A DNA stretch of 64,000 nt, taken from contig JAVCBU010000003.1 of NCBI GenBank assembly GCA_037917685.1, positions 144,264 through 208,263 on the forward strand, read 5' to 3'. How positions within the stretch are numbered: the stretch's first letter is position 1; each line of letters opens with the position of its first letter. Origin of the DNA: Thermoproteota archaeon. GTDB lineage: Archaea; Korarchaeota; Korarchaeia; Korarchaeales; JAOZGB01. The notes under the pieces were generated by a model. That model was given only the letters and a program-made list of their open reading frames with translations. It did not search any database and was not told where the DNA came from. Below, piece after piece: positions 1 through 64,000 of the stretch. The translations under genes were made by a program, and so were the position numbers.

Positions 1-1
1 C

Positions 2-256
2 CAGCTCTACTGTTTTGAACATGAGGGAGAGAGGTATGTAGGCTTCTTATACTTTAGCCCTTCATTTGCAGAAAACGGGTCGTTACCTATCTTCTTCTAC
101 ATAAAGTCTGCAGAAGTGATGGGAAAGAAATTCCTGTACTATAAAGTTGAGGAGAAAGGTGAAAGCGTAGGTTTCTCGGTGGGAAAGGTTATGGGAGCCC
201 TCATATATCCTATAATCTTTTTCAAGAAGCCCCCAGACTGGTTAAGGCCGAAGTAA
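2..256 (+). CDS. hypothetical protein, 3' end only (5' part lies outside the window)
   Basis: Open frame from the window edge to TAA at 254-256, giving 84 C-terminal codons (..YIKSAEVMGKKFLYYKVEEKGESVGF..). No family recognised. Confidence 0.4.
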   Translation, partial: QLYCFEHEGERYVGFLYFSPSFAENGSLPIFFYIKSAEVMGKKFLYYKVEEKGESVGFSVGKVMGALIYPIIFFKKPPDWLRPK

Positions 257-257
257 G

Positions 258-1532
258 ATGCTTATATTTGCAGATCTGCATGTCCACTCCAAATACAGCC
301 GTGGTACAAGCGGAAAGATGGATCTTGAACATATATCTGAGAATGCGAAGATTAAAGGCTTAAATCTTGTGGGGACAGGGGACTTTACTCACCCAGGCTG
401 GCTTAGAGAGCTGAAGGAAAGGTTAGAGCCTGCAGGGAGGGGGCTCTACAGGTATAATGGTATACTATTCATGTTAACCGTTGAGGTTTCAACGATCTAC
501 GAGTATGCTGGGAAAACTCGAAAAATACATCACGTAATCCTAGCTCCAGACTTTGAGACCGTTGAACAACTAAATGATATATTTAGAAACTGGGGGAGCC
601 TCGAGTCCGACGGGAGGCCTGTCTTCAATAGTGTAACGTCGCCGGAGCTTGTTGAAGCAGTCTCCCAAGTATCCAGTATGGTTGAGGTTATACCGGCGCA
701 TGCGTGGACCCCCTGGTTCTCACTATTCGGCTCCAGGTCAGGTTTCAACTCTTTAAATGAATGCTACCAGGACATGGCTAGCAGAATACACGCCCTAGAA
801 ACCGGGCTTTCCTCTGATCCACCTATGAACTGGCGCGTATCAGAATTGGATAGGATAACTCTTCTAAGTAATTCTGACGCCCACAGCCCATGGCCTTTCA
901 GACTCGGCAGGGAACTTAACGTTTTCAGCCTTGAAAACCCATCATATGACGAGATAATTGAGGCAATCAGGTCTGGAGACCCGGCAAGGCTTCTCTACAC
1001 GATAGAGGTTGATCCTAGCTATGGAAAATACCATTTTGACGGACATAGAAACTGTGGCGTATCACTTCATCCGAGACAGGCCATGGCAAGAGGTAACATT
1101 TGCCCCGTTTGCGGCAAACCCTTAACGATAGGTGTGCTTCACAGGGTTGAAGAACTTGCGGATAGACCAGAGGGATACGTTAGAAAGGACGCGATACCAT
1201 ATAAAAGCCTAATTCCTCTTCAAGAACTAATTGCCCTATTAGTAGGCTCCACTCCGACATCTGTCAGGGTTGGAAAAATGTATATGAGGCTAATAGAAAG
1301 ATTTGGAAGCGAGCTGAACATAGTTTTAAACGTTGAAATCTCTGAAATCGCAAAGTTCGACCCTAAACTTGCAAGGATAATATTAGACATGCGTATCGGA
1401 AAGCTGAGGATAATTCCAGGCTACGATGGGGTGTATGGAAAGCTTATCCTTGAGGATGACGGGGAATATAAGGAGATTGAGAGAGACAAGTTAAGATATA
1501 ATAGGCAGTCTACACTCTCCGATTACATCTAA
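258..1532 (+). CDS. endonuclease Q (PHP-domain, zinc-finger deaminated-base endonuclease)
   Basis: 424 aa. Motifs ADLHVHSKYSRGTS, GTGDFTHP, PAHAWTPW, LSNSDAHSPWPFRLGRE, DPSYGKYHFDGHRNC, zinc ribbon CPVCGKPLTIGVLHRVEELAD and IIPGYDGVYGK. These are collinear with Pyrococcus-type EndoQ as I remember it. Confidence 0.85.
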   Translation: MLIFADLHVHSKYSRGTSGKMDLEHISENAKIKGLNLVGTGDFTHPGWLRELKERLEPAGRGLYRYNGILFMLTVEVSTIYEYAGKTRKIHHVILAPDFETVEQLNDIFRNWGSLESDGRPVFNSVTSPELVEAVSQVSSMVEVIPAHAWTPWFSLFGSRSGFNSLNECYQDMASRIHALETGLSSDPPMNWRVSELDRITLLSNSDAHSPWPFRLGRELNVFSLENPSYDEIIEAIRSGDPARLLYTIEVDPSYGKYHFDGHRNCGVSLHPRQAMARGNICPVCGKPLTIGVLHRVEELADRPEGYVRKDAIPYKSLIPLQELIALLVGSTPTSVRVGKMYMRLIERFGSELNIVLNVEISEIAKFDPKLARIILDMRIGKLRIIPGYDGVYGKLILEDDGEYKEIERDKLRYNRQSTLSDYI

Positions 1533-1566
1533 TAACCTTTTAAGAATCTGAGGGTTTCAATCCCTG

Positions 1567-2637
1567 GTGATTGGAGCATTGAAGGTCTTATGTACAGGTA
1601 TAAGTGGTGATAATAGAAGGGAATACCTCATTCATACAGTCGAATATGCTAGGGAGCATGGTGAAGACATAGAGATCCTTGACGTAGGTAAGCTCATGTT
1701 CAAAACAGCTGAAGACATAGGGATTCAGACAAGCGAGGAGAAAATCCTGGATCTAAGCCCTACAACCCTCAGGGCCCTCAGGGCAACAGTTTTCGAGAAA
1801 ATACTAAGCATTACATCTAGAAACGGGAACTACATCATAAACACCCATACATGTTTCAGATGGAAGAAGTATCTCACACCAGCATTCGATGTGTTCTATC
1901 TAAACCAGATAGACCCAGCCATCTATGTTACTATCGTGGATTTTATAGCGTCAACAAAAGCAAGACTTGACGCCAGCAGGCAGTGGAAGGGTAGGCTTAG
2001 CCTCAAAGAACTGTTGATATGGAGAGATGAGGAGATCTTCATAACCCAAACCCTAGCAGAATACCAGAGAAAGCCATTCTACATAATCGGCAGGGGGCAG
2101 CCGCCTGAAACCCTATATAAGCTTATGTTTAAGCCTGAAATGAAGAAGATATACCTAAGCTTTCCGATCACATATATGAGAGAGAACGAGGAGAAAATGA
2201 GGGAGGTTCAAGAATTCAGAGACCGATTGAGAGAAAACTTCATAGTATTTGACCCTATGACTATTAAAGACCTAGATATAATGATAGACATGCAGAAAGC
2301 CATCAATGAGGAGAAGGACACTTTCACTGTTGACACTGATGCCGGACCTGCAGAGTTTACGGTTGAAGAAGTTAAGATGGTTGAGAAAGACCTGGCAGAC
2401 CAGACTGTTGCAAGGGACTATAAACTGATAGACCAAAGCGACTATGTAGTAGTTTACTACCCTGTTAAGCTTCCATCTCCGGGCGTGTTAAACGAGATGA
2501 GCTACGGCTTTTCAAATAATAAAAAGGTATACGCGGTTTACCCCTTTGAGACGAGCCCCTTCTTCGAGTACTACTCCACTAGAATCTTTAGGTCGGCGGA
2601 CGAGTTAATATCCTACCTGCTCGAAAACGAGTCCTAG
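1567..2637 (+). CDS. two-domain protein: archaeal adenylate-kinase-like (AdkA-like) domain with degenerate P-loop, fused to a nucleoside 2-deoxyribosyltransferase-like domain
   Basis: GTG start. The N-terminal half is collinear with AdkA (..INTHTCFRWKKYLTPAFDVFYLNQIDPAIYVTIVD..), but Walker A reads GISGDNRR with no Lys/Ser-Thr. The C-terminal half has IYLSFPIT ... DYKLIDQSDYVVVYYP ... SPGVLNEMSYGFSNNKKVYAVYP, an NDT/Rossmann-like pattern. Confidence 0.4.
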   Translation: MIGALKVLCTGISGDNRREYLIHTVEYAREHGEDIEILDVGKLMFKTAEDIGIQTSEEKILDLSPTTLRALRATVFEKILSITSRNGNYIINTHTCFRWKKYLTPAFDVFYLNQIDPAIYVTIVDFIASTKARLDASRQWKGRLSLKELLIWRDEEIFITQTLAEYQRKPFYIIGRGQPPETLYKLMFKPEMKKIYLSFPITYMRENEEKMREVQEFRDRLRENFIVFDPMTIKDLDIMIDMQKAINEEKDTFTVDTDAGPAEFTVEEVKMVEKDLADQTVARDYKLIDQSDYVVVYYPVKLPSPGVLNEMSYGFSNNKKVYAVYPFETSPFFEYYSTRIFRSADELISYLLENES

Positions 2638-3809
2638 GCAAGCTTCTCCTCGACGAAACCTCTTATTCTCTGAAGCCCCTCTTTTATATTCTCAATGGAC
2701 GTTGCAAATGAAAGCCTCAGATAACCCTCTCCCTCCGCCCCGAAGGATGTGCCTGGGAGCAACGCCACAGCCGCCTCTTCCAATATCTTGCTTGCCAAGA
2801 CCTTCGACGATAACCCCAGTTCCTTAACATTTGGGAAGGCGTAGAATGCGCCTCTAGGCTTTAGACACTTAAACCCTGGAATCCTGTTTAAGCCGTCGAT
2901 TATAACATCTCTTCTCTTCTCATACTCCCTCGCCATACTTCTAGCTGAATCCATCCCGTTGAGAATAGCCTCTATAGCCCCCTTCTGCGCGAATGATACA
3001 GGACAGGAGCAAGCGTTCAGCTGTATCCTTTTAATCTTATCTGCAACATTTGCTGGGGCTATTGCGTAGCCCAGCCTCCATCCTGTCATAGCATAACTCT
3101 TGCTAAACCCACTTATTATAACAGTTCTCTCCTTCATCCCAGGGATACTTGCAATGCTGAAGTGCTTTTCACCGTCAAATATTATATCCTCATATATCTC
3201 GTCTGAAAAGACCACAAGGTCATACTTCTTGGCTATTTCCGCCAAGGCTTCTAGATCGCTCTTAGCGATAACACCTCCCGTTGGATTAGATGGCGAGTTC
3301 ACTATTATAGCCTTTGTTCTATCTGAAATCCGGCCTTCAACATCTTCCGGCCTGAAGCTGAAGCCCTTCTCCTCGAGCAGGGGAACCTTAACAATACTGC
3401 CACCTGCCAGCTCAACGGCTGCCGCATAGGCGGGGTAGGCAGGGCTGGGCACTATAACCTCGTCTCCAGGGTTTATAAATGTGAGAACCGCGGAGAATAT
3501 AGCCATTTTTCCCCCAACTGTAACTACAACTTCCTCAGGTTTTATATCGATGCCCCTCTTCTCACCAGCCTTCTTGGCTATCGCTTCTTTAAGCTCATAA
3601 ATGCCGTCTGCAGGAGTGTAATGTGTAAATCCCTCCCTTAATGCTTTAATTGCTGCTTCCTTAATGTTTTCTGGAGTATCAAAGTCGGGTTCGCCTATCT
3701 CGAAGTGAATCACTCTTGTTCCGCTTCTCTCCATTGCTTTAGCCTTCTCAAGAACTATGAATGCGTCTTCAACACCCATACTTTTAACTCTATCCGCGAG
3801 CTCAGGCAT
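2634..3809 (-). CDS. class I/II pyridoxal-phosphate-dependent aminotransferase (aspartate aminotransferase-like)
   Basis: 391 aa. SPSNPTGG, the PLP-lysine motif SGFSKSYAMTGWRLGY, and C-terminal GYLRLSF. Confidence 0.9.
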   Translation of the reverse strand: MPELADRVKSMGVEDAFIVLEKAKAMERSGTRVIHFEIGEPDFDTPENIKEAAIKALREGFTHYTPADGIYELKEAIAKKAGEKRGIDIKPEEVVVTVGGKMAIFSAVLTFINPGDEVIVPSPAYPAYAAAVELAGGSIVKVPLLEEKGFSFRPEDVEGRISDRTKAIIVNSPSNPTGGVIAKSDLEALAEIAKKYDLVVFSDEIYEDIIFDGEKHFSIASIPGMKERTVIISGFSKSYAMTGWRLGYAIAPANVADKIKRIQLNACSCPVSFAQKGAIEAILNGMDSARSMAREYEKRRDVIIDGLNRIPGFKCLKPRGAFYAFPNVKELGLSSKVLASKILEEAAVALLPGTSFGAEGEGYLRLSFATSIENIKEGLQRIRGFVEEKLA

Positions 3810-3881
3810 AACTCATCAGGACTACCACGCCATGAATAGTTTAAATATTTAACAGTTGTAGCCGGGTATAAAAATATACAC

Positions 3882-4163
3882 TTATCCTCCACCGACAGGG
3901 GGGAAAATAGCTATCACATCACCGTTACTCACAGGTGTTTCCAACCCCTTTGACAAAACTATGTTCCTACCATTAAGAAGCACTATATAAAACTTGTTCA
4001 GCTTCCCATCGTCTTCAAAGAGCATGCTTCTAAACTTTCCACCAACCATATCTGCTAGCTTGTCTAAAATCTCCCCAACAGTACGCCCTTCAACCACGGT
4101 TTCCTTGAATCCTGCCACCTCCCTAAGTATGGTGTAAAGCTTAACCTCAACCCTCGGCATCAA
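3882..4163 (-). CDS. MoaD/ThiS-family ubiquitin-like small protein
   Basis: 93 aa with a beta-grasp-like pattern (..VLLNGRNIV..GDVIAIFPPVGGG) ending in Gly-Gly-Gly. Confidence 0.7.
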   Translation of the reverse strand: MMPRVEVKLYTILREVAGFKETVVEGRTVGEILDKLADMVGGKFRSMLFEDDGKLNKFYIVLLNGRNIVLSKGLETPVSNGDVIAIFPPVGGG

Positions 4164-4208
4164 TATGTGTAGGGTTTTGGAAAAATAAAATTATACACCT
4201 AGCCGTCC

Positions 4209-5699
4209 TTACCGGGTTAGCAAGTCATAATAGAAGCGTAAAACCCTAGATAACGGTTCAGGCATCATATCCTCTATAATTTCAGCCTCGTCTTCCCCAA
4301 TAATTCTGAACAAGATCGTTAATGTGTAATAGGATATCCCTACTATTACAGCCGACACCGGAACCCTAAAGTACAAGTTTATACCCGAACTGTCAATCAT
4401 GTAACCTAGCATTCCAGCTATAACGGCTGAAGTGAAAGATAACCCCATCGTGCTTAGAGAGTCTAAACTCAGAGGTTCCCTGGAAATGAGTAAAATAAGT
4501 AAAAACCAGACTACAGTCGATATCGGGTATGATATTGCAACGGTACGAGCCCCATAATCCTTCATTAGATAGGATGCTGAGAATGAGACTCCTAGCATCA
4601 CTGGTGCAACACCTATAAGCTTTTTCTCCCCCTTATATGCGAGGTACATGTTCAAGGGTAAAATAAACATTAGGGGGAAAGAAAGCCCCATTATGCTCAG
4701 AACCCATCTATCTGCGAACGTTGGAGACAACAGTTGAAGGAGTCCGCTCGACATACCAAGTAAGATAGAGAAAACACCACATGACAAAAAGGAGAAGAAG
4801 CCTAGGTATCTGTTAAAAATGTGGGCTTCACCGTTTTTAACCTTACCTGCTAGATGAGGAATTAATACGGTTCCAAATGATGAGAGAATTATGTAAAAAG
4901 CGAAGAAATACCTGTTTGAAGCTCTAAGGATTGCGTTGTCAATATTACTTCCCGTGGATGAAAAAACTGTAAGCGGGACCTCTATCGTCGAAGCCATAGA
5001 AACCTGCAGCATCGCCATAGGTAAGCCGTGGGCAATGAGCCTTACGTTATTTTTTAGATACTCATATGGCTTCAGCAACTTAAATCCGACTAGCCTCATA
5101 AAGTATACACCAAACACTATCGTAGCAGCTAAATTACCAATAATCTGCGAGATTAAAGCTCCCATAACACCTTGGCCAGCTTTCAGTAGGACGCCTGTAA
5201 GCAGGCATATCAACCCGTTCATTACAAGTTTAAATACCACGGTGAAGCTTTCCATCCTCAGGGCAACAGGAAGAGAATATATAAGCCCAGCAACCGGGGA
5301 AATAGACAATAGAAATCCGGAAACAATTATTAGACTGGTAAGATCTTCCCTACTAATATATGTGGCTATTTTCCCTGAAAAGAGGATAAATATAGATCCA
5401 GCAATACCAGAGTAGAATATTCTCGAAAATAAAGCGGATGAAAAGAGAATTTTTCTCTTGTCAAGCTGGTTCTTGGACTCAGTATCAGGTATAAAACGAA
5501 ACAAGGCCCAAGCCTCCCCAAGATTGAGAAGGCTCATGGCGAGGAAAGAAAATGTTATGACACGACTATAAACACCGTAAAGTTCACCACCCAGCAATCT
5601 TGTAAGAAGCAAAGTGTTCAGGAATCCTAGGAAAGCACCTGTAAGGTTACCTATTGATAATAGAAGCCCTCCACGTCCGACATTGGGGGTTTTGTGCAT
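4209..5699 (-). CDS. polysaccharide/oligosaccharide flippase-like polytopic membrane protein (MOP/Wzx-type)
   Basis: 496 aa with about 12-14 hydrophobic segments. The N-terminus GGLLLSIGNLTGAFLGFLNTLLLTRLLG..YGVY is typical of the Wzx/MATE-like superfamily. Confidence 0.6.
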   Translation of the reverse strand: MHKTPNVGRGGLLLSIGNLTGAFLGFLNTLLLTRLLGGELYGVYSRVITFSFLAMSLLNLGEAWALFRFIPDTESKNQLDKRKILFSSALFSRIFYSGIAGSIFILFSGKIATYISREDLTSLIIVSGFLLSISPVAGLIYSLPVALRMESFTVVFKLVMNGLICLLTGVLLKAGQGVMGALISQIIGNLAATIVFGVYFMRLVGFKLLKPYEYLKNNVRLIAHGLPMAMLQVSMASTIEVPLTVFSSTGSNIDNAILRASNRYFFAFYIILSSFGTVLIPHLAGKVKNGEAHIFNRYLGFFSFLSCGVFSILLGMSSGLLQLLSPTFADRWVLSIMGLSFPLMFILPLNMYLAYKGEKKLIGVAPVMLGVSFSASYLMKDYGARTVAISYPISTVVWFLLILLISREPLSLDSLSTMGLSFTSAVIAGMLGYMIDSSGINLYFRVPVSAVIVGISYYTLTILFRIIGEDEAEIIEDMMPEPLSRVLRFYYDLLTR

Positions 5700-5756
5700 G
5701 GTATGTGATACCGAAGAATATAATTTATAATATTACATTTCTAGCTATACTCTGTC

Positions 5757-6374
5757 TTGCACATCCTACCGTTGCATTGTAAACTTGATGAAGTGGAGAA
5801 ACACGTTAAACCAGCTGAAAAAGTGTTACATGTGGGGATAGGAGATTCCACAGTCGAACTTTTATGGTCAATAAAGCAACACCGGGAATTAACACTTCTA
5901 GATAATGATGAAGTAAAACTGTCACATATAGCCGGTTTCATCAAGAAATACTTTCCAAACATAGAACTATTTTTAAATGTAAATCCAAGGAAGCCCCATA
6001 CTACGTTAAGTAGATCTAATGAAATATTGTCGAGGCTAAGACGTAGCTTAAACTTGCCACAGCTTCCTAACGGTTATGTAACAAGAAAAATAACCATTCT
6101 ACCCATGAACATTCTAAAAGTGGTAGACTGTAGCCTTCTCCCATGTGAAAGCTACGATTTTATCTTTGCATTTGGATTTACAGAGATACTCTATGGCAGG
6201 GAGGAGACGCTTTACATATTCATCCGAAACCTTCATAAGCTTTTGAAAAAAGGCGGTAAAGCAGTGCTTTCCGATATCATCCCTAAGGGTGTTGTTAAAG
6301 ATATAATGGAGAGTTCACACATATTTAGACGGGTGGGAAAATACACGTTCATCCTCTACAAGCCTCTCAGCTGA
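5757..6374 (+). CDS. putative class I SAM-dependent methyltransferase
   Basis: 205 aa. Motif I-like VLHVGIGDS, post-I LLDND, YDFIFAFG and LLKKGGKAVLSD. The start codon (TTG) is uncertain. Confidence 0.45.
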   Translation: MHILPLHCKLDEVEKHVKPAEKVLHVGIGDSTVELLWSIKQHRELTLLDNDEVKLSHIAGFIKKYFPNIELFLNVNPRKPHTTLSRSNEILSRLRRSLNLPQLPNGYVTRKITILPMNILKVVDCSLLPCESYDFIFAFGFTEILYGREETLYIFIRNLHKLLKKGGKAVLSDIIPKGVVKDIMESSHIFRRVGKYTFILYKPLS

Positions 6375-6397
6375 AATTTTCCAGCATTACTTTAAGT

Positions 6398-7903
6398 TTA
6401 TATTGGGATACGAATCCCTGGTGGGTACTCGATCCTGAAACCATACCTTATCAGATTCACACCTTGTTTAGCTGTAAATCTCCATCTTAATATTCCAAGC
6501 CTTAACACTTCAGGTCTAATAGTTGAATGAGTTATCTTCACCTTGACCTTCGGATGTTTAATTACTGGGATTCTATCATAGATCTCTACATCTACCGATT
6601 TTTCCCCGAAGTTCTCAACTTTAAGCTCATACCCAAGTCTCATACTCATCTTATCTTTAACGATGCCCTTCGTCTCGTCTACTCTTTCAACCAGCTTCTT
6701 CACGCCTTTCAGAGTCGCCGCCTTCTCTATCGGAATCTTAACCCTTTCATTTGGTCTATAGAACTTCATTCTCCCCCATGCCATGTTTAGACCGTTAACT
6801 AAGACCCTATACTCTCCGGGAATAATCGATGTCCTTCTATTCGTAAACTCCAGAACCTTTAGAAAGTCTAAACTCGTAAATGCATCCCATACATACAAGA
6901 TTTTACCATCAACCTTTTTCGTTTCAAGGAGAAACCTGCAGGGCCTACCATAGGGGAGGCTGACTCTTCCATGAACGCTGTAAGTCTGGTGAATCCCCTC
7001 CTCCACAAAAGCCTCCTCCATACCTTTTCCAACCTCAGCCTCCAGCCTTTGCTTGGGCGCCAATGCTAAGAGTTTAGGCGCCGTATGGACGGTTTTCTCC
7101 ATGGTAGTGTCTACAATCCACGGTTGAGGTTCAACCCATTCAAGAGCTCTAACTATTCTAGTGGTAAGCTTAAGATTAACATCTACCCAGTCAACCGCTG
7201 CTTTCTGGGATGCAACCCCATAAAACATTATTTTAAAGTCGTCATCGTTAGCTATGATGTCATATTGCGCCTTCCATCCCTCACCAGGGATATTGTAGAA
7301 GAATTCGAAGTTTACGTCTCCATCGGCCTTTGAGTTGATCGTCAGCTCGACGTTTGAAACACTTACGAAACGTTCGAATCCAACAATGTTCCTTAAGGAT
7401 TCCAGCTCAGCCTTAACCCTCTCAGCCTGGCCTTCAAGTTTTACAGCCTCTTCTAAGAGCCAATCTCTAGCTCTAAACATGTCACCGTAAACTTTGGCTG
7501 GGTCCTCGCCGGATACTATTTTTGAGATAAAATGGTATGCGAACACATCTCCGGAGCCGTCTAAGGCTTCGATAAGCTTCTTTAATCCCTCAATTTTTCT
7601 TTCAATCACTCTTAACTCGTTTTTTAACCTTGAAAACCTCGACACAGCGTCTTTCATCTCGCCAAGATCGAGATCGAGTTCCATGACATCAATACGTGTT
7701 TTAAACATTCTAACATCAAGAATTGAGATGTCAGCATTGAAAAAAGCTGTGAACGAGTTTATGTCGATTCCGTCCTCGAGATTCTGAATTATAACCTTTC
7801 CCACGCCTCTCTCAACCTTGAAGCTGCCGACTCTGTGAAGAACATAGCAGTTAGGCTGTATTATCAGGGATTCAACATGGTGTTTTGGCCTATAAAATTT
7901 CAT
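6398..7903 (-). CDS. DUF4139/DUF4140-type protein (MuiA-like conserved hypothetical)
   Basis: 501 aa. An N-terminal beta-rich segment, a central coiled coil (RLKNELRVIERKIEGLKKLIEAL) and a C-terminal YELKVENFGEKSVDVEIYDRIPV pattern, as in the DUF4139 family. Confidence 0.6.
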   Translation of the reverse strand: MKFYRPKHHVESLIIQPNCYVLHRVGSFKVERGVGKVIIQNLEDGIDINSFTAFFNADISILDVRMFKTRIDVMELDLDLGEMKDAVSRFSRLKNELRVIERKIEGLKKLIEALDGSGDVFAYHFISKIVSGEDPAKVYGDMFRARDWLLEEAVKLEGQAERVKAELESLRNIVGFERFVSVSNVELTINSKADGDVNFEFFYNIPGEGWKAQYDIIANDDDFKIMFYGVASQKAAVDWVDVNLKLTTRIVRALEWVEPQPWIVDTTMEKTVHTAPKLLALAPKQRLEAEVGKGMEEAFVEEGIHQTYSVHGRVSLPYGRPCRFLLETKKVDGKILYVWDAFTSLDFLKVLEFTNRRTSIIPGEYRVLVNGLNMAWGRMKFYRPNERVKIPIEKAATLKGVKKLVERVDETKGIVKDKMSMRLGYELKVENFGEKSVDVEIYDRIPVIKHPKVKVKITHSTIRPEVLRLGILRWRFTAKQGVNLIRYGFRIEYPPGIRIPI

Positions 7904-7964
7904 AATGTAAAGTTTGTAATGCTACTTTTTAAACAGTTACATACACGCGGGCAGTTATAATAGG

Positions 7965-8693
7965 TTATTTAAGAATTCTCCCCGTTTCAAGATACCATAG
8001 GTATAAGTCGAGTTCTGCAAGGCTTATGCCAAGCTTTCCAGCTATCAGCCTAAGGACTTCTTCTATCTCGAAATATTTTTTCCTCGTGATGGTTTTTGGC
8101 TTTTTTATTACTCTGTACCTATCAAGCAAGTCTGCTATGTGGAAATCTATGATTGCAAGATCCTTGTAGCCGATGTTTCTTAGGAAGTGGCTTGCTTCCT
8201 TGTAGCCTATACCCTTAATGCTCTTAACAAGCCACTCTCTAGCCTCCAGGCTGGAGTTGAATGTTTTCAACCGTTCCTTAAGATTATTTGCGTATCTCCT
8301 CGCCTCAACAATATACTTAGCTCTTGTTCTCGGGTATCTATGCCCCATTTCCCGTAGTCTTTGCTCAAGATCTTCAAAACTGAGTGTAAAAAATCCATTA
8401 TTGATTGTCTCCTGTATAACTATCGACTTTTCAGCGTTGAAGTTAGCGGTTAAAATACAAAAGCAAAGCTCCTTAAAAATCTCCGGGTTTGAGGACTTCC
8501 CAGCCAATTCAAACTCTCTTATCCGTCTTTCTACAACGGCCTTTATTTCGCCATTCATTAAACGTTTAACATCGTTAATAAGACCTGCAATCCCGCCTCC
8601 TTCCACAGGTTCTCCCAATCTATAATCCATATCGTTGCTGAAGTTATAGAGCCTCGATGAACTTTTCAATTGATGACCCAAGTTTATCTCCAT
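7965..8693 (-). CDS. ogg: N-glycosylase/DNA lyase, Ogg2-type 8-oxoguanine DNA glycosylase
   Basis: HhH motif IKGIGYKEASHFLRNIGYKDLAIIDFHI and CFCILTANF. The start is probably an internal Met (8630 or 8558), because the long ORF overlaps the upstream gene by 50 nt. Confidence 0.75.
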   Translation of the reverse strand: MEINLGHQLKSSSRLYNFSNDMDYRLGEPVEGGGIAGLINDVKRLMNGEIKAVVERRIREFELAGKSSNPEIFKELCFCILTANFNAEKSIVIQETINNGFFTLSFEDLEQRLREMGHRYPRTRAKYIVEARRYANNLKERLKTFNSSLEAREWLVKSIKGIGYKEASHFLRNIGYKDLAIIDFHIADLLDRYRVIKKPKTITRKKYFEIEEVLRLIAGKLGISLAELDLYLWYLETGRILK

Positions 8694-9846
8694 CTATTTT
8701 ACCCATTTTTCCCTTAAATTCAACTGTGCCTAATATCTTGAAGCCAGCGTTGCCTAGGACCTCTGCCATTTTTCTTGCAGCTATCCCTCCCCATCCATAT
8801 GATGAGATTATGAGAACAGGCTTTTCTGCGGATGCCTTCCATCCTAAAAGATCGATAACATAGCCCATTCTAGGGAATACATGGTTCTCATATGTTGCGG
8901 CACCAACTATTATCCCACTCGAGTCCAGGGCCTCCCCGATAATATCAGATATCCTGGCCTGCTCCCTATCCGTAAACCTGAAGACTACGGGTTTTAAACC
9001 CCTTACCTTCAGCATTTCTATAGCCTTCTCTACGGCCTCTTCCACACTTCCATACATGCTACTATAAACTATGAGGATCTTACCGCTCTCCGGCTCGGCC
9101 TTCGCCCAGCTAATATACTTTTCCACGATGAGGGCTGGGTTCTTCCTCCAGATAAGCCCATGTAGCGGTGCTATAATGTCTATCTTAAGTCCAAGTTGGG
9201 AAGTTATCTTCTCAACGCTATCCGTGACCTTCTGCCTATAATGGCCGATAACATTTGCGAAGTACTTCTTTGCGAACCACAAGTAGCCTTCAGGCATACT
9301 ATCATCATAGATTCCATCTGGGATGGAGTAGGAGCCAAAAGCATCCCCTGAAAATAGAAGCTTCCAGTTTTCAATGTAAGTCATTATTGTCTCCGGCCAG
9401 TGAAGCCACGGTGTATAAACGAATTTAAGCTTTAAGCCATCCATGTCAAGAGTTTCCCCATCCTTTACAGCCCTAAAACGTGGATTAACACCGTAGAAAG
9501 ACGATAGCATCCCCTTTACAAGAGGGTGTCCTACTACCTCGGCTTTGTACCCATTCTCCTTAAGAATCTTCCCTAAACAGCCCGAGTGATCCGGTTCAGT
9601 GTGGTGGACAACAATGTAATCTATATTAGAAGGATCTACTACCCCCCTTAATTTGCTGATAAATACATCTTCGCAGCCCCTCTTCCATGTGTCAAATAGT
9701 ATGGTGTGGTTTTTATACCTCAGCAGGTATGAGTTATACGTAATCCCCTCTGGAATCTCCCATAGGGCTTCAAAGAACCTTGTTTCATCGTCGTCAAGCC
9801 TTAGCAGATATAATCCATCAATAACTTCTTCTACAAGGGTATTCAA
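8644..9846 (-). CDS. fprA: FprA-family flavodiiron protein (metallo-beta-lactamase-like domain plus flavodoxin-like domain)
   Basis: 400 aa. Diiron ligand motif VVHHTEPDHSG and a C-terminal flavodoxin-like ILIVYSSMYGSVE. Confidence 0.85.
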   Translation of the reverse strand: MNTLVEEVIDGLYLLRLDDDETRFFEALWEIPEGITYNSYLLRYKNHTILFDTWKRGCEDVFISKLRGVVDPSNIDYIVVHHTEPDHSGCLGKILKENGYKAEVVGHPLVKGMLSSFYGVNPRFRAVKDGETLDMDGLKLKFVYTPWLHWPETIMTYIENWKLLFSGDAFGSYSIPDGIYDDSMPEGYLWFAKKYFANVIGHYRQKVTDSVEKITSQLGLKIDIIAPLHGLIWRKNPALIVEKYISWAKAEPESGKILIVYSSMYGSVEEAVEKAIEMLKVRGLKPVVFRFTDREQARISDIIGEALDSSGIIVGAATYENHVFPRMGYVIDLLGWKASAEKPVLIISSYGWGGIAARKMAEVLGNAGFKILGTVEFKGKMGKIDGDKLGSSIEKFIEAL

Positions 9847-9899
9847 CTATAGAACCCCGTTTACCCATCTAACAATATAATAAAATATTTTCTGGAGGC

Positions 9900-10066
9900 C
9901 TAAGACAACTTTTCGAACATGTCCTTTCCAACTCTGCAAACAGGGCAAACCCAGTCTTCAGGAAGGTTTTCGAAGGGTGTGCCAGGTGGCACGCCTGAGT
10001 CTGGGTCGCCGAGTTCAGGGTCATATACATAACCGCACACTTTGCAACGATCTTATCCATGGTCAT
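9900..10066 (-). pseudogene. rubredoxin with out-of-frame start (frameshift, assembly error or recoding)
   Basis: Frame 9900-10052 encodes [50 protein letters not shown], which has both CxxC knuckles. That frame has TAA immediately upstream (10053-10055) and no start codon. ATG 10066 and ATG 10060 are in another frame. One missing base after ATGGATAAGAT would give MDKI-RCKVCGY. Confidence 0.8.
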
Positions 10067-10106
10067 TCACACCGAACCTTAAGATCTACCCTGTTAGTTC
10101 ATGGAT

Positions 10107-10286
10107 CTATGCTGGTGCGTAGTAGCAACGTTTAGGAGAAGTTATTTTCCCCCTCTTCTTAAGCTCTTTAATAATCTTTGAAACCTCATTTTTAGGAAGC
10201 CCGGTTAGATCAGCCACTTCTCCAGGTCTTAGGGGCTTGCCAGCCTTTTTCATCGCTTCTAATATGGCCTTTTCTTTATCCTCCAT
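10107..10286 (-). CDS. small winged-helix DNA-binding protein (59 aa, below the ORF-track cutoff)
   Basis: ATG 10286 to TAG 10107 encodes MEDKEKAILEAMKKAGKPLRPGEVADLTGLPKNEVSKIIKELKKRGKITSPKRCYYAPA, a wHTH pattern. It lies between the peroxiredoxin and rubredoxin genes. Confidence 0.6.
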   Translation of the reverse strand: MEDKEKAILEAMKKAGKPLRPGEVADLTGLPKNEVSKIIKELKKRGKITSPKRCYYAPA

Positions 10287-10343
10287 AAAGTAACACCTAC
10301 ACTAATATACTCCTGAAAGTTAAAAATGTAGGGAGTGATTAGC

Positions 10344-10991
10344 TTATAGCTTCTTATAGCAGAACCACCAGTCGTAGCATTCGTACTTCTTGACCCTCTC
10401 CTCAGCGGTTTTCTCATCTTCAGCAGGCGGTATGATCACCTTGTCTCCAATCAGCTCGTTTTCAGGCCAGTTAGCAGGCATAGCAACGCCGTTCTTGTCG
10501 GAGATCTGAAGGGCCTTCACCATCCTCAGGATCTCGTCCATGTTTCTTCCAAGTTCCTGAGGATAGTATAGTATCGCCCTGAGGATTCCTTCAGGGTCGA
10601 TTATGAATACAGCTCTGACGGTGTTGGTTCCCTTCTTTGGATGAATCATTCCAAGCATGCAAGCTATGTTTCCAGTGTCGTCTGCGATTATTGGAAACTC
10701 TATTTTGACGTTAAGTTTCTCCTTTATCCACTGCACCCATTTTATGTGGCTGAACACCTGATCTATGCTTAGACCTATGAGCTCACAGTTTAGCTCCTTG
10801 AACTTGTCATACCTTTTCTGGAATGCTACGAACTCTGTTGTGCATACTGGTGTAAAGTCTGCTGGATGGCTGAATAGTACAACCCATTTGCCTTTATAAT
10901 CGTCTGGGAATTTTACTACACCTTTCGTTGTTTTCGCCTCGAAGCTTGGGAATTTCTCACCTATAAGAGGGAGCTTGATCTCTTCGGTCAT
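10344..10991 (-). CDS. peroxiredoxin (archaeal Prx6-like thiol peroxidase)
   Basis: 215 aa. Peroxidatic Cys motif [12 protein letters not shown] and C-terminal [18 protein letters not shown] lies 8 nt upstream of the ATG. Confidence 0.9.
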
Positions 10992-11024
10992 ATATTTACA
11001 CCTCCACGTACATATTGGTTCGGA

Positions 11025-11052
11025 AATATTATAAATTTTTCATTATAATATT
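11025..11052. promoter_or_regulatory. AT-rich inverted repeat in a divergent promoter region (possible paired TATA boxes or Lrp site)
   Basis: AATATTATAA (11025-11034), an 8-nt spacer, then TTATAATATT (11043-11052). The left arm lies -33 to -24 from ATG 11058. The sequence is low complexity, so this is weak. Confidence 0.3.
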
Positions 11053-11057
11053 CATAT

Positions 11058-11480
11058 ATGGTTCGAATTTCGGACATTGATCTTGTAAGGGTGCTCATGG
11101 AAAACGCCAGACTGTCCTACGTTAAAATAGCAGATATTTTCGGGGTCTCAGAGGCTGCGATTAGGAAGCGTGTTAAGAAGCTTGAAGAAACGGGCGTCAT
11201 AAAGAAATACACTGTTGAAGTAGACCCTAGGAAGCTTGGCTATGAGGTTAAAGCATTAATAGGAATAGACACAACCCCCGAGAGGTTTATCCACCTGGTT
11301 AACGAGCTTAAAACCATGGATAACGTTATAAGCTTGTACACCGCTTCAGGCGACCACATGATAATCATTGAGTGCTGGTTTAAAAACCCAGAAGAACTAT
11401 CCGTATTTATAAAGCTCCTTGAAGAGAGGGAAGGTGTCACCAGGGTTTGCCCGGCGATAATACTTGAGAAAATTAAGTAG
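11058..11480 (+). CDS. Lrp/AsnC-family transcriptional regulator
   Basis: 140 aa. An N-terminal HTH (ARLSYVKIADIFGVSEAAIRKRVKKLEETGVIKKY) plus a RAM domain. Confidence 0.85.
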   Translation: MVRISDIDLVRVLMENARLSYVKIADIFGVSEAAIRKRVKKLEETGVIKKYTVEVDPRKLGYEVKALIGIDTTPERFIHLVNELKTMDNVISLYTASGDHMIIIECWFKNPEELSVFIKLLEEREGVTRVCPAIILEKIK

Positions 11481-11735
11481 GAAGTATGCCAAGGATGAGA
11501 AGTGCAGATATCGAATGTAATACACTTTTGAAGTTTGTACAGTGGACTTTGTGCTAGGTTTATAGGTTTCAGTTCAGATTCTAAAATACCATGCCCAAGG
11601 GGGAGCACAGGCTTACGACTTTATCGTGATATTTAAAGGAAGATTGGCAGGTAAGACCGGTCCTATCTTACCCAAACACTGATGGACAAAGTTAAAGGTA
11701 AATAAAATAATCATTCTAGGAATCGGTGGTGTGGT

Positions 11736-12008
11736 ATGAGTAGCTCGGGAGTAAAGGTTCTGATTAACATGTGTGTAGACCCAAAGGAGCTTGATGAAAT
11801 AATAGCCCGTCTAAAGGAACATAGATGGGTAAAAGACTTGTACGAGGTTACAGGTGACTACGACATAGTAGCCCTAGTGGAGGCAGATGACATTGTAGAA
11901 TTTAGGAACCTCTTAAAAAGGGAGATACTATCGATCAAAGGCGTTAAATTGACAAATAGTGTTGTAATTCTGTATACTCATAAGAGGGAAGGGGAACAGG
12001 TGGAGTAG
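11736..12008 (+). CDS. stand-alone Lrp/AsnC ligand-binding (RAM) domain protein
   Basis: 90 aa with VKVLINMCVDP...VKDLYEVTGDYDIVALVEADDIVEFRNLL...IKGVKLTNSVVIL. Confidence 0.65.
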   Translation: MSSSGVKVLINMCVDPKELDEIIARLKEHRWVKDLYEVTGDYDIVALVEADDIVEFRNLLKREILSIKGVKLTNSVVILYTHKREGEQVE

Positions 12009-12383
12009 AGCTTAAATTGGGAAAAAATACTAATCTTAGTCCCAAATCCGGACCTAGACCTTCTAGGACCCATATACCGGGTAGCAGAGCTGTTAAAAGG
12101 ATGCGAGGTAACGATCTTCTACCCACTTATGGTTCCAGTAGTTTCTCTTTTGGACGAGGAAGAGTTTAAAGATCAGATAGAGAAGGCCGAAGAGAAGCTT
12201 TCACCATTTGTAGCCAAAGTTAAACCGCTTTTCTCAAAAGTTACGGTGAAGGTATCCCTCGTAAGAGACCAAACCGAAGCGGCTGTTGTTGAAGCTGAAA
12301 GCGGAGAGTACAGCCTCATAGTGGTATATAGGAGCCGTGAGAAAATTAGAAGTATATTTAGGCATGAAAAGTTTGTTAAATAG
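12009..12383 (+). CDS. universal-stress-protein-like protein; conserved N-terminus lies upstream of the first ATG (12129)
   Basis: The frame is open from 12009 and encodes ..EKILILVPNPDLDLLGPIYRVAELLKGCEVTIFYPLMVPVV...EAAVVEAESGEYSLIVVY. There is no ATG/GTG/TTG before 12129. It is in frame with the preceding gene across a single TAG (12006-12008). Confidence 0.5.
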   Translation, partial: SLNWEKILILVPNPDLDLLGPIYRVAELLKGCEVTIFYPLMVPVVSLLDEEEFKDQIEKAEEKLSPFVAKVKPLFSKVTVKVSLVRDQTEAAVVEAESGEYSLIVVYRSREKIRSIFRHEKFVK

Positions 12384-12528
12384 TTGAAAAAACAGATAAA
12401 CCTGTCCTGTTTATTTGACATCCACCGTTAAGTGAAACTTTGCTTATCTATGCTGCTGCACTATTATCCTATTCACTTCCAAGTGTTAAGCCTTTTAACC
12501 TAGTCATGGGTGAATAGTTTGATGTTAT

Positions 12529-13080
12529 ATGTTGTGGCTAATCGTTGGAGTAATAGCTCTGCTCGTCTTGATAGCTGTCTACTACATTAATAGGATAGTG
12601 GTTCTATCTAACCGTGTAGACACTGCATGGGCTCAGATAGATGTCCAACTGAAAAAGAGGGCTGACCTGGTTCCAAACCTGGTTGAGACTGTTAAGGGCT
12701 ATATGAAACACGAGCGGAAGGTTATTGAAATGATCACCAAGGCTAGGGAAAGAATGATGGGTGCCAGAACCTTTAAGGAGAGAATTGAGGCTGAAGGAGA
12801 GCTCACTAGGGCTCTTAAAACGTTGTTCGCGCTTGCTGAGAACTATCCTAATCTCCGAGCCAGCGAAAACTTCAAACTACTCCAGGAGCAGCTTGAAGGT
12901 ATAGAGAACAAGATAGCATATGCAAGGCAGTTCTACAATGACTCAGTTCTAGAGTTCAACAATACGATATCAACAATTCCAGGCGTATTCTTCGCAAAGC
13001 TCATTGGGAAAGATAAGCCTAGAGAGTACTTTGAGATCCCTGAGGCTGAGAGGGCGCCGCCAAGGGTAAGCTTCGAGTGA
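12529..13080 (+). CDS. lemA: LemA-family protein
   Basis: 183 aa. N-terminal TM, then VDTAWAQIDVQLKKRADLVPNLVETVKGY...ENYPNLRASENF..LQEQL..IENKIAYARQFYN. Confidence 0.85.
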   Translation: MLWLIVGVIALLVLIAVYYINRIVVLSNRVDTAWAQIDVQLKKRADLVPNLVETVKGYMKHERKVIEMITKARERMMGARTFKERIEAEGELTRALKTLFALAENYPNLRASENFKLLQEQLEGIENKIAYARQFYNDSVLEFNNTISTIPGVFFAKLIGKDKPREYFEIPEAERAPPRVSFE

Positions 13081-13087
13081 TCCAGCC

Positions 13088-13987
13088 TTGGAGAGGAAGC
13101 ATATAAGCTTCTACGACCAGATAGCCAGAAACAAGAGGAAGTCTTTCCTGCTGGCTGTTGGGGTTTTCGCGCTCCTGACATCCATGATCTACCTCATCGG
13201 ACTCGCCGTTGCACCGGAATACTCCACAGCACTCCTATTTTTCGGCTTGATCTTTTCATCAGTCCACGTTCTAACCACTTACAACTATGGTGATAAACTC
13301 ATACTTTCAGCGGTAAAAGCACAGCCTGCTGACCCTAGAAGGCATGTATACCTTATAAACACCGTTGAGGGGTTAAGCATAGCAGCTGGGATACCGCCTC
13401 CTAAAGTCTACATCTTAGACTGGGACGATATTAACGCCTTCGCCACGGGCAAGGACCCTAAACATGCCAGCATAGCTGTGACAAGGGGTGCATTGGAGAA
13501 ACTAGATAGGTTGGAGCTTGAGGGCGTGGTAGGACATGAGATAGCGCATATAGCAAACTATGATATCAGATTCATGACTGTAGTAGCAGCCATGGTAGGC
13601 CTAATAGCGATTGTATCAGACATGTTTCTAAGATCTATTAGGTACACGCCTAGGAGAAAGGACGATAAGAAAGGTAAGGGGGGCCTGATAATGCTTATAG
13701 CTCTGCTTCTGGCAGTAGTATCGCCGATAATAGCGAGAATAGTGCAGGCAGCGATCTCCAGGGAAAGAGAGTTCCTTGCGGATGCAACATCAGCTAAGCT
13801 AACTCGATACCCTGAGGGGTTAGCCTCCGCCTTGGAAAAGATAATGAGGTTCAACAAGGCTAAAAACAGGGTTAGTGAGGCTGTATCCCACTTATTCATA
13901 TCAGATCCTAATAGAAGCCCGTTAGACATGCTGTTTGCAACACATCCGCCTATTGAAGAGAGAATCAAGATTCTCAGGTCAATGTAG
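13088..13987 (+). CDS. M48-family zinc metalloprotease (HtpX-like)
   Basis: 299 aa with a TTG start. HEIAHI, downstream SREREFLADA, and C-terminal FATHPPIEERI, with TM segments. The pairing with LemA is common. Confidence 0.8.
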   Translation: MERKHISFYDQIARNKRKSFLLAVGVFALLTSMIYLIGLAVAPEYSTALLFFGLIFSSVHVLTTYNYGDKLILSAVKAQPADPRRHVYLINTVEGLSIAAGIPPPKVYILDWDDINAFATGKDPKHASIAVTRGALEKLDRLELEGVVGHEIAHIANYDIRFMTVVAAMVGLIAIVSDMFLRSIRYTPRRKDDKKGKGGLIMLIALLLAVVSPIIARIVQAAISREREFLADATSAKLTRYPEGLASALEKIMRFNKAKNRVSEAVSHLFISDPNRSPLDMLFATHPPIEERIKILRSM

Positions 13988-14145
13988 GCGAACCTTCAAA
14001 TTCGTTAGCAGCTGATTGTAATAACACTCATATGCCAGGCGCAAGGGTAATTTTGAGTGATTGATGTATCCGCAGGCCTGTTATGTATACAATTGTCGAA
14101 TATGATTTATTTTGATGATGCGTTTAACATCAGGGTAAGGTTGAA

Positions 14146-15357
14146 TTGGAAGAATCCTCCGAGGAAGACGATAGTAGCTTGCTACATAACAGAAATCTAA
14201 GAGGTCTAGTGCTATCCAACATGATTTCAGGTTTTACGAGAAACATCCCAGGCGCCGCGTTAAACGTCTATATCTATGATATTGCCTCATCATACTCGGT
14301 TCTCGGATATCTGTCATCAATTCCCAGTCTACTTTCAATATTCTTCTCGAGGTTCTGGAGCGTCCTAAGCGATATGTCGGGGAGGCGTAAGCCTTTCATA
14401 ATGACTTCGATGATCTTCTCAGTCCTCTTTACCTTGCTCTACGCCTTCTGGGCTACAAGACCTGAGCATTTCCTCTACATAAGCATCATGGGCTCGATAT
14501 TTTCGATAGGTGGTGGGGCTTTCAACGCAGCTTTAACCTCGGTTTCCTCCAGGATAGGAGAGGCTGTAGGTAAGTATAACTTCGCCGTTGGTGCATCCTC
14601 CACAGCTGGTTCTATGATGAGTGGATGGTTTGTGGAGCACTATGGTATCTCAAAAGCTTTTAAGATAAGCCTAGCTGGTACAGCCGCTTCTGCAGTTTTA
14701 TTTGCGGTCTACTACCATGAGGAGGGATCCGTAGCAAATGTTAAGCGGGACTTGAAAACTGCACTTAAACATACATTAGCCTTCAAGCTTCCATCCATGG
14801 GAAATGCAGTGCTACTTATCTCCGTGTTACTGGCTTTGAAAGGGTCATTTTACGATTTACCTGCTTCTATGAAGCTTTACTTGCTGTCGGAAAATTCGAA
14901 AACGATATACACTATAGTTCTAAGCACCGCTGGCGTTCTTGCATTTATTACATATCCATTCTACGGCAGGCTTGTTGACAGATATGGGCCAGCGAAAACC
15001 TTGCTGGCGTCTTCAATAGCCTACTCCTTCTACCTGCCAGTCTTGGCATTGATTGACTCGTTTCCAATATTTGTATTCCTATGGACAGTGCCTATAGGCT
15101 CGCTTCAAGGATTAGCCCTTATGGCAATAAAGGCCCTTATATCCGAACCGGAAATGAGAGCGCAGACGATGTCCACGATAGACAGCATCTCCTCAATTAC
15201 GGGTTCTATTGGGACGTTGTTTGTTGGAAGGCTCATGGATAGTGTAGGGCCTTCGCAGCCCCTCTTTATAGCTGCCTTTTTAAATGCTGCCACCATACCT
15301 ATACTCATAAACCTTAAAGGAGAGAAATATGGCCAAATGCCCGCGTTGTGGCGGTAG
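14146..15357 (+). CDS. MFS-type transporter
   Basis: 403 aa with about 12 TM segments and a loop motif SDMSGRRKPF between TM2 and TM3. Confidence 0.7.
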   Translation: MEESSEEDDSSLLHNRNLRGLVLSNMISGFTRNIPGAALNVYIYDIASSYSVLGYLSSIPSLLSIFFSRFWSVLSDMSGRRKPFIMTSMIFSVLFTLLYAFWATRPEHFLYISIMGSIFSIGGGAFNAALTSVSSRIGEAVGKYNFAVGASSTAGSMMSGWFVEHYGISKAFKISLAGTAASAVLFAVYYHEEGSVANVKRDLKTALKHTLAFKLPSMGNAVLLISVLLALKGSFYDLPASMKLYLLSENSKTIYTIVLSTAGVLAFITYPFYGRLVDRYGPAKTLLASSIAYSFYLPVLALIDSFPIFVFLWTVPIGSLQGLALMAIKALISEPEMRAQTMSTIDSISSITGSIGTLFVGRLMDSVGPSQPLFIAAFLNAATIPILINLKGEKYGQMPALWR

Positions 15358-15763
15358 AGTAGAGCTTTTCGCCGGTGGATACTTCGGCCTGATCTATCAG
15401 TGCAGGCAATGTGGTTACAGAGGTGTAGTGGTAGTCGAGGTTGAGCCGTCCGACTTCCAACAGTTCTGGGGGGTAGGCGCTGATGAAGCATGGAGTGAAA
15501 TAGCTGCTAAGCTCCCGGAAGACTCAGGTATCAGGATAAACGGCCGGTTGGAAGTGTATGATAGGGGTAAAGCAGCCAGAGTCTTAGATAAAATAGTGAA
15601 AGAGGGTTTATCCAGCTTGCCGCCGGAACTCTCCCGAAAACTCCGTAAAAACAGCCTTGTAGACCGGCTTTTCGGGAATCCCCTCAGAAACATTTTTATC
15701 AAAATGCTTATTGAATCAGCTTGGCGTGTAAAGATTGAAAGTCGCCATACCAACAAACGATAA
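15329..15763 (+). CDS. hypothetical zinc-ribbon protein
   Basis: 144 aa. N-terminal CPRCGG...CRQCG ribbon. No family recognised. Confidence 0.35.
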   Translation: MAKCPRCGGRVELFAGGYFGLIYQCRQCGYRGVVVVEVEPSDFQQFWGVGADEAWSEIAAKLPEDSGIRINGRLEVYDRGKAARVLDKIVKEGLSSLPPELSRKLRKNSLVDRLFGNPLRNIFIKMLIESAWRVKIESRHTNKR

Positions 15764-16097
15764 ATTAATGGTCTCTGATAGGTTTGGCAGGTCAAATTAC
15801 TTCACCATTCTCACCGTTGAGGGGGGTAGTGTTAAATCACGCGTCTATGTTGTAAACGAGGAGTATAAGGGTCACAGGCAACTTCACGAGATTCTTAAAG
15901 ACTGTAATGCTGTGATCTGCCGGCATCTAGGTCCCAAGATATTTGCAGAGCTTAAAGACAAAGGCATAGAAGTGTATCTTGTTAAAGAACCAGTTTCAAT
16001 CGGTGAAGCTGTAGAAATGTTTATTAGTGGCAGGCTTAAACCGGCAGAGAAGCCTGCTCCATGCGGTCTTAGGAAAAGAAACTCTTCACCCTCCTAA
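15735..16097 (+). CDS. NifB/NifX-family (dinitrogenase FeMo-cofactor-binding-like) small protein
   Basis: 120 aa: MKVAIPTNDKLMVSDRFGRSNYFTILTVEGG...ILKDCNAVICRHLGPKIFAELKDKGIEVY. Confidence 0.7.
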   Translation: MKVAIPTNDKLMVSDRFGRSNYFTILTVEGGSVKSRVYVVNEEYKGHRQLHEILKDCNAVICRHLGPKIFAELKDKGIEVYLVKEPVSIGEAVEMFISGRLKPAEKPAPCGLRKRNSSPS

Positions 16098-16884
16098 ATA
16101 TCAGCCTAGCCTGATACCATGATACAAAAGCGCAGATATCCTCATACCTTTCAACATTGCTTAGATATCCACTGATCATGGAAACTCCTATTTTCGGGGA
16201 CTTTAAACCATAAAGAAGGCATCTGCCGGCTACATATACAGGATTATACCCTAACGCCTTCATCCCCTTCCCCCAGGTGAACGCTTTTCTATTGTTCATT
16301 ATGGTTGGTCTTAAGAGTACATAGTTTATGTCCCCATATACTCCGACATGTCTACCCTCCATCAGAGCCTTGTATACCGGGTAGTGCTCAAAACCATAGT
16401 TCTCAGGATACCTGAAGCCTATAGTTCCAAACCATTCCGCGTCGAATATCCTACCGCTTCCTCTGACCCCTGGGAATTCTGTTTTCTCTCCTTTAAACGT
16501 TCCCGAGGCAATCACATCCTCGTTTTTCTTCATTCTTTCGATAAGCCTTCTCACGTAATCCGGCGGATAATATGTGTCCGCCCCACTAACCATTACATAA
16601 TCCGGATCGGTCTTATATGCCTCTGAGAATCCTATGTTCAAAATTTTAGGTATCCATGGAGTTCCAATCCTGTTTTCCCTATGAGGAGGTAGATCTATTA
16701 TTACATCTGCATATGCTTCAGCTATCTTCCTTGTGTTATCAGTACTACCATCGTTGACCAGCATTAAAGTTACCCTGACACTCTGTTTTTTCAGGCTTGC
16801 CAGACATCTTCCTATAACAGACTCTTCGTTTCTTGCTGGAATCACACACGTGATATTATACTTGGCCGCTCCTATCTCCGACAC
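16069..16884 (-). CDS. family 2 glycosyltransferase
   Basis: 271 aa with CVIPARNEESVIGRCLASLKKQ...LVNDGSTDNT. Confidence 0.8.
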   Translation of the reverse strand: MSEIGAAKYNITCVIPARNEESVIGRCLASLKKQSVRVTLMLVNDGSTDNTRKIAEAYADVIIDLPPHRENRIGTPWIPKILNIGFSEAYKTDPDYVMVSGADTYYPPDYVRRLIERMKKNEDVIASGTFKGEKTEFPGVRGSGRIFDAEWFGTIGFRYPENYGFEHYPVYKALMEGRHVGVYGDINYVLLRPTIMNNRKAFTWGKGMKALGYNPVYVAGRCLLYGLKSPKIGVSMISGYLSNVERYEDICAFVSWYQARLIFRRVKSFFS

Positions 16885-18142
16885 CTATACAGTAATATTT
16901 CTGTTTGAAGATTCTTCCACGCCAGAGAGCTCTCCCATCAACAATTAATTTTACATTTTGAGGTATTTCTATATGCTTATAGTTCTGGTGAGCGGTTACA
17001 ACCACTATAACATTAGCCTCTTGCAGGAGGGGCTTGAGTCTTGCCCCTATCGCTCCAGTGAGTCTCTCTATCTCTTCGTTAGTGTAAAGGGGATCATTGC
17101 AGTAAACCTTCAATCCATGCTCTCTTAGGTATGAGATTAATGGTAGTGCTGGAGAGTATCTATGCTCTTTAACCCCTGGCCTAAAGGCTAATCCCAAGAC
17201 TCCAACTACCGGTTTGACTAGTCCTAGCTCTTTGCTGAGTTCAACCGTTCTTGAAGCCAGCTTTTCCGGCATTAGACTGTTAATCTCTCTTGCCATTTTT
17301 ATCAGCTTGGTCTCAGCCTGGCTGATTATGAAATGAGGGTAGACAGGTATGCAGTGGCCGCCAACGCCTGCTCCAGCCTCATGTATGTGGCAGTAGGGCT
17401 GTGTGTTTGCTGCCAGCCTTACATCCCAGAAGTCTATCCCCATCTGCTCGCATACAAGGGCAAGCTCGTTCGCAAGGGCGATATTTACATCTCTATATAT
17501 GCCTTCGAAAACCTTTACTGCCTCGGCGGTCTTACAGTCCCTCACTATTATTATGCCCTTGGTGAAAACTTTCTCATACACTTCCTTTGTCTTCATGGCT
17601 GACTCGATGTTTATGCCGCCTATAATCTTCGGGTAGGTTTTAAAGTCCTTTAGGGCTCTTCCACTCATTACTCTTTCAGGAGCATGGGATACGTAAAAGT
17701 CTCTACCGGCCTTTAGACCTGTCCTTTCAAGTATTGGAACTAATACTTTCCTCGTAGTTCCAGGCGGCAGAGTGGTCTCAGTGACGTAGACGTCGCCGGG
17801 CTTAAGTCCCTTGGCTATACTTTCTGTAGCCTCTATAAGATATGTAAAGTCTGGCTGGCCGTTACTGGAAAGGATGAGAGGCACCGCCACGATTTTAAAA
17901 TTAGAGTTTCGCGATGCCCATATTCCATCGACGGTAGCGGTAAACATACCCTTTGAAACAGCCTTCCTTAGAATCTCATCCACTCCAGGCTCATCGATGT
18001 GGGCTGTTCCCTGGTTCAGCTTTTCAACAACCTCCAGGTTCTTGTCAACCCCTATAACCTTGTATCCTGTCTCTAGAAATGCGCATGCCAGAGGAAGCCC
18101 GACCTTCCCCAGGCCGAAGATAGAGATTACTGTTTCACGCAT
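16856..18142 (-). CDS. nucleotide-sugar dehydrogenase (UDP-ManNAc/UDP-glucose dehydrogenase family, WecC-like)
   Basis: 428 aa. N-terminal Rossmann IFGLGKVGLPLACAF and catalytic GAGVGGHCIPVYP. Confidence 0.85.
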   Translation of the reverse strand: MRETVISIFGLGKVGLPLACAFLETGYKVIGVDKNLEVVEKLNQGTAHIDEPGVDEILRKAVSKGMFTATVDGIWASRNSNFKIVAVPLILSSNGQPDFTYLIEATESIAKGLKPGDVYVTETTLPPGTTRKVLVPILERTGLKAGRDFYVSHAPERVMSGRALKDFKTYPKIIGGINIESAMKTKEVYEKVFTKGIIIVRDCKTAEAVKVFEGIYRDVNIALANELALVCEQMGIDFWDVRLAANTQPYCHIHEAGAGVGGHCIPVYPHFIISQAETKLIKMAREINSLMPEKLASRTVELSKELGLVKPVVGVLGLAFRPGVKEHRYSPALPLISYLREHGLKVYCNDPLYTNEEIERLTGAIGARLKPLLQEANVIVVVTAHQNYKHIEIPQNVKLIVDGRALWRGRIFKQKYYCIGVGDRSGQV

Positions 18143-18234
18143 CTATTATCCCTCACACTAATCCCAAACCTCCCATGGTAAACCTAAAATGTTCTCATTC
18201 ATAAGGGACGACCTATCTGAAAGTTACGCTTATG

Positions 18235-19272
18235 TCATAAGAACCTTTCTATCAGATTTATTACTGTTGGAATCGGGGATTCAAGCTTTTCTAAGAGCTT
18301 TGAGGTGTCAACCCTGTATTTCCCGGGGTTTTTCATGATCTTCCTCGACTCCTCCAGTACGAGTTTAGGATCTGAAATGTACTTTACGGGAAATCCGTTG
18401 CTATGCAGAAACCTAAGGGATGGTGTCCAGAAGTGGTAGCTTATAGTAGGCGTACCCTGGAGAGCTGCCTCGGACGCCATGGTCCCCCCTGACGAAATGA
18501 AAAGGTCTACACAGCCTAGAAGCTCAGGCGTATATACTACCTTTTTCAAAATATAGACGTTAGGTATCTCTTCGAATTTTTCTATCTCCTCTCCGTATCT
18601 CGGAATGTACACTACTTTATAGGACGATGCAAGCTCTGAAACAAGTCTATATAGCGGGAACTTTCTACTATAGTAGGAAGCCTTGTACTCTGGACCTCTT
18701 ACAACTATAACCCTCTCATCTTTAAACCCAATATCCTCTAGAACCCTTGTTTTAGACACGTCGCCCGGGCTGACCCATGCGGTTTCCTCAACCCCATTAT
18801 AGGTTTTAATGTTCTCCTCTGGAGCTCCATACCTTATCCACACCTCCTTACCACATGCACTAGGGGTAACAAGATAATTAGAAAGTGGAACTGTAAGCTT
18901 ACAGACAGCGGTATTATATGGGGTGTCATTGCAGTAGACTATTGGAATCGAAAGGCCGAATGCAACCCTAATACCAGCTACCTCGCCATGCGTCCACCAC
19001 ACCCTCGGAAGCCCGTACCTGTCTATAACCTTGAGAAGCGCCTGCATCCTGCTTATCGAAGCTTCAAGCTTTTCTCTTCTCCCCCCTCCACCGTACGTGC
19101 CAGCCTTAATGTAGGATAGGTGGAGCGTGTCAGCCAAGGCTATAGTCTGAGTTTCATCTCTAACTATCAATAGAGACTCAACACCCATTCTCATAAGCTT
19201 CTCTTGAATCACCATTGCGAATATTACATGCTTAGGAGTCCCTGCATCAAGGAAGACATCGTATTTCCCCAC
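18235..19272 (-). CDS. DUF354-family protein (epimerase/GT-B-like, archaeal glycan synthesis)
   Basis: 345 aa. ..TPKHVIFAMVIQEKL...GIRVAFGLSIPIVYCNDTPYN...PLSNYLVTPSA matches the DUF354 pattern as I remember it. Confidence 0.7.
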   Translation of the reverse strand: MGKYDVFLDAGTPKHVIFAMVIQEKLMRMGVESLLIVRDETQTIALADTLHLSYIKAGTYGGGGRREKLEASISRMQALLKVIDRYGLPRVWWTHGEVAGIRVAFGLSIPIVYCNDTPYNTAVCKLTVPLSNYLVTPSACGKEVWIRYGAPEENIKTYNGVEETAWVSPGDVSKTRVLEDIGFKDERVIVVRGPEYKASYYSRKFPLYRLVSELASSYKVVYIPRYGEEIEKFEEIPNVYILKKVVYTPELLGCVDLFISSGGTMASEAALQGTPTISYHFWTPSLRFLHSNGFPVKYISDPKLVLEESRKIMKNPGKYRVDTSKLLEKLESPIPTVINLIERFL

Positions 19273-19357
19273 TTAACCCCGGGATTTAAAGGATGAAAAG
19301 CCTTAAAAATATACTCAACAGCCTACATTTAAATACCACAATCAGAAGGATATCCAT

Positions 19358-20455
19358 GTGGACAGAATAACAAGACGGTTATTTCTTAAACTTTCAGCCC
19401 TAACAGCTATTGGAGTGTCAGCTGTGGTGCTAACAAAGAAAATCTCATCATTACTTAGGAAGATGCCTCAAACAGAGCCTCCTAGTCCCCTGGAGAAAAC
19501 TATGGCTCCTCCAACTACAAGCCTGCCGACGTTCACATCCCCACCTAGGGGCTCCGATGGAATCGTATCTGTTGTGAGAGGGTTAAACGTTGAAGAAATG
19601 CTTAATAAAAGCCTAGAGCTAATAGGCTTCAAAGATAAGGTTAGCGTAAGGGGGAAGAAGGTTCTTGTTAAACCCAATGTGAACAGTAACGATCCAAGCC
19701 CGTTCACTACAAACCCAAGTCTTGTCAAAGCTGTGATAAAATATCTATATGATTCTGGGGCTTCAGAGGTTACAGTAGCTGATCTTTCAGGCATCCCATG
19801 GCAGCCTACATCCAAATGCTTCAAAGCTACGGGAATCGAAAGTGCAGCCCTAGAAGCACAGGCTAATATAGTAGCTCTTGACAACACAGACTGGGTTAAA
19901 ATAAGTCTTGAGGGAGCAGAATATCTTAAAGAGGTCAGAATTCCAACCATAATCGATGAATACGATATCCTGGTGTCTCTACCAGTAGTTAAAACGCATA
20001 GGTACGCCTCGTACACTATGTCCCTTAAAAACATGGTTGGCTTTGTGAGCAACGATGACAGATACTTTATGCATAACTCAGACTACCTTGAAGAAATGAT
20101 CGCAGAACTCAACCTAGCTTTTAAACCAGAACTTATTGTCATGGATGGGACAAAATCCCTTGTTTCCGGGGGACCCACCTCCGGAGACGTTGTAGAGACG
20201 AATCTCCTTGTCTCAGGCTTTAATAGGGTTGCAGTTGATGTTGTCGGTCTTTCAATTGTAAAATATTACGATATGTGGCCAAAAGTATCCAGTAAAAACG
20301 TCTGGAGACAGAGGCAGATTATCCGTGCCATAGAGATTGGCATCGGAATTGAAAGGGATAAGGTGGGCGTGGAATTTGAAACACTTATCCCAGATGACAT
20401 AGAATTTGAAGAGTTAAAACATGCAATTGTGCAGTATCTATTAGAACCTCTATAA
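19358..20455 (+). CDS. DUF362-domain protein with Tat-type signal peptide
   Basis: 365 aa with a GTG start. Signal ITRRLFLKLSALTAIGVSA, a Pro/Thr linker, and the DUF362-like motifs GKKVLVKPNVNS and LPVVKTHRYASYTMSLKNMVG. Confidence 0.6.
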   Translation: MDRITRRLFLKLSALTAIGVSAVVLTKKISSLLRKMPQTEPPSPLEKTMAPPTTSLPTFTSPPRGSDGIVSVVRGLNVEEMLNKSLELIGFKDKVSVRGKKVLVKPNVNSNDPSPFTTNPSLVKAVIKYLYDSGASEVTVADLSGIPWQPTSKCFKATGIESAALEAQANIVALDNTDWVKISLEGAEYLKEVRIPTIIDEYDILVSLPVVKTHRYASYTMSLKNMVGFVSNDDRYFMHNSDYLEEMIAELNLAFKPELIVMDGTKSLVSGGPTSGDVVETNLLVSGFNRVAVDVVGLSIVKYYDMWPKVSSKNVWRQRQIIRAIEIGIGIERDKVGVEFETLIPDDIEFEELKHAIVQYLLEPL

Positions 20456-20457
20456 GG

Positions 20458-20775
20458 GTGGTAAGGTTGGTAGTGGCAGAGATAACAGTGGTCCCCGTAG
20501 GGTCTGGTACTAGTCTAAGCAAATACGTAGCGGAATGTATTAGGGAGATAGGGAAGTCTGGGTTGAAGTATAAGGTGACACCTACAGCCACAATTGTCGA
20601 GGGAAGCCTAGATGAGGTATTAGCCCTAATCAAGAGGGTTCACGAAGCCCCATTTAAACATGGGGTGAAGAGAGTCTTCACCGTCATAAAGATAGACGAC
20701 AGGAGGGATAAAGCTCTCTCCATGAGCGGGAAAATAGAGAGTATTAAAACTAGGCTTCCAGAAGCAAAGATATAG
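20458..20775 (+). CDS. MTH1187/YkoF-family thiamine-binding-like protein
   Basis: 105 aa with VAEITVVPVGSGTSLSKYVAECIREI..SGLKYKVTPTATIVEG. Confidence 0.7.
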   Translation: MVRLVVAEITVVPVGSGTSLSKYVAECIREIGKSGLKYKVTPTATIVEGSLDEVLALIKRVHEAPFKHGVKRVFTVIKIDDRRDKALSMSGKIESIKTRLPEAKI

Positions 20776-20845
20776 GGAAGGCTGATTCAACAAACATTGA
20801 ACCAATAGAAACCTATTTTAAACGTAGCAGTCCAACTAGGATCTG

Positions 20846-23068
20846 ATGAAAATAAGGATACTCACCCCTTTAATAGTACTCCTATTGCTGTCGTTTTCAT
20901 ACTGGAAGATAAGGGAGAAGGCAGGAACCGAAACACCCGTCAATCCAGAGTCGCCTGAACCAACGGCTACCCCTACATCGGAGTTTAAAGAGTACTTCCC
21001 ATCCCAGTTTGAACCTGAAAGTCTATCATACACTCCAAATGCGCCACAGTATCAGCTCCCCCTTGAACCTGTGTTGATCGAGAACTATGACAAGTTTCTC
21101 GAGTATATCCCACTCTCAGACGGCGCAATAGATAATATAAGACAGTACGGCTTCACGATAATAGCCTCTCCCCACGATGACATAATTGAGGCCTGCAGGG
21201 ACGTGAGTATGAGGGGAATACCCCTATACGTTACTGTTGACACAGTTCTGCATGTCTACCACATCCTATTTGATAACACCCTCCAGCAGATCGAGGAGGA
21301 AAGGTTCTACATGCTCCTAGAAGACCTTACTAAAAGCATGCTGTCATCGATGGCTAACGAATACGAGGCAGCAACGGATCCTAGGCTTAAAGAAGCAGCG
21401 AGAAGAAACGTAGCCTTCTTCAGCGTTGCCCTATCCTTACTTAACCCGGACCACCATCCACCCGACTATGTTAAAAACGAGGTTGAAGGCGAGTTAGAAC
21501 TTATAGGGGAGCACAGCGGTTTCTCCCCTAGTCCAATATTCCATTACAGGGAGGATTACAGCCAGTACGTGCCAAGAGGCCATTATACGAGGAGTGAAAA
21601 GCTTGGAAGATACTTCAAGTGTATGATGTGGTACGGAAGGATGGCATTCCTACTCAAAGGCTGTGAAGAATGCTTTGTTTCAAAAGAAGACGCCGAAATA
21701 GCTACAATCCAGGCCATAATGATCTCAGACAAGCTTTACAAGGTTGACGTTAAGGGTAGAAACGCCATGGACATATGGCTTGAAATATACCAGGTGACAT
21801 CTTTCATGGTAGGCTATGCAGACGACCTTACACCCATCGAATACAAGCAAGCAGTAGACAGCCTTTACAACGGAAACTTCACCCTTGAAATGTTAGCCAG
21901 CAGCGAGGTACTTCTAAACATAAAAGCCGTACTCGCCCAAATGAGAAATCCAGAGATCTACGGTGGAACAGGAAGATGTAATGTAGAGCCGCCTATAACT
22001 GAGGAAAAACTCGACGAATGCCTCTCCAAAAGTAAGGGTATGAGGTTCATGAGTCAGAGATACGTGCCAGACTCGTACATCTTTCAAAGGCTTGTAGCCC
22101 CCTCCGTAGGGGCATATAGAGGCAGCGGTAAACCATTCACCATGGAATACACCGCACTCGGGCCTGCAAGGGTGTTCCCAAGGGGGCTAGACCTGATGGC
22201 TGTTCTAGGCTCAGACCTCGCGCTTGAAATACTGCAAGAGGAGGGGGACACTGAATACGAAAGGTACATGGATAAGATGTCTCAGCTCAGAGACGAGTTT
22301 TCATCCCTAACATGGCAGAATTGGCATAGAAACCTGTACTGGTCATGGCTATACTCTCTAAAACCCCTCCTAGAAGAGTACGGAGACGGGTATCCAACCT
22401 ACATGCAGACAAGGATGTGGGGTAAGCGTCTCCTGCAGACAGCGTTAGCCTCATGGGTGGAGCTAAGACATGACACAATCCTCTACGCCAAGCAAAGCTA
22501 CACCCTGGTGTCGACTGCTGTTCCACCAGGCCCTGAACCAGCAGGGTACGTTGAGCCAATTCCAGAGCTCTATAAGAGGCTGTCAGACCTGGCGAAAATG
22601 ACCTGTAACGGCCTTAATGAGATGAATATTATTAATGAAACTGTATATGCAAAGTTCAAGTCTCTTGCAGATATACTTGACAAGCTTACTCAGATCTCGA
22701 TTAAAGAACTGGAGTCCCAAGAGCTATCACCAGACGAATACAACTTTATAGAGGCGCTTCCAGACCTGCTTGAAGGCATATGCACAGGTTATAAGGCTGA
22801 AACCCTCAAGACAACACTGGTAGCAGACGTACATACGGATATAAATACTGAAACCGTCCTTGAGGAGGCCATCGGGTACGTAGACCTTATTATAGTTGCG
22901 GTTAAACTCCCCGATGGAAAGATTATAATGATGGCTGGCCCAGTCCTATCATACTATGAGTTTAAACATCCTCTAAGCAGTAGACTTACGGATGAGGCAT
23001 GGAGAGAAATATTAGACCAAAACCCGCCTGAAAGACCAAAATGGGCCTCCACGCTTCTAGGCGAGTAA
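20846..23068 (+). CDS. DUF3160-family secreted/anchored protein
   Basis: 740 aa. N-terminal TM/signal, plus YVPRGHYTRSEKLGRYFKCMMWYGRMAF and WVELRHDTILYAKQSY. Confidence 0.6.
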   Translation: MKIRILTPLIVLLLLSFSYWKIREKAGTETPVNPESPEPTATPTSEFKEYFPSQFEPESLSYTPNAPQYQLPLEPVLIENYDKFLEYIPLSDGAIDNIRQYGFTIIASPHDDIIEACRDVSMRGIPLYVTVDTVLHVYHILFDNTLQQIEEERFYMLLEDLTKSMLSSMANEYEAATDPRLKEAARRNVAFFSVALSLLNPDHHPPDYVKNEVEGELELIGEHSGFSPSPIFHYREDYSQYVPRGHYTRSEKLGRYFKCMMWYGRMAFLLKGCEECFVSKEDAEIATIQAIMISDKLYKVDVKGRNAMDIWLEIYQVTSFMVGYADDLTPIEYKQAVDSLYNGNFTLEMLASSEVLLNIKAVLAQMRNPEIYGGTGRCNVEPPITEEKLDECLSKSKGMRFMSQRYVPDSYIFQRLVAPSVGAYRGSGKPFTMEYTALGPARVFPRGLDLMAVLGSDLALEILQEEGDTEYERYMDKMSQLRDEFSSLTWQNWHRNLYWSWLYSLKPLLEEYGDGYPTYMQTRMWGKRLLQTALASWVELRHDTILYAKQSYTLVSTAVPPGPEPAGYVEPIPELYKRLSDLAKMTCNGLNEMNIINETVYAKFKSLADILDKLTQISIKELESQELSPDEYNFIEALPDLLEGICTGYKAETLKTTLVADVHTDINTETVLEEAIGYVDLIIVAVKLPDGKIIMMAGPVLSYYEFKHPLSSRLTDEAWREILDQNPPERPKWASTLLGE
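23049..23066 (+). repeat. direct repeat copy 1 (last codons of the DUF3160 gene)
   Basis: CCACGCTTCTAGGCGAGT is identical to 24358-24375. The extended similarity is 23038-23066 versus 24348-24375. Confidence 0.9.
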
Positions 23069-23281
23069 CAACATTCTTCCCACCTTTTATTCTTTCATTG
23101 TAAGCCGGAGGATGAAAGTCGACATGGGAACTAGTAATTGAGGAATAGCTGGCTTTTAGGAGTCGATAGGGCCTATGAAATAGCAGAAATTGACGGGAAA
23201 CCTTGCAGACTATGGTTAAAATACCAAAGCTTAGACGTCCGGTTCCGCGGTTAGAGTATTGTTAGAAAATAGCATGGACGG

Positions 23282-23716
23282 TTAGATTTGTCTTCCCCGT
23301 TTGCATATAATCCATCCATGCTTGAATCTTTTTATGATGTTTGTCTTCTTCATTTTCATGAATATCTCACGCATTTCCACTACTGTTCCATCGTCGTATA
23401 GGATTATTCCGTCGTCCATTGCGTAAAGCGCTGTTGGATGTGTGTGTTTAAGCATTCTCCTAAACTCTCTCGGTGTATATGCAAGGCATTCTATTGGAGC
23501 TGTAGTGTCGTTAAGCTCAGCCATCACCTTAAGTCTCTCATCTAGGCTTTCAGGTAGATTCTTAGCTATAACGATAATGTCTATGTCACTTCCAACCCCA
23601 TAGTCTCCCCTGGCCATGGACCCGTATAGGATGATGGTGTTAGGCTTAAACGAGGCGACGATCTTTCCTATAAACCTTTCAATGTCCTCTTTATGCGGTA
23701 TGTTGGGAATCTTCAA
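23282..23716 (-). CDS. minimal nucleotidyltransferase (MNT-type, toxin-antitoxin-associated)
   Basis: 144 aa with LYGSMARGDYGVGSDIDIIVI. Confidence 0.8.
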   Translation of the reverse strand: MKIPNIPHKEDIERFIGKIVASFKPNTIILYGSMARGDYGVGSDIDIIVIAKNLPESLDERLKVMAELNDTTAPIECLAYTPREFRRMLKHTHPTALYAMDDGIILYDDGTVVEMREIFMKMKKTNIIKRFKHGWIICKRGRQI

Positions 23717-24149
23717 TAGTAGCCACCTTACTCTTCACAAACTGCGTTTACATACCTGGTTGGGATAGCTGGCTGACTAGCTCTGTTACATCTTTCTCAA
23801 TTATACTACGAGGTGCGTCATACTCATCTACAAGCTTTACTATCGCCTCGTCGAAAGATAATCCGCTGAGCACGTATTCAACCGCCTTAGCAGCAGTCTC
23901 ATTAAAGTATCTCTCCCAGAATAGGTTCCTTTTAGAACCCCTTTAATGTGGAAGTCATCCGCAACCGTATTTTCCCTTCTAAAAATAGGTGGGGAGGGTT
24001 CAATATCGCCACCTGATCGTTGCGTGTATATCAGCGGACAGAGAATTCCACCTCACAATAGGTTGTATTACAGCAGATTTGCTACAGTATGCACAGCCTC
24101 CTATATCTCTTGTAGGGAACCTCGCAGCCGAAGGCTTTACCAATTTCCG

Positions 24150-24375
24150 CTTCATAGTAATCATACATATAACTAGTCAAGATATATGTTTCCATATGTC
24201 ATATACACGCCTATACAAGGTTCTGTTAGAGGCCTATCGTATCCGGGGGACTTTACATGTGAAGCATGGAATTATTACAGCCTCCCCATGCTTAGGACAG
24301 GCAGTTTTCCGCTTGTTCTCATCTTCCGTAATTCTTTGGTCCTAGTCAAATGGTCTCCCACGCTTCTAGGCGAGT
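24150..24375 (+). pseudogene. decayed duplicate of the DUF3160 gene 3' end
   Basis: ..VKWSPTLLGE (24348-24375) compares with the authentic PKWASTLLGE*. There is weaker upstream resemblance: FTCEAW vs LTDEAW, GSVRGLSY vs GPVLSYY, and KVLLEAY vs TVLEEAIGY in shifted frames. The upstream boundary is approximate. Confidence 0.45.
24358..24375 (+). repeat. direct repeat copy 2
   Basis: CCACGCTTCTAGGCGAGT is identical to 23049-23066. Confidence 0.9.
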
Positions 24376-24439
24376 GGCACTCAGCTCTTCAGCTTTCAGT
24401 ATATAATCATTTTATCATTCCAAAGCAGAGTTATATGGT

Positions 24440-25333
24440 TTGGTGGGTGGGGTGAATTTCAAACTCGCCGTTAGCCTCCTTTTAAACATCATACTCCTCT
24501 CCACCCTGCTTAATCTCTACATCGTGAACCAGAGACTGAAAGCAGATGTTGAACTAGTAGCCGAGCAGAACCGGAATCTTTCGATGGAGGTTGACAGACT
24601 TATGAAGCAGGTTGAAATATTGAATCTAAAGATAAAATACTACGAGGACATAGCCAAGCAGGGAAACGCCTTTGTACCATACGGGGAAGTCGTAGGCTCA
24701 TCAGAGATGTACGTCTCAGCCGTTAGGACGGTATCCTACGGCTTCTTCAACTATGAATACGAAGGTGTAATACTTATACTTAAAGTGGAGCTGAGGGAGG
24801 GTGAAGGCCGAGTACTCGTGAACACGAAGCCAAAGATAGGGATAGAACTCCAAGCGAGCGCTGAAGAAGCATTCCTCGCCGCGGAGAAATATCTAGCTGT
24901 AAACCTGTCCAGCTACGATGTGATCATTACCATAGAGGCAGGTGAGCCTGTTGAAATAGTAGACGGCCCAAGCATAGGCTCAGCAATAGCTGTGTCCATA
25001 GTCTCAGCATACACCGGGAAACCAGTACGGGGAAATGCCATTGTAACCGGAACAATCAGCAGGGACGGGCGTATAGGTCCAGTAGGCGGAGTCGCGGAGA
25101 AAGCCATTGCAGCAGCGGAGCAAGGCATGGAACTATTCATCGTCCCAAGAGGCCAAGAGTACGTTACAATCTCAGTCCCCAGAACATATAAGGCAGGCCC
25201 AGGCATAACCATAACATACTACGAGTACAGACAGGTCTCCCTCCAAGAATACATTCTAAGCCACGGCTACAACATGACTGTAACATCAGTTTCAACCCTA
25301 TCAGAGCTTGTAGAACTATTAATAAGCGGATAA
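24440..25333 (+). CDS. membrane-anchored S16 (Lon C-terminal proteolytic domain) serine protease without an ATPase domain
   Basis: 297 aa. N-terminal TM, a coiled coil, VDGPSIGSAIAVSIVSAYTG (Ser) and GPVGGVAEKAIAA (Lys). Confidence 0.75.
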   Translation: MVGGVNFKLAVSLLLNIILLSTLLNLYIVNQRLKADVELVAEQNRNLSMEVDRLMKQVEILNLKIKYYEDIAKQGNAFVPYGEVVGSSEMYVSAVRTVSYGFFNYEYEGVILILKVELREGEGRVLVNTKPKIGIELQASAEEAFLAAEKYLAVNLSSYDVIITIEAGEPVEIVDGPSIGSAIAVSIVSAYTGKPVRGNAIVTGTISRDGRIGPVGGVAEKAIAAAEQGMELFIVPRGQEYVTISVPRTYKAGPGITITYYEYRQVSLQEYILSHGYNMTVTSVSTLSELVELLISG

Positions 25334-25341
25334 CAAAATCC

Positions 25342-25381
25342 AACCTTAACAAACTCATACATCCATGAGTTTGTTAAGGTT
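25342..25381 (+). terminator. perfect 17-bp stem hairpin just downstream of the S16 protease gene
   Basis: AACCTTAACAAACTCAT, loop acatcc, then ATGAGTTTGTTAAGGTT. It begins 9 nt after the stop codon. There is no clear T-tract, so the terminator role is inferred. Confidence 0.4.
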
Positions 25382-25396
25382 ATTGAGGTGTTTGTT

Positions 25397-25455
25397 ATTG
25401 ACACTCCCAATCTCCAGGACAAAACCTCCCGACTTTAGTCGTGGGGAGTGTCAAT
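25397..25455. other. long-range inverted repeat with a nested mini-hairpin
   Basis: ATTGACACTCCC (25397-25408) pairs with GGGAGTGTCAAT (25444-25455) and encloses CGACT-tt-AGTCG. It overlaps the 3' end of a decayed minus-strand ORF. Confidence 0.4.
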
Positions 25456-25666
25456 ATAAGTTTCTTCGTGTAGTCTCACCTTAAAATCTCTCAGTAGCTC
25501 ATATACACGTCTAAACATGTAACTTTCAAACACGCTTTCACCCGCTAGGGTGGCTCCCCAGTCGAAGAAGATCCACTTCAAAATAGAAAGTCTTGAGATC
25601 ATTCAATGTACCAAATACTTCTTTACTTTCTTTAATATTCAAATTCATAGGCTTGTACTGTGCTCC

Positions 25667-26030
25667 CTACGTAGGTTTACCTTTCCTTTTCAGCTCTTCT
25701 TCCATTACTACTATTTTTATCTCTCTAATTCTCTTTAGTTTTCGATCGTTTGTTACGAACGCGTCGGCATTCTCACCCAGGGACGCCCCTACTTGCAGGG
25801 CGTCGGGTGGCCTAATATCGTATTTGGCCCTGAGTTCTGCTGCCTTCTCAGCCACTTCAGTGTCTATAGGCCTTATCTTCAGGTTTGGGATGAGGAGTAC
25901 ATAGTTTAAGCCGTTCAGCAGCTGCTCCACATAGAGACGTCATGGCCAAGTCGAAGTCATAGTCCTCGGTAGCCCCAAAGCCTTCCCTTATGATTTAGAA
26001 ATTTGAACTTCCAGGCTCCAGCCCTATGTT
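25667..26030 (-). pseudogene. PIN-domain (VapC-like) gene remnant
   Basis: The C-terminal part is intact (..AEKAAELRAKYDIRPPDALQVGASLGENADAFVTNDRKLKRI). Upstream pieces (MNIGLEPGSSNF*, IIREGFGATEDYDFDLAMTSL) sit in other frames with stops. Confidence 0.5.
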
Positions 26031-26152
26031 CATAGTGAGCTGCCTGCCCTTTTCTCTTCCATTTTAATCGTTGACAAGTTGCCTCAGTTTGATGTAAGAT
26101 GTAAGACGTAAGATTTATATTTTCGGGTTTCTTCTAGCTATAGGGGGCTTTC

Positions 26153-26416
26153 TTGGTTGAGTATAAGGGTAGGGTTTCAAGTAAGGGTCAGATAGTTATC
26201 CCTAAGGAGCTTAGGGAGAGGTATGGGTTTAGACGGGGTGTTGAAGTGGTGTTTAGGCCGTATGGGAAGTATAAAATTATTATTGAGCGTCAGCCCACGT
26301 TAAGTGAGCTTTTCGGATTCCTCGGAGATGCTAGGGCTACCAGAGTACTGGATGAGGAGAGGGGTAAGGAGGCTGAGTCTGAGGCTGAGAGGGAGGAAGA
26401 GCTGGTGAACCCGTGA
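26153..26416 (+). CDS. vapB: AbrB/SpoVT-type antitoxin (VapB-like)
   Basis: 87 aa with a TTG start. VSSKGQIVIPKELRERYGF and an acidic tail. There is a 4-nt overlap with the next gene. Confidence 0.8.
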   Translation: MVEYKGRVSSKGQIVIPKELRERYGFRRGVEVVFRPYGKYKIIIERQPTLSELFGFLGDARATRVLDEERGKEAESEAEREEELVNP

Positions 26417-26883
26417 TGAACAGGCTTGTCTTCGACACAGGCCCGTTCCTCCTGCTCTTCACCAGAGAAGAGGGATCTGAAACTGCAAGAAATATGGTTT
26501 TGATGCATGAGAGGGGACACCTGGAAATATACATGCACCCAAACAATCTTGCTGAAGCATATAGGGTTATAGGTAGAATTAGAAGTGAACAGTCTAGCCT
26601 GCTGATCAGGGATATCACCCCTGATGAAGTTGTGAGATCTGCCTATGCAACCCTAAAGGTGGTAAGCAACGTTGAGACGACCCTAGCCTTAGGCTTTCTA
26701 AAACACAAGTATAGCTCAAAGCCGTGGGGAGACCTCTCATCGGCAGCCCTATCAATAAGCCTGTCAAAAAGGGGAGTGAATGCCCCAGTAGTTATCCTAG
26801 ACAGGGAAAAACATTTTGAAGACATAGAAGAAGTGGAGGCAGTTAAAATATCCAAGTTACCCAAGGTTATACCCACCCAGTAG
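26413..26883 (+). CDS. vapC: PIN-domain protein (VapC-like toxin)
   Basis: 156 aa. N-terminal LVFDTGPFLLLF (first acidic residue). It is translationally coupled to the AbrB-type gene. Confidence 0.6.
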   Translation: MMNRLVFDTGPFLLLFTREEGSETARNMVLMHERGHLEIYMHPNNLAEAYRVIGRIRSEQSSLLIRDITPDEVVRSAYATLKVVSNVETTLALGFLKHKYSSKPWGDLSSAALSISLSKRGVNAPVVILDREKHFEDIEEVEAVKISKLPKVIPTQ

Positions 26884-27299
26884 TCATTCAAGAAGGAAGC
26901 AATGCCCGCAACAACATGTTATCCAGCAGCTTAATCTTATAGCTGGCCCGGCTTAGTTAAGATGCCGCCAGCAGGATGACATCCCATAAAAGTTACATAA
27001 CACTCTTAGAAACATTTCAAGAAGGCGACTCTCAGACTTTAAACTAACGCCACATTACAACCAGCTAGCTATAGCCGTCAAACTACAGTCAAGCTTTAGA
27101 AGGGAGGCATGGATTCACACGGTTAGTCCAGCCTAGGCTGTCCTCATCAAGAGATATACGAAATAAAATGTTTATTTTATCCTTTCAAACTTACAGAGGC
27201 GGGGGTTTAAGATCCCCGGAGACCGTTGGATTCTACAATTTCCCACAGGGCGGAAAGAGAATCAAATGTTTAAATATTTCGCTTCCTAAACTAGACTTG

Positions 27300-28316
27300 A
27301 TGCGTGTAAGCAAAGTACTAATACTGTTTCTTATGTTCCTAGTCCTAGCAGCCTTCATATTAGTAACCTGGAGAAAGAGGAGTAAAGGCATATCAGAGAA
27401 TCTAGCAGGCAAGGTACTCTGTAACATTGTCTATAATACTGTGGACGGTGTAAATCTGAGGCTGGACATATATTACCCTGAAGATATTGGAAGCCAGCCT
27501 CTGCCAGCCGTTGTCTATGTACATGGAGGGGCATGGGTCTCAGGAAGCAAGGAGGGGGGTTCCGGGATGCGTGACCTCCACGCTCTTGTGGAGAACGGCT
27601 TTATAGGAGTATCCGTAGATTACAGGCTTGCTCCTGAATATGGGTTTCCAGCCCAGATAGAAGATGTTAAATGTGCGATAAGATTTCTAAGGGAGAATGC
27701 TGAGAAATACCATGTTGACCCGGATAGGATAGGTATCATGGGTACAAGCGCCGGGGGGCACCTTGCAGCGCTCGCCGGGCTCGCTGACGAGTCCTGCGGC
27801 TTTGATGTTGGGCCTTACCTGGAGCAGTCGAGCAGAGTACAGGCTGTAGTTGACATGTTCGGCCCAGCAGATCTCACAGTGGTGCCAGAGGACAAGAGGG
27901 AGCTGATAATAGGGGTTTTCAAATCCGTAGACCCGGAGACGCTTGCCTGGGCCAGCCCTATCACCTACATTTCACCGGATGACCCCCCATTCCTGATAAT
28001 CCACGGGGAAAACGACCGTGTGGTCGATGTTAACCAGTCAATCAGGCTTTATGAAGCTTTAAGACAGGCAGGCGTGGAGGTAACTCTGGTCATCGTCAAA
28101 AAAGCCGGACACGGTCTCAAGCCCTCAGGTGGAACCCCAGAACCAAGTCGTAGCGAGGTAACAGCTTTAATAGTTAAATTCTTCGCTGAAAAACTTAGCC
28201 TCCGACATAGATCACAACTATACTCGATTTTCGGCAGCCTTCACCCAGTGAAAGTATTGAATGCCCAATTTAATCTGTGCGAGACGCCTGTAAAGCGGTA
28301 TGCAATGATACCTTAG
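27300..28316 (+). CDS. membrane-anchored alpha/beta hydrolase (HSL-type esterase/lipase)
   Basis: [11 protein letters not shown] oxyanion motif, nucleophile elbow [18 protein letters not shown] prefer ATG 27300 ([19 protein letters not shown]) over the ORF-track start 27168, because TTTAAATATTT lies about 25 nt upstream of 27300. Confidence 0.8.
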
Positions 28317-28820
28317 AGCTGAACAAGCATATTTCAGATCCTGGCTTGTGTGCCATCATACGCTCTTGAATAGGCCCTATAACAGCATCCCTACAGGTGG
28401 ACAGTTCTCCAAGGGTCTCCCTTTCTGGGAGAATGCATCCCTCTACCTCCAAGTATACGGTTACATCACCGATCAGCTTAGCATATTTTCCTCTCACTGC
28501 TAACGATATTTCTTTTGGTTCTTCAAATTGTTCATACCCTATTTTCTCAGCGAACTCCCTGTTAAAGTAGCTTCTGTAAAGCTTATATTCTTTTTTACGC
28601 GTCCCCGAAACGTCTCTAACGGTAAGCGAGAATGGAACCTCAAAAAACTTTCTTAAAGCATCATCCTTAATAGTTTCTATGTCCCGAAGAAATCAGGTAT
28701 CTCTACATCAACTCCTTCGAGCTTAAACGCTACCATTTCTCGATCTATCTTAGATTTCAACCCTCTCCAAGCTGAAAGTAGGACATTAGGGTTTATAACG
28801 ACAAGCTTTATGCAGATATA
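28270..28820 (-). pseudogene. frameshifted ORF of unknown function
   Basis: Two overlapping frames. Frame 28677-28820 encodes ..KLVVINPNVLLSAWRGLKSKIDREMVAFKLEGVDVEIPDFFGT* and has no start codon. Frame 28270-28692 encodes FLRDIETIKDDALRKFF...YLEVEGCILPERE... The shift lies within 28677-28692. Confidence 0.35.
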
Positions 28821-28864
28821 ACAACAAGTTTTAAATATGACATATAGTTACTGTTATCGATGAT

Positions 28865-30592
28865 ATGAACCCTGAATGCTTTTTACGTGTCCTCCCCCTG
28901 TTCCTAGCCATGCTGATCCTGTATACACCTGCTTACACGGTTGTTTCCCCTCCAAGCCTGCTTGTTTTGGCAAATTCGGTCGACTACAGCCTTGCTGGGG
29001 GCTTGTTCGACTACCTCGAGGCTGAGGGAGTTAACTATACCCTGATCCAGCTCCCTGGGGACGAGTTGAACCCTGAATGCTTGGATGAGGACATGGCAAG
29101 ATTTGACGAGGTTAAGGCGGGCTACAGAGTGATCCTGATACTCGGGGGCCACAAAGCATACGGGTGTGTCGGGTTTATAGTTGGTGGCATTCTGAATGAG
29201 AGTGAGAAGCGAACACTGGAGCGGGAGGGAAGCGTCGCCGTTTTCGTCAAGAGGGACGTCTGGGCTGAGGGGCAGACCGTGCTTGTAGCCGCGGGTAACA
29301 CTAGAAATGAGACGTGCGAGGCCCACCTTTACTGCAGAGAGATGGTCAGGGACATAGTTAAGTATACGTTGCTGTACGTGATACCCCATGACCTTGACGG
29401 ATACCCTGATCCATACAGTGTCTGGGAGCCCCCTGGCTCAGACTTCAATAATGTAACGGTGCCTGGTGGGTACTCTTCAAGGGTATGGCTTATAGAGGGC
29501 GAAACCTTCGTAGTTGCAGCAGTATTGGACATGGGAACAGAAGACAAGGCTATAGGTGCGTACAGGAATCTCTCCAGAGGCCACAACGAGACCTCAATAG
29601 ACATCGGAGAAGAGGGATTCTACGACGAGGAGAACAGCAGCCTCGGAACGGTAGGCTTCAGACTCGTAGGATTCAGAAGAGGGAGATGCGTGGCGATAGT
29701 CGGCGGAGGAATACTCAGCAACACCTCAACTCCACCTTCAAGAAGCCTACTGACAGACCTAGCACGGAGAATCGACGACGAGCTTCAACACAACATACGA
29801 TGTGTATTCGAAGGTGACATAGCCCTAATCCTATCAGTCCAAGCCGTGCCCCCAGTGAGACATGGCGGAGGCGAGCTACAGGCTCCGATAGGCGCGCCTG
29901 TCAAGGTTACGTCGAAAACAATAAAGGTGAATATGATAGGTGCTGGCGCGAACCAGGGGAAAAGATACGTCGGCTACATAAAGCTAAGATTCAACGTATC
30001 AGAGATCGGACGGGCCATGGAGTGTCCCGAGGGATGCCCTTACCTTGAGGTAAGGGTTTACATCATGGAGATCCACATAGACAAGAAGGCCGACGATGGA
30101 GACGACAGGCTATTCAGAGACGGTTGCGACCCCATGATAGGCGGGACAATAAACCTCTACTTCAAATGCCACGGCGAGTTACTTGAAGCGAAGCAGCTAA
30201 GGTTCGTGACAGCGCAACTCAGGGGGTTAGACGGCAAGGGACACACAATAACCGAATTCTATAACGGGAGAACCATGTACTCAATCCGAAAATACATCAA
30301 TAAAACCACCGGATGCGCTGATGAGATAACTGTCACATGCGACCTCCTTCTGAGAGACAGTGACGACGGCGATCTAGCCGACATCCTAAACGTTATAGTC
30401 AGCCTTGCTTTGAAGAAGGCAGGCGCAGGAAAGGCTGCTGGAGCCGTCCCAAAGCAAATAAATACACTGAAGAAAAAGGGCAGGGACACAACTGGGCCTA
30501 AGCCGTTCCAAATACTCAGAAGTATAAGTGGGAACGACGTGGGGGAAGCCCACCTAGAGCAACCAACAAAAATATATCCTCCAGAGGAGTAG
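28865..30592 (+). CDS. secreted/anchored hypothetical protein with an N-terminal CWB2-like module
   Basis: 575 aa. Signal/anchor LRVLPLFLAMLILYTPAYT. N-terminal LLVLANSVDYSLAGGLFDYL..VILILGGHKAYG..VLVAAGNTRNETCEAHLY. Several NxS/T sites, Asp-rich stretches and a Lys/Gly/Ala tail. Confidence 0.5.
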   Translation: MNPECFLRVLPLFLAMLILYTPAYTVVSPPSLLVLANSVDYSLAGGLFDYLEAEGVNYTLIQLPGDELNPECLDEDMARFDEVKAGYRVILILGGHKAYGCVGFIVGGILNESEKRTLEREGSVAVFVKRDVWAEGQTVLVAAGNTRNETCEAHLYCREMVRDIVKYTLLYVIPHDLDGYPDPYSVWEPPGSDFNNVTVPGGYSSRVWLIEGETFVVAAVLDMGTEDKAIGAYRNLSRGHNETSIDIGEEGFYDEENSSLGTVGFRLVGFRRGRCVAIVGGGILSNTSTPPSRSLLTDLARRIDDELQHNIRCVFEGDIALILSVQAVPPVRHGGGELQAPIGAPVKVTSKTIKVNMIGAGANQGKRYVGYIKLRFNVSEIGRAMECPEGCPYLEVRVYIMEIHIDKKADDGDDRLFRDGCDPMIGGTINLYFKCHGELLEAKQLRFVTAQLRGLDGKGHTITEFYNGRTMYSIRKYINKTTGCADEITVTCDLLLRDSDDGDLADILNVIVSLALKKAGAGKAAGAVPKQINTLKKKGRDTTGPKPFQILRSISGNDVGEAHLEQPTKIYPPEE

Positions 30593-30879
30593 GCATAGAT
30601 CCAAACCATGCCCTACTCCCATTTTCTTTTACCTAACATGAAGAGAATAACATAAAAGCCCCGTATAGAACGCAGATGGCCTTGCAGAGCCGACTGTGTT
30701 CTCTATTACTTGGTTAGTTGGCCTTCCTGTAACACTCCTCGTGTATTATTTTAGCCAGTTCATCCGGGTTCTGGGTGAAGTAGTATGCTCTAGGCTGTGA
30801 GGAGCTGTATATCTCCATAACCCCGACCTTAAGCTCCCAGAGAGACATGTTCACACCACTCCTCACCACGAGAGCCTAT

Positions 30880-31197
30880 CAAGATCTACGACGTCAGTGA
30901 CTGGCAGGGGGTCAATGGGATGCACCACAGACATACTTATATCTACACTGGCCACACCCGTCTTCAAGCAGTTCACGGTCTCTGAGTCTGTTCAGCACCT
31001 CCAAGTATCAATAAAATTTTCCAGCGACAAACCAAAGGTTGCCGAACACAGGTCCCCGCCTACACGGCCCCGCACCTGTGAACCATTATTCCAGAGCCTG
31101 GGTTTTGAATCTGAGCTCCGGACATCCTCTCGACCCAACAATTCTCAGTGATGGTTAATTTATCAACAGCGAGATATAGGTGTGGATTTCCCGGTGC
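30880..31197 (-). pseudogene. radical-SAM/SPASM-domain gene relic (C-terminal part only, several frameshifts)
   Basis: Minus-strand pieces in different frames: ..VGGDLCSATFGLSLENFIDTWRC*, then LNRLRDRELLEDGCGQCRYKYVCG.. (CX2CX5C at 30928-30957, with the fourth Cys position disrupted). It starts immediately after the stop of the A2M-like gene. Confidence 0.5.
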
Positions 31198-34100
31198 TTA
31201 CTGTGTCACCAGTATTGTTTGTGAACTGGTTTGATATCTGTTCTCCGGGTTATAATAGTCCTGTACACTTGCCGGCGGCACTGTTGCCTTGAGAGGGTAC
31301 TTGGCTTGGATTTTAAACTGGAATGTAAACGTTACACCTGGCTTTATAGCCCCTGTTAGGAAGTCTATCCTTGTGGGGCTATGTACTTCGTATCTTTCGA
31401 GGTATGGGGATGTGCTTATAGCCTCTTCGAGTGAGGTAATGTTTACTGTGAAGCCTGGTGGGAGGCCTATTGTTATGAACAGCATGTTTATGGTTGGGAG
31501 TTGGCCTGTGATGCTTGGTATTCCGAGGTATGCCACGTAAACCTTTACCGTTACAGTTCCGCCCTGGCTTATCATGGTGCTGTCAAGCTCCCTCCTAATG
31601 ATGAGAGGCTTGTCTGAGACTGTTATTCCAACAGGGTTCCCAACCGCTACAGGTCTTCCTTCTATGAGCGCCGCCGGCCCTGGGAAAATGTAGTCTCCTG
31701 GTATCAGGCCTGTAGCCTCGTATTCTATGACAGCCGTGCCTCCAGGCTCAACTGTGACATGGAAGGTTAAGACACCCTTGTCCAGCTGGCTGGGCGAGGT
31801 GTTTGATATGAAGCCTGCTGGTAGGGGGTCTCTTATCCGGAGTGTTAGAGTTCTATGCTCCCGGTTTGTCACGGTTAGCCTGACCTTTACGGGGACTCCT
31901 ACCATTGTTACGGGTATGCCTGCGATGGTTTCAACATGCTTCTCCACCGTTATCCTCCTTTCAACGCCTTCCCCAGCTATGCTTACCATGGCTGGGTTCG
32001 CCTCAGCCTTCAGGTTTCCCCCGTATCTCCCCTGGTACAGGAGCATGTACTCCACGGTGGGGTTGATGGTGTAGGTTCCCTCCTCCTCCGCCTTGAAGTA
32101 TAGGGTGACGGTTTCAGGCTCTCTTAGCTCTGTGATGTACCTTGTCCCACCCCCGAGAACCTGCAGGCCCATTGGGGGCCTAACTGTGACCCTCACCATC
32201 ACAGGGGTGAGGTCTCCTCCCGGAGGGGTGACGGTAACGTTTAACTGGAATATTTCCCCCCTTCTAGCCCTCTGGTTCAGCGGGGTTGCTAAGCATGTGA
32301 CGTTGTCTCGCAGCCACTGCCTTACGACAAGCTGGTACATGAATAGGCCTTTCCCCGTAAGCCTGATGGTTACATTGTTCATGCCTGTCCGTAGCCATGC
32401 TGCTATGGGGAATATTCTCTCAACGTCTGAGGTTTCGGGTGTTACATGTTCGCTGTACGCTAGGAGCCCGTTTACTGTTATGGTTATGGTTGCGTCTGCT
32501 TCAGCTACCCCCTTCCTCTCTGCAATCCTTACTAGGAGCTCTAGGAAGCCGCATGTGTCGCTTGTGGTTCTTATCCATCCTCCTGGGGATCTGTGCTTAA
32601 CAAGCCAGTCCACTATTTTCCTAACCATGTCATGGTGTCCTCCAGCCATTACTAGGGCTATCCCGGCGTAGGCCGTGTTTTCGGTGTCGCCCGCGAAGCT
32701 GCTGCCCTTAGGAAAGTGTATTCCATATTCGTCTTCGACGGCGAGGCTTAGAAGGCTGCTTACAGCCTTCTCCAGCGCCTGGTCGCCCTCCGGGACGTCT
32801 GCAAGCTTGAAGCATACTATCGAAAGTGCTAGGCCATACGAGTCTTCAATCCTGTCATGTAGAACTCTACTTCTAAGGTAGTTCAGTGCTTTCGCAACCT
32901 TTGGGTTTTCAGGTGGCACCCCCGACCTCAGTAAGCCCCTGAGTACGAAGCCTGTCATCACGAACTCGTCAGGCTTATAGGAGCCGTGCCCGTAGAACCC
33001 TACTGGCGGGAAGCTTCCATCCTGGTTCTGCTGCTCCATTATCCATGCCTGAAGCCTTTCTACAACCCTGTCGTCAATGTCAAACCCGGCCTTTTCGGCT
33101 TCCCCAAACGTGTTCAGGATCCAAGCAGACATTCCAAGGTTGTCCTCGTCCGTTGCATACCAGCCCATGCCCCCCGACGGGTGCTGCCTCGAAACAAGGG
33201 TTTGGAGGCCTGTCTGAGCGTAGGCTTCCAGTTTAGCCCTTAACTCCGGTGTTAGCTTTCCCTCCCTGTCAAGGTAGTTTAGGATGAGGATGTCAGGTAT
33301 GAGCCTTGAAGAAACCTGCTCGTTGCACCCTCCGGGGAATCCTATGAGGGCTTCTAGGCCGCCGATGAACATCGACTCGTAGCCTGGGGATATTCTTACA
33401 AAGGCTTCCGTGGCATTTCTAATTGCTTTTGGATGAACGAGGAAGGCTTCTGAGACATCTGATTTTAGATCCCCGTTCCTATTGATCTCCATGGGGAGGC
33501 CGTTAGGCTCGACTTTAACCTGCCTTCTAACCGCGTCCAACCTGTCAGCCGCCTCAGCATAGACTGTCAAGTAGTGTAGGCCGGGCTCTAACGCCTTAAT
33601 CCTCCAGTAGACACCCATCACAGAGTTGGCGGGAACGGTAACCCGCTTCCCCCCATCATCCAATAGTCTAAACCATTTTTCAGGCTTAATTCTCAGTGTA
33701 GCATTTAGCTCCCTTCCTGCATAGTTGTATACAGCTACCCTTAGGGATATCTCATCGTCCTGGGTAAGCCTAAGCGGGATGTCCGGTTCCACGAAGAAGT
33801 CCTTGAAAACCCTTATGGATCCCTGCCCGACGGCTATCCTCCCATCCTTTGTCGATGCTATGGCCTTCACACTCCAGGTGGTGATCGTATGTGCCATCAC
33901 CAGGTTTACCTCTGCATGCCCGGATACCGGGAGGGAGGGGCTCCAGAACAGTGTTTCAGGGAAGAACCATCTAACCTCCTGGGCTGCTGATCCAGCTTCC
34001 CGGCTGCTCGCCTCCTCATATACTTCCTGGTCCCCACCAGCTACCTCTGGAGCCACCCCCTTCCTAACAAACTCAGGACCCATCATGACCGGCCTTGGAA

Positions 34101-36285
34101 CCCCCCATCTCTCGACAAGTATGCCTCCCCGAGGTCTAAATATTATGGTGTAGAGCACCATTGCTGAGGGCAGTGCTATCGGTACTTGTAGGAGCAGGCC
34201 TATGGCGACGAGAACCTTTCCCCGGCTCTTCCTCCCGGTCAGTAAGTAGTATAGCCCTGCAAGTAGTGCAATCGTTGGTGTAGCTGCGACACCTGATATG
34301 CCGGCTAATATCATGGCTGTGTTTATCCTTTTTTGAAGGTTTTCAGCCCTTTGAATCTCCATCTGCAGGCTTGAAAACTCGTTTACGGACTCAAGTTCAT
34401 GTATCTCCCACTGTACTTCCTGATACTCCTCTGAAAGCGTGTAGAAAACCTCTTCGAAGCCCGGCCTCTGCTCTGCCAGGGCGAGGAGCGAGCTGTCCAC
34501 TATGGATATGCAAACTACGCAGTCTCTAACTTCGTTCCCGTCAGCGTCTGAAACCGCTATTCTGATGCGGCAGTCTTCACCCGGCAGGTATTCATCCTTG
34601 TCGGGCTCAACCTCTACCTTCATATCCCTCTTAGGCTGGACGTCAACCTTTAACCAGTCTGCGTAGAACTCCATGTCAGGGCCTATGGCGTAGGCCCTTA
34701 CCAGGACGTAGGGTGCGTAGGTGTCTAATGCTACAATTTTAAACTCTGCAACCCCGTCTTCAAGCCTTTCCGAACCAGTGTATAGTGTTGACTTGTCCAG
34801 TGGGCTTATTACATCCAGGTAAACCCATTTCGAGCTGACATTTAGGCTTGGCTCCTTAACAAGTACCTTTATGTCCATCTCTTCACCCACCTTGTAGGAT
34901 GGCTTGTCGCTTCTAACCCATACTATAAACCTTTCACCCATGGTTTTCGACCTGAAGCTGAAGCTGTACTCCCCATAGTACCCCTGAGCATCAAGGCATC
35001 TGGCTAGGAGCATGATCTCCCCGGTGTCCGGCGGCGCTATAGACAGTGATGCTACCCCGGCCTGGTCTGTTAGGAGGGTGTGCCTGGACAGGAGGCTTCC
35101 GTTCCCGGTGAGCACCTCAACATTTAACGTTGTATTCCCTACAGGTTTACCATCGGGATATCTGACCACGAAGTATATTGGGTAATCTTCTCCGGGCATG
35201 AACTCTTTCTTCAACGTTACAGCTCCAACTATGAATGGTGTGTCACTTATCACAAGCTTCCTGGATGCCGTCTCTACATGTCCTGAGCCGTCGATCACGC
35301 TTGCATTCACCACGATCTCAGCCTTCCCTCTTGAAATGTCCAGGCCTACCAGGTATGATGGTGCATCAAACGTGAAGCTCATAAGGCCTTCCCTGTTTGT
35401 GCTACCATAGTACTGCCACACAGTTGTCCATTCCCCGGTGTATGCCTGCACGCTTAAAGTTACGTTTCCAACTACGGGCTTACCGAAGAAGTATGAAGCG
35501 TTAACCCTTCCATAGATCTTCTCGCCTAGAAGATACCACTTCTTCTGGAATTCAAGCTCAACCTTGAACTTGGGAAGGACGTATTCCCTGATGTTCACAG
35601 TAACTTCCTGTGTATAGTCTCCTATCTCAACCCTAACCCTATATCTACCCTGTTTCAGCTCTTTTGAAAGCGGTATGTTGCAGAAGGCAACGCCATACTC
35701 GTCCGTTTTAAGGAATCGCTTAAATACCCTTACACCGTCGGGGTTTACAAGGCTAACTGTAAGGCTGGTGTTTGGGCAGGCCCTATAATCCCCGTTCGCC
35801 TCCCAGACCAGCGCTCTAAAATGTAGAGTCTGACCCGGCTGGTACCAAGGTTTATCGGTGGTTATAAGAACCCGGAAAGACCTCCGGATCCTAACTGGAA
35901 CCTCAACCCTTCCCTCCATGACACCTGAAGCCTTCACCACAAGCTTGTAGGCACCCGGTTCGATGTTTGGCACCCTAAGTGACGCGTAGAGCGAACCATC
36001 ATCGCCGGTTAAACCTTTAAATACCGGTGCAACCTTTGACCCGTTACTGTTAACAAGGTAAGCCTCCACCCTAGAGCTGACCGGGTTAGAGGCCGCCATG
36101 CTGAATGTCAAAACCTTCACAGATACGTTTCTACCTGGAACCCAGATTTCTGGGGCAACCACGCTTACGCCAGGCTTCAATACAAGCAAAAGCCTTCCAG
36201 TGTTGGACAATAGTAAAACCATGGTGAAAAACACCAATACAGCGAGAATAACCTTCCTTTCCATACAATTCTTCCACCCCTGCAA
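31198..36285 (-). CDS. alpha-2-macroglobulin/thioester-containing-protein family giant surface protein with an internal transmembrane hairpin
   Basis: 1695 aa. N-terminal anchor MERKVILAVLVFFTMVLLL. MG signatures TDKPWYQPGQTLHFRALV, REYVLPKFKVEL and SDKPSYKVGEEMDIKV. RWFFPETLFW, TTWSVKAIAS, FFVEPDIPLRLTQDDEISLRVAVYNY, thioester-type GGCNEQ, and C-terminal beta-sandwich repeats. Two hydrophobic helices at residues 659-682 and 691-716. Confidence 0.85.
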   Translation of the reverse strand: MQGWKNCMERKVILAVLVFFTMVLLLSNTGRLLLVLKPGVSVVAPEIWVPGRNVSVKVLTFSMAASNPVSSRVEAYLVNSNGSKVAPVFKGLTGDDGSLYASLRVPNIEPGAYKLVVKASGVMEGRVEVPVRIRRSFRVLITTDKPWYQPGQTLHFRALVWEANGDYRACPNTSLTVSLVNPDGVRVFKRFLKTDEYGVAFCNIPLSKELKQGRYRVRVEIGDYTQEVTVNIREYVLPKFKVELEFQKKWYLLGEKIYGRVNASYFFGKPVVGNVTLSVQAYTGEWTTVWQYYGSTNREGLMSFTFDAPSYLVGLDISRGKAEIVVNASVIDGSGHVETASRKLVISDTPFIVGAVTLKKEFMPGEDYPIYFVVRYPDGKPVGNTTLNVEVLTGNGSLLSRHTLLTDQAGVASLSIAPPDTGEIMLLARCLDAQGYYGEYSFSFRSKTMGERFIVWVRSDKPSYKVGEEMDIKVLVKEPSLNVSSKWVYLDVISPLDKSTLYTGSERLEDGVAEFKIVALDTYAPYVLVRAYAIGPDMEFYADWLKVDVQPKRDMKVEVEPDKDEYLPGEDCRIRIAVSDADGNEVRDCVVCISIVDSSLLALAEQRPGFEEVFYTLSEEYQEVQWEIHELESVNEFSSLQMEIQRAENLQKRINTAMILAGISGVAATPTIALLAGLYYLLTGRKSRGKVLVAIGLLLQVPIALPSAMVLYTIIFRPRGGILVERWGVPRPVMMGPEFVRKGVAPEVAGGDQEVYEEASSREAGSAAQEVRWFFPETLFWSPSLPVSGHAEVNLVMAHTITTWSVKAIASTKDGRIAVGQGSIRVFKDFFVEPDIPLRLTQDDEISLRVAVYNYAGRELNATLRIKPEKWFRLLDDGGKRVTVPANSVMGVYWRIKALEPGLHYLTVYAEAADRLDAVRRQVKVEPNGLPMEINRNGDLKSDVSEAFLVHPKAIRNATEAFVRISPGYESMFIGGLEALIGFPGGCNEQVSSRLIPDILILNYLDREGKLTPELRAKLEAYAQTGLQTLVSRQHPSGGMGWYATDEDNLGMSAWILNTFGEAEKAGFDIDDRVVERLQAWIMEQQNQDGSFPPVGFYGHGSYKPDEFVMTGFVLRGLLRSGVPPENPKVAKALNYLRSRVLHDRIEDSYGLALSIVCFKLADVPEGDQALEKAVSSLLSLAVEDEYGIHFPKGSSFAGDTENTAYAGIALVMAGGHHDMVRKIVDWLVKHRSPGGWIRTTSDTCGFLELLVRIAERKGVAEADATITITVNGLLAYSEHVTPETSDVERIFPIAAWLRTGMNNVTIRLTGKGLFMYQLVVRQWLRDNVTCLATPLNQRARRGEIFQLNVTVTPPGGDLTPVMVRVTVRPPMGLQVLGGGTRYITELREPETVTLYFKAEEEGTYTINPTVEYMLLYQGRYGGNLKAEANPAMVSIAGEGVERRITVEKHVETIAGIPVTMVGVPVKVRLTVTNREHRTLTLRIRDPLPAGFISNTSPSQLDKGVLTFHVTVEPGGTAVIEYEATGLIPGDYIFPGPAALIEGRPVAVGNPVGITVSDKPLIIRRELDSTMISQGGTVTVKVYVAYLGIPSITGQLPTINMLFITIGLPPGFTVNITSLEEAISTSPYLERYEVHSPTRIDFLTGAIKPGVTFTFQFKIQAKYPLKATVPPASVQDYYNPENRYQTSSQTILVTQ

Positions 36286-36397
36286 ATTGGATTAAAAGTT
36301 ATACTATAACTTCAACAAACGTTAAACCATAACCCCTAAGCCTAAGCTCCCCACAAGAACTACATATTATCCATAGTCTAGCCGTGGGGAAGCAGGA

Positions 36398-36462
36398 AAT
36401 GTAAAGAATGAGGTTAAATGAATGAGGTTAAATGATGATAAATGTAAAGAATGAGGTTAAAT
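36398..36462. repeat. short AT-rich tandem/interspersed repeat
   Basis: AAATGTAAAGAATGAGGTTAAATG occurs at 36398-36420 and 36440-36462. An extra AATGAGGTTAAATG copy is at 36421-36434. Confidence 0.9.
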
Positions 36463-37017
36463 GGTTGGTTCAGCAGGGTACATATACTGTTTTTCATTGC
36501 CATCCCATTTCTCAGATATTGAGTACTCTGGAAATCTCCTAGTGTTAAACAGGCACTGGCAAAGCGGATGTGGGGCAAATATATCTCCATAGTATGCCAG
36601 GCTAGCTATTCTGCATCGGCCTGCGCATAAATCCTTCACGTTGCATATCTCACATACACCCTTTAAACGGCTCTCTATGTTCCTGTGGAGTTCACTCTAA
36701 GTTCGTTAAGGTTCTTCCTATACATGACCGTCTCCCCTTATGATTTCATGCGAAGCCTTGGTAGCTTGATGTTTTTATAGAAACGTTGTATAAACGCATC
36801 ACCAAATTATAACTGCATCCACTATCACATATTAACCCATATCGCAACCTACGCCGCAAATTCCAGTTTCTTTTATTAGTTCTTTAACTCCTTTCTTTTA
36901 TCCCTCAACGCTTTCCTCACCCCATGGAGCACCTTGCTCACAACCTGGTATACGCTTCAATCCGGATGAGCATCCAATACTACAGGTTGGTTGCATCACT
37001 ACTATATTCTTAAACAT
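36457..37017 (-). pseudogene. radical-SAM/SPASM-domain gene relic (heavily decayed and shortened)
   Basis: Open frame 36457-36696 encodes SELHRNIESRLKGVCEICNVKDLCAGRCRIASLAYYGDIFAPHPLC.. with a perfect CX2CX5CX3C at 36613-36654. Upstream fragments in other frames are IIRGDGHV*, YRKNLNEL.. and possibly MFKNIVVMQPTCSIGCSSG (a degenerate CX3CX2C). The upstream extent is uncertain. Confidence 0.55.
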
Positions 37018-37126
37018 GTCCTTTCCATCCTTTATTTTGGGTCAATGGGGTACTTATCCCTTTTATATAAATTGATCTGATAACTGGTTTAGCGAAAGTT
37101 TTAAAGGATGAGAGGTCTACCTGTGT

Positions 37127-38782
37127 GTGGAAAGGCTGGTTTTACTGGTCATTATCCTGTTCGGGTTTCCCCTTTACGGCTGGCAGCCTCCGCTTTCAGC
37201 GTCGGGTGTGATATATCCAAGACTTGGGATGCCGGCGTTTATCCAGCCGTTTGGAACGTTAAACATAACCTATACTGGGATGGAGGTTCAGAGTGTTAAG
37301 GCATACAATTTAACCCATGAAGTCCAGCTTGAAGTACTGGAAAAGATGGAAGGCGTGGATTTCAACGTGTTGACCGTAAGGCTTCCTGAAGGCCTCACAC
37401 TTGGACTCTATGGTTTAAGGTTGCGTACAGACGGCGGCCTGATGGATGAACCCAACTGCCTCTGTGTATGGACCCCAGATGACGATATCCTAATTTTGCA
37501 TGCTACAGATCTCCACTTCTCCACGGTCAGGGAGAAGATGGGTATAGAAACCTATAGCCCGAGATACTATCTTAACATGCTTATCCAGGAGGCGAATGCG
37601 TTAAAGCCTGACCTAGTAATTATGACAGGAGACAATACTGACAGCCAACTAGAGGAAGACCATGCAGAGTTCAGGAGGCTCCTAGCCGATTTTAGCGTAC
37701 CTATCATCCTGGTTATCGGCAACCATGACTTCCAGAGGCTGAGCCCGGAGCTTTTCATAACCTACCAGGGGCCTGACCATGGAGTCGTAGACCTAGGCTG
37801 GCTGTCCATATATACCATAAGCACGGACGACGGCAAGATTGTAAGAGAGCATCTAAACTGGTTGAACAAGAGCCTCCAGGAGAACGATGATAGGAAGATC
37901 GTGTGCTTCCACCATCCCCCAGTAAGCCTTAACGAGTCTGATTCTGCCGGCCTAATTAAACTGTTAAGGATCCTATCCCAGGGAGGGGTTGAAATATGCC
38001 TCCACGGACACATGCATGTAGACATGGTTGAAAAATACGATGGTGTAACATACGTAACAACAGAATCTATCACCTACTCCCAGAAGCACCACTGCAGGCT
38101 AATAAAGATCGTGAAAGACAGACCTATAGACTACGAGACACTCTACACCCTTGGAAGCTTCCTCACGGTCTCCACCGCAAATGACGGAAGCATGCAGGCC
38201 TATATAGCTAAGGCTTCAAACCCCACCGGAGAGGAGATAGAGCTGTATCCAACAGTTAAACTATCATGGATGGACAAAGAACCTGTCTTTGAAGGCGCGG
38301 AGCCGATGAGAACCTTCAAGGTGGGAAACACTGAAGTTGCGGTGCTTAAAGTACGCGTTAAACCAGGGGAGGAGAAAACAATTAGAGCATACTACTCGCT
38401 GGACAAGACAAACCCGGTGATAGAGAATCCTACGGTGAGCATAGCTGAAGATAAACTGAATATATCCTTCTCAGCGGTTGACCATGAGTGGGGGGTCATG
38501 GATGTCAAAATAGAGGTTGCAGGCGATGCAACATCATCCCAGACAGTGAAACCGAGGGACAGCCAGGTATCAACTATGGTAAAGGTTGGAGACAAATGGA
38601 AGAAGCTAACGGTAAACATAATAGTTACAGATTATGCTGGAAACACCGCAACATGGAGCAGGGAAATAGAGAGGGGGGATAGGAGGGTTCTCCTCGCCGC
38701 AACCATAGTGGCCTTAGTAGCAGGCATAGTAGCAGGTGTCATGATAAAAAGGGCTAAAGCAGAAGCTCAGGCTAGCAGGTAG
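37127..38782 (+). CDS. secreted, C-terminally anchored calcineurin-like metallophosphoesterase
   Basis: 551 aa. Signal, then ILHATDLHF, MTGDNTD, VIGNHDF, CFHHPP, LHGHMH, a beta-rich C-terminal region and the TM anchor VLLAATIVALVAGIVAGVMI. Confidence 0.8.
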   Translation: MERLVLLVIILFGFPLYGWQPPLSASGVIYPRLGMPAFIQPFGTLNITYTGMEVQSVKAYNLTHEVQLEVLEKMEGVDFNVLTVRLPEGLTLGLYGLRLRTDGGLMDEPNCLCVWTPDDDILILHATDLHFSTVREKMGIETYSPRYYLNMLIQEANALKPDLVIMTGDNTDSQLEEDHAEFRRLLADFSVPIILVIGNHDFQRLSPELFITYQGPDHGVVDLGWLSIYTISTDDGKIVREHLNWLNKSLQENDDRKIVCFHHPPVSLNESDSAGLIKLLRILSQGGVEICLHGHMHVDMVEKYDGVTYVTTESITYSQKHHCRLIKIVKDRPIDYETLYTLGSFLTVSTANDGSMQAYIAKASNPTGEEIELYPTVKLSWMDKEPVFEGAEPMRTFKVGNTEVAVLKVRVKPGEEKTIRAYYSLDKTNPVIENPTVSIAEDKLNISFSAVDHEWGVMDVKIEVAGDATSSQTVKPRDSQVSTMVKVGDKWKKLTVNIIVTDYAGNTATWSREIERGDRRVLLAATIVALVAGIVAGVMIKRAKAEAQASR

Positions 38783-38792
38783 GTCAAAAGCC

Positions 38793-39845
38793 ATGGATAG
38801 GTTCAAGCCGGTATGGCTAGACTCCCTCGGGGCTAAAAGCTTCTGCATCATGGTAACAACCCAGGACTGCTCTCTACTTATAGACCCTGGAGTCTCTGTC
38901 ATGCACCCCAGCTTTCCAGCCACGGATGAGGATAAGATTAAATGGCTTACTCAAGGGAGGCAATCCATCAAGGAAGCCGCAGGGAAAGCCGACGTAGTAA
39001 TTATCTCCCACTACCACTACGACCACTTCTCCCCTGACGACATGAGCATCTACGAGGGGAAACTACTACTCGTAAAGAATCCCAACTGCTACATCAACGA
39101 CTCCCAGCGTGAAAGAGCATATAGGTTCTTCCAAAAGCTTTACAAAACATACGGAGTAAACATGGATGATGTATTACAAAATCCTAAGCCTGCTGACTAT
39201 TCCAATCCTTTATCCACGCTACCCCTTGCGATGAGTAGAGACTATGGAGACTACAAGGAGAGAAAGATGGAACTATTGGAAAAGGGGTTAAAATGGTTTA
39301 AACGCCGGGTGGAGAAGTGGAACAGCTATAAACAAATCCCTGAGATAAACATGGGCAAGCTGAAGGTTAGATTTGCAGATGGGAAAACGATAAGGATCGG
39401 CGACACTAAAATATCGTTTTCAAAACCTCTGTTTCACGGAATCGAGTTTTCAAGGGTTGGATGGGTCTTCATGACGATAGTAGAGCACAAAGGGTGGAAA
39501 CTAATCCACACAAGCGATTTGAACGGGCCAATAATCGAAGACTACGCAGATTTAGTGATCAAAGAGAACCCTGACGTTCTCTTCATAGACGGTCCAATGA
39601 CATATATGTATGGCTACACTCTGAACAGGATAAACCTGAATAGGGCAGTAGAAAATGCTGCAAGGATTGTAAAAGAGACGGATACAAAACTAATAATCTA
39701 TGACCACCACCTGCCAAGAGAGCCCAAATTCAGGGAGCACACAATGAAAGTGTGGGAAACAGCAGGGCAAGAAGGGAAAAGAGTATTAACAGCAGCAGAA
39801 TATCTCGGCTTAAAACCTAGAGTCCTACTGTCCTTTAGGGGATAG
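38793..39845 (+). CDS. MBL-fold metallo-hydrolase-like protein
   Basis: 350 aa with SLLIDPGVS and VVIISHYHYDHF. Confidence 0.6.
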   Translation: MDRFKPVWLDSLGAKSFCIMVTTQDCSLLIDPGVSVMHPSFPATDEDKIKWLTQGRQSIKEAAGKADVVIISHYHYDHFSPDDMSIYEGKLLLVKNPNCYINDSQRERAYRFFQKLYKTYGVNMDDVLQNPKPADYSNPLSTLPLAMSRDYGDYKERKMELLEKGLKWFKRRVEKWNSYKQIPEINMGKLKVRFADGKTIRIGDTKISFSKPLFHGIEFSRVGWVFMTIVEHKGWKLIHTSDLNGPIIEDYADLVIKENPDVLFIDGPMTYMYGYTLNRINLNRAVENAARIVKETDTKLIIYDHHLPREPKFREHTMKVWETAGQEGKRVLTAAEYLGLKPRVLLSFRG

Positions 39846-39857
39846 TAACCTAATGAT

Positions 39858-40049
39858 TCAGAGTGTTCCAAGGTTATCGTCTCTGCGTGGAACATGTAGT
39901 CTAAGCCTGGATGCATACTCCTCCACGGCCTTTCTAACAGAAAAATAACATGCAGAAGCGCATTTATTCAGGCATCCATGTGAAAAATCCGATTCAGCCT
40001 CCTCAAGCAGTAGAAGCGGCTTCCATGAACTTTTCAATTGTTGGGTCAC
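39858..40049 (-). pseudogene. HEPN-like fragment (N-terminal half only)
   Basis: 63 aa. LLLEEAESDFSHGCLNKCASACYFSVRKAVEEYAS resembles the first HEPN helices. The RxxxxH half is absent. Confidence 0.3.
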
Positions 40050-40305
40050 CCTTCTGGACTATCATGTAGCTTATCGTAGACCTGTACCTCTCATTAGTCT
40101 CCAATGCCGCCTTTGCCACAGCCATACTGGTGTCTCTGTCAAGCCTATCCACAACCACCAACACATTAGAATCCATGAAGTATGCATCAGGGTTTGGAGA
40201 CGCCACGACCTCAATTATCCCTTCATCAAGACCTCTCCTAAGCTCCCGGGCAAACTCGTGAAGCATCTCCCGCCAGTCATTCCGAAAATCTAGAACTAAG
40301 GCCAT
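40003..40305 (-). CDS. hypothetical protein, possibly a degenerate MNT-like partner of the HEPN fragment
   Basis: 100 aa. DSNVLVVVDRLD resembles the acidic strand of minimal nucleotidyltransferases, but the GS motif is missing. Confidence 0.3.
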   Translation of the reverse strand: MALVLDFRNDWREMLHEFARELRRGLDEGIIEVVASPNPDAYFMDSNVLVVVDRLDRDTSMAVAKAALETNERYRSTISYMIVQKGDPTIEKFMEAASTA

Positions 40306-40583
40306 ACAATCATTAGTAAGCTCCAGGGAATATTAAATCTAAGTATACCTAGTGGAATAGTATAGAGTCGGGAGGGCTAAGCTACATCTTTAAATCTCCT
40401 CAAATCGCTCTGTTACCACATTCAAACCTTTAAACAACTAGGAGAATAGCATCCGCAAATCCTACTTCTATACCGAGATTAAAAGAACTCAGCAGCAAGT
40501 CCGCAATACGCGTTGGTAACCCCGAGAGGAAACTGTTAAAAACAGGATTGATCTGTCCTTAAATTGTTCAGTTCTAGCTTTGC

Positions 40584-41341
40584 ATGGTAAAGCCTAGCCC
40601 CGTTACTGACCTCCAATGGAAGAGTCCACCTGTTATAGGTGGACTATTAACAGGTAGTCAAAGCGTCCTATCGGTCGGATTTGACAACATAGGTGATGTA
40701 GCCTCATCGTATTTCGCATGGAGGTTTTCAGAGGAAGCTTTGAAACCTCCAGACTCGGAGCATCACTATGGAACACCTAAGACTTGACGCTGCGTCGGGT
40801 GTCCTAACTTCATCTCTTATGCTGGCTTCAGGCCTCCTACCGTCTTATATTATACTTGAGAATGTACGCTTGAACCACCTAGCCGTCAAGCTTGAAGCTT
40901 CAGGTGTGGCTCTACTATCACTCAGCCTGAACGCTGTAAGACTAAAGATTTATACAAGGACTTGTAGGCTTTCTTGGAGCCCTACTTGGATCCGTAGTCT
41001 CTCCAATGTTAGATACCGCCTGCGGGATCCTAATACTAACATATATTCTACTCAGCCCTGAACTCTTTCAAAGGGTGTTTACAGCTGTATACGACATTTC
41101 ATCTGATGAAAATGTTGTTAACAGTATTTCAAGATCTATAAGTAATGTTGAAGGAGTGGAGTCACACCACAAACTCAGATGTAGACTTGTAGGCAAATAC
41201 GTCTATGTGGACGTTCACATATTAGTTAACCCAAACCATAGCGTTGAAAAATTCCATGAAATAGCCACAAAGGTCGCAGAGAAGGTTAAAGATGAAAATC
41301 CTATGGTTAAAGATGTAGTGGTTCACATAGAGCCAGCATAA
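40584..41341 (+). pseudogene. cation diffusion facilitator (CDF) transporter, disrupted by at least two frameshifts
   Basis: Three consecutive frames. Frame 1: GGLLTGSQSVLSVGFDNIGDVASS...KPPDSEHHYG. Frame 2: TM segments. Frame 3: the C-terminal cytoplasmic domain ..VEGVESHHKLRCRLVGKYVYVDVHILVNPNHSVEKFHEIATKVAEKVKDENPMVKDVVVHIEPA. Further decayed N-terminal sequence may extend upstream to about 40470. Confidence 0.7.
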
Positions 41342-41440
41342 ACCTTAAACCGCATGTAAAGATGAAACCCGCGGACAATCTGTCAGTGTTAGACATCCAA
41401 GCCGACAAGGAGAAAACAGGAATTACCCTAACTGCAGATA

Positions 41441-42226
41441 TTAAATCAGAGAAAGCGTTAGCGCCGCTATAGAAAATAGTTTTCTCGATATTGCTTCCTT
41501 CTCCCCTTTTCCTCTCTTCCTGTAGTACCATCTTCTCCGGGTAAGTCTGTCCCCAGCGTAGAATAGGGCTGCAAGCCTAACATTTCTATACATGGCAACC
41601 GCGAAACATGCTGATGCTTCCATGTCAACACATACTGCTCCCATCTCCCTGAACTTTAATATTCTCCGAGGAGTCTCCCTGTAAGGAGCATCCGTCGTCC
41701 AAACTCTTCCTAAGTGAAATTTTATATTCAGCCTTTCGCAGGCTTTTTTAAGCCCCTCCACTAAGCCTGGTGATGGCTTCGCCTCAACCTGTGGTGGCAG
41801 GTAGTGGTAGGAAGTTCCTTCGTCTCTAATTGACCCTGTTGGAATTATTATTTCCCCCACGGGTATCTTTCTTAAAACACCAGCTCCCCCAATCAAGATG
41901 AACTCCCTACCTCCCATGAATATAAGCTCCTCAAGGGTGGTAGCTGCCATTGGGGCCCCAATGGTGATAAACATGAAACCTATAGGTGGCTTTCCCCCTA
42001 TTATGTATAGGTTAGGGTACCATTCTACACTATAACCTATCTTTTCAACCATATTCTTAAGATTCCTCATGTATTCAAAGGTTAAAACATACTTCTTGAC
42101 ATTTGAAAGTTCCTCTACCTTCCTGTGGCGTTCGGCAACCCTAAACCAGTCGCTTGGCGATATGACTCCGTCCTGGTCGAGATCCTTGATAAACAACGGA
42201 ATATCAGGATAAACTCTAGGCCTCAC
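41441..42226 (-). CDS. nucleoside phosphorylase (PNP/UDP family)
   Basis: 261 aa with ITIGAPMAATTLEELIFMGGREFILIGGAG, PTGSIRDEGTSYHY, VWTTDAPYRET and VCVDMEASA. Confidence 0.65.
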   Translation of the reverse strand: MRPRVYPDIPLFIKDLDQDGVISPSDWFRVAERHRKVEELSNVKKYVLTFEYMRNLKNMVEKIGYSVEWYPNLYIIGGKPPIGFMFITIGAPMAATTLEELIFMGGREFILIGGAGVLRKIPVGEIIIPTGSIRDEGTSYHYLPPQVEAKPSPGLVEGLKKACERLNIKFHLGRVWTTDAPYRETPRRILKFREMGAVCVDMEASACFAVAMYRNVRLAALFYAGDRLTRRRWYYRKRGKGEKEAISRKLFSIAALTLSLI

Positions 42227-42303
42227 ACGTGGAAGAAGATACTACGAAAATAAATAAGTTGCTGGATATCCCGATCATCCCTCACCGTTAACTTCTTAGT
42301 TGT

Positions 42304-42960
42304 TTAGCAGTGATATACTCCGATCGAGACTTCTTTACTATCAATCCTTCTAAGCTTCGCAGCTATCTCTCTGGGCAGCAGGTCCCCTACCCATCCTATC
42401 CACCTCAATCTGAAGATATTTATTAGGCGTAGAACTCTAAGCACGTCTCTATAGGTGTAGAAGATTATCTTTCCTTTCGGCCTGCAAGCCTTTATCAGCT
42501 TATCTATCATTTCTTCAAGATCGTCAGCCAGAACATTGTAAGGGTCGAAAAATATGAAGTCGAAGGTTTTAGTTCCAAGATCTATGTCAACTATGTTCCC
42601 AACAGTAAAATTTCTGGCATACTCGGGCAGAATAGTTTGTCTAGCCTGCCTGATTGATTCCTCGATGAAGTCAATACCATAGGGTACTATTTTGTACTTG
42701 CTTCTCGTAAGAAGGTGACGTAGCATAAGCCCATTTCCACAGCCAAGGTCAATAACCTTCCCGTCATGATCTATTAGGCTGAGAAAAATGTTATAGATCT
42801 CCTCAGGGTAACTCCTGAAACCATTTGGCATAAGTATGTCCGACCCGTCATTGTTCTTCCAGTACATTTCCCACAACCCACGTTTTCTTGCACTATAGAA
42901 CTTCTCCCTATCTTTCATATCTACTGATGATATCATGTAACTGTTATATAAAACTGGCAA
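42304..42960 (-). CDS. class I SAM-dependent methyltransferase
   Basis: 218 aa with VIDLGCGNGLM, GIDFIEES, FDFIFF and CRPKGKIIF. Confidence 0.75.
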   Translation of the reverse strand: MPVLYNSYMISSVDMKDREKFYSARKRGLWEMYWKNNDGSDILMPNGFRSYPEEIYNIFLSLIDHDGKVIDLGCGNGLMLRHLLTRSKYKIVPYGIDFIEESIRQARQTILPEYARNFTVGNIVDIDLGTKTFDFIFFDPYNVLADDLEEMIDKLIKACRPKGKIIFYTYRDVLRVLRLINIFRLRWIGWVGDLLPREIAAKLRRIDSKEVSIGVYHC

Positions 42961-43165
42961 ATGTAGGTTGGAGGCAGGCTATCTCTAGTGTGGTCGATTT
43001 AAGCGTCTTTAGGAGGATCTTAAAATTTTACTCCTACTCCTATTATACAGCCATACCTAACGCTCTAAACTCTTACTACAATGTTCACATGTAACTTCAC
43101 TTCTAATCTAAAATAGTAATGCTACCTAACCCGTAAAGCAATACAGTTTTAAGTATTAATTCTTT

Positions 43166-43977
43166 ATGCAAATCTTGATGTCTAAGAATAATAAAATAAG
43201 GATTGAGGATTTAAACCTCGAAAATATCAACGATCTATCTCTCTGCATAGGTAGCGAAATGGCTGAGAATCCCTTGTTTAAAAGAGGGTTAGCGGAGAAA
43301 AAGAAGTGGGCACAGGCTATGATAGAGAAGGGCTTTCCTCTTGCAAAAATAGCTTATTCGGGTTCAAAACCTATAGGGCTTATTCAGTATAGGTTAAAGC
43401 CCGAGGAGAGAATTATCTGGATAGACTGTATATATGTTCACGGGAAGGAAAACCAACATAGAGGAGTCGGTAAAGCTCTTCTGCAAAGCTTAATAAGAGA
43501 CGTTGAGAAACCTATGGCAGCTTTGAACGGTAAGCCTCCAAGGGCGCTCGTAACCTACGCATTTGAGACAGAAGCCGGATACCCACAGCACCTTTTCTAT
43601 TTGAAGATGGGCTTCAAGAAGGTCGGCGAGGGCGATCCTCACCTCCTTTACCTTCCATTTGAAGCGGGCTACGTGTATAAACTATACGTAAAACCTACAA
43701 GCCTATCAAGGAGGATAAAGGGAAAGCGGTAATATTATACTTCCCTGATTGCCCATTCTCCTACTACTTCGCTGACAAGATGAGAAGAATAATTAAGGAT
43801 GTAGCTCCCAATCTCCCCATTGAGATAATCAACACCTTTGAGAAGCCTGAGGAGCCCGAGAAAAGGCACTCGGAGCCTTTCACATGCATAGTTAACATGA
43901 AACAGATCGAAACATTCGTAACAGACGAAGAAGCGTTTAGAAAAGAGGTTAAGGAGGCGTGTTCAAACCAGGCATAG
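43166..43977 (+). pseudogene. GNAT acetyltransferase with YoaP-like/thioredoxin-like C-terminal domain, split by a frameshift
   Basis: The GNAT frame 43166-43732 (..QHRGVGKALL..) ends GKR*. A second frame is open from 43681 and reads ..KPIKEDKGKAVILYFPDCPFSYYFADKMRRIIKDV...SEPFTCIVNMKQIETFV.. to 43977. It has no start codon before ATG 43780, which falls inside the domain. Confidence 0.6.
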
Positions 43978-44074
43978 AATTTGCATGAGCGGAAGTCTGA
44001 TCTGAGCAGGCTTAATGGCCTCCCATAGTATAGCTTAGGTAACAGATATACCTTAGCTATACTATATCTGTTAC

Positions 44075-45364
44075 CTATGCGGTGTTTTCCACACTATTTT
44101 GTCTAATGATGGTATATGGGCCGTCGGGGATTATTGCGATAGATTTTTCACTGTTCTCCCTTACTCCTGCCTCTTCGAGCGCTTCTTCAAACTGTCTGAC
44201 TGCTTTTAAACCCATCCTTTCCGCATCCTTCCTGCCCAAGTGTTCAGATACAACTATAATGTTAGCTTTAAGCATTATTCTTGCAAGTATCTGCGCCTCC
44301 CACTGGTCTCTTAAAGGCTCGTTCTCACGGATGTATTCCAGCACGTCTCTTGGACTTTCACCGATTTCCATAAGCCTCTGAAAATCAGGATGAGCTACTC
44401 CGTCCCTGCACTCCGAAACTATGATTATCGTACCGCCCTTCTTAACTACTGACTCAGCAGTTGACATTCCCTTAACAGCTTGGTAAAGGTTCCTGTCCAA
44501 CGGGTACCCACCGTTGCTTGTGACCACTACGTCATACCTCGTGGTGACATCCACGGTGGATTCCTGTGAAACCTTTCTTGTAGCCCTCAGATACGCATCG
44601 TCCACATTCCCCGCGTAAACGCCAGATATCTTTCTCCCACTTACAGTTACATTAACAATTAAGTCCAGCCCCGCCATCCGGCCAGCCTGCCATATATCCT
44701 CGTGAATGGGGTTCCCTTCCAAGACGCCGGCCCGCGCCCGGGGGTGCCCTATCATTTTATAGCTGTGATTTTGGTAGACTGTTTCGGTTGATGAGATTCC
44801 TGGAAGGATGCTCTTGTAGCCTCCACTAAACCCGGCGAAGAAGTGGGGCTCCACAAGCCCCGTAGCTATCTTGAACTTTGCCTCGATGAAAGACCTGTTT
44901 ATCCAAACATTGGTTCCAAAAGTGGTGCGTCCAAGAAACACATGCTGGTCCATGTCGTCTGAGACATGGTTTAGAACATTATATCTCCCAACTATATCCT
45001 CACCAAGGTTTTCAGCGAGCTCTCCACGTGTCATAGGTTTATGGAGCCCGTTTGCAACCAGTATCGTCAAATACTCGGTTTTCACACCTTCGGACTCTAG
45101 CTGTTTTAGAAGAATTGGAAGAATTAGATCGTTAAAAGCAAGCCTGGTCTTATCGCTAACAACAATACAAATTCTGCCCCCGCTTTCCCTTATCCTTTCT
45201 TTACAGCTCTTAACGGCGAAGGCGATGGGATTTTCCAAATCTACGCGTGCTTCTTCAATAACAGTCCTCCTAGGCTTAAATACATCTACACTGTTCCCCC
45301 CGGGTATCTCTACTTCGAGAAAACTTTGACCATAAGGAATCTTCAATTCAAACACTATACCCAT
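44075..45364 (-). CDS. LarA-family nickel-pincer-dependent racemase/epimerase-like protein (DUF2088)
   Basis: 429 aa with IVVSDKTR, ANGLHKP, GFSGGYKS and EGNPIHED. Confidence 0.7.
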   Translation of the reverse strand: MGIVFELKIPYGQSFLEVEIPGGNSVDVFKPRRTVIEEARVDLENPIAFAVKSCKERIRESGGRICIVVSDKTRLAFNDLILPILLKQLESEGVKTEYLTILVANGLHKPMTRGELAENLGEDIVGRYNVLNHVSDDMDQHVFLGRTTFGTNVWINRSFIEAKFKIATGLVEPHFFAGFSGGYKSILPGISSTETVYQNHSYKMIGHPRARAGVLEGNPIHEDIWQAGRMAGLDLIVNVTVSGRKISGVYAGNVDDAYLRATRKVSQESTVDVTTRYDVVVTSNGGYPLDRNLYQAVKGMSTAESVVKKGGTIIIVSECRDGVAHPDFQRLMEIGESPRDVLEYIRENEPLRDQWEAQILARIMLKANIIVVSEHLGRKDAERMGLKAVRQFEEALEEAGVRENSEKSIAIIPDGPYTIIRQNSVENTA

Positions 45365-45546
45365 CCTCCATCCTATTTTAATATTCTTAACATGGACCCG
45401 CTACGGTCCAGCCATAATTTCCATAAGCGTTTACAAAGTATCAGGGATGGTTTCGCTGGATGATTGGTATAGCTGGCGTACGGGTCTAGTGTTTCGTATG
45501 CGAATGTCTAGGTATGTTTAAAATTACATAGGGGGCATTTATCCAG

Positions 45547-46722
45547 GTGGAATTGAAAGCTAAAAGGTTTCTGGCTTTAACCCTTTATCTTATATTCACA
45601 CACGCATACATATTATCTTCAGCATATGATATTGAAACCATTGCCTATACTAGTACTCCACCATTTGTTGTTCATGTTTGGGTTAATAAGGGGTGCGGAG
45701 CCGAGTATACAGTTGGCGAGTCTATTACAGTATTCTTCTCCTCCAATAGGAATGCAACTGTCGAGCTTATAGCTTTCACTAGTAGTGGAGCGAGCTATCT
45801 ATTCGTCGGAAACATTATAGAGAACGAAATATATACATGGATGGGAAATGTTGGAACAACCCCCGGAGAAGTACTATACGTTCTCAGGGGTTGGAATAAC
45901 ACAGACTACTGTGAGGACTCATGCCTCATATACGTAGTTGAAATATCCGGCACTCTAACACTAATTGTCCGGGAGAAACAGTCAAACATCTCCTTAAATG
46001 GGGTAAAAGTATACCTCAACGGCAGCCTCCAGGGAGAAACAGGTGAAGACGGTACATTCACAATAGCAGGCCTCGAAACAGGCGTATACAACCTTACACT
46101 TAAGAAAACAGGATACTACACATGGAAGGGTATAGTACAGATACATCCCGGGCAAACAACAGAAGTCTCAGCATACATGGAGAAAATGCCCGAAGTCGGC
46201 GACCTCAAAATCCTCGTGGTGGAAGAAAACACCTTACAAAGCATACCCAACGCTCAGATATACATCGACGACCAAATGAAAGGAACAACCGGAGCATACG
46301 GCTCCATAACTATTAATAACCTCCAGGCAGGACCCCATACAATAACAGTAATAGCAGAAGGATACCAAACATACGAATCTACAATAATGGTTAAGAAATG
46401 GAAGCTCAACACATTCATGGCAAAGCTGAAACCAATCACTCAGCCTCCTACGACTCCTCCTCCTACAACCCAGCCTCCTACGACTCCTCCTCCTACAACC
46501 CAGCCTCCTACGACTCCTCCTCCTACAACCCAGCCTCCTACGACTCCTCCTCCTACAACCCAGCCTCCTACGACTCCTCCTCCTACAACCCAGCCTCCTA
46601 CGACTCCTCCTCCTACAACCCAGCCTCCCGCCAGGTCGATGTACTTAAACACGGTTATAATACTTGCGGCTCTGGTTATAGTGTTATCTATAGCACTTGC
46701 GGTATTAGCGCTGAAGAGGTAA
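45547..46722 (+). CDS. surface protein: two carboxypeptidase-regulatory-like (PEGA-like) domains, a Thr/Pro stalk and a C-terminal TM anchor
   Basis: 391 aa. Signal, then GVKVYLNGSLQGETGEDGTFTIAGLETGVYNLTLKKTGY and a second similar unit, (QPPTTPPPTT)x6, and the anchor VIILAALVIVLSIALAVLAL. Confidence 0.6.
   Translation: MELKAKRFLALTLYLIFTHAYILSSAYDIETIAYTSTPPFVVHVWVNKGCGAEYTVGESITVFFSSNRNATVELIAFTSSGASYLFVGNIIENEIYTWMGNVGTTPGEVLYVLRGWNNTDYCEDSCLIYVVEISGTLTLIVREKQSNISLNGVKVYLNGSLQGETGEDGTFTIAGLETGVYNLTLKKTGYYTWKGIVQIHPGQTTEVSAYMEKMPEVGDLKILVVEENTLQSIPNAQIYIDDQMKGTTGAYGSITINNLQAGPHTITVIAEGYQTYESTIMVKKWKLNTFMAKLKPITQPPTTPPPTTQPPTTPPPTTQPPTTPPPTTQPPTTPPPTTQPPTTPPPTTQPPTTPPPTTQPPARSMYLNTVIILAALVIVLSIALAVLALKR
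46441..46628 (+). repeat. perfect 30-bp tandem repeat, 6 full copies plus 8 nt, in frame
   Basis: The unit CAGCCTCCTACGACTCCTCCTCCTACAACC is repeated without a single mismatch over 46441-46620. Confidence 0.95.
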
Positions 46723-46759
46723 ACATCAGAACCATGTAGAATAAACGTCTAACGCCACA

Positions 46760-47758
46760 TTACTTGTACTCATGCTTCATAACTAATGCGTTACCTATAA
46801 AGGAAAAGCCTATTCTGCGAAAAGCCTCTATTGTTTCAGCTCTTATTTTAGGAACCGCGGCGTAGATCCTTCTCGCCCCACGCCTGTAAAGGGTATTAAC
46901 AGCCTTCACCACCATCAATGCCTCGACAGGCTTCCCCCACATGTTCTTCACGGTCCTAACTTCTATCCTCCCTATCCCATCGCTTCTCGACAATGCTATC
47001 CCATAATGAGACAGTATCCTACCATTTGACACGGCAATCTGCTCGTCATAATCGGGTTTCCTAAAGAGCCTTGATACTAGCTGTGTAAAACCTCCCCTTC
47101 CAACCCTGAATTTAGACGGTTTAACCTCGTCAAATGATTCTACGGCTTCCACGTCGCCTACATCCTTAAGATATCTGAGTATAAACCTGTCGACAAGCTC
47201 GTAATCACCCTTGCTTGGGGGTCTAATGGCTACTCCGGGCTCTCTCCACTCTCTAAACTCATACCTGACCCTCATCTCGAGAATTGCATTCTCATGGGAC
47301 CTCTTGAAACCATTAGCCTCGAAAAAACGTAATGCAGGCTTATTATCCTCAAAGACAATGGCCATGAACTTTTCTACATCCCTGCTCAACCAGTACCGCT
47401 TAAACTCGGCCAGCATCTCTGAGCCAACCCCCCTCTTCCTGTAACCCTCAGCGGTACAAACGAGGTGTACCTCAGCAATATTCCTGGTTTCGGGATACGG
47501 AAGCCTTGAGATTAGAACCCCAACAAGCCTGTCATCTACAACCGCCTTCAACCCGTAATACGCCTCAGCAATGTGTTTGAGGGCTGGACTAGTCTGTATA
47601 GTCATGTAGGTTCCAATCTTCCTTACCTCAAAGATAGGGTTTAGAGTAAGAGGGTAGCCGCCCCTATAGCAGTCTGCAACCAGTTTGACAGCATCATTGA
47701 AGTCCTCAACCTCAAGTCTACCAACATTTACCTCCAAAGCTCTCACATGGTAAAGCAT
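46760..47758 (-). CDS. GNAT-family N-acetyltransferase (two-domain)
   Basis: 332 aa with EGYRKRGVGSEMLAEF and FFEANGF. Confidence 0.7.
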   Translation of the reverse strand: MLYHVRALEVNVGRLEVEDFNDAVKLVADCYRGGYPLTLNPIFEVRKIGTYMTIQTSPALKHIAEAYYGLKAVVDDRLVGVLISRLPYPETRNIAEVHLVCTAEGYRKRGVGSEMLAEFKRYWLSRDVEKFMAIVFEDNKPALRFFEANGFKRSHENAILEMRVRYEFREWREPGVAIRPPSKGDYELVDRFILRYLKDVGDVEAVESFDEVKPSKFRVGRGGFTQLVSRLFRKPDYDEQIAVSNGRILSHYGIALSRSDGIGRIEVRTVKNMWGKPVEALMVVKAVNTLYRRGARRIYAAVPKIRAETIEAFRRIGFSFIGNALVMKHEYK

Positions 47759-47851
47759 CAGAATAGTAAATAAATTATTCTAAGAGCTAAATACCAGACT
47801 TCTACATGGCAAGACAAGTTTATATTAATTCACAGCCCCCTATATCTTAGT

Positions 47852-48238
47852 ATGCCCGTGAAAAAGAGAAGAACCATATTCGACCTTTTCTCCGACATGT
47901 TCGAGAGCGACCTGGAAAACCTGATACCTGAAGGCGCTGGGAGCTACAGCATAACTGTTTACACAGGCGAAGACGGGAGGGTTAAAGTTAGAGCTAAAGT
48001 CTCCGACGGAGCCACCGCCGAAAAACTGTTAGAAGATCTTAGAAGGAGATACGGCAGGAATGCAGATATAGAGATAGACACCCCCCACGGAAAGGTGTCA
48101 AATATCACCATAAGGTTTGTAGATGAAAACCAAGAAAAACAGGATAAGGAAAAAGAGAGGGAAAAGGCGGAGAAGGGCTCGGGGGTAAGAATTAGGTTTA
48201 CTAAGTCCGGGGAAACGCTGATAAGAGAGATAGAATAG
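47852..48238 (+). CDS. hypothetical protein
   Basis: 128 aa, a charged protein with a KE-rich tract (EKQDKEKEREKAEK). No family recognised. Confidence 0.4.
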   Translation: MPVKKRRTIFDLFSDMFESDLENLIPEGAGSYSITVYTGEDGRVKVRAKVSDGATAEKLLEDLRRRYGRNADIEIDTPHGKVSNITIRFVDENQEKQDKEKEREKAEKGSGVRIRFTKSGETLIREIE

Positions 48239-48829
48239 CTATCCGGTAAATCTTATTATTACACCACCCCTCTCGACGCCTGCGAATCTAGCTATAACAT
48301 CGCATTTAGCCTTCAATAAGTACGCCACCGGTGGCTCAAGCACAGCCTCCTCATCTGTTAAGGTTTCATAATGGGCCATCCCCTTTGCAATGATCAGGTC
48401 AGCGGTGTTTAGCTTGTCTATAAGGCTTCTCCTAACCATCCCTGGAATGATGCTTGATGCGTCGCTTCCTGTTTCTGCTACGTCGTCGAAGTACCTTGAA
48501 AGCCTGAACATTCTATACTCTCTAATGGTCACGTCGTCTTGGAAAGGTTTGGACTTTACAACCGCGGTAACCTTGCACCAGTAATCTCTAAGCACCTCAG
48601 CCAGCAAGCCGTCGATTACAGCCTCCCCGCAGTTATCTAGTAGCATGTAGACGTTGTCTGCGGAGGACGCGGTGTCCATGATCCTGTCTACTACTGAGAA
48701 GTCATGGTGAACGCTTGAAAGCCTTGAAACTATTCCTACGTCATATTTCTGGTCCGGGATACCTATGTCAAGGATGTTTGCTTCTACAGACATAATACGT
48801 ACAGCTCTAAAACGATCTTCCCAGCTCAT
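48239..48829 (-). CDS. DUF89-family (damage-control phosphatase-like) protein, short form
   Basis: 196 aa with LLDNCGEAVIDG and IIAKGMAHYETL. It is shorter than the usual ~280 aa. Confidence 0.5.
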   Translation of the reverse strand: MSWEDRFRAVRIMSVEANILDIGIPDQKYDVGIVSRLSSVHHDFSVVDRIMDTASSADNVYMLLDNCGEAVIDGLLAEVLRDYWCKVTAVVKSKPFQDDVTIREYRMFRLSRYFDDVAETGSDASSIIPGMVRRSLIDKLNTADLIIAKGMAHYETLTDEEAVLEPPVAYLLKAKCDVIARFAGVERGGVIIRFTG

Positions 48830-48877
48830 CCTGTGGATTCTTCTCTCACATTAAAAAGGGATATAATGGGGAGGGGG

Positions 48878-50299
48878 TTATGAGCTGTATATAAGTTTAC
48901 ATTCATCCATTGTGACAGTTTTATCCCCGTTTTTATCGGTCCACATGACTACAATGGTTGTCGACTGGCCTATTCTTCCACCTATCAGGTAGAGAGCTGC
49001 TGCTTGAGTCCCGTACCTGGTGCATCCCTCTACGAAAACTATCCATCTGGCATTCTCAGCATCCTTGTAAAGCCTTATTACTCCATAGTCCCTTTTAGCC
49101 CAGTCTCCCTTATTATAGGTCCAAGACATGTCTTCTACCTTCAGGGTAATGCCTTCCTTTGAGAACTCGAATGATATTCCAGCGTCACTATTATACGTCT
49201 CTGACACCTTGCATGAGAGAGGCCCGCCCACAACAACGAGGTTTCTACCAGTATCTTCACTAACAACTTCTCCCTTTATCTCCAGCGCTACCTTGATCTT
49301 CGTGGCTGATGCTCTGTCATATGTCCCACATGTTATATCTGAGTCCTGAGCTGCCTTCGTCTTCCAGCCTTCAAGGTTTATGTCTATCATTCCTTCAGCC
49401 TCTGCCAGCATGCACGCGAGAGCCAGGGTGAGCCTTGTATTGTCAAATAAGATTTCGAAGTCTACATTGTTTTTAATCGTGTCTCTATCGCTGTGGATGT
49501 ACGTGTTTGAGAAGGCATTCGAGTCCATTATGCATATTGCTGGTACTCCAATCTTCAGGAATGACGCGTGGTCTGAAAACTCGTATCTACCGTACATTAT
49601 CTCAGCGTCTACACCTATAGTCTCGGCAACTGTTATGGCTGTTTCTGCAAGGCTCATTTCACCCTCGGACGGGTTTCTCGACGGGGATGTTCCAACCCAG
49701 ATACCGGTGGGCCTGTCCTTGGCAACCATGTCTAGCTGTACATTAAACTTGATGTTTTCCCCCTTATGCTCGGATACGTAGGCTCTTGAGCCGAATAGTC
49801 CCAGCTCCTCACCCGAGAAGAATACTATTCTCAGTGTATGTTTTAGTTTCAGGTATGAGATGATTCTCGCAACTTCCAATAACGCTACAACCCCACTTCC
49901 ATCATCATCTGCCCCGGGAGCCCTGTCAGAGGTATCCTCCCAGTTGACACTGTCAAAGTGGGCGCTGAAGACTATTATTTCGTCATCTCCCGGGAATTCT
50001 CCCACTACGTTAGGCACCACTACCGATGTGTCTCCCCATGAAAGCCTATAGTATTCCAGGTGGACCTCCGCCCCGGCTTCCTCCAGCTTTTCAGCTAGGA
50101 AGTTAGCGCTCTCATTGATATACGGGGTTATCGTGAACCGAGTATAGAACGAAGTCAACGTTTGAAGGTCGTCTTCAAGTCTCTCGATAGATACTTGATC
50201 GAGGATTTCAAGGTAGTTGAAAACCGTGCCTGCTGATAGGCCCATAAAGACTTGGGACAGGACAATAAGAAGCAGTATGGTGGATAAGTGGATCCTCAT
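48878..50299 (-). CDS. secreted M28-family aminopeptidase with a C-terminal CWB2-like module
   Basis: 473 aa. PGADDDGSGVVALLEVAR, FFSGEELGLFGS. The C-terminus reads LVVVGGPLS...VFVEGCTRYGTQAAALYL...VVMWTDKNGDKTV. Confidence 0.8.
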   Translation of the reverse strand: MRIHLSTILLLIVLSQVFMGLSAGTVFNYLEILDQVSIERLEDDLQTLTSFYTRFTITPYINESANFLAEKLEEAGAEVHLEYYRLSWGDTSVVVPNVVGEFPGDDEIIVFSAHFDSVNWEDTSDRAPGADDDGSGVVALLEVARIISYLKLKHTLRIVFFSGEELGLFGSRAYVSEHKGENIKFNVQLDMVAKDRPTGIWVGTSPSRNPSEGEMSLAETAITVAETIGVDAEIMYGRYEFSDHASFLKIGVPAICIMDSNAFSNTYIHSDRDTIKNNVDFEILFDNTRLTLALACMLAEAEGMIDINLEGWKTKAAQDSDITCGTYDRASATKIKVALEIKGEVVSEDTGRNLVVVGGPLSCKVSETYNSDAGISFEFSKEGITLKVEDMSWTYNKGDWAKRDYGVIRLYKDAENARWIVFVEGCTRYGTQAAALYLIGGRIGQSTTIVVMWTDKNGDKTVTMDECKLIYSS

Positions 50300-50365
50300 C
50301 GCTTTTTAAATCTTGTTGGAAACTCTTAAATTCATCCCTACCATTCAACTAATGAGCTTACGACG

Positions 50366-50695
50366 GTGGGTGATAGCTTGTACTGTGTTGTTTTCGTAAT
50401 GGCGCCAATGGATTCCGCGAGGGAGATAGCCGAGCACCTTGTTAATAAAAGACTTGCCGCGTGTGTGAACATTATAGACGGGGTTAGAAGCATCTACTGG
50501 TGGAAGGGTAAAGTTGAAGAGGCAAGCGAGTCTCTTATCATAGCTAAAACCAAGCTTGAAATGTTTGACAGGGTTATGGATGCTGTAAGGAAGGTTCATC
50601 CATACGAGGTTCCAGAGATAATAGCCTTGAAGATCACGGATGGGCTAAAAGAATATCTCTCGTGGATCGGAGAAAACGTCGAAGCAGACATCTGA
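50366..50695 (+). CDS. cutA: divalent-cation tolerance protein CutA
   Basis: 109 aa with a GTG start and RLAACVNI...SIYWWKGKVEE..E..L..KT. Confidence 0.85.
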   Translation: MGDSLYCVVFVMAPMDSAREIAEHLVNKRLAACVNIIDGVRSIYWWKGKVEEASESLIIAKTKLEMFDRVMDAVRKVHPYEVPEIIALKITDGLKEYLSWIGENVEADI

Positions 50696-51868
50696 CATCG
50701 CTTCCCAAACATATGATTCAACCCTAGACGCTAGGACATAGACCATGGACCCGTCCTGGAGGACAGCATAGTATACACTACCAACTACTATCACCCCTTT
50801 CTCCGTAAGGTTTCCACGCCCTGTATACGCCTCCATGACTGTTTCATAAAACCTTTCAGCATGTTCATCTGTGTCCCACAGCGTTGCCCATATAAGGAGG
50901 CTGTTATTATCCCTCGACTGTAATGTTAAATTATCGCCACGCCAGTTAAAGCTTATGTTTGTGTACTCTGGGCCAGCATTAACCCCTATGAAAACATTCA
51001 CGAAAAATTCCCCCATCCTGTCCGAATACTCTATTTCAAATCCTGGTATGGTAGGAGCATAGACGGGTATGTAATGTACGCCAGCTATGTATCTATCTGG
51101 GTGGAGTATCTCCATAGTTGTAAGTGGTGGGTTTGAATAGCATTCGTTAACGAGCCCCCATCCACCGGTGCTGTAGAGTTCCATGACGAAATCATCCCCG
51201 TAAGCGTAGGGGAACAGCCAGAGCATTCTCAGCGGCTGCGTGTAATTATCCGGGTATCCGAGGGAGACCCTGAATGGCGTATAATTGTAGTATCTAGTTG
51301 CAGCATTGTAAGCTGTTAGGAGGGCATCGCCCTCTATTAGTGCGTACCATGCCATTTTCTCATCGTAGAGTTTCGGGCTATATCCGGGCAGGTTCTGCCT
51401 TTGAAGTATATGCGTCAACTCGTGAACAAGGATTTCCACGGTGTAGGCTTCAGATTCTAGGTTGAGGTAGTCTTTCACTATGTAGACACTGTCTCCAACA
51501 GCCGCGGCCATGGCTGCACCCCTCTGTCCCTCAACAATCTTCAGTAAATCCTCTTCCCAAGGGATTATTCCCAGAAGATGATATATCTCATTAAGCCTAC
51601 GATACTTCCGTCTCTCAGCCTCCGACATCTTCCCCCAGTTTTCCCTTACCCAGCTTGATGTTACTAGCTTATAATTCACGTCAACGCTGAAATTTAGACC
51701 TCTTTCCCTAACTACCAGATCCTTGGAGGTTGAAAACATTCTCTCCAGAGTTTCCTCCTCTTCCCGTGGGGAAATAATGGTTAAGAGGAGTATGGCAGCT
51801 GTTATGGTTAAAACGATTATAATCACACTGTTTCTTGCTATTATTGTCTTATTTTTCCTGCTTATCAT
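50645..51868 (-). CDS. membrane-anchored putative zinc metalloprotease (HEXXH)
   Basis: 407 aa. N-terminal TM IIVLTITAAILLLTII, HELTHILQ and a downstream ALIEGDA. The family is not recognised. Confidence 0.45.
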   Translation of the reverse strand: MISRKNKTIIARNSVIIIVLTITAAILLLTIISPREEEETLERMFSTSKDLVVRERGLNFSVDVNYKLVTSSWVRENWGKMSEAERRKYRRLNEIYHLLGIIPWEEDLLKIVEGQRGAAMAAAVGDSVYIVKDYLNLESEAYTVEILVHELTHILQRQNLPGYSPKLYDEKMAWYALIEGDALLTAYNAATRYYNYTPFRVSLGYPDNYTQPLRMLWLFPYAYGDDFVMELYSTGGWGLVNECYSNPPLTTMEILHPDRYIAGVHYIPVYAPTIPGFEIEYSDRMGEFFVNVFIGVNAGPEYTNISFNWRGDNLTLQSRDNNSLLIWATLWDTDEHAERFYETVMEAYTGRGNLTEKGVIVVGSVYYAVLQDGSMVYVLASRVESYVWEAMSDVCFDVFSDPREIFF

Positions 51869-51989
51869 GAAATCCTTAATATTCTCGCTAATGTTACTTA
51901 TATTTTATCTTTAATCTATCATAGGATATAATAGGATGTAATTGGGTGTTCATAACATTTTTAAGATGGTAAAGTTGCTGAGATAACGT

Positions 51990-52445
51990 ATGAAAGTTAG
52001 TAGAAACTGTGGTATTTCCACGATTGTTTCAATATCTATAATTGCGGGTGCCGCGTTGCTCTTGGGCATCATAGTAGCCCTCTATTATACAAGTATCACT
52101 TCTCATTTATTTCGAAGCGAGCAACTCAAGATAAAAGGGTATACTATCAATTCTAACGGTGGGATCTATGTATGTCTCAAAATAAGCTGTACTGGTAATA
52201 AACCTATTACGATAACAGACATTCTTGTCAATGGGGTAAGGCTGGAAGATACAAATTTAAACATAGAGTTAACATGGGAAAGGGAAGGATCGACGGATCC
52301 TCAGCATGAACTACCCTTTACAATAAACCCAGGAGAATCCGGGCTCCTAAAACTTTGGAGTGACTCGTGGTCCAAGGAGACAAGTTATGAGATAGCACTC
52401 CACACATCTACTGGAATAGACTACCCCCACGTCGTCAAGCCGTAG
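51990..52445 (+). CDS. archaeal type IV pilin-like protein (class III signal peptide)
   Basis: 151 aa. MKVSRNCG/ISTIVSISIIAGAALLLGIIVALYY fits a charged N-terminus, a G-(I/A/S) cleavage site and a hydrophobic helix. Confidence 0.4.
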   Translation: MKVSRNCGISTIVSISIIAGAALLLGIIVALYYTSITSHLFRSEQLKIKGYTINSNGGIYVCLKISCTGNKPITITDILVNGVRLEDTNLNIELTWEREGSTDPQHELPFTINPGESGLLKLWSDSWSKETSYEIALHTSTGIDYPHVVKP

Positions 52446-52508
52446 CCTAGGCTGGCTTCGCTTGGGCTGGCCATAGAGATTCTCGCATGTGTACGCGTGA
52501 TTCTAGGT

Positions 52509-53945
52509 TTAGCTCCAATCACCATTAAAGGTGTCTATAATTTTTGAGACTACCTCTTTAGATTCCAGTACAACCCCTAACTCCCTATTTGAATCCATCG
52601 AGGTTGGTGTAAAGTTTGCAGATCCTACATATACCTTCATTCCGTCTATAACTATCATCTTAGCATGCATTGTTAGCCCCCTAGCCCACTTTACAAGCAC
52701 TCCTGACTCCGAGAGCTCCCTGTAAGTATGAGTATTCGCATCGTTGTACTCCATTATGACCTTAACTGTTACTCCACTTCTTGCCTTCTGTTTGAGTATA
52801 TTAATGAATTCGTTGTCGGTTATGTACTCAGCCTCTATGAGTATGGTGTTTCTGGCCTCTGTTAGTAGAGAAATTAAGCCGTACCTCATGTTTCCCGGGG
52901 AGACAAGTATCTGGCTTACTGCTGGAGTGCTTTCCCCCTTCCAGTCGGCTAGAAAGACTTTCACCGCGTCCTGTACTGGGTCTCCCTTAACTATTGCCAC
53001 GTATTCACGGTTGTGATGAAGTGATGAGTAAGCATAGTTTGCTGTACCCACCACTAAGGTCTCGCCATCTATTATTGCGAATTTTGCATGTACATTTGGA
53101 TAGCGTGAAGAATCCCATTTCACATTCACACCTGAAGCTATCAGCCTATAGTAGGCTTCAACATTTATATCCGGGGCACCATAGGGGCTTCTCTCAAGAA
53201 TTACTCTAACATCCACACCTCTCCTGGCAGAGCTTTCAAAGATAGAAATTATCTCATCGTTAGTGAGTATATATACCTCAACCCATAGAGACTTCCTTGC
53301 CGATCCCAAAATGTTGAGGAATATGTGAGACTCCTCCGGGAGCATCAGTACACTTTCTGTCTGAGCAGCCTCGTTCATCGCCAGAACTTTTACCTCGGAC
53401 TCTTCAACAACCATGTCATCATTCGAGTCCTCCCACTTTAAAACTACGTATCCCGAGACCAGCTGAGAAGCTGAAGACTTCAAGTATAGACAGGCAGCCC
53501 TAGTTCCATATCTCGTGCATCCTGCAACAAGCAAGAGGTTATCTCTTACTGCTATAACTGCGACATCCTCGCCAAGTGTGTAGTTAGCCTTGTAGGTGAC
53601 AGCTCCGACTTGAACATAGTTCGTATCTCCCCTTCTCCAAAACCTTATCCCATAGAACCTTGGTTCAAACCTTAAAGCAGCCATGTTTGCAAGAGGCCCC
53701 CCTACAATAACTGTAGGCTTACCCTCCTCAGCTTCCTCTATCCATCGGTCGCTGTCGCATCTAATATATCCGTCAAATAGCTCGGTAACTATGCTAGCAG
53801 ATATGTAGTCGTCGACATACCCTGGAGCCATAGACCCAACTATGACATTTGCATTTCTAAACCTAGCTGCCACCGGCTGAAACTGGGCTAGCAGGACAAT
53901 TACCAGAAGGGGTAAAGATAACCTCATCTTCAGCAATCCTACCAA
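52509..53945 (-). CDS. secreted phospholipase D-family protein (two HKD motifs) with an N-terminal CWB2-like module
   Basis: 478 aa. HKD motifs NVHAKFAIIDGETLVVGTANY and TMHAKMIVIDGMKVYVGSANF. The N-terminus reads TVIVGGPLAN...LLLVAGCTRYGTRAACLYL...VVLKWEDSNDDMVV. Confidence 0.8.
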   Translation of the reverse strand: MVGLLKMRLSLPLLVIVLLAQFQPVAARFRNANVIVGSMAPGYVDDYISASIVTELFDGYIRCDSDRWIEEAEEGKPTVIVGGPLANMAALRFEPRFYGIRFWRRGDTNYVQVGAVTYKANYTLGEDVAVIAVRDNLLLVAGCTRYGTRAACLYLKSSASQLVSGYVVLKWEDSNDDMVVEESEVKVLAMNEAAQTESVLMLPEESHIFLNILGSARKSLWVEVYILTNDEIISIFESSARRGVDVRVILERSPYGAPDINVEAYYRLIASGVNVKWDSSRYPNVHAKFAIIDGETLVVGTANYAYSSLHHNREYVAIVKGDPVQDAVKVFLADWKGESTPAVSQILVSPGNMRYGLISLLTEARNTILIEAEYITDNEFINILKQKARSGVTVKVIMEYNDANTHTYRELSESGVLVKWARGLTMHAKMIVIDGMKVYVGSANFTPTSMDSNRELGVVLESKEVVSKIIDTFNGDWS

Positions 53946-54065
53946 TGAAATTAAAGGTTTTAACCATTTCTATATGTGTGCCCGCCTTTACTATTATTGA
54001 TGGTAAAGGCATAAGACTGCATTCTCAACGTAATGTTTTAATGCCTCCCTCCATTATAAACCAAT

Positions 54066-54497
54066 ATGCTTCCTAATAAGTTATCCTACACTGTAAGTGT
54101 AGAATGGGACGGGGAAACAGGCGGATATGCCAGGCTTGGCAAGGGGAAAGAAGTAAGAGTAGATACTCCACCTGAGTTTCAGGGGAGGGGAGTAGGATAC
54201 TGTCCAGATGAGCTGTTTGTCAGCTCAATAGCCTCCTGTGTTCTAACCACCTTTCTATATTTCAAGAATAAGCTTAAGCTAGAGCTCAAAGGTCTAAGCG
54301 TAAAGGCATATATGAAAGTTGTAAGGGAGGAAACAGGTTATTGGATAAGAGGGTTGGAGATTAAGGTAACAGGTAGCGTGGAGAAGGAGGAGAGGGAGAA
54401 GTTCATGAAGTGTTTGCAACTGGCAAAGAAGTACTGCCACATCACTAGGGCCCTATCGGACGTCGGTCTACAAATAACCGGGGAGATTAAAGAGTAA
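54066..54497 (+). CDS. OsmC/Ohr-family protein
   Basis: 143 aa with GYCPDELFVSSIASCVLTTF and AKKYCHITRAL. Confidence 0.75.
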   Translation: MLPNKLSYTVSVEWDGETGGYARLGKGKEVRVDTPPEFQGRGVGYCPDELFVSSIASCVLTTFLYFKNKLKLELKGLSVKAYMKVVREETGYWIRGLEIKVTGSVEKEEREKFMKCLQLAKKYCHITRALSDVGLQITGEIKE

Positions 54498-54556
54498 GCG
54501 CGCTTGAAACTGGATAGGGATAGGGTAAATAATGGCAGTAGGCGTTATTAATAGTA

Positions 54557-54595
54557 AACCCAGCCCTAACATCAAAAAGTAGGGCTTGGGTTTTT
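54557..54595. terminator. hairpin followed by a T-run between convergent genes
   Basis: AACCCAGCCCTA, loop, then TAGGGCTTGGGTT (one bulge), followed by TTTTT. Confidence 0.5.
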
Positions 54596-54617
54596 GATGT
54601 GCTGCTTGGTTGGCGTT

Positions 54618-55874
54618 TTAAGCTGGGTGTTTTACCAGTCTCCTGTAGCCTAGCACACCTATTAGGTAGGCTACCGCTGCCCCTGCCACTACTGGGGGGA
54701 GTGATGGGAGTATCTCCTGTACACTGGCCCCAAATACGACGGCTTCCCTTACGGATTCTATAGCCTTTGTGAGGGGGAAGAGTCTTGCGATGATTCTTAG
54801 GCTCTTCGGAAGGATAAACTCTGGGATTATGAGTCCTGTGAAGAACATTAGAGGCCACGTGATCACGGTGGCTATTCCGCTGGCTCCTTTAACTGTCTTG
54901 GCCACCATTGAGATGATAAGCCCGCAGCCAATCATCATGATACCTCCTAGGAGCAGTATTAGAGCCGACAGCATGTGGGCCGGGTTCAAGGGGTTAAATG
55001 TTATGTCAGCGTTATGTACTAGTACTCCGTAGACTATGCATGAGGCTGCGGAGATCAGTAGGGAAACTATTTCGGCCAGGGTTTTTCCAATGAGCACTTC
55101 CCATGGGCTGACGGGCGCGGAGAGGAGCCTTGCAAGTGTACTTTTCTCTTTCTCTGCTATGATCGCTGTTGAGGCTCCAATCATGCCTGAGAACATGAAC
55201 TGCACGCCGATCATTCCAATGGTGTACCATCCTATGATCTTCTCCCTTGTGGCCAGTGATTCAGGCACAATCTCCTCTATCACGTATTTAATTGGCTTGG
55301 CGATACCCTCCAAGTACTCCTTTATCTGTGCAACTTCCACTTCCTCTTCGGATACGTAGTTTTTCATCTCTTGCATTGCAATTTTAATCCTATACTTGCT
55401 GACGTCTTCATTTATTGCCGTTAGGAATCCGTCTATTATGCTTTTTACGACCTGCTTCTTGTTGATGTCTCCTGCAGCTATGTACACCTTAACGGTTGCT
55501 GAGAGGCCTCTAGTCATGTTTGCTGTGAAGCCTTCTGGGAAGATAAGTCCAAGGTCAGCCTTACCGCTTTCGACTTCTGACAATACCTCGTCGCTACTGT
55601 TTAGAATCCTAACCTTGAAGAGGGGTTCCCCTCCAATGCTCGCCAGCTCCATGACCCTCCTGACAAGTCCAGGGCCGAGCTCACCGCTGAATCCCTCCTC
55701 TGAGAACATCACAGCGTTAAAGGTCATTGGTTTACCGTCTTTCGGTATCCATAGGACTGTGGATAGCGTTATGAACATCAGTGGGAACACTATAACCCAG
55801 AACACTGTCATCTTATCTCTAAAGGTGTGCCTTAAATCCTTCAGGGCTATACCGAGAACTGCTCTTAGCCTCAT
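54618..55874 (-). CDS. ABC-2-type transporter permease
   Basis: 418 aa. N-terminal TM, a large extracytoplasmic loop and five C-terminal TM segments. There is a 4-nt overlap with the ATPase gene. Confidence 0.75.
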   Translation of the reverse strand: MRLRAVLGIALKDLRHTFRDKMTVFWVIVFPLMFITLSTVLWIPKDGKPMTFNAVMFSEEGFSGELGPGLVRRVMELASIGGEPLFKVRILNSSDEVLSEVESGKADLGLIFPEGFTANMTRGLSATVKVYIAAGDINKKQVVKSIIDGFLTAINEDVSKYRIKIAMQEMKNYVSEEEVEVAQIKEYLEGIAKPIKYVIEEIVPESLATREKIIGWYTIGMIGVQFMFSGMIGASTAIIAEKEKSTLARLLSAPVSPWEVLIGKTLAEIVSLLISAASCIVYGVLVHNADITFNPLNPAHMLSALILLLGGIMMIGCGLIISMVAKTVKGASGIATVITWPLMFFTGLIIPEFILPKSLRIIARLFPLTKAIESVREAVVFGASVQEILPSLPPVVAGAAVAYLIGVLGYRRLVKHPA

Positions 55875-56797
55875 TCTCTCAACCTCCTACCTGTTAGCTT
55901 TATGAAAACGTCCTCAAGGGTTGGCTCCGTGATATTAACGCTTAAAACACGGGAGCCTGAGTCTAGAACAGACTCTACAACCCTCGGAAGTATAGGGTCG
56001 GGATCCCTGGTATAAAGCCTTATGACATCATCCTCTACCATGGGCTCCTCCTCAGAGTATTGCTTCAAAGCATCCAGCAAGCTTTCAGACCGGGCTACAA
56101 CCTTAAGCTCTATAACAGATAGGTCTCCGAGTCTTCTCTTAAGCTCGTCGGGGGAGTCCATGGCGATTATTCTGCCCCTGTCCATGATGGCAACCCTGTT
56201 GCATAGGTAGTCGGCCTCCTCCATGTAGTGGGTGGCGATCAGTATAGCTCTCCCCTCACTTCTTAGTCCCTTAATCAAGTCCCACATCTCCCTCCTTATA
56301 GCCGGGTCAAGCCCTGTGGTTGGCTCGTCGAGAATCACGATTTTGGGCTCGTTAATCAGGGATGCCGCGAGGTTAAGCCTTTTCTTCATCCCGCCAGAGA
56401 ACTTTTTAACCCTGATGTCTGCCTTGTTTTTGAGGCCTATAAGCTCTAGAAGCCTTGCAGCCCTCTTCTTAGCCTCCCCACCCGGGATGTCGTAGAGGGA
56501 GGCGTAGAACATGAGATTCTCCCATGCCGAGTGGTCATCATAGACAATACTCTCCTGGGGGCAGTAACCTATGAGACGCCTAGCCTCAATACTTCTAGGA
56601 TTATAGCCGCCGACCCTAACCATGCCCTTGGACTCTTCCAGTATCCCTGACAGGATGCGTAGAAGCGTGGTTTTACCAGCTCCGTTTGGCCCTAGGATAC
56701 CGAATATCTCTCCATACCTGACTTTGAAGCTGACCCTATCAAGAGCCTTAAAACCATTGTAAAACATGGTCAGCTCTGAAACCTCCACCGCGTACAT
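55871..56797 (-). CDS. ABC transporter ATP-binding protein
   Basis: 308 aa. Walker A GPNGAGKTT, signature FSGGMKKRL, Walker B IVILDEPT. Confidence 0.9.
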   Translation of the reverse strand: MYAVEVSELTMFYNGFKALDRVSFKVRYGEIFGILGPNGAGKTTLLRILSGILEESKGMVRVGGYNPRSIEARRLIGYCPQESIVYDDHSAWENLMFYASLYDIPGGEAKKRAARLLELIGLKNKADIRVKKFSGGMKKRLNLAASLINEPKIVILDEPTTGLDPAIRREMWDLIKGLRSEGRAILIATHYMEEADYLCNRVAIMDRGRIIAMDSPDELKRRLGDLSVIELKVVARSESLLDALKQYSEEEPMVEDDVIRLYTRDPDPILPRVVESVLDSGSRVLSVNITEPTLEDVFIKLTGRRLRE

Positions 56798-56926
56798 AGT
56801 ACATCAGCAATATATAGTGATGTGCTCTAAATAATTGTACCAAATACTCTGTAATGCAGAGATACTTTGAAACCATGGAGGCTGAGTCTCCACGTTTAAC
56901 GCGTAAATTGAAATGCCAGGCCTACG

Positions 56927-57634
56927 ATGGAAAACTCTAAAATATTCAGCCGGGACTTGTTGTCTGTGGAAACTGGGGACTCGGAGCTTGAAGATCTTAA
57001 ACGGTTACTGGAGAGCCTCCGCTTCCTAGAGAGATACCTCCTATTCATATCGATCAGGGAGGTCTCTCTCTACTATTTTGGCTGGGCGATAGCTGTGATA
57101 ATCGGCGGCACTGCATCAGGCCTCATATGGGAGGCTTTTCAAGGTGGAACCATCACCACCGCGTCTATAACAATCTTATGGGTGTGTCTCGCCTTTATAG
57201 TCGGGTTCCTGTCACGCAGAGCCTTTAAACACCAGAAAATATACATACTGTCAAGGCTACCACGGGAGAAGAGAGACCAGTATTCTCTAAGGTTTAAAAA
57301 GATAAGCCGTAAAATCGGACTTGCATGGGCATCGCTATCTATAGCTCTATACCTAATCGGCATCCCCCTACTTTCAAGGATGATTCCCATTGAAAGAGCT
57401 ACCAGCTTTGTAATACTTGCATTTGTCGCATTGGGAAACATAGCAACATACTATTATAACCGGAAAGAAAAGATTCCCCTGCTTGTCGGAATAGCTCTCC
57501 TAGCAGGTAGCCCTGCTATATTCGTATTGAGCTTGGGCTATGTGTACCTGTATATGACGCTTCTAATATTCGTTGTATACATGCTTGCAGGAATAGCGTA
57601 TCTGAACAAGGCAGACAAGGTACTGGGGTTCTAG
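56927..57634 (+). CDS. hypothetical polytopic membrane protein
   Basis: 235 aa with about 6 TM segments. No family recognised. Confidence 0.45.
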   Translation: MENSKIFSRDLLSVETGDSELEDLKRLLESLRFLERYLLFISIREVSLYYFGWAIAVIIGGTASGLIWEAFQGGTITTASITILWVCLAFIVGFLSRRAFKHQKIYILSRLPREKRDQYSLRFKKISRKIGLAWASLSIALYLIGIPLLSRMIPIERATSFVILAFVALGNIATYYYNRKEKIPLLVGIALLAGSPAIFVLSLGYVYLYMTLLIFVVYMLAGIAYLNKADKVLGF

Positions 57635-57635
57635 G

Positions 57636-57962
57636 TTGGAAGCCATCAGAAAGCTTGCAGAAGCTTCGAAAGCAAACCCCTTGTTAGCTCAGCCCACCAG
57701 GCTGTCAATAATGCTCATTCTACTTGTTAAGGGAAGCGCTCCTTTCACGGAGCTCCAGAAAATCCTAAACTTGACACCTGGAAACCTTGGAAGCCACATA
57801 GAAAGACTTGAAAAGGAAGGATACGTTATTCGGAGGAAGGGCTTCAGACTATTCAGATACATAACCTACATAAATATAACCGAGAAGGGGGCTGTGGAAA
57901 CGCTGAGCTTCATCTCAGACTTGAAGAATGCTATTGAAAGCCTCCCCCTAAAACTGAAATGA
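57636..57962 (+). CDS. winged-helix transcriptional regulator (ArsR-like)
   Basis: 108 aa with QPTRLSIMLILLVKGSAPFTELQKILNLTPGNLGSHIERLEKEGYV. The start is adjacent to the stop of the upstream membrane-protein gene. Confidence 0.65.
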   Translation: MEAIRKLAEASKANPLLAQPTRLSIMLILLVKGSAPFTELQKILNLTPGNLGSHIERLEKEGYVIRRKGFRLFRYITYINITEKGAVETLSFISDLKNAIESLPLKLK

Positions 57963-57988
57963 TCATGTCGGTATCAACACCATTAACA

Positions 57989-58010
57989 TTTTGTGTTATT
58001 GCAAAATATT
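57989..58010 (+). promoter_or_regulatory. 22-bp promoter/operator motif, copy 1
   Basis: TTTTGTGTTATTGCAAAATATT is identical to 58330-58351. It contains TTTTG...CAAAA symmetry and runs into an AT-rich TATA-like box. Confidence 0.6.
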
Positions 58011-58329
58011 TTTATCCCGAGAGAGGCATAATCTATATGATCATAAATGTGCAGGTGGAGGGGCTACAGAGGTTGGAGATGCTGGTATACGCCTTGGCTG
58101 TTTAAACCATGCTGGTTGCCTTTCTACATATCTCCTTCATATTACGTTTATCCAAGGCTCGGATATATATGGCCGCCCGGCTGGAGGTGGTTAGTGTGGA
58201 ACTTATGATTACACGGCTGTTCTATTGGTCTAATGTCACCTATATAATCATCCTGCATCTGATAGCTTAATTAGAATTGTCTCCGGTCATATGATTTGCG
58301 GATTTCGGTGTGGATCAGCTCCAAATATG

Positions 58330-58351
58330 TTTTGTGTTATTGCAAAATATT
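58330..58351 (+). promoter_or_regulatory. 22-bp promoter/operator motif, copy 2 (upstream of the NifX-like gene)
   Basis: Identical 22-mer ending 35 nt before ATG 58386. GGAGGGAG lies just upstream of that ATG. Confidence 0.6.
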
Positions 58352-58385
58352 ATATTTTCCCTATACCATCTGATATTGGAGGGAG

Positions 58386-58724
58386 ATGGTTAGGATAGCG
58401 GTGGCCTGTAAAGGCACCAAGGGTTTAAATGATAATGTCCACGAGACCTTTGCACATGCCCCCTACTTCCTCATTTTAGACATTAAAGATGGAGAAATTG
58501 TTAAGACGAAGACCATGGAAAACAGCTTCCTAAAGTATGAGTATGGGGTCGGACCAGCTGTATCTATTAAGCTAGTGGAGATGGGTATCAACGTTGTCGT
58601 AGGCTCAGAATTCGGGCCAGGCGTTAAAAACATACTTCAGAAAGAGTCAATAACCATGGTCGAAGTAGAAGAGGGTACCACGGTCAAAGATGCCGTTAAG
58701 AAAGCTTTAAAACAGTTAATATAG
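58386..58724 (+). CDS. NifB/NifX-family small protein
   Basis: 112 aa with MVRIAVACKG...HETFAHAPYFLILDIKDGEIV...VEMGINVVVGSEFGPGVKNIL. Confidence 0.7.
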   Translation: MVRIAVACKGTKGLNDNVHETFAHAPYFLILDIKDGEIVKTKTMENSFLKYEYGVGPAVSIKLVEMGINVVVGSEFGPGVKNILQKESITMVEVEEGTTVKDAVKKALKQLI

Positions 58725-58786
58725 CTGTGTAGTCAGCAATCCCTAGCCAAGCCCGAAACCTATCCTCTCCGATTAAATTATTTTAT

Positions 58787-58827
58787 TTTAAGTATCAATG
58801 TAGCATGATTTTACATTGATACTTAAA
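58787..58827. promoter_or_regulatory. perfect 16-bp inverted repeat with a 9-nt spacer
   Basis: TTTAAGTATCAATGTA (58787-58802) and TACATTGATACTTAAA (58812-58827), lying 10 nt upstream of ATG 58837. It could be an operator or the terminator of the upstream gene. Confidence 0.5.
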
Positions 58828-58836
58828 CGCTTTAGT

Positions 58837-61149
58837 ATGGCGGAGAGGAACCTTGCTCTTATGGTTCTCTCTGTCTCTTTTACACCTTTATCCACCATCG
58901 GCCTCCTAATGTTTAGAAGAAGTCGCAGTAGGCCTGGAAAAGCGTTATACCTCCTCATGTTTCTGGCAGGTCTGCCAATTGGTGTGTTCTGGTTTCTTAA
59001 AGTGGGTTGGATTCTCGGCCTGCCTACACTATATTGTTCAATTCTCATATCCTCGTACACGAGGAGAGAGCACGGAGCTGCCGCTGAAGCTGAGGTAGAG
59101 ACTGGTTTAAGGAGGATAATGCTTCTTCCCTTTGACTATTGCCTTAAAACAGCAAGTCTTGTTATGGACTATCCCCTGTCACTTGTCTGGTCAATGCTTA
59201 CTTTTGGGTTTCTCTGGCCTGCCTCGAGCCTTGTCCTTCGAAGAAGCCGAAAACCCAGCTTAAAGGTAAGGATGGTATCATTCCTATCCTTCATTGGCAT
59301 CGTACTGGGCCTCCCGGTTGGAATATTATGGTTCTTGAGGGTTGGCTGGCTGTTATCCCTGGCCACTTTACCTGTTTTCTCCTCAATCTCCTCTATTTGG
59401 AGATATAGGCGGTCACGCCCTCGCGTAGAATTAGAGAGAGTAGAAGCTCCTGCTAGACGTGAAGTCGAACTTAAGCTGGAAATCCCATCCTACCCTTGTA
59501 AAACCATATTCTATCTCCTTTTTAGCTTGCATATCTTGATTCTTACACTTGTTCAAATGGGGACTTCCGGTTTCCTGAATCCAGATAACGCTTATCACGT
59601 GTTAATAGGCAAGATGATAGGAGAGAGGGGGTATTTCCTTTGGGATTGGGTTCAGTTTGCCCCTGCTGGAAGACCTCACTTGTACCCTCCCCTCTTCCAT
59701 ACCATTATAGCAATTGTTGGGAGAGCATTAGGAGGATCCCCGTGGGGATACATATATGGCAACCTGGTTGCTAGTCTTCTAATTCTGATACTTGGATTGT
59801 ACTCGGCATGGTATGTTGGACGTAAGCTTTACGGAGAGGTCGGCGGACTGGTTCTCTTCATCCTCGTTTCAGGGATAGGCCTGTTGACATTGTCCATGGC
59901 TATAGGCCTCCCCTCAGCTCTTGTCTTTATACTAGCGCCTCTGTCAGCTCTCTGGATGCTTGAAGGTAAGGATTTCTACTCAATCTTGTCGGCTACAGCA
60001 TCCATGTACAGCCATGTATCAGGATTAGCCATACCAACCATAACCCTAATTGTAAGCGGGTTTCTGTCGGGTAGGCTCAGGAAGGCGTTGAAGATAGTGT
60101 TTCTTTCCCTAGCCGCCTATGCGCCTTGGCTTATAAGACTAATCATATTCAGAGAGTGGTTTTCGGTTCCAGAGCATGACATACACATAGAGTGGAACTA
60201 CTACCTTACCGCGCTTACCATACCTGGAGTGGCAATTTCGTTAAGAACTCCAAGAAGGTATCCCGTGCAGCTTGGCTATCTGTCATCATTGATACCCGTC
60301 TTCCTAACATATCCTGGTAGGGCCATACTTCAAGGAAGCTATGCCTACAGCCTGTTTGCCACACTAACAATCATAACATTGATTAAACTGCTCAAGAAAC
60401 ATAGAAAGAAGATACTGTCAACAATCTTACTTATAACCTACCTGTTCCCCCTAGGAATCTCAACACCCGCCTTCGAAATATACCTGCTCACCCATCCTAA
60501 GACCCTTTCAAAGTCAGACTGGAGGGAGGCTGAGGTGGTAGCATTGGCACTTCAAAACATAACAAGGCAAGGGGAGGTGGTGCATTTTGAAAAGCCTTAC
60601 TTCGGCTGTGCCGTTGCAGTATTCGCAAATATAAGGTTGGACTCAGGGGCGTGGGGCGAAGTTGCCCCGAAAAACACGGGCGCTATTATAGGTGAGAATG
60701 TCCTGACAATTGTAGCCAAACTCGACGTTGAAATTCCCCGTTTCTTTCAAGACTTCTTCGTTGCAAGCTATGCCTCCGGTGACTATTGGATAATAAGGTT
60801 AAACCCTGAAGGCTCTATAAACTTGTCAGAGGCGCTTCCCATGATCATCGATTCATGCAGAACCGCGGCCCAGCTGCTTAAATCAAACCATACCCTCGCA
60901 GTTGTAGAGCTTAAAAAGCTTGAATTAGCATTCGCATCCCTTTCCCTATACTATGTAAAGAGAGATCCGAATCTTTCAAGGACACTTTCAGAGATATCTC
61001 AGGGGATATCATGGCTAATACTAATACTCACGGAAGACTGGGCGGAGGACTTGAGAACCCCGGAGAAAATAGGAGAGTTCGCTACAATGTTAAACCAGCT
61101 CGCAGACAATGTCGAAGTTAGATATAGAGAGCTGCAGGTGAATCCATAG
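58837..61149 (+). CDS. large polytopic membrane protein, putative GT-C-fold glycosyltransferase (ArnT/PMT-like) with a duplicated N-terminal extension
   Basis: The ORF is open from 58816 (TTG); I prefer ATG 58837. FLNPDNAYHVLIGKMIGERGYF...AGRPHLYPPLFH resembles the first-loop acidic motif plus the KPPL-type motif of GT-C enzymes. More than 12 TM segments and a soluble C-terminal domain. Confidence 0.4.
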   Translation: MAERNLALMVLSVSFTPLSTIGLLMFRRSRSRPGKALYLLMFLAGLPIGVFWFLKVGWILGLPTLYCSILISSYTRREHGAAAEAEVETGLRRIMLLPFDYCLKTASLVMDYPLSLVWSMLTFGFLWPASSLVLRRSRKPSLKVRMVSFLSFIGIVLGLPVGILWFLRVGWLLSLATLPVFSSISSIWRYRRSRPRVELERVEAPARREVELKLEIPSYPCKTIFYLLFSLHILILTLVQMGTSGFLNPDNAYHVLIGKMIGERGYFLWDWVQFAPAGRPHLYPPLFHTIIAIVGRALGGSPWGYIYGNLVASLLILILGLYSAWYVGRKLYGEVGGLVLFILVSGIGLLTLSMAIGLPSALVFILAPLSALWMLEGKDFYSILSATASMYSHVSGLAIPTITLIVSGFLSGRLRKALKIVFLSLAAYAPWLIRLIIFREWFSVPEHDIHIEWNYYLTALTIPGVAISLRTPRRYPVQLGYLSSLIPVFLTYPGRAILQGSYAYSLFATLTIITLIKLLKKHRKKILSTILLITYLFPLGISTPAFEIYLLTHPKTLSKSDWREAEVVALALQNITRQGEVVHFEKPYFGCAVAVFANIRLDSGAWGEVAPKNTGAIIGENVLTIVAKLDVEIPRFFQDFFVASYASGDYWIIRLNPEGSINLSEALPMIIDSCRTAAQLLKSNHTLAVVELKKLELAFASLSLYYVKRDPNLSRTLSEISQGISWLILILTEDWAEDLRTPEKIGEFATMLNQLADNVEVRYRELQVNP

Positions 61150-61500
61150 TTAAATAGGGGCCTGCACCGTTTAAGATCTTCTATAGTTTCCATCCACATT
61201 TTAGTAGCCTTGAAGCCTCTTCTACGGCTAAGTCTATGTTCCATTATCTTAGCTGTAACGAGCTGCACGGCGTCCTCAAAGTCTAAACCATATTTCCAAC
61301 AGGTCTCCCCTATTTGAGTGTTCGAGTGCTAAGCCCTTATCCTCTCATAATTTCCCTCTCGAATTGTACTGTTCTCGAGTTTAAACGTACTGCTGAGAGT
61401 TTGTGTAGCATTCCGCCCTAGCACTTAATATGCCAGCTGATTCGCCTTTTCGGTGATGTGACGATGTAAGGTCTACGATGGGTAAGTCTTCTCCTACGTG
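61150..61500 (-). pseudogene. PIN-domain (VapC-like) relic
   Basis: Fragments in three frames: VGEDLPIVDLTSSHH..., LENSTIREGNYERIRA*, and ..GETCWKYGLDFEDAVQLVTAKIMEHRL... It lies directly downstream of a UPF0175-like antitoxin gene. Confidence 0.45.
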
Positions 61501-61501
61501 T

Positions 61502-61744
61502 TTAGGAGACTACAGGGATCTTCGCCTTTCTCAACAGTTTCCTGAACACGTCTATAGGCATCCCAGCTATCTTCGACGACAATCTTATGTCTCCGGTTTC
61601 CACGTAGTATTTTAGGGCTGCTCTGGCTTTTGGAGGCTGCTTTTCGATGAATTCCCAGTCAGCCTCCTCCCTCCTAATCCTCCTAGCCTCCTCCTCAAGC
61701 CTCACCCACCAATCAAGTTTCTTCTTATATTCTTCTGATCGCAT
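61502..61744 (-). CDS. UPF0175-like antitoxin, copy B
   Basis: The ORF is open to 61795; the likely start is Met at 61744 (MRSEEYKKKLDWWVRLEEEARRIRREEADWEFIEKQPPKARAALKYYVETGDIRLSSKIAGMPIDVFRKLLRKAKIPVV). Confidence 0.55.
   Translation of the reverse strand: MRSEEYKKKLDWWVRLEEEARRIRREEADWEFIEKQPPKARAALKYYVETGDIRLSSKIAGMPIDVFRKLLRKAKIPVVS
61590..61716. repeat. 127-bp perfect direct repeat, copy 1
   Basis: Identical to 62341-62467 (offset 751 bp). It encodes DWWVRLEEEARRIRREEADWEFIEKQPPKARAALKYYVETGD in both antitoxin genes. Confidence 0.9.
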
Positions 61745-62249
61745 CTTCAAACTCACCTCTTGGGAATCTGTGTCCTGTCTCCCTTTCATACTCATAGAAT
61801 ATTGCAGCTGGATCTTTAAATGCTACTAGCCTTCTCCTCAAAATCTCAGATATGATTTCCAGAGCCCTCCAGACTCTCACATGACTGTACTCTTCCAGTA
61901 GGCTTGCAGCCATTAGGGCACCCCTATTCTCGGTTAACACCGTATATCCCCTCCTCCTACCAGCTGCAAGGCACATCGCTTCTGGCATGTCAACCCCCCT
62001 GATGAATGGGGTAAGCCTCGTCCTTTCCACTATAGATCTTGCCTCTTCGATTATGTCTGGTGTCTCTGTGAAGAGTGAGAGACTCCCAGCAGCCATAGAG
62101 CTTGCTATCCATTCAATTACGTTCCCGCTTTCTACTTCCCTAAGAACCCTTTCAGGCACGAAGACGGTAGTAAATAGTTTTAGAAGGAGGTCTCTCCTCC
62201 TCCATGAGGACCAGTCGATTAGGAAGCATGTATCTGCTATCGCAAACAC
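61725..62249 (-). CDS. PIN-like nuclease-domain protein (DUF3368-like toxin partner of UPF0175)
   Basis: 174 aa with MFAIADTCFLIDW...VFVPERVLREVE...PEAMCLAAGRRRGYTVLTENRGA. Confidence 0.5.
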   Translation of the reverse strand: MFAIADTCFLIDWSSWRRRDLLLKLFTTVFVPERVLREVESGNVIEWIASSMAAGSLSLFTETPDIIEEARSIVERTRLTPFIRGVDMPEAMCLAAGRRRGYTVLTENRGALMAASLLEEYSHVRVWRALEIISEILRRRLVAFKDPAAIFYEYERETGHRFPRGEFEDAIRRI

Positions 62250-62252
62250 GTG

Positions 62253-62474
62253 TCACACCACATTTGGGATTTTAGCCCTCTTCCTTAAACTATTAAATCC
62301 TTCAACTGTAAGCCCTGAAATTCTCGCTGCCACGTACAAATCTCCGGTTTCCACGTAGTATTTTAGGGCTGCTCTGGCTTTTGGAGGCTGCTTTTCGATG
62401 AATTCCCAGTCAGCCTCCTCCCTCCTAATCCTCCTAGCCTCCTCCTCAAGCCTCACCCACCAATCAATATCCAC
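62253..62474 (-). CDS. UPF0175-like antitoxin, copy A
   Basis: 73 aa with ..ALKYYVETGDLYVAARISGLTVEGFNSLRKRAKIPNVV. The stop lies 3 nt before the PIN-like gene start. Confidence 0.6.
   Translation of the reverse strand: MDIDWWVRLEEEARRIRREEADWEFIEKQPPKARAALKYYVETGDLYVAARISGLTVEGFNSLRKRAKIPNVV
62341..62467. repeat. 127-bp perfect direct repeat, copy 2
   Basis: Identical to 61590-61716. Confidence 0.9.
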
Positions 62475-62659
62475 TTCCCCTCAACAAAGTAACAATCTAA
62501 ACTCGAATATAACGCTTAGCATAATATCGGTTTGGAGGACGGCCGCTGTAAACAGGGCGGGTATAGAAAGAAAATATTGTCCGTAGATTGTAGCCTCACT
62601 CGGCATCTACAGGTCTCCGCATTAGGGCTTGTGAGCTATAATGACAAGTAAGACGTAAG

Positions 62660-62691
62660 ATTTTAGGCGTGTGATTTAAATTTTAGGCGTG
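62660..62691 (+). promoter_or_regulatory. 12-bp direct repeat x2 flanking a TATA-like box upstream of the MinD-like operon
   Basis: ATTTTAGGCGTG occurs at 62660-62671 and 62680-62691 (20-bp period), with GATTTAAA between. The TTG start is at 62706. Confidence 0.5.
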
Positions 62692-62705
62692 CCTAGAATC
62701 CATGC

Positions 62706-63602
62706 TTGGCTAAGACCATTGTAGTTCTAAGCGGGAAGGGTGGGGTTGGAAAGACTACAATATCCTCGTCTTTAGCCTACCTATACTCCAAGGATGGAGC
62801 TAGAATTGTAGCGGTTGACGCAGATGTGGATGCACCAGACCTAGAATACTTCCTTGGAAGCGGGAAAATAGTTAAGCAGGCCAGAATAGAAACCTCAGAC
62901 AAGGCCCTTATAGACGAGTCCAAATGCATCGGCTGCGGCAAATGCGTCGAAGTCTGCATATATGGAGCTCTTACAATGCGTAAAGGCATGGCTAAAGTTG
63001 AGAGAATAATGTGTGAGGGTTGCGGAGCCTGCATGTACGTCTGCCCTACAGACGCGATCATGCTTGAGAAACACAGGGGAGGCACGATAACAGTTAAAGA
63101 GACAAGGTACGGGTTTAAACTTGTAACAGGAAGAATAGGCCTCGGAGAACACAACTCTGGAAAAATGGTTTCCGTAGCAAGAACAGAAGCATACAAGATA
63201 GCTCAGGCTGAAGGCTCGGACATTATACTCGTAGATGGGGCTCCAGGCATCGGCTGCCCTGTAATAGCAAGTGTGACAGGCTCAGACTACGTGGTAGCAG
63301 TAGCAGAGCCTACAAAGCTCTCATATCAAGGCCTCACCCGTCTCCTAGACGTGGTTGGACACTTTAAGATTAAGGCAGGCATCGTAATAAACAAATGTGA
63401 CATTTCAGACGGGTGGACAACTAAAATAACAGGGTATACAATGTCGAGAGGATACCAGCTGCTCGGACAGATACCTTTAAGTCGGGAGGTCGTCGAGGCG
63501 ATGTCTCATATGAGCCCTCCACCAGAGTACAAGCCGGGAAGCAGGGTCTCAGAGAGGATCACAAGCATATACAAGGAAATTAGGAGGGTGACTGAGGTTT
63601 GA
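62706..63602 (+). CDS. MinD/ParA-superfamily P-loop ATPase with an inserted 2x[4Fe-4S] ferredoxin domain
   Basis: 298 aa with a TTG start. Deviant Walker A SGKGGVGKTT, plus CIGCGKCVEVC and CEGCGACMYVCP. Confidence 0.8.
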   Translation: MAKTIVVLSGKGGVGKTTISSSLAYLYSKDGARIVAVDADVDAPDLEYFLGSGKIVKQARIETSDKALIDESKCIGCGKCVEVCIYGALTMRKGMAKVERIMCEGCGACMYVCPTDAIMLEKHRGGTITVKETRYGFKLVTGRIGLGEHNSGKMVSVARTEAYKIAQAEGSDIILVDGAPGIGCPVIASVTGSDYVVAVAEPTKLSYQGLTRLLDVVGHFKIKAGIVINKCDISDGWTTKITGYTMSRGYQLLGQIPLSREVVEAMSHMSPPPEYKPGSRVSERITSIYKEIRRVTEV

Positions 63603-64000
63603 AAGTAGCGGTTACGGGCGGGAAGGGTGGAGTAGGGAAATCCACGATAGCATCAGCCCTAATAAGATACTGCTCAACAATGGGTAAAATCCTGGCTGCA
63701 GACCTCGATGTTGATAATCCATGCCTATCTTCAATGCTCGACATGCCCAGTCCCTACAAGGTTGAAGATGCAGAAACCTTTAAGCCTAAGGTGGTGGCTG
63801 CAAGGTGCATAGGCTGCCATAAATGTGTGGACGCCTGCCGGGAGCACGCGCTCTACGGCCTTGAGGGAGGGGTGCCCACCCTATTCGACCAGCTGTGCTC
63901 TGGATGCGGAGCCTGCAGGCTAGTATGCCCAGCAGCCGCCATTGAAGATGATAGCAAGATACTTGGCCAAATATCATGGTATAACAAGGGTAATATAACC
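63599..64000 (+). CDS. second MinD/ParA-type ATPase with a 4Fe-4S ferredoxin insert (3' end outside the window)
   Basis: TTG at 63599 overlaps the upstream stop (TTGA). The product reads MKVAVTGGKGGVGKST...CIGCHKCVDAC...CSGCGACRLVCP and the frame is open to the window end. Confidence 0.75.
   Translation, partial: MKVAVTGGKGGVGKSTIASALIRYCSTMGKILAADLDVDNPCLSSMLDMPSPYKVEDAETFKPKVVAARCIGCHKCVDACREHALYGLEGGVPTLFDQLCSGCGACRLVCPAAAIEDDSKILGQISWYNKGNIT

Follow-up and report, generated by a model that had tools for sequence, protein, structure and literature searches.

Innate immunity in animals depends centrally on A2M, C3 and other thioester proteins of their kind. Complement C3, C4 and C5 contain a helical module, the anaphylatoxin domain, at the position that corresponds to the bait, and CD109 is a human protein held by a C-terminal GPI lipid. 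To our knowledge, prokaryotic A2Ms are known almost solely from two types, MagD and the ECAM/SaA2M lipoproteins; a lipobox at the N terminus anchors ECAM, whose gene is linked to that of PBP1c (pbpC). One study proposes that bacterial ECAM and SaA2M trap proteases reaching the envelope (PMC4498604), and a 2026 review frames bacterial A2Ms as probable metazoan acquisitions, with archaea not mentioned (PMC13069473). Archaeal A2M/TEP homologues with a CxEQ motif were catalogued earlier by Makarova and colleagues; this set, mainly from Halobacteria and Methanomicrobia, has Ig-like domains, a thioester domain (TED) with intact CxEQ and usually a signal peptide, in varied and often reduced domain organizations, and was discussed as possible surface immunity components (PMC8416519).

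Compared with that set, the protein described here, encoded in the window (the whole 64-kb stretch of DNA that we analysed), is a complete, eukaryote-like A2M. An earlier note on this DNA knew of no characterized archaeal A2M; that part gives way to the published catalogue, whereas the clade of the window protein and its membrane insert are indeed not covered there, as the text of PMC8416519 mentions neither internal transmembrane (TM) helices nor members from Thermoproteota or Thermoplasmata.

A complete A2M-family protein in an archaeal genome

Re-translation recovered a single uninterrupted ORF at 31198-36285(-), of 1695 aa when counted from TTG at 36285, and with it every motif previously quoted from this stretch, in the order claimed. 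The likely start of the coding sequence is the ATG at 36264, eight codons into the mechanical ORF, giving 1688 aa (Table 1): a database protein (P0001) that begins at this ATG shows 100% identity over 1688 aa, and a Shine-Dalgarno-like GGGGTGG lies about 9 nt 5' of it, with an A/T-rich box farther 5'. Promoter and terminator scanning around the gene, with a bacterial-type scan in what is an archaeal host, returned counts equal to shuffle expectation. The GC content of the gene (0.515; GC3 0.57) exceeds the window mean of 0.455; because adjoining genes reach 0.48-0.52, we do not take this excess as evidence of recent transfer. The archaeal host that had been assumed is established by comparison of a housekeeping protein, with which archaeal MAG contigs agree.

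Seven A2M-family Pfam domains (MG2, MG3, MG4, A2M_BRD, A2M, TED_complement and A2M_recep) were found above gathering thresholds and in canonical order. Sequence matches in the PDB were to human A2M, A2ML1 and CD109 (E about 1e-46), and Foldseek searches with two AF2 models (pLDDT 75 and 80) matched C4b/CD109 (E 3e-51, TM 0.60) and native C3 (E 5e-33), as well as A2ML1 and A2M; TM-scores were 0.53-0.57 against native forms versus 0.26 against C3b. Domain order, sequence and fold thus bear out the assignment to the A2M/thioester family over the full length of the protein. NCBIfam gave sub-threshold terpene-cyclase-like matches only, which arise because the TED is an alpha/alpha-toroid.

The N-terminal 23 residues form the most hydrophobic window of the protein, are modelled as a helix at residues 2-20, and are kept as a signal or anchor in P0002, P0003 and P0005. 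Foldseek matches for the MG1-MG4 region were C4b, CD109 and A2ML1. Identity within the clade reaches 71-90% over residues 765-858. The TED is modelled as helical with pLDDT ~90 and matches native C3, A2ML1 and CD109 in fold; the C, E and Q of CxEQ are invariant across a 42-sequence alignment, and a thioester bond at CNEQ may be presumed from the motif. Residues 1257-1519 show weak Pfam matches to BatD and DUF4139, and the two extra beta-sandwiches in this region appear to be absent from the bacterial relatives in the alignment, as judged by column count (~200 alignment columns between conserved columns 2317 and 2533). The A2M_recep match scores 33.6 bits against a cut-off of 21.7, over a beta-sandwich modelled at residues 1554-1687.

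Table 1. Features of the A2M-family gene and its product (window coordinates; KD, Kyte-Doolittle mean)
Feature	Residues	Coordinates	Strand	Evidence or value
Likely CDS, A2M-family protein		31198..36264	(-)	1688 aa; ATG 36264; stop 31198-31200
N-terminal signal peptide or signal anchor, MERK + VILAVLVFFTMVLLL + SNTG	1-23	36196..36264	(-)	KD 2.29
MG1-MG4 beta-sandwiches	~31-439	34948..36174	(-)	Pfam MG2 2e-29, MG3 2e-11, MG4 7e-7; pLDDT 80-94
MG5 and first part of MG6	450-596	34477..34917	(-)	Pfam A2M_BRD 3e-15; model
Conserved segment PGFEEVFY..EYQEVQWEIHELE, then amphipathic helix	597-650	34315..34476	(-)	Clade identity 68-80%
Predicted transmembrane helix 1, outside to inside	651-675	34240..34314	(-)	KD, AF2 model, conservation
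Basic loop TGRKSRGK, predicted cytoplasmic	676-683	34216..34239	(-)	4 K/R, no D/E
Predicted transmembrane helix 2, inside to outside	684-709	34138..34215	(-)	KD, AF2 model, conservation
Disordered G/V/E/R/A/P-rich linker; candidate bait	710-764	33973..34137	(-)	55 residues
RWFFPETLFW completing MG6, then MG7	765-858	33691..33972	(-)	Pfam A2M 2e-17
First half of CUB and TED	861-1251	32512..33684	(-)	Pfam TED_complement 1.4e-28
CNEQ thioester-type CxEQ motif, within GFPGGCNEQVSS	980-983	33316..33327	(-)	Re-translation
Second half of CUB and two extra beta-sandwich domains	1257-1519	31708..32496	(-)	Model strands
C-terminal MG8 / receptor-binding-type domain	1554-1688	31201..31605	(-)	Pfam A2M_recep 6.4e-8; model

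No tRNA and no Rfam family was found within the 64-kb window, so that RNA genes gave no clue to its taxonomy. The neighbours of the A2M gene encode a Metallophos phosphoesterase, a metallo-beta-lactamase-fold protein, an alpha/beta-hydrolase and an unannotated 575-aa ORF; they include no pbpC and no transglycosylase or transpeptidase match, and no protease, regulator or other conserved partner pointing to a target was found near the gene. The Metallophos/lactamase-fold pair is shared only with a relative of 78% identity, a synteny explained by close relatedness. It is missing beside both P0004, a paralogue in another genome, and the Thermoplasmata-type gene, whose neighbours are unrelated to those in the window, and we rejected it as a functional partner.

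A predicted membrane hairpin ahead of the bait-like linker

Positions 34138-34314(-) translate to MILAGISGVAATPTIALLAGLYYLL-TGRKSRGK-VLVAIGLLLQVPIALPSAMVLYTIIF. The two hydrophobic segments have 19-residue Kyte-Doolittle means of 1.86 (651-675) and 2.11 (684-709), above the classical threshold of 1.6. Elsewhere in the 1688 aa, 1.6 is exceeded only by the signal or anchor at the N terminus (2.29) and, marginally, by one strand of MG6 (1.68). By a crude Hessa-type sum the two segments come second and third in the protein, at about +2.3 and +3.8 kcal/mol, and we do not regard the pair as a product of chance. AF2 models helices 632-675 and 679-709 as an antiparallel hairpin of modest confidence (pLDDT 50-72). 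The two TM-like helices and basic connecting loop that the earlier note placed between the last N-terminal MG-like unit and FPETLFW are borne out, between MG6 and FPET, and residues 651-709 are predicted to insert into the membrane. Hydrophobicity of the hairpin is kept across five homologues, with identity as low as 26-28% to the most distant of them (P0005); what is conserved in these sequences is hydrophobicity, not sequence, with G655, P663, G670 and Y672 invariant in TM helix 1. Pfam matched no family to the hairpin region or to the bacterial 6-TM inserts.

Immediately upstream, residues 597-650 match a bacterial EKVYF..PRYEIHG motif. The 'acidic helix' (~597-632) once singled out as distinctive is instead a family-wide conserved element (bacterial EKVYFxLEKELxxPRYEIHG), and AF2 confidence here is low (pLDDT <50 at residues 601-632). 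The amphipathic helix that follows is continuous with TM helix 1 in the model (helix 632-675) and stalk-like.

The hairpin was originally thought to stand in place of the bait. Residues 761-856 align to human A2M 728-825, immediately past what we take to be the human bait, and linker 710-764 stops exactly where human A2M resumes after it. This linker is disordered in the model (pLDDT 25-35) and is the least conserved stretch of the protein (23% identity to P0005, with indels). As the linker aligns to the human bait position, the hairpin is an insertion just ahead of a bait-like linker and no substitute for the bait, which is most likely retained downstream; the insert interrupts MG6 at the very point where all A2Ms are interrupted. 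By analogy with characterized members, we infer that the archaeal protein may undergo bait cleavage and trap proteases.

Several features argue for an N-out/C-out topology with a cytoplasmic loop. The number of helices is even, the N terminus bears a signal or anchor, and the loop is short and K/R-rich in 17/17 parsed hairpin relatives (acidic residues in 3/17). Moreover, N-x-S/T sequons are enriched (16 observed versus 6.5 +/- 2.3 expected) and flank the hairpin at residues 46-475 and 854-1608, with none between, and this enrichment is found in the archaeal relatives and not in the bacterial ones. The proposal that both halves lie outside the cell is strengthened by these observations. K/R residues also occur on the outer flanks of the query (3 before TM helix 1, 4 after TM helix 2). 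Were the N-terminal signal to stay uncleaved, the hairpin would be unneeded for mere anchoring, and its selective value would then be unexplained.

We also considered that the helices might not span the membrane and instead make up a soluble helical module where the bait lies, a placement like that of the anaphylatoxin domain in C3/C4/C5, packing on the body or mediating oligomerization of a secreted or N-terminally anchored protein. Their merely moderate hydrophobicity, the presence of Pro and Gly in both and the modest pLDDT would fit such a module, and other relatives do carry a soluble module at the insert site (for example, a T2SSG-like domain). Nevertheless, nearly nothing else in the protein exceeds the hydrophobicity threshold that both segments pass, the helices are 25 and 26 residues long, a basic loop is kept in all 17 parsed relatives, conservation acts on hydrophobicity rather than sequence, and relatives have unmistakable bundles of 4-8 TM segments at the same place. 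We regard a soluble module as very unlikely.

Distribution of the insert and the proposed mechanism

Six Thermoproteota sequences retain the hairpin, at identities down to 48-50%, and so do a Thermoplasmata-type clade and some Chloroflexota-like bacteria; it is present in P0002-P0005 and in a Guaymas fragment (L003), and in none of the homologues does the protein break into two genes here. A hydrophobic junction created by gene fusion, frameshift or mis-assembly, for which we found no supporting evidence, accordingly has next to no likelihood. The same uninterrupted ORF recurs in independent NCBI, Logan and ENA assemblies at 100%, 79%, 78% and 50% identity, together with the L003 fragment, which effectively refutes an artefact, and the division of MG6 is the one common to all A2Ms; even in P0004, which is truncated at the N terminus, the hairpin remains inside one ORF.

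The architecture proved not to be confined to this gene and recurs in numerous other uncultured archaea and bacteria. About one-third of the best 150 family representatives have 2-8 hydrophobic segments at the insert site, with even numbers dominating (6 segments in 14, 2 in 11, 4 in 6 and 8 in 1), and a separate bacterial clade carries 4-8 TM segments there. A homologue search with a mixed alignment returned mostly the same bacterial proteins again, plus further hairpin-bearing members; in a genome collection, a single-protein scan found no relative and an alignment-based scan matched just two archaeal MAG contigs, both short. Database entries for some insert-bearing relatives bear generic names (for example, 'alpha-2-macroglobulin family protein [Thermoplasmata archaeon]'), and a full-text literature search found no paper on TM segments in the A2M bait region. 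A membrane insert at the A2M bait site therefore appears to be a previously undescribed layout, although one carried by generically named deposited proteins. Since quite different modules occupy this site in bacteria, TM bundles and pseudopilin-like domains among them, the bait site seems to be a hotspot for the evolution of accessory modules.

We think it probable that the gene encodes a surface-exposed, membrane-integrated A2M/thioester protein, with both halves outside and tethered by the hairpin, which would work as a bait-triggered thioester trap or a covalent tagger. In such a scheme, the N-terminal signal or anchor would begin export and MG1 to MG6a (about 600 aa) would cross the membrane, until helix 651-675 acted as a stop-transfer sequence and left TGRKSRGK in the cytoplasm. 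Helix 684-709 would then restart translocation of the remaining ~980 aa, comprising the bait-like linker, MG6b-MG7, CUB, TED, the extra beta-sandwiches and MG8, and the two outer halves would join into one A2M body on the outer face of the membrane, tethered by the hairpin at the N-terminal edge of the MG6 bait insertion. On the model of known A2Ms, a protease arriving at the cell surface would cut the exposed disordered linker 710-764, the cut would free a conformational latch and bare the CNEQ thioester, and the thioester could then form a covalent bond with the protease or with some other nucleophile close by. The trapped complex would remain on the cell because the hairpin keeps the N-terminal chain in the membrane.

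The same architecture and topology could instead belong to a complement- or TEP-like protein that covalently tags, or adheres to, viruses, cells or surfaces, with the hairpin serving only to retain it on the cell. Besides A2M, the top matches by sequence and by fold include C3/C4, TEP1 and CD109, two extra beta-sandwich domains precede MG8, and archaeal A2M/TEP homologues have been proposed as immunity or conflict components (PMC8416519). We consider this reading unlikely, however: the protein has no anaphylatoxin domain and no convertase-type processing site, it keeps the disordered, hypervariable bait-like linker that is a hallmark of protease-triggered members, and no conflict-system genes lie in its neighbourhood.

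Anchoring hardly calls for 4-8 TM segments, the number found at this site in related bacterial proteins, and some relatives have an N-terminal zf-HC2 anti-sigma-type domain: P0061 (by NCBI name; PF13490 precomputed), and P0314 and P0328 (N termini read). Together with the invariant Gly and Pro in both helices, which suggest specific packing, these features would suit a membrane module that acts as a transducer, in which bait cleavage or rearrangement of the A2M body shifts the hairpin, possibly as an oligomeric bundle, and signals or acts across the membrane. Such a role is highly doubtful for the window protein, whose cytoplasmic mass amounts to MERK and an 8-residue loop, whose helix sequences diverge freely within the clade and whose gene has no adjoining regulator. 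A broader conjecture, which we rate as very unlikely, is that the bait-site module is the working part of an unrecognized class of membrane-integrated A2M sentinels, in which the bait cut or the snap of the body is mechanically coupled through the helices to an event within or across the membrane, such as signalling (as in the comparison with the anti-sigma-fused relatives), gating or sealing. Members from archaea and Chloroflexota-like bacteria would carry the hairpin form and those of another bacterial clade the bundle of 4-8 TM segments, and the class would amount to an archaeal surface innate-immunity device unlike all characterized A2Ms in its working.

Should the trap we favour work while stitched into the membrane, it would offer a simple system for following bait cleavage to A2M conformational change under geometric constraint, an entry point to how archaea, lacking an outer membrane that would retain a soluble inhibitor, defend their surface, and a thermostable, self-anchoring scaffold for protease capture.

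Comparison with known A2M-family proteins

Complete A2Ms nearer in sequence to eukaryotic members than to ECAM occur in at least two archaeal lineages, the Thermoproteota MAGs and the Thermoplasmata-type clade, and we found no earlier description in the family of anchoring by predicted membrane-threaded helices at the bait insertion. Other, uncharacterized prokaryotic A2Ms with inserts belong to the same subfamily as the window protein (for example, MEM3525377.1 from Thermoplasmata, MCS7055680.1 from Thermoflexales, MGV3722911.1 from Actinomycetota and MBF0595555.1 from Omnitrophota); we found no paper on them and only generic deposit names. They likewise have 2-8 hydrophobic segments between a PRYEIHG-type motif and FPET, but differ in their thioester variants (CGEQ, CFEQ, CLEQ and CMEQ), and some have anti-sigma-like or lipobox-like features.

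ECAM/YfhM and the Salmonella A2M (PDB 4RTD, 5A42, 4ZIQ and 4U48) resemble the window protein, as predicted here, in being prokaryotic, monomeric thioester proteins at the outer face of the cytoplasmic membrane. By contrast, the window protein has no lipobox Cys (its N terminus is MERKVILAVLVFFTMVLLLSNTGR and its first Cys is residue 163), and pbpC is not a neighbour of its gene. The sequence match to ECAM/SaA2M covers one MG domain only (E 3.6e-7 for 4RTD and 7e-6 for 4U48), compared with about 1e-46 for human A2M, A2ML1 and CD109.

Complement C3/C4/C5 share the fold (native C3 alpha chain, Foldseek E 5e-33). A convertase releases the anaphylatoxin domain, a soluble bundle rich in disulfides, whereas the archaeal insert consists of hydrophobic helices that are predicted to cross the membrane. 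With E up to 0.1, Pfam found no ANATO or NTR domain in the window protein, whose last domain is MG8; there is no C345C.

Human A2M and A2ML1 (PDB 6TAV, 7O7L-R and 7Q1Y) share with the archaeal protein the order MG1-MG7, CUB, TED and MG8, the CxEQ motif and the FPETW-type strand that resumes MG6 past a disordered bait, with a sequence E of about 1e-46 and Foldseek E of about 1e-47 to 1e-40. They differ in being soluble and secreted, tetrameric in the case of A2M, as against a predicted TM hairpin with an N-terminal anchor or signal; in having CGEQ instead of CNEQ; and in lacking the two extra beta-sandwich domains before MG8. Solubility does not extend to all metazoan members, as the earlier note had it: CD109 (PDB 8S3O and 9FX2/3), one of the leading fold matches (Foldseek E 1.4e-50, TM 0.60), is GPI-anchored. 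With its bait and thioester, its monomeric state and its tether to the membrane, it parallels what is predicted for the archaeal protein, but it has no protein helices in mid-chain.

An A2M-family protein encoded by one reading frame

The A2M gene lies in one unbroken open reading frame that opens with TTG (Table). The database copy of its product, P0001, is 100% identical across 1688 aa and starts at an ATG at 36264; because of this start, and of a GGGGTGG motif about 9 nt upstream and an A/T-rich box farther up, residues are numbered here from that Met. Translation of the frame returned all the peptide motifs that the earlier note had listed, in the order claimed, and re-translation confirmed the coordinates of the hairpin, the linker that follows it and the CNEQ site. 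The intergenic region upstream, shared with a divergent Metallophos gene, is unusually long (862 bp) and holds a 24-nt direct repeat, AAATGTAAAGAATGAGGTTAAATG, in three copies (two exact, one at 79%). Elsewhere in the window, Pfam gives no match at E <= 1e-5 for four large ORFs; one of these, of 575 aa, is oriented convergently to the A2M gene and is absent beside the gene of a 78%-identical relative.

Features of the window and of the A2M protein (window positions in nt; residues numbered from the Met at 36264)
Feature	Window position	Strand	Residues	Remark
424-aa ORF	258-1532	+		no Pfam match
575-aa ORF	28865-30592	+		no Pfam match
A2M open reading frame	31198-36285	-		1695 codons from TTG
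A2M gene, from ATG	31198-36264	-	1-1688	
MG2			 	Pfam, E 2e-29
MG3			 	Pfam, E 2e-11
MG4			 	Pfam, E 7e-7
A2M_BRD			450-596	Pfam, E 3e-15
Hairpin	34138-34314	-	651-675, 684-709	two predicted TM helices
Linker	33973-34137	-	710-764	55 residues, candidate bait
A2M			771-858	Pfam, E 2e-17
TED_complement			968-1244	Pfam, E 1.4e-28
CNEQ	33316-33327	-		
A2M_recep			1592-1678	Pfam, E 6e-8
Direct repeat	36397-36463			
CarboxypepD_reg/PEGA-repeat protein	45547-46722	+		predicted surface
M28 peptidase	48878-50299	-		predicted surface; weak S-layer C-terminal domain match
407-aa ORF	50645-51868	-		no Pfam match
777-aa ORF	58816-61149	+		no Pfam match

The proposal that this protein belongs to the A2M family was borne out by seven Pfam domains, all over the gathering cut-offs and in canonical order, and by structural comparison. 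In sequence, it matches human A2M, A2ML1 and CD109 at E ~1e-46, TEP1 at 1e-36 and C3/C4 at 1e-29; E. coli ECAM and Salmonella A2M are much more distant (E 4e-7 and 7e-6). AlphaFold2 models were made of two overlapping segments, residues 1-1000 (mean pLDDT 75) and 760-1688 (mean pLDDT 80). In Foldseek, the first matched C4b, CD109, A2ML1, C5, C3 and A2M at E 3e-51 to 1e-40, with a best TM of 0.61 against these known structures. The second gave TM 0.53-0.57 against native C3, A2ML1 and CD109 and just 0.26 against C3b; judged by these higher scores to the native forms, the predicted C-terminal part resembles the native, thioester-protected state. The same model shows two extra beta-sandwich domains, at about 1323-1519, that follow the second CUB half and precede MG8; they seem to be missing from the aligned bacterial relatives. 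By every criterion testable in sequence or structure, the protein belongs to the A2M/TEP superfamily.

A hairpin ahead of the candidate bait

The earlier note had put the hairpin at the bait position in place of the bait. Its position stands, at the N-terminal end of the MG6 bait loop, but the bait is not replaced: the linker is kept. HMMER aligns residues 761-856 (AQEVRWFFPETLFW...) to human A2M 728-825 (TETVRKYFPETWIW...), which begins directly after the human bait region. Because the linker ends where the human sequence resumes after its bait, is disordered in the model (pLDDT 25-35) and is the least conserved part of the protein (23% identity to the clade relative P0005, with indels), we read the hairpin as an insertion before the bait. 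With these features and an abundance of Gly, Val, Glu, Arg, Ala and Pro, the linker has the properties expected of a bait.

The 19-residue Kyte-Doolittle means of the first and second helices are 1.86 and 2.11; elsewhere in the 1688 residues, the classical threshold of 1.6 is exceeded only by the N-terminal segment (2.29) and a marginal MG6 strand (1.68). In a crude Hessa-type sum, the helices rank second and third at +2.3 and +3.8 kcal/mol, and their hydrophobicity is therefore moderate, not strong. AlphaFold2 folds residues 632-675 and 679-709 as a helical hairpin (pLDDT 50-72) between low-confidence segments (601-632 and 708-760). The helices share just 26-28% identity with those of the most distant clade member, against 59-71% for the flanking domains; throughout the clade, mean hydropathy of both helices is 1.6-2.3, the connecting loop (TGRKSRGK in the window protein) is basic, and Gly and Pro positions within the helices are invariant. 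A helical module lying outside the membrane seems decidedly improbable.

The N-terminus, MERK followed by 15 hydrophobic residues and SNTG, is by its sequence a signal peptide or signal anchor, and the two predicted helices would bring the chain back to the same side of the membrane. Three observations agree with a topology in which both halves lie outside. In each of the 17 parsed relatives that carry a hairpin, the loop is short with a net basic charge (acidic residues occur in it in 3 of the 17); even hydrophobic-segment counts predominate family-wide; and N-x-S/T sequons, 16 against a shuffle expectation of 6.5 +/- 2.3 (about 2.5-fold over), flank the hairpin at residues 46-475 and 854-1608, with none in 476-853. 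The enrichment, seen in archaeal relatives and not in bacterial ones, would fit both halves being exposed at the surface and N-glycosylated in the archaeal manner.

Distribution of inserts and hosts

The hairpin sits within a single ORF in P0002 (79% identity), P0003 (78%), P0004 (71%), P0005 (50%) and the Guaymas fragment L003 (48%). Its conservation in one ORF across independent assemblies therefore excludes a fusion or assembly artefact, and the chance that the architecture is artefactual is practically nil. When residues 540-860 were used for an exhaustive HMMER search, 4481 family members came back at E < 1e-3. The 150 best representatives include 52 with hydrophobic segments between a PRYEIHG-type motif and FPET, a fraction possibly somewhat inflated because the query itself includes the hairpin; 14 representatives have six segments, 11 have two, 6 have four and 1 has eight. 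Such inserts occur in an 'alpha-2-macroglobulin family protein [Thermoplasmata archaeon]' (2 TM, CGEQ), in Thermoflexales/Anaerolineae (hairpin), in Actinomycetota (4 TM) and in Omnitrophota (6 TM). A rough neighbour-joining tree, built on the conserved core, places all hairpin types together (the Thermoproteota CNEQ clade, P0245 with CVEQ, the Thermoplasmata CGEQ clade and Chloroflexota-like proteins) and the 4-8 TM proteins in a contiguous block of their own, which suggests at least two origins of membrane inserts and their long retention. Taken together, the hairpin architecture is real, conserved and widespread.

In the bacterial 4-8 TM clade (P0018, P0058, P0060, P0061, P0079, P0084, P0085, P0120, P0246, P0325, P0357 and others), the segments at the bait position are strongly hydrophobic (KD up to 3.3), and Pfam has no family that matches the insert. 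One member, P0061 (MBF0595555.1, Omnitrophota), has an N-terminal zf-HC2 domain of anti-sigma-factor type fused to the A2M body (NCBI name; precomputed PF13490), and P0314 and P0328 resemble it by reading of their N-terminal sequences only. Fusions of this type hint that some A2Ms may act as extracytoplasmic sensors. The multi-TM and anti-sigma-fused relatives would suit a membrane module that is a transducer and not passive, but cytoplasmic residues are nearly absent from the window protein, for which we consider this role very unlikely.

Many other bacterial relatives carry a soluble bait-site insert resembling the pseudopilin GspG (Pfam T2SSG, E 1.7e-5). It spans about 200 aa, with a SAGPDGxFDTxDD motif, in P0105, P0112, P0006, P0053, P0415-P0419 and P0422, and one of them has the database name 'type II secretion system protein GspG'. 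In P0351, labelled Thermoflexales/Anaerolineae, and in P0329, P0372, P0404 and P0405, which group with it, a lipobox-like motif (for example VILSAC, FIVSC or VLMGC) directly follows the second hairpin helix. These proteins might be processed internally by signal peptidase II and lipidated; the motif is absent from the window protein.

The archaeal host claimed for the window is supported by its nucleotide-sugar dehydrogenase, whose named relatives are all archaeal (Thermococcus, Pyrococcus, Bathyarchaeota, Thermoproteales, Fervidicoccaceae and Asgard; 43-47% identity) and whose 100% match sits on a contig with the same maximum length, 289,308 bp, as that of the A2M contig, and by the only species-representative genomes with an A2M relative, two 'Thermoproteota archaeon' MAGs (Kor3 and Guaymas isolate B14_G2). 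The 64-kb window contains no tRNA or Rfam RNA. In the 2-TM CGEQ group, of which P0344 is labelled Thermoplasmata, the P0406 gene adjoins those for Nop10, eIF2-alpha and ribosomal proteins S27e and L44e on its contig, and P0406 is therefore archaeal. One archaeal MAG, GCA_027492015.1, has two paralogues: the full-length P0003 (locus L004, 10001-15073) and P0004 (locus L005, 10001-14032), which at 1343 aa begins at MG4, has no upstream MG1-3 remnant or N-terminal signal, and keeps the hairpin; P0004 could be either a pseudogene or a truncated form.

A proposed surface trap and its relation to known A2Ms

On balance, we favour a cell-surface thioester trap that the hairpin tethers to the membrane. 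The exposed linker would be cleaved by a protease, the A2M body would then rearrange, CNEQ would react, and the membrane-embedded N-terminal chain would keep the complex on the cell. Such anchoring has a plausible rationale, since an archaeon without an outer membrane is unable to keep a soluble inhibitor. The same topology could serve a complement/TEP-like covalent tagger or adhesin, which we judge unlikely.

Archaeal A2M/TEP homologues with CxEQ are catalogued in PMC8416519 and get passing mention in other literature. Full-text literature searches and the text of PMC8416519 yielded no description of TM helices inserted at the A2M bait region, or of complete eukaryote-like A2Ms of Thermoproteota or Thermoplasmata. 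A specialist probably would not have anticipated the hairpin architecture, and its significance depends on the function, here a proposal. Unlike complement proper, which has anaphylatoxin and C345C domains, the window protein lacks both; unlike the ECAM type, which has a lipobox and pbpC, it has neither and is distant in sequence. Membrane tethering itself is already known in the family: ECAM has a lipobox and CD109 a GPI anchor.
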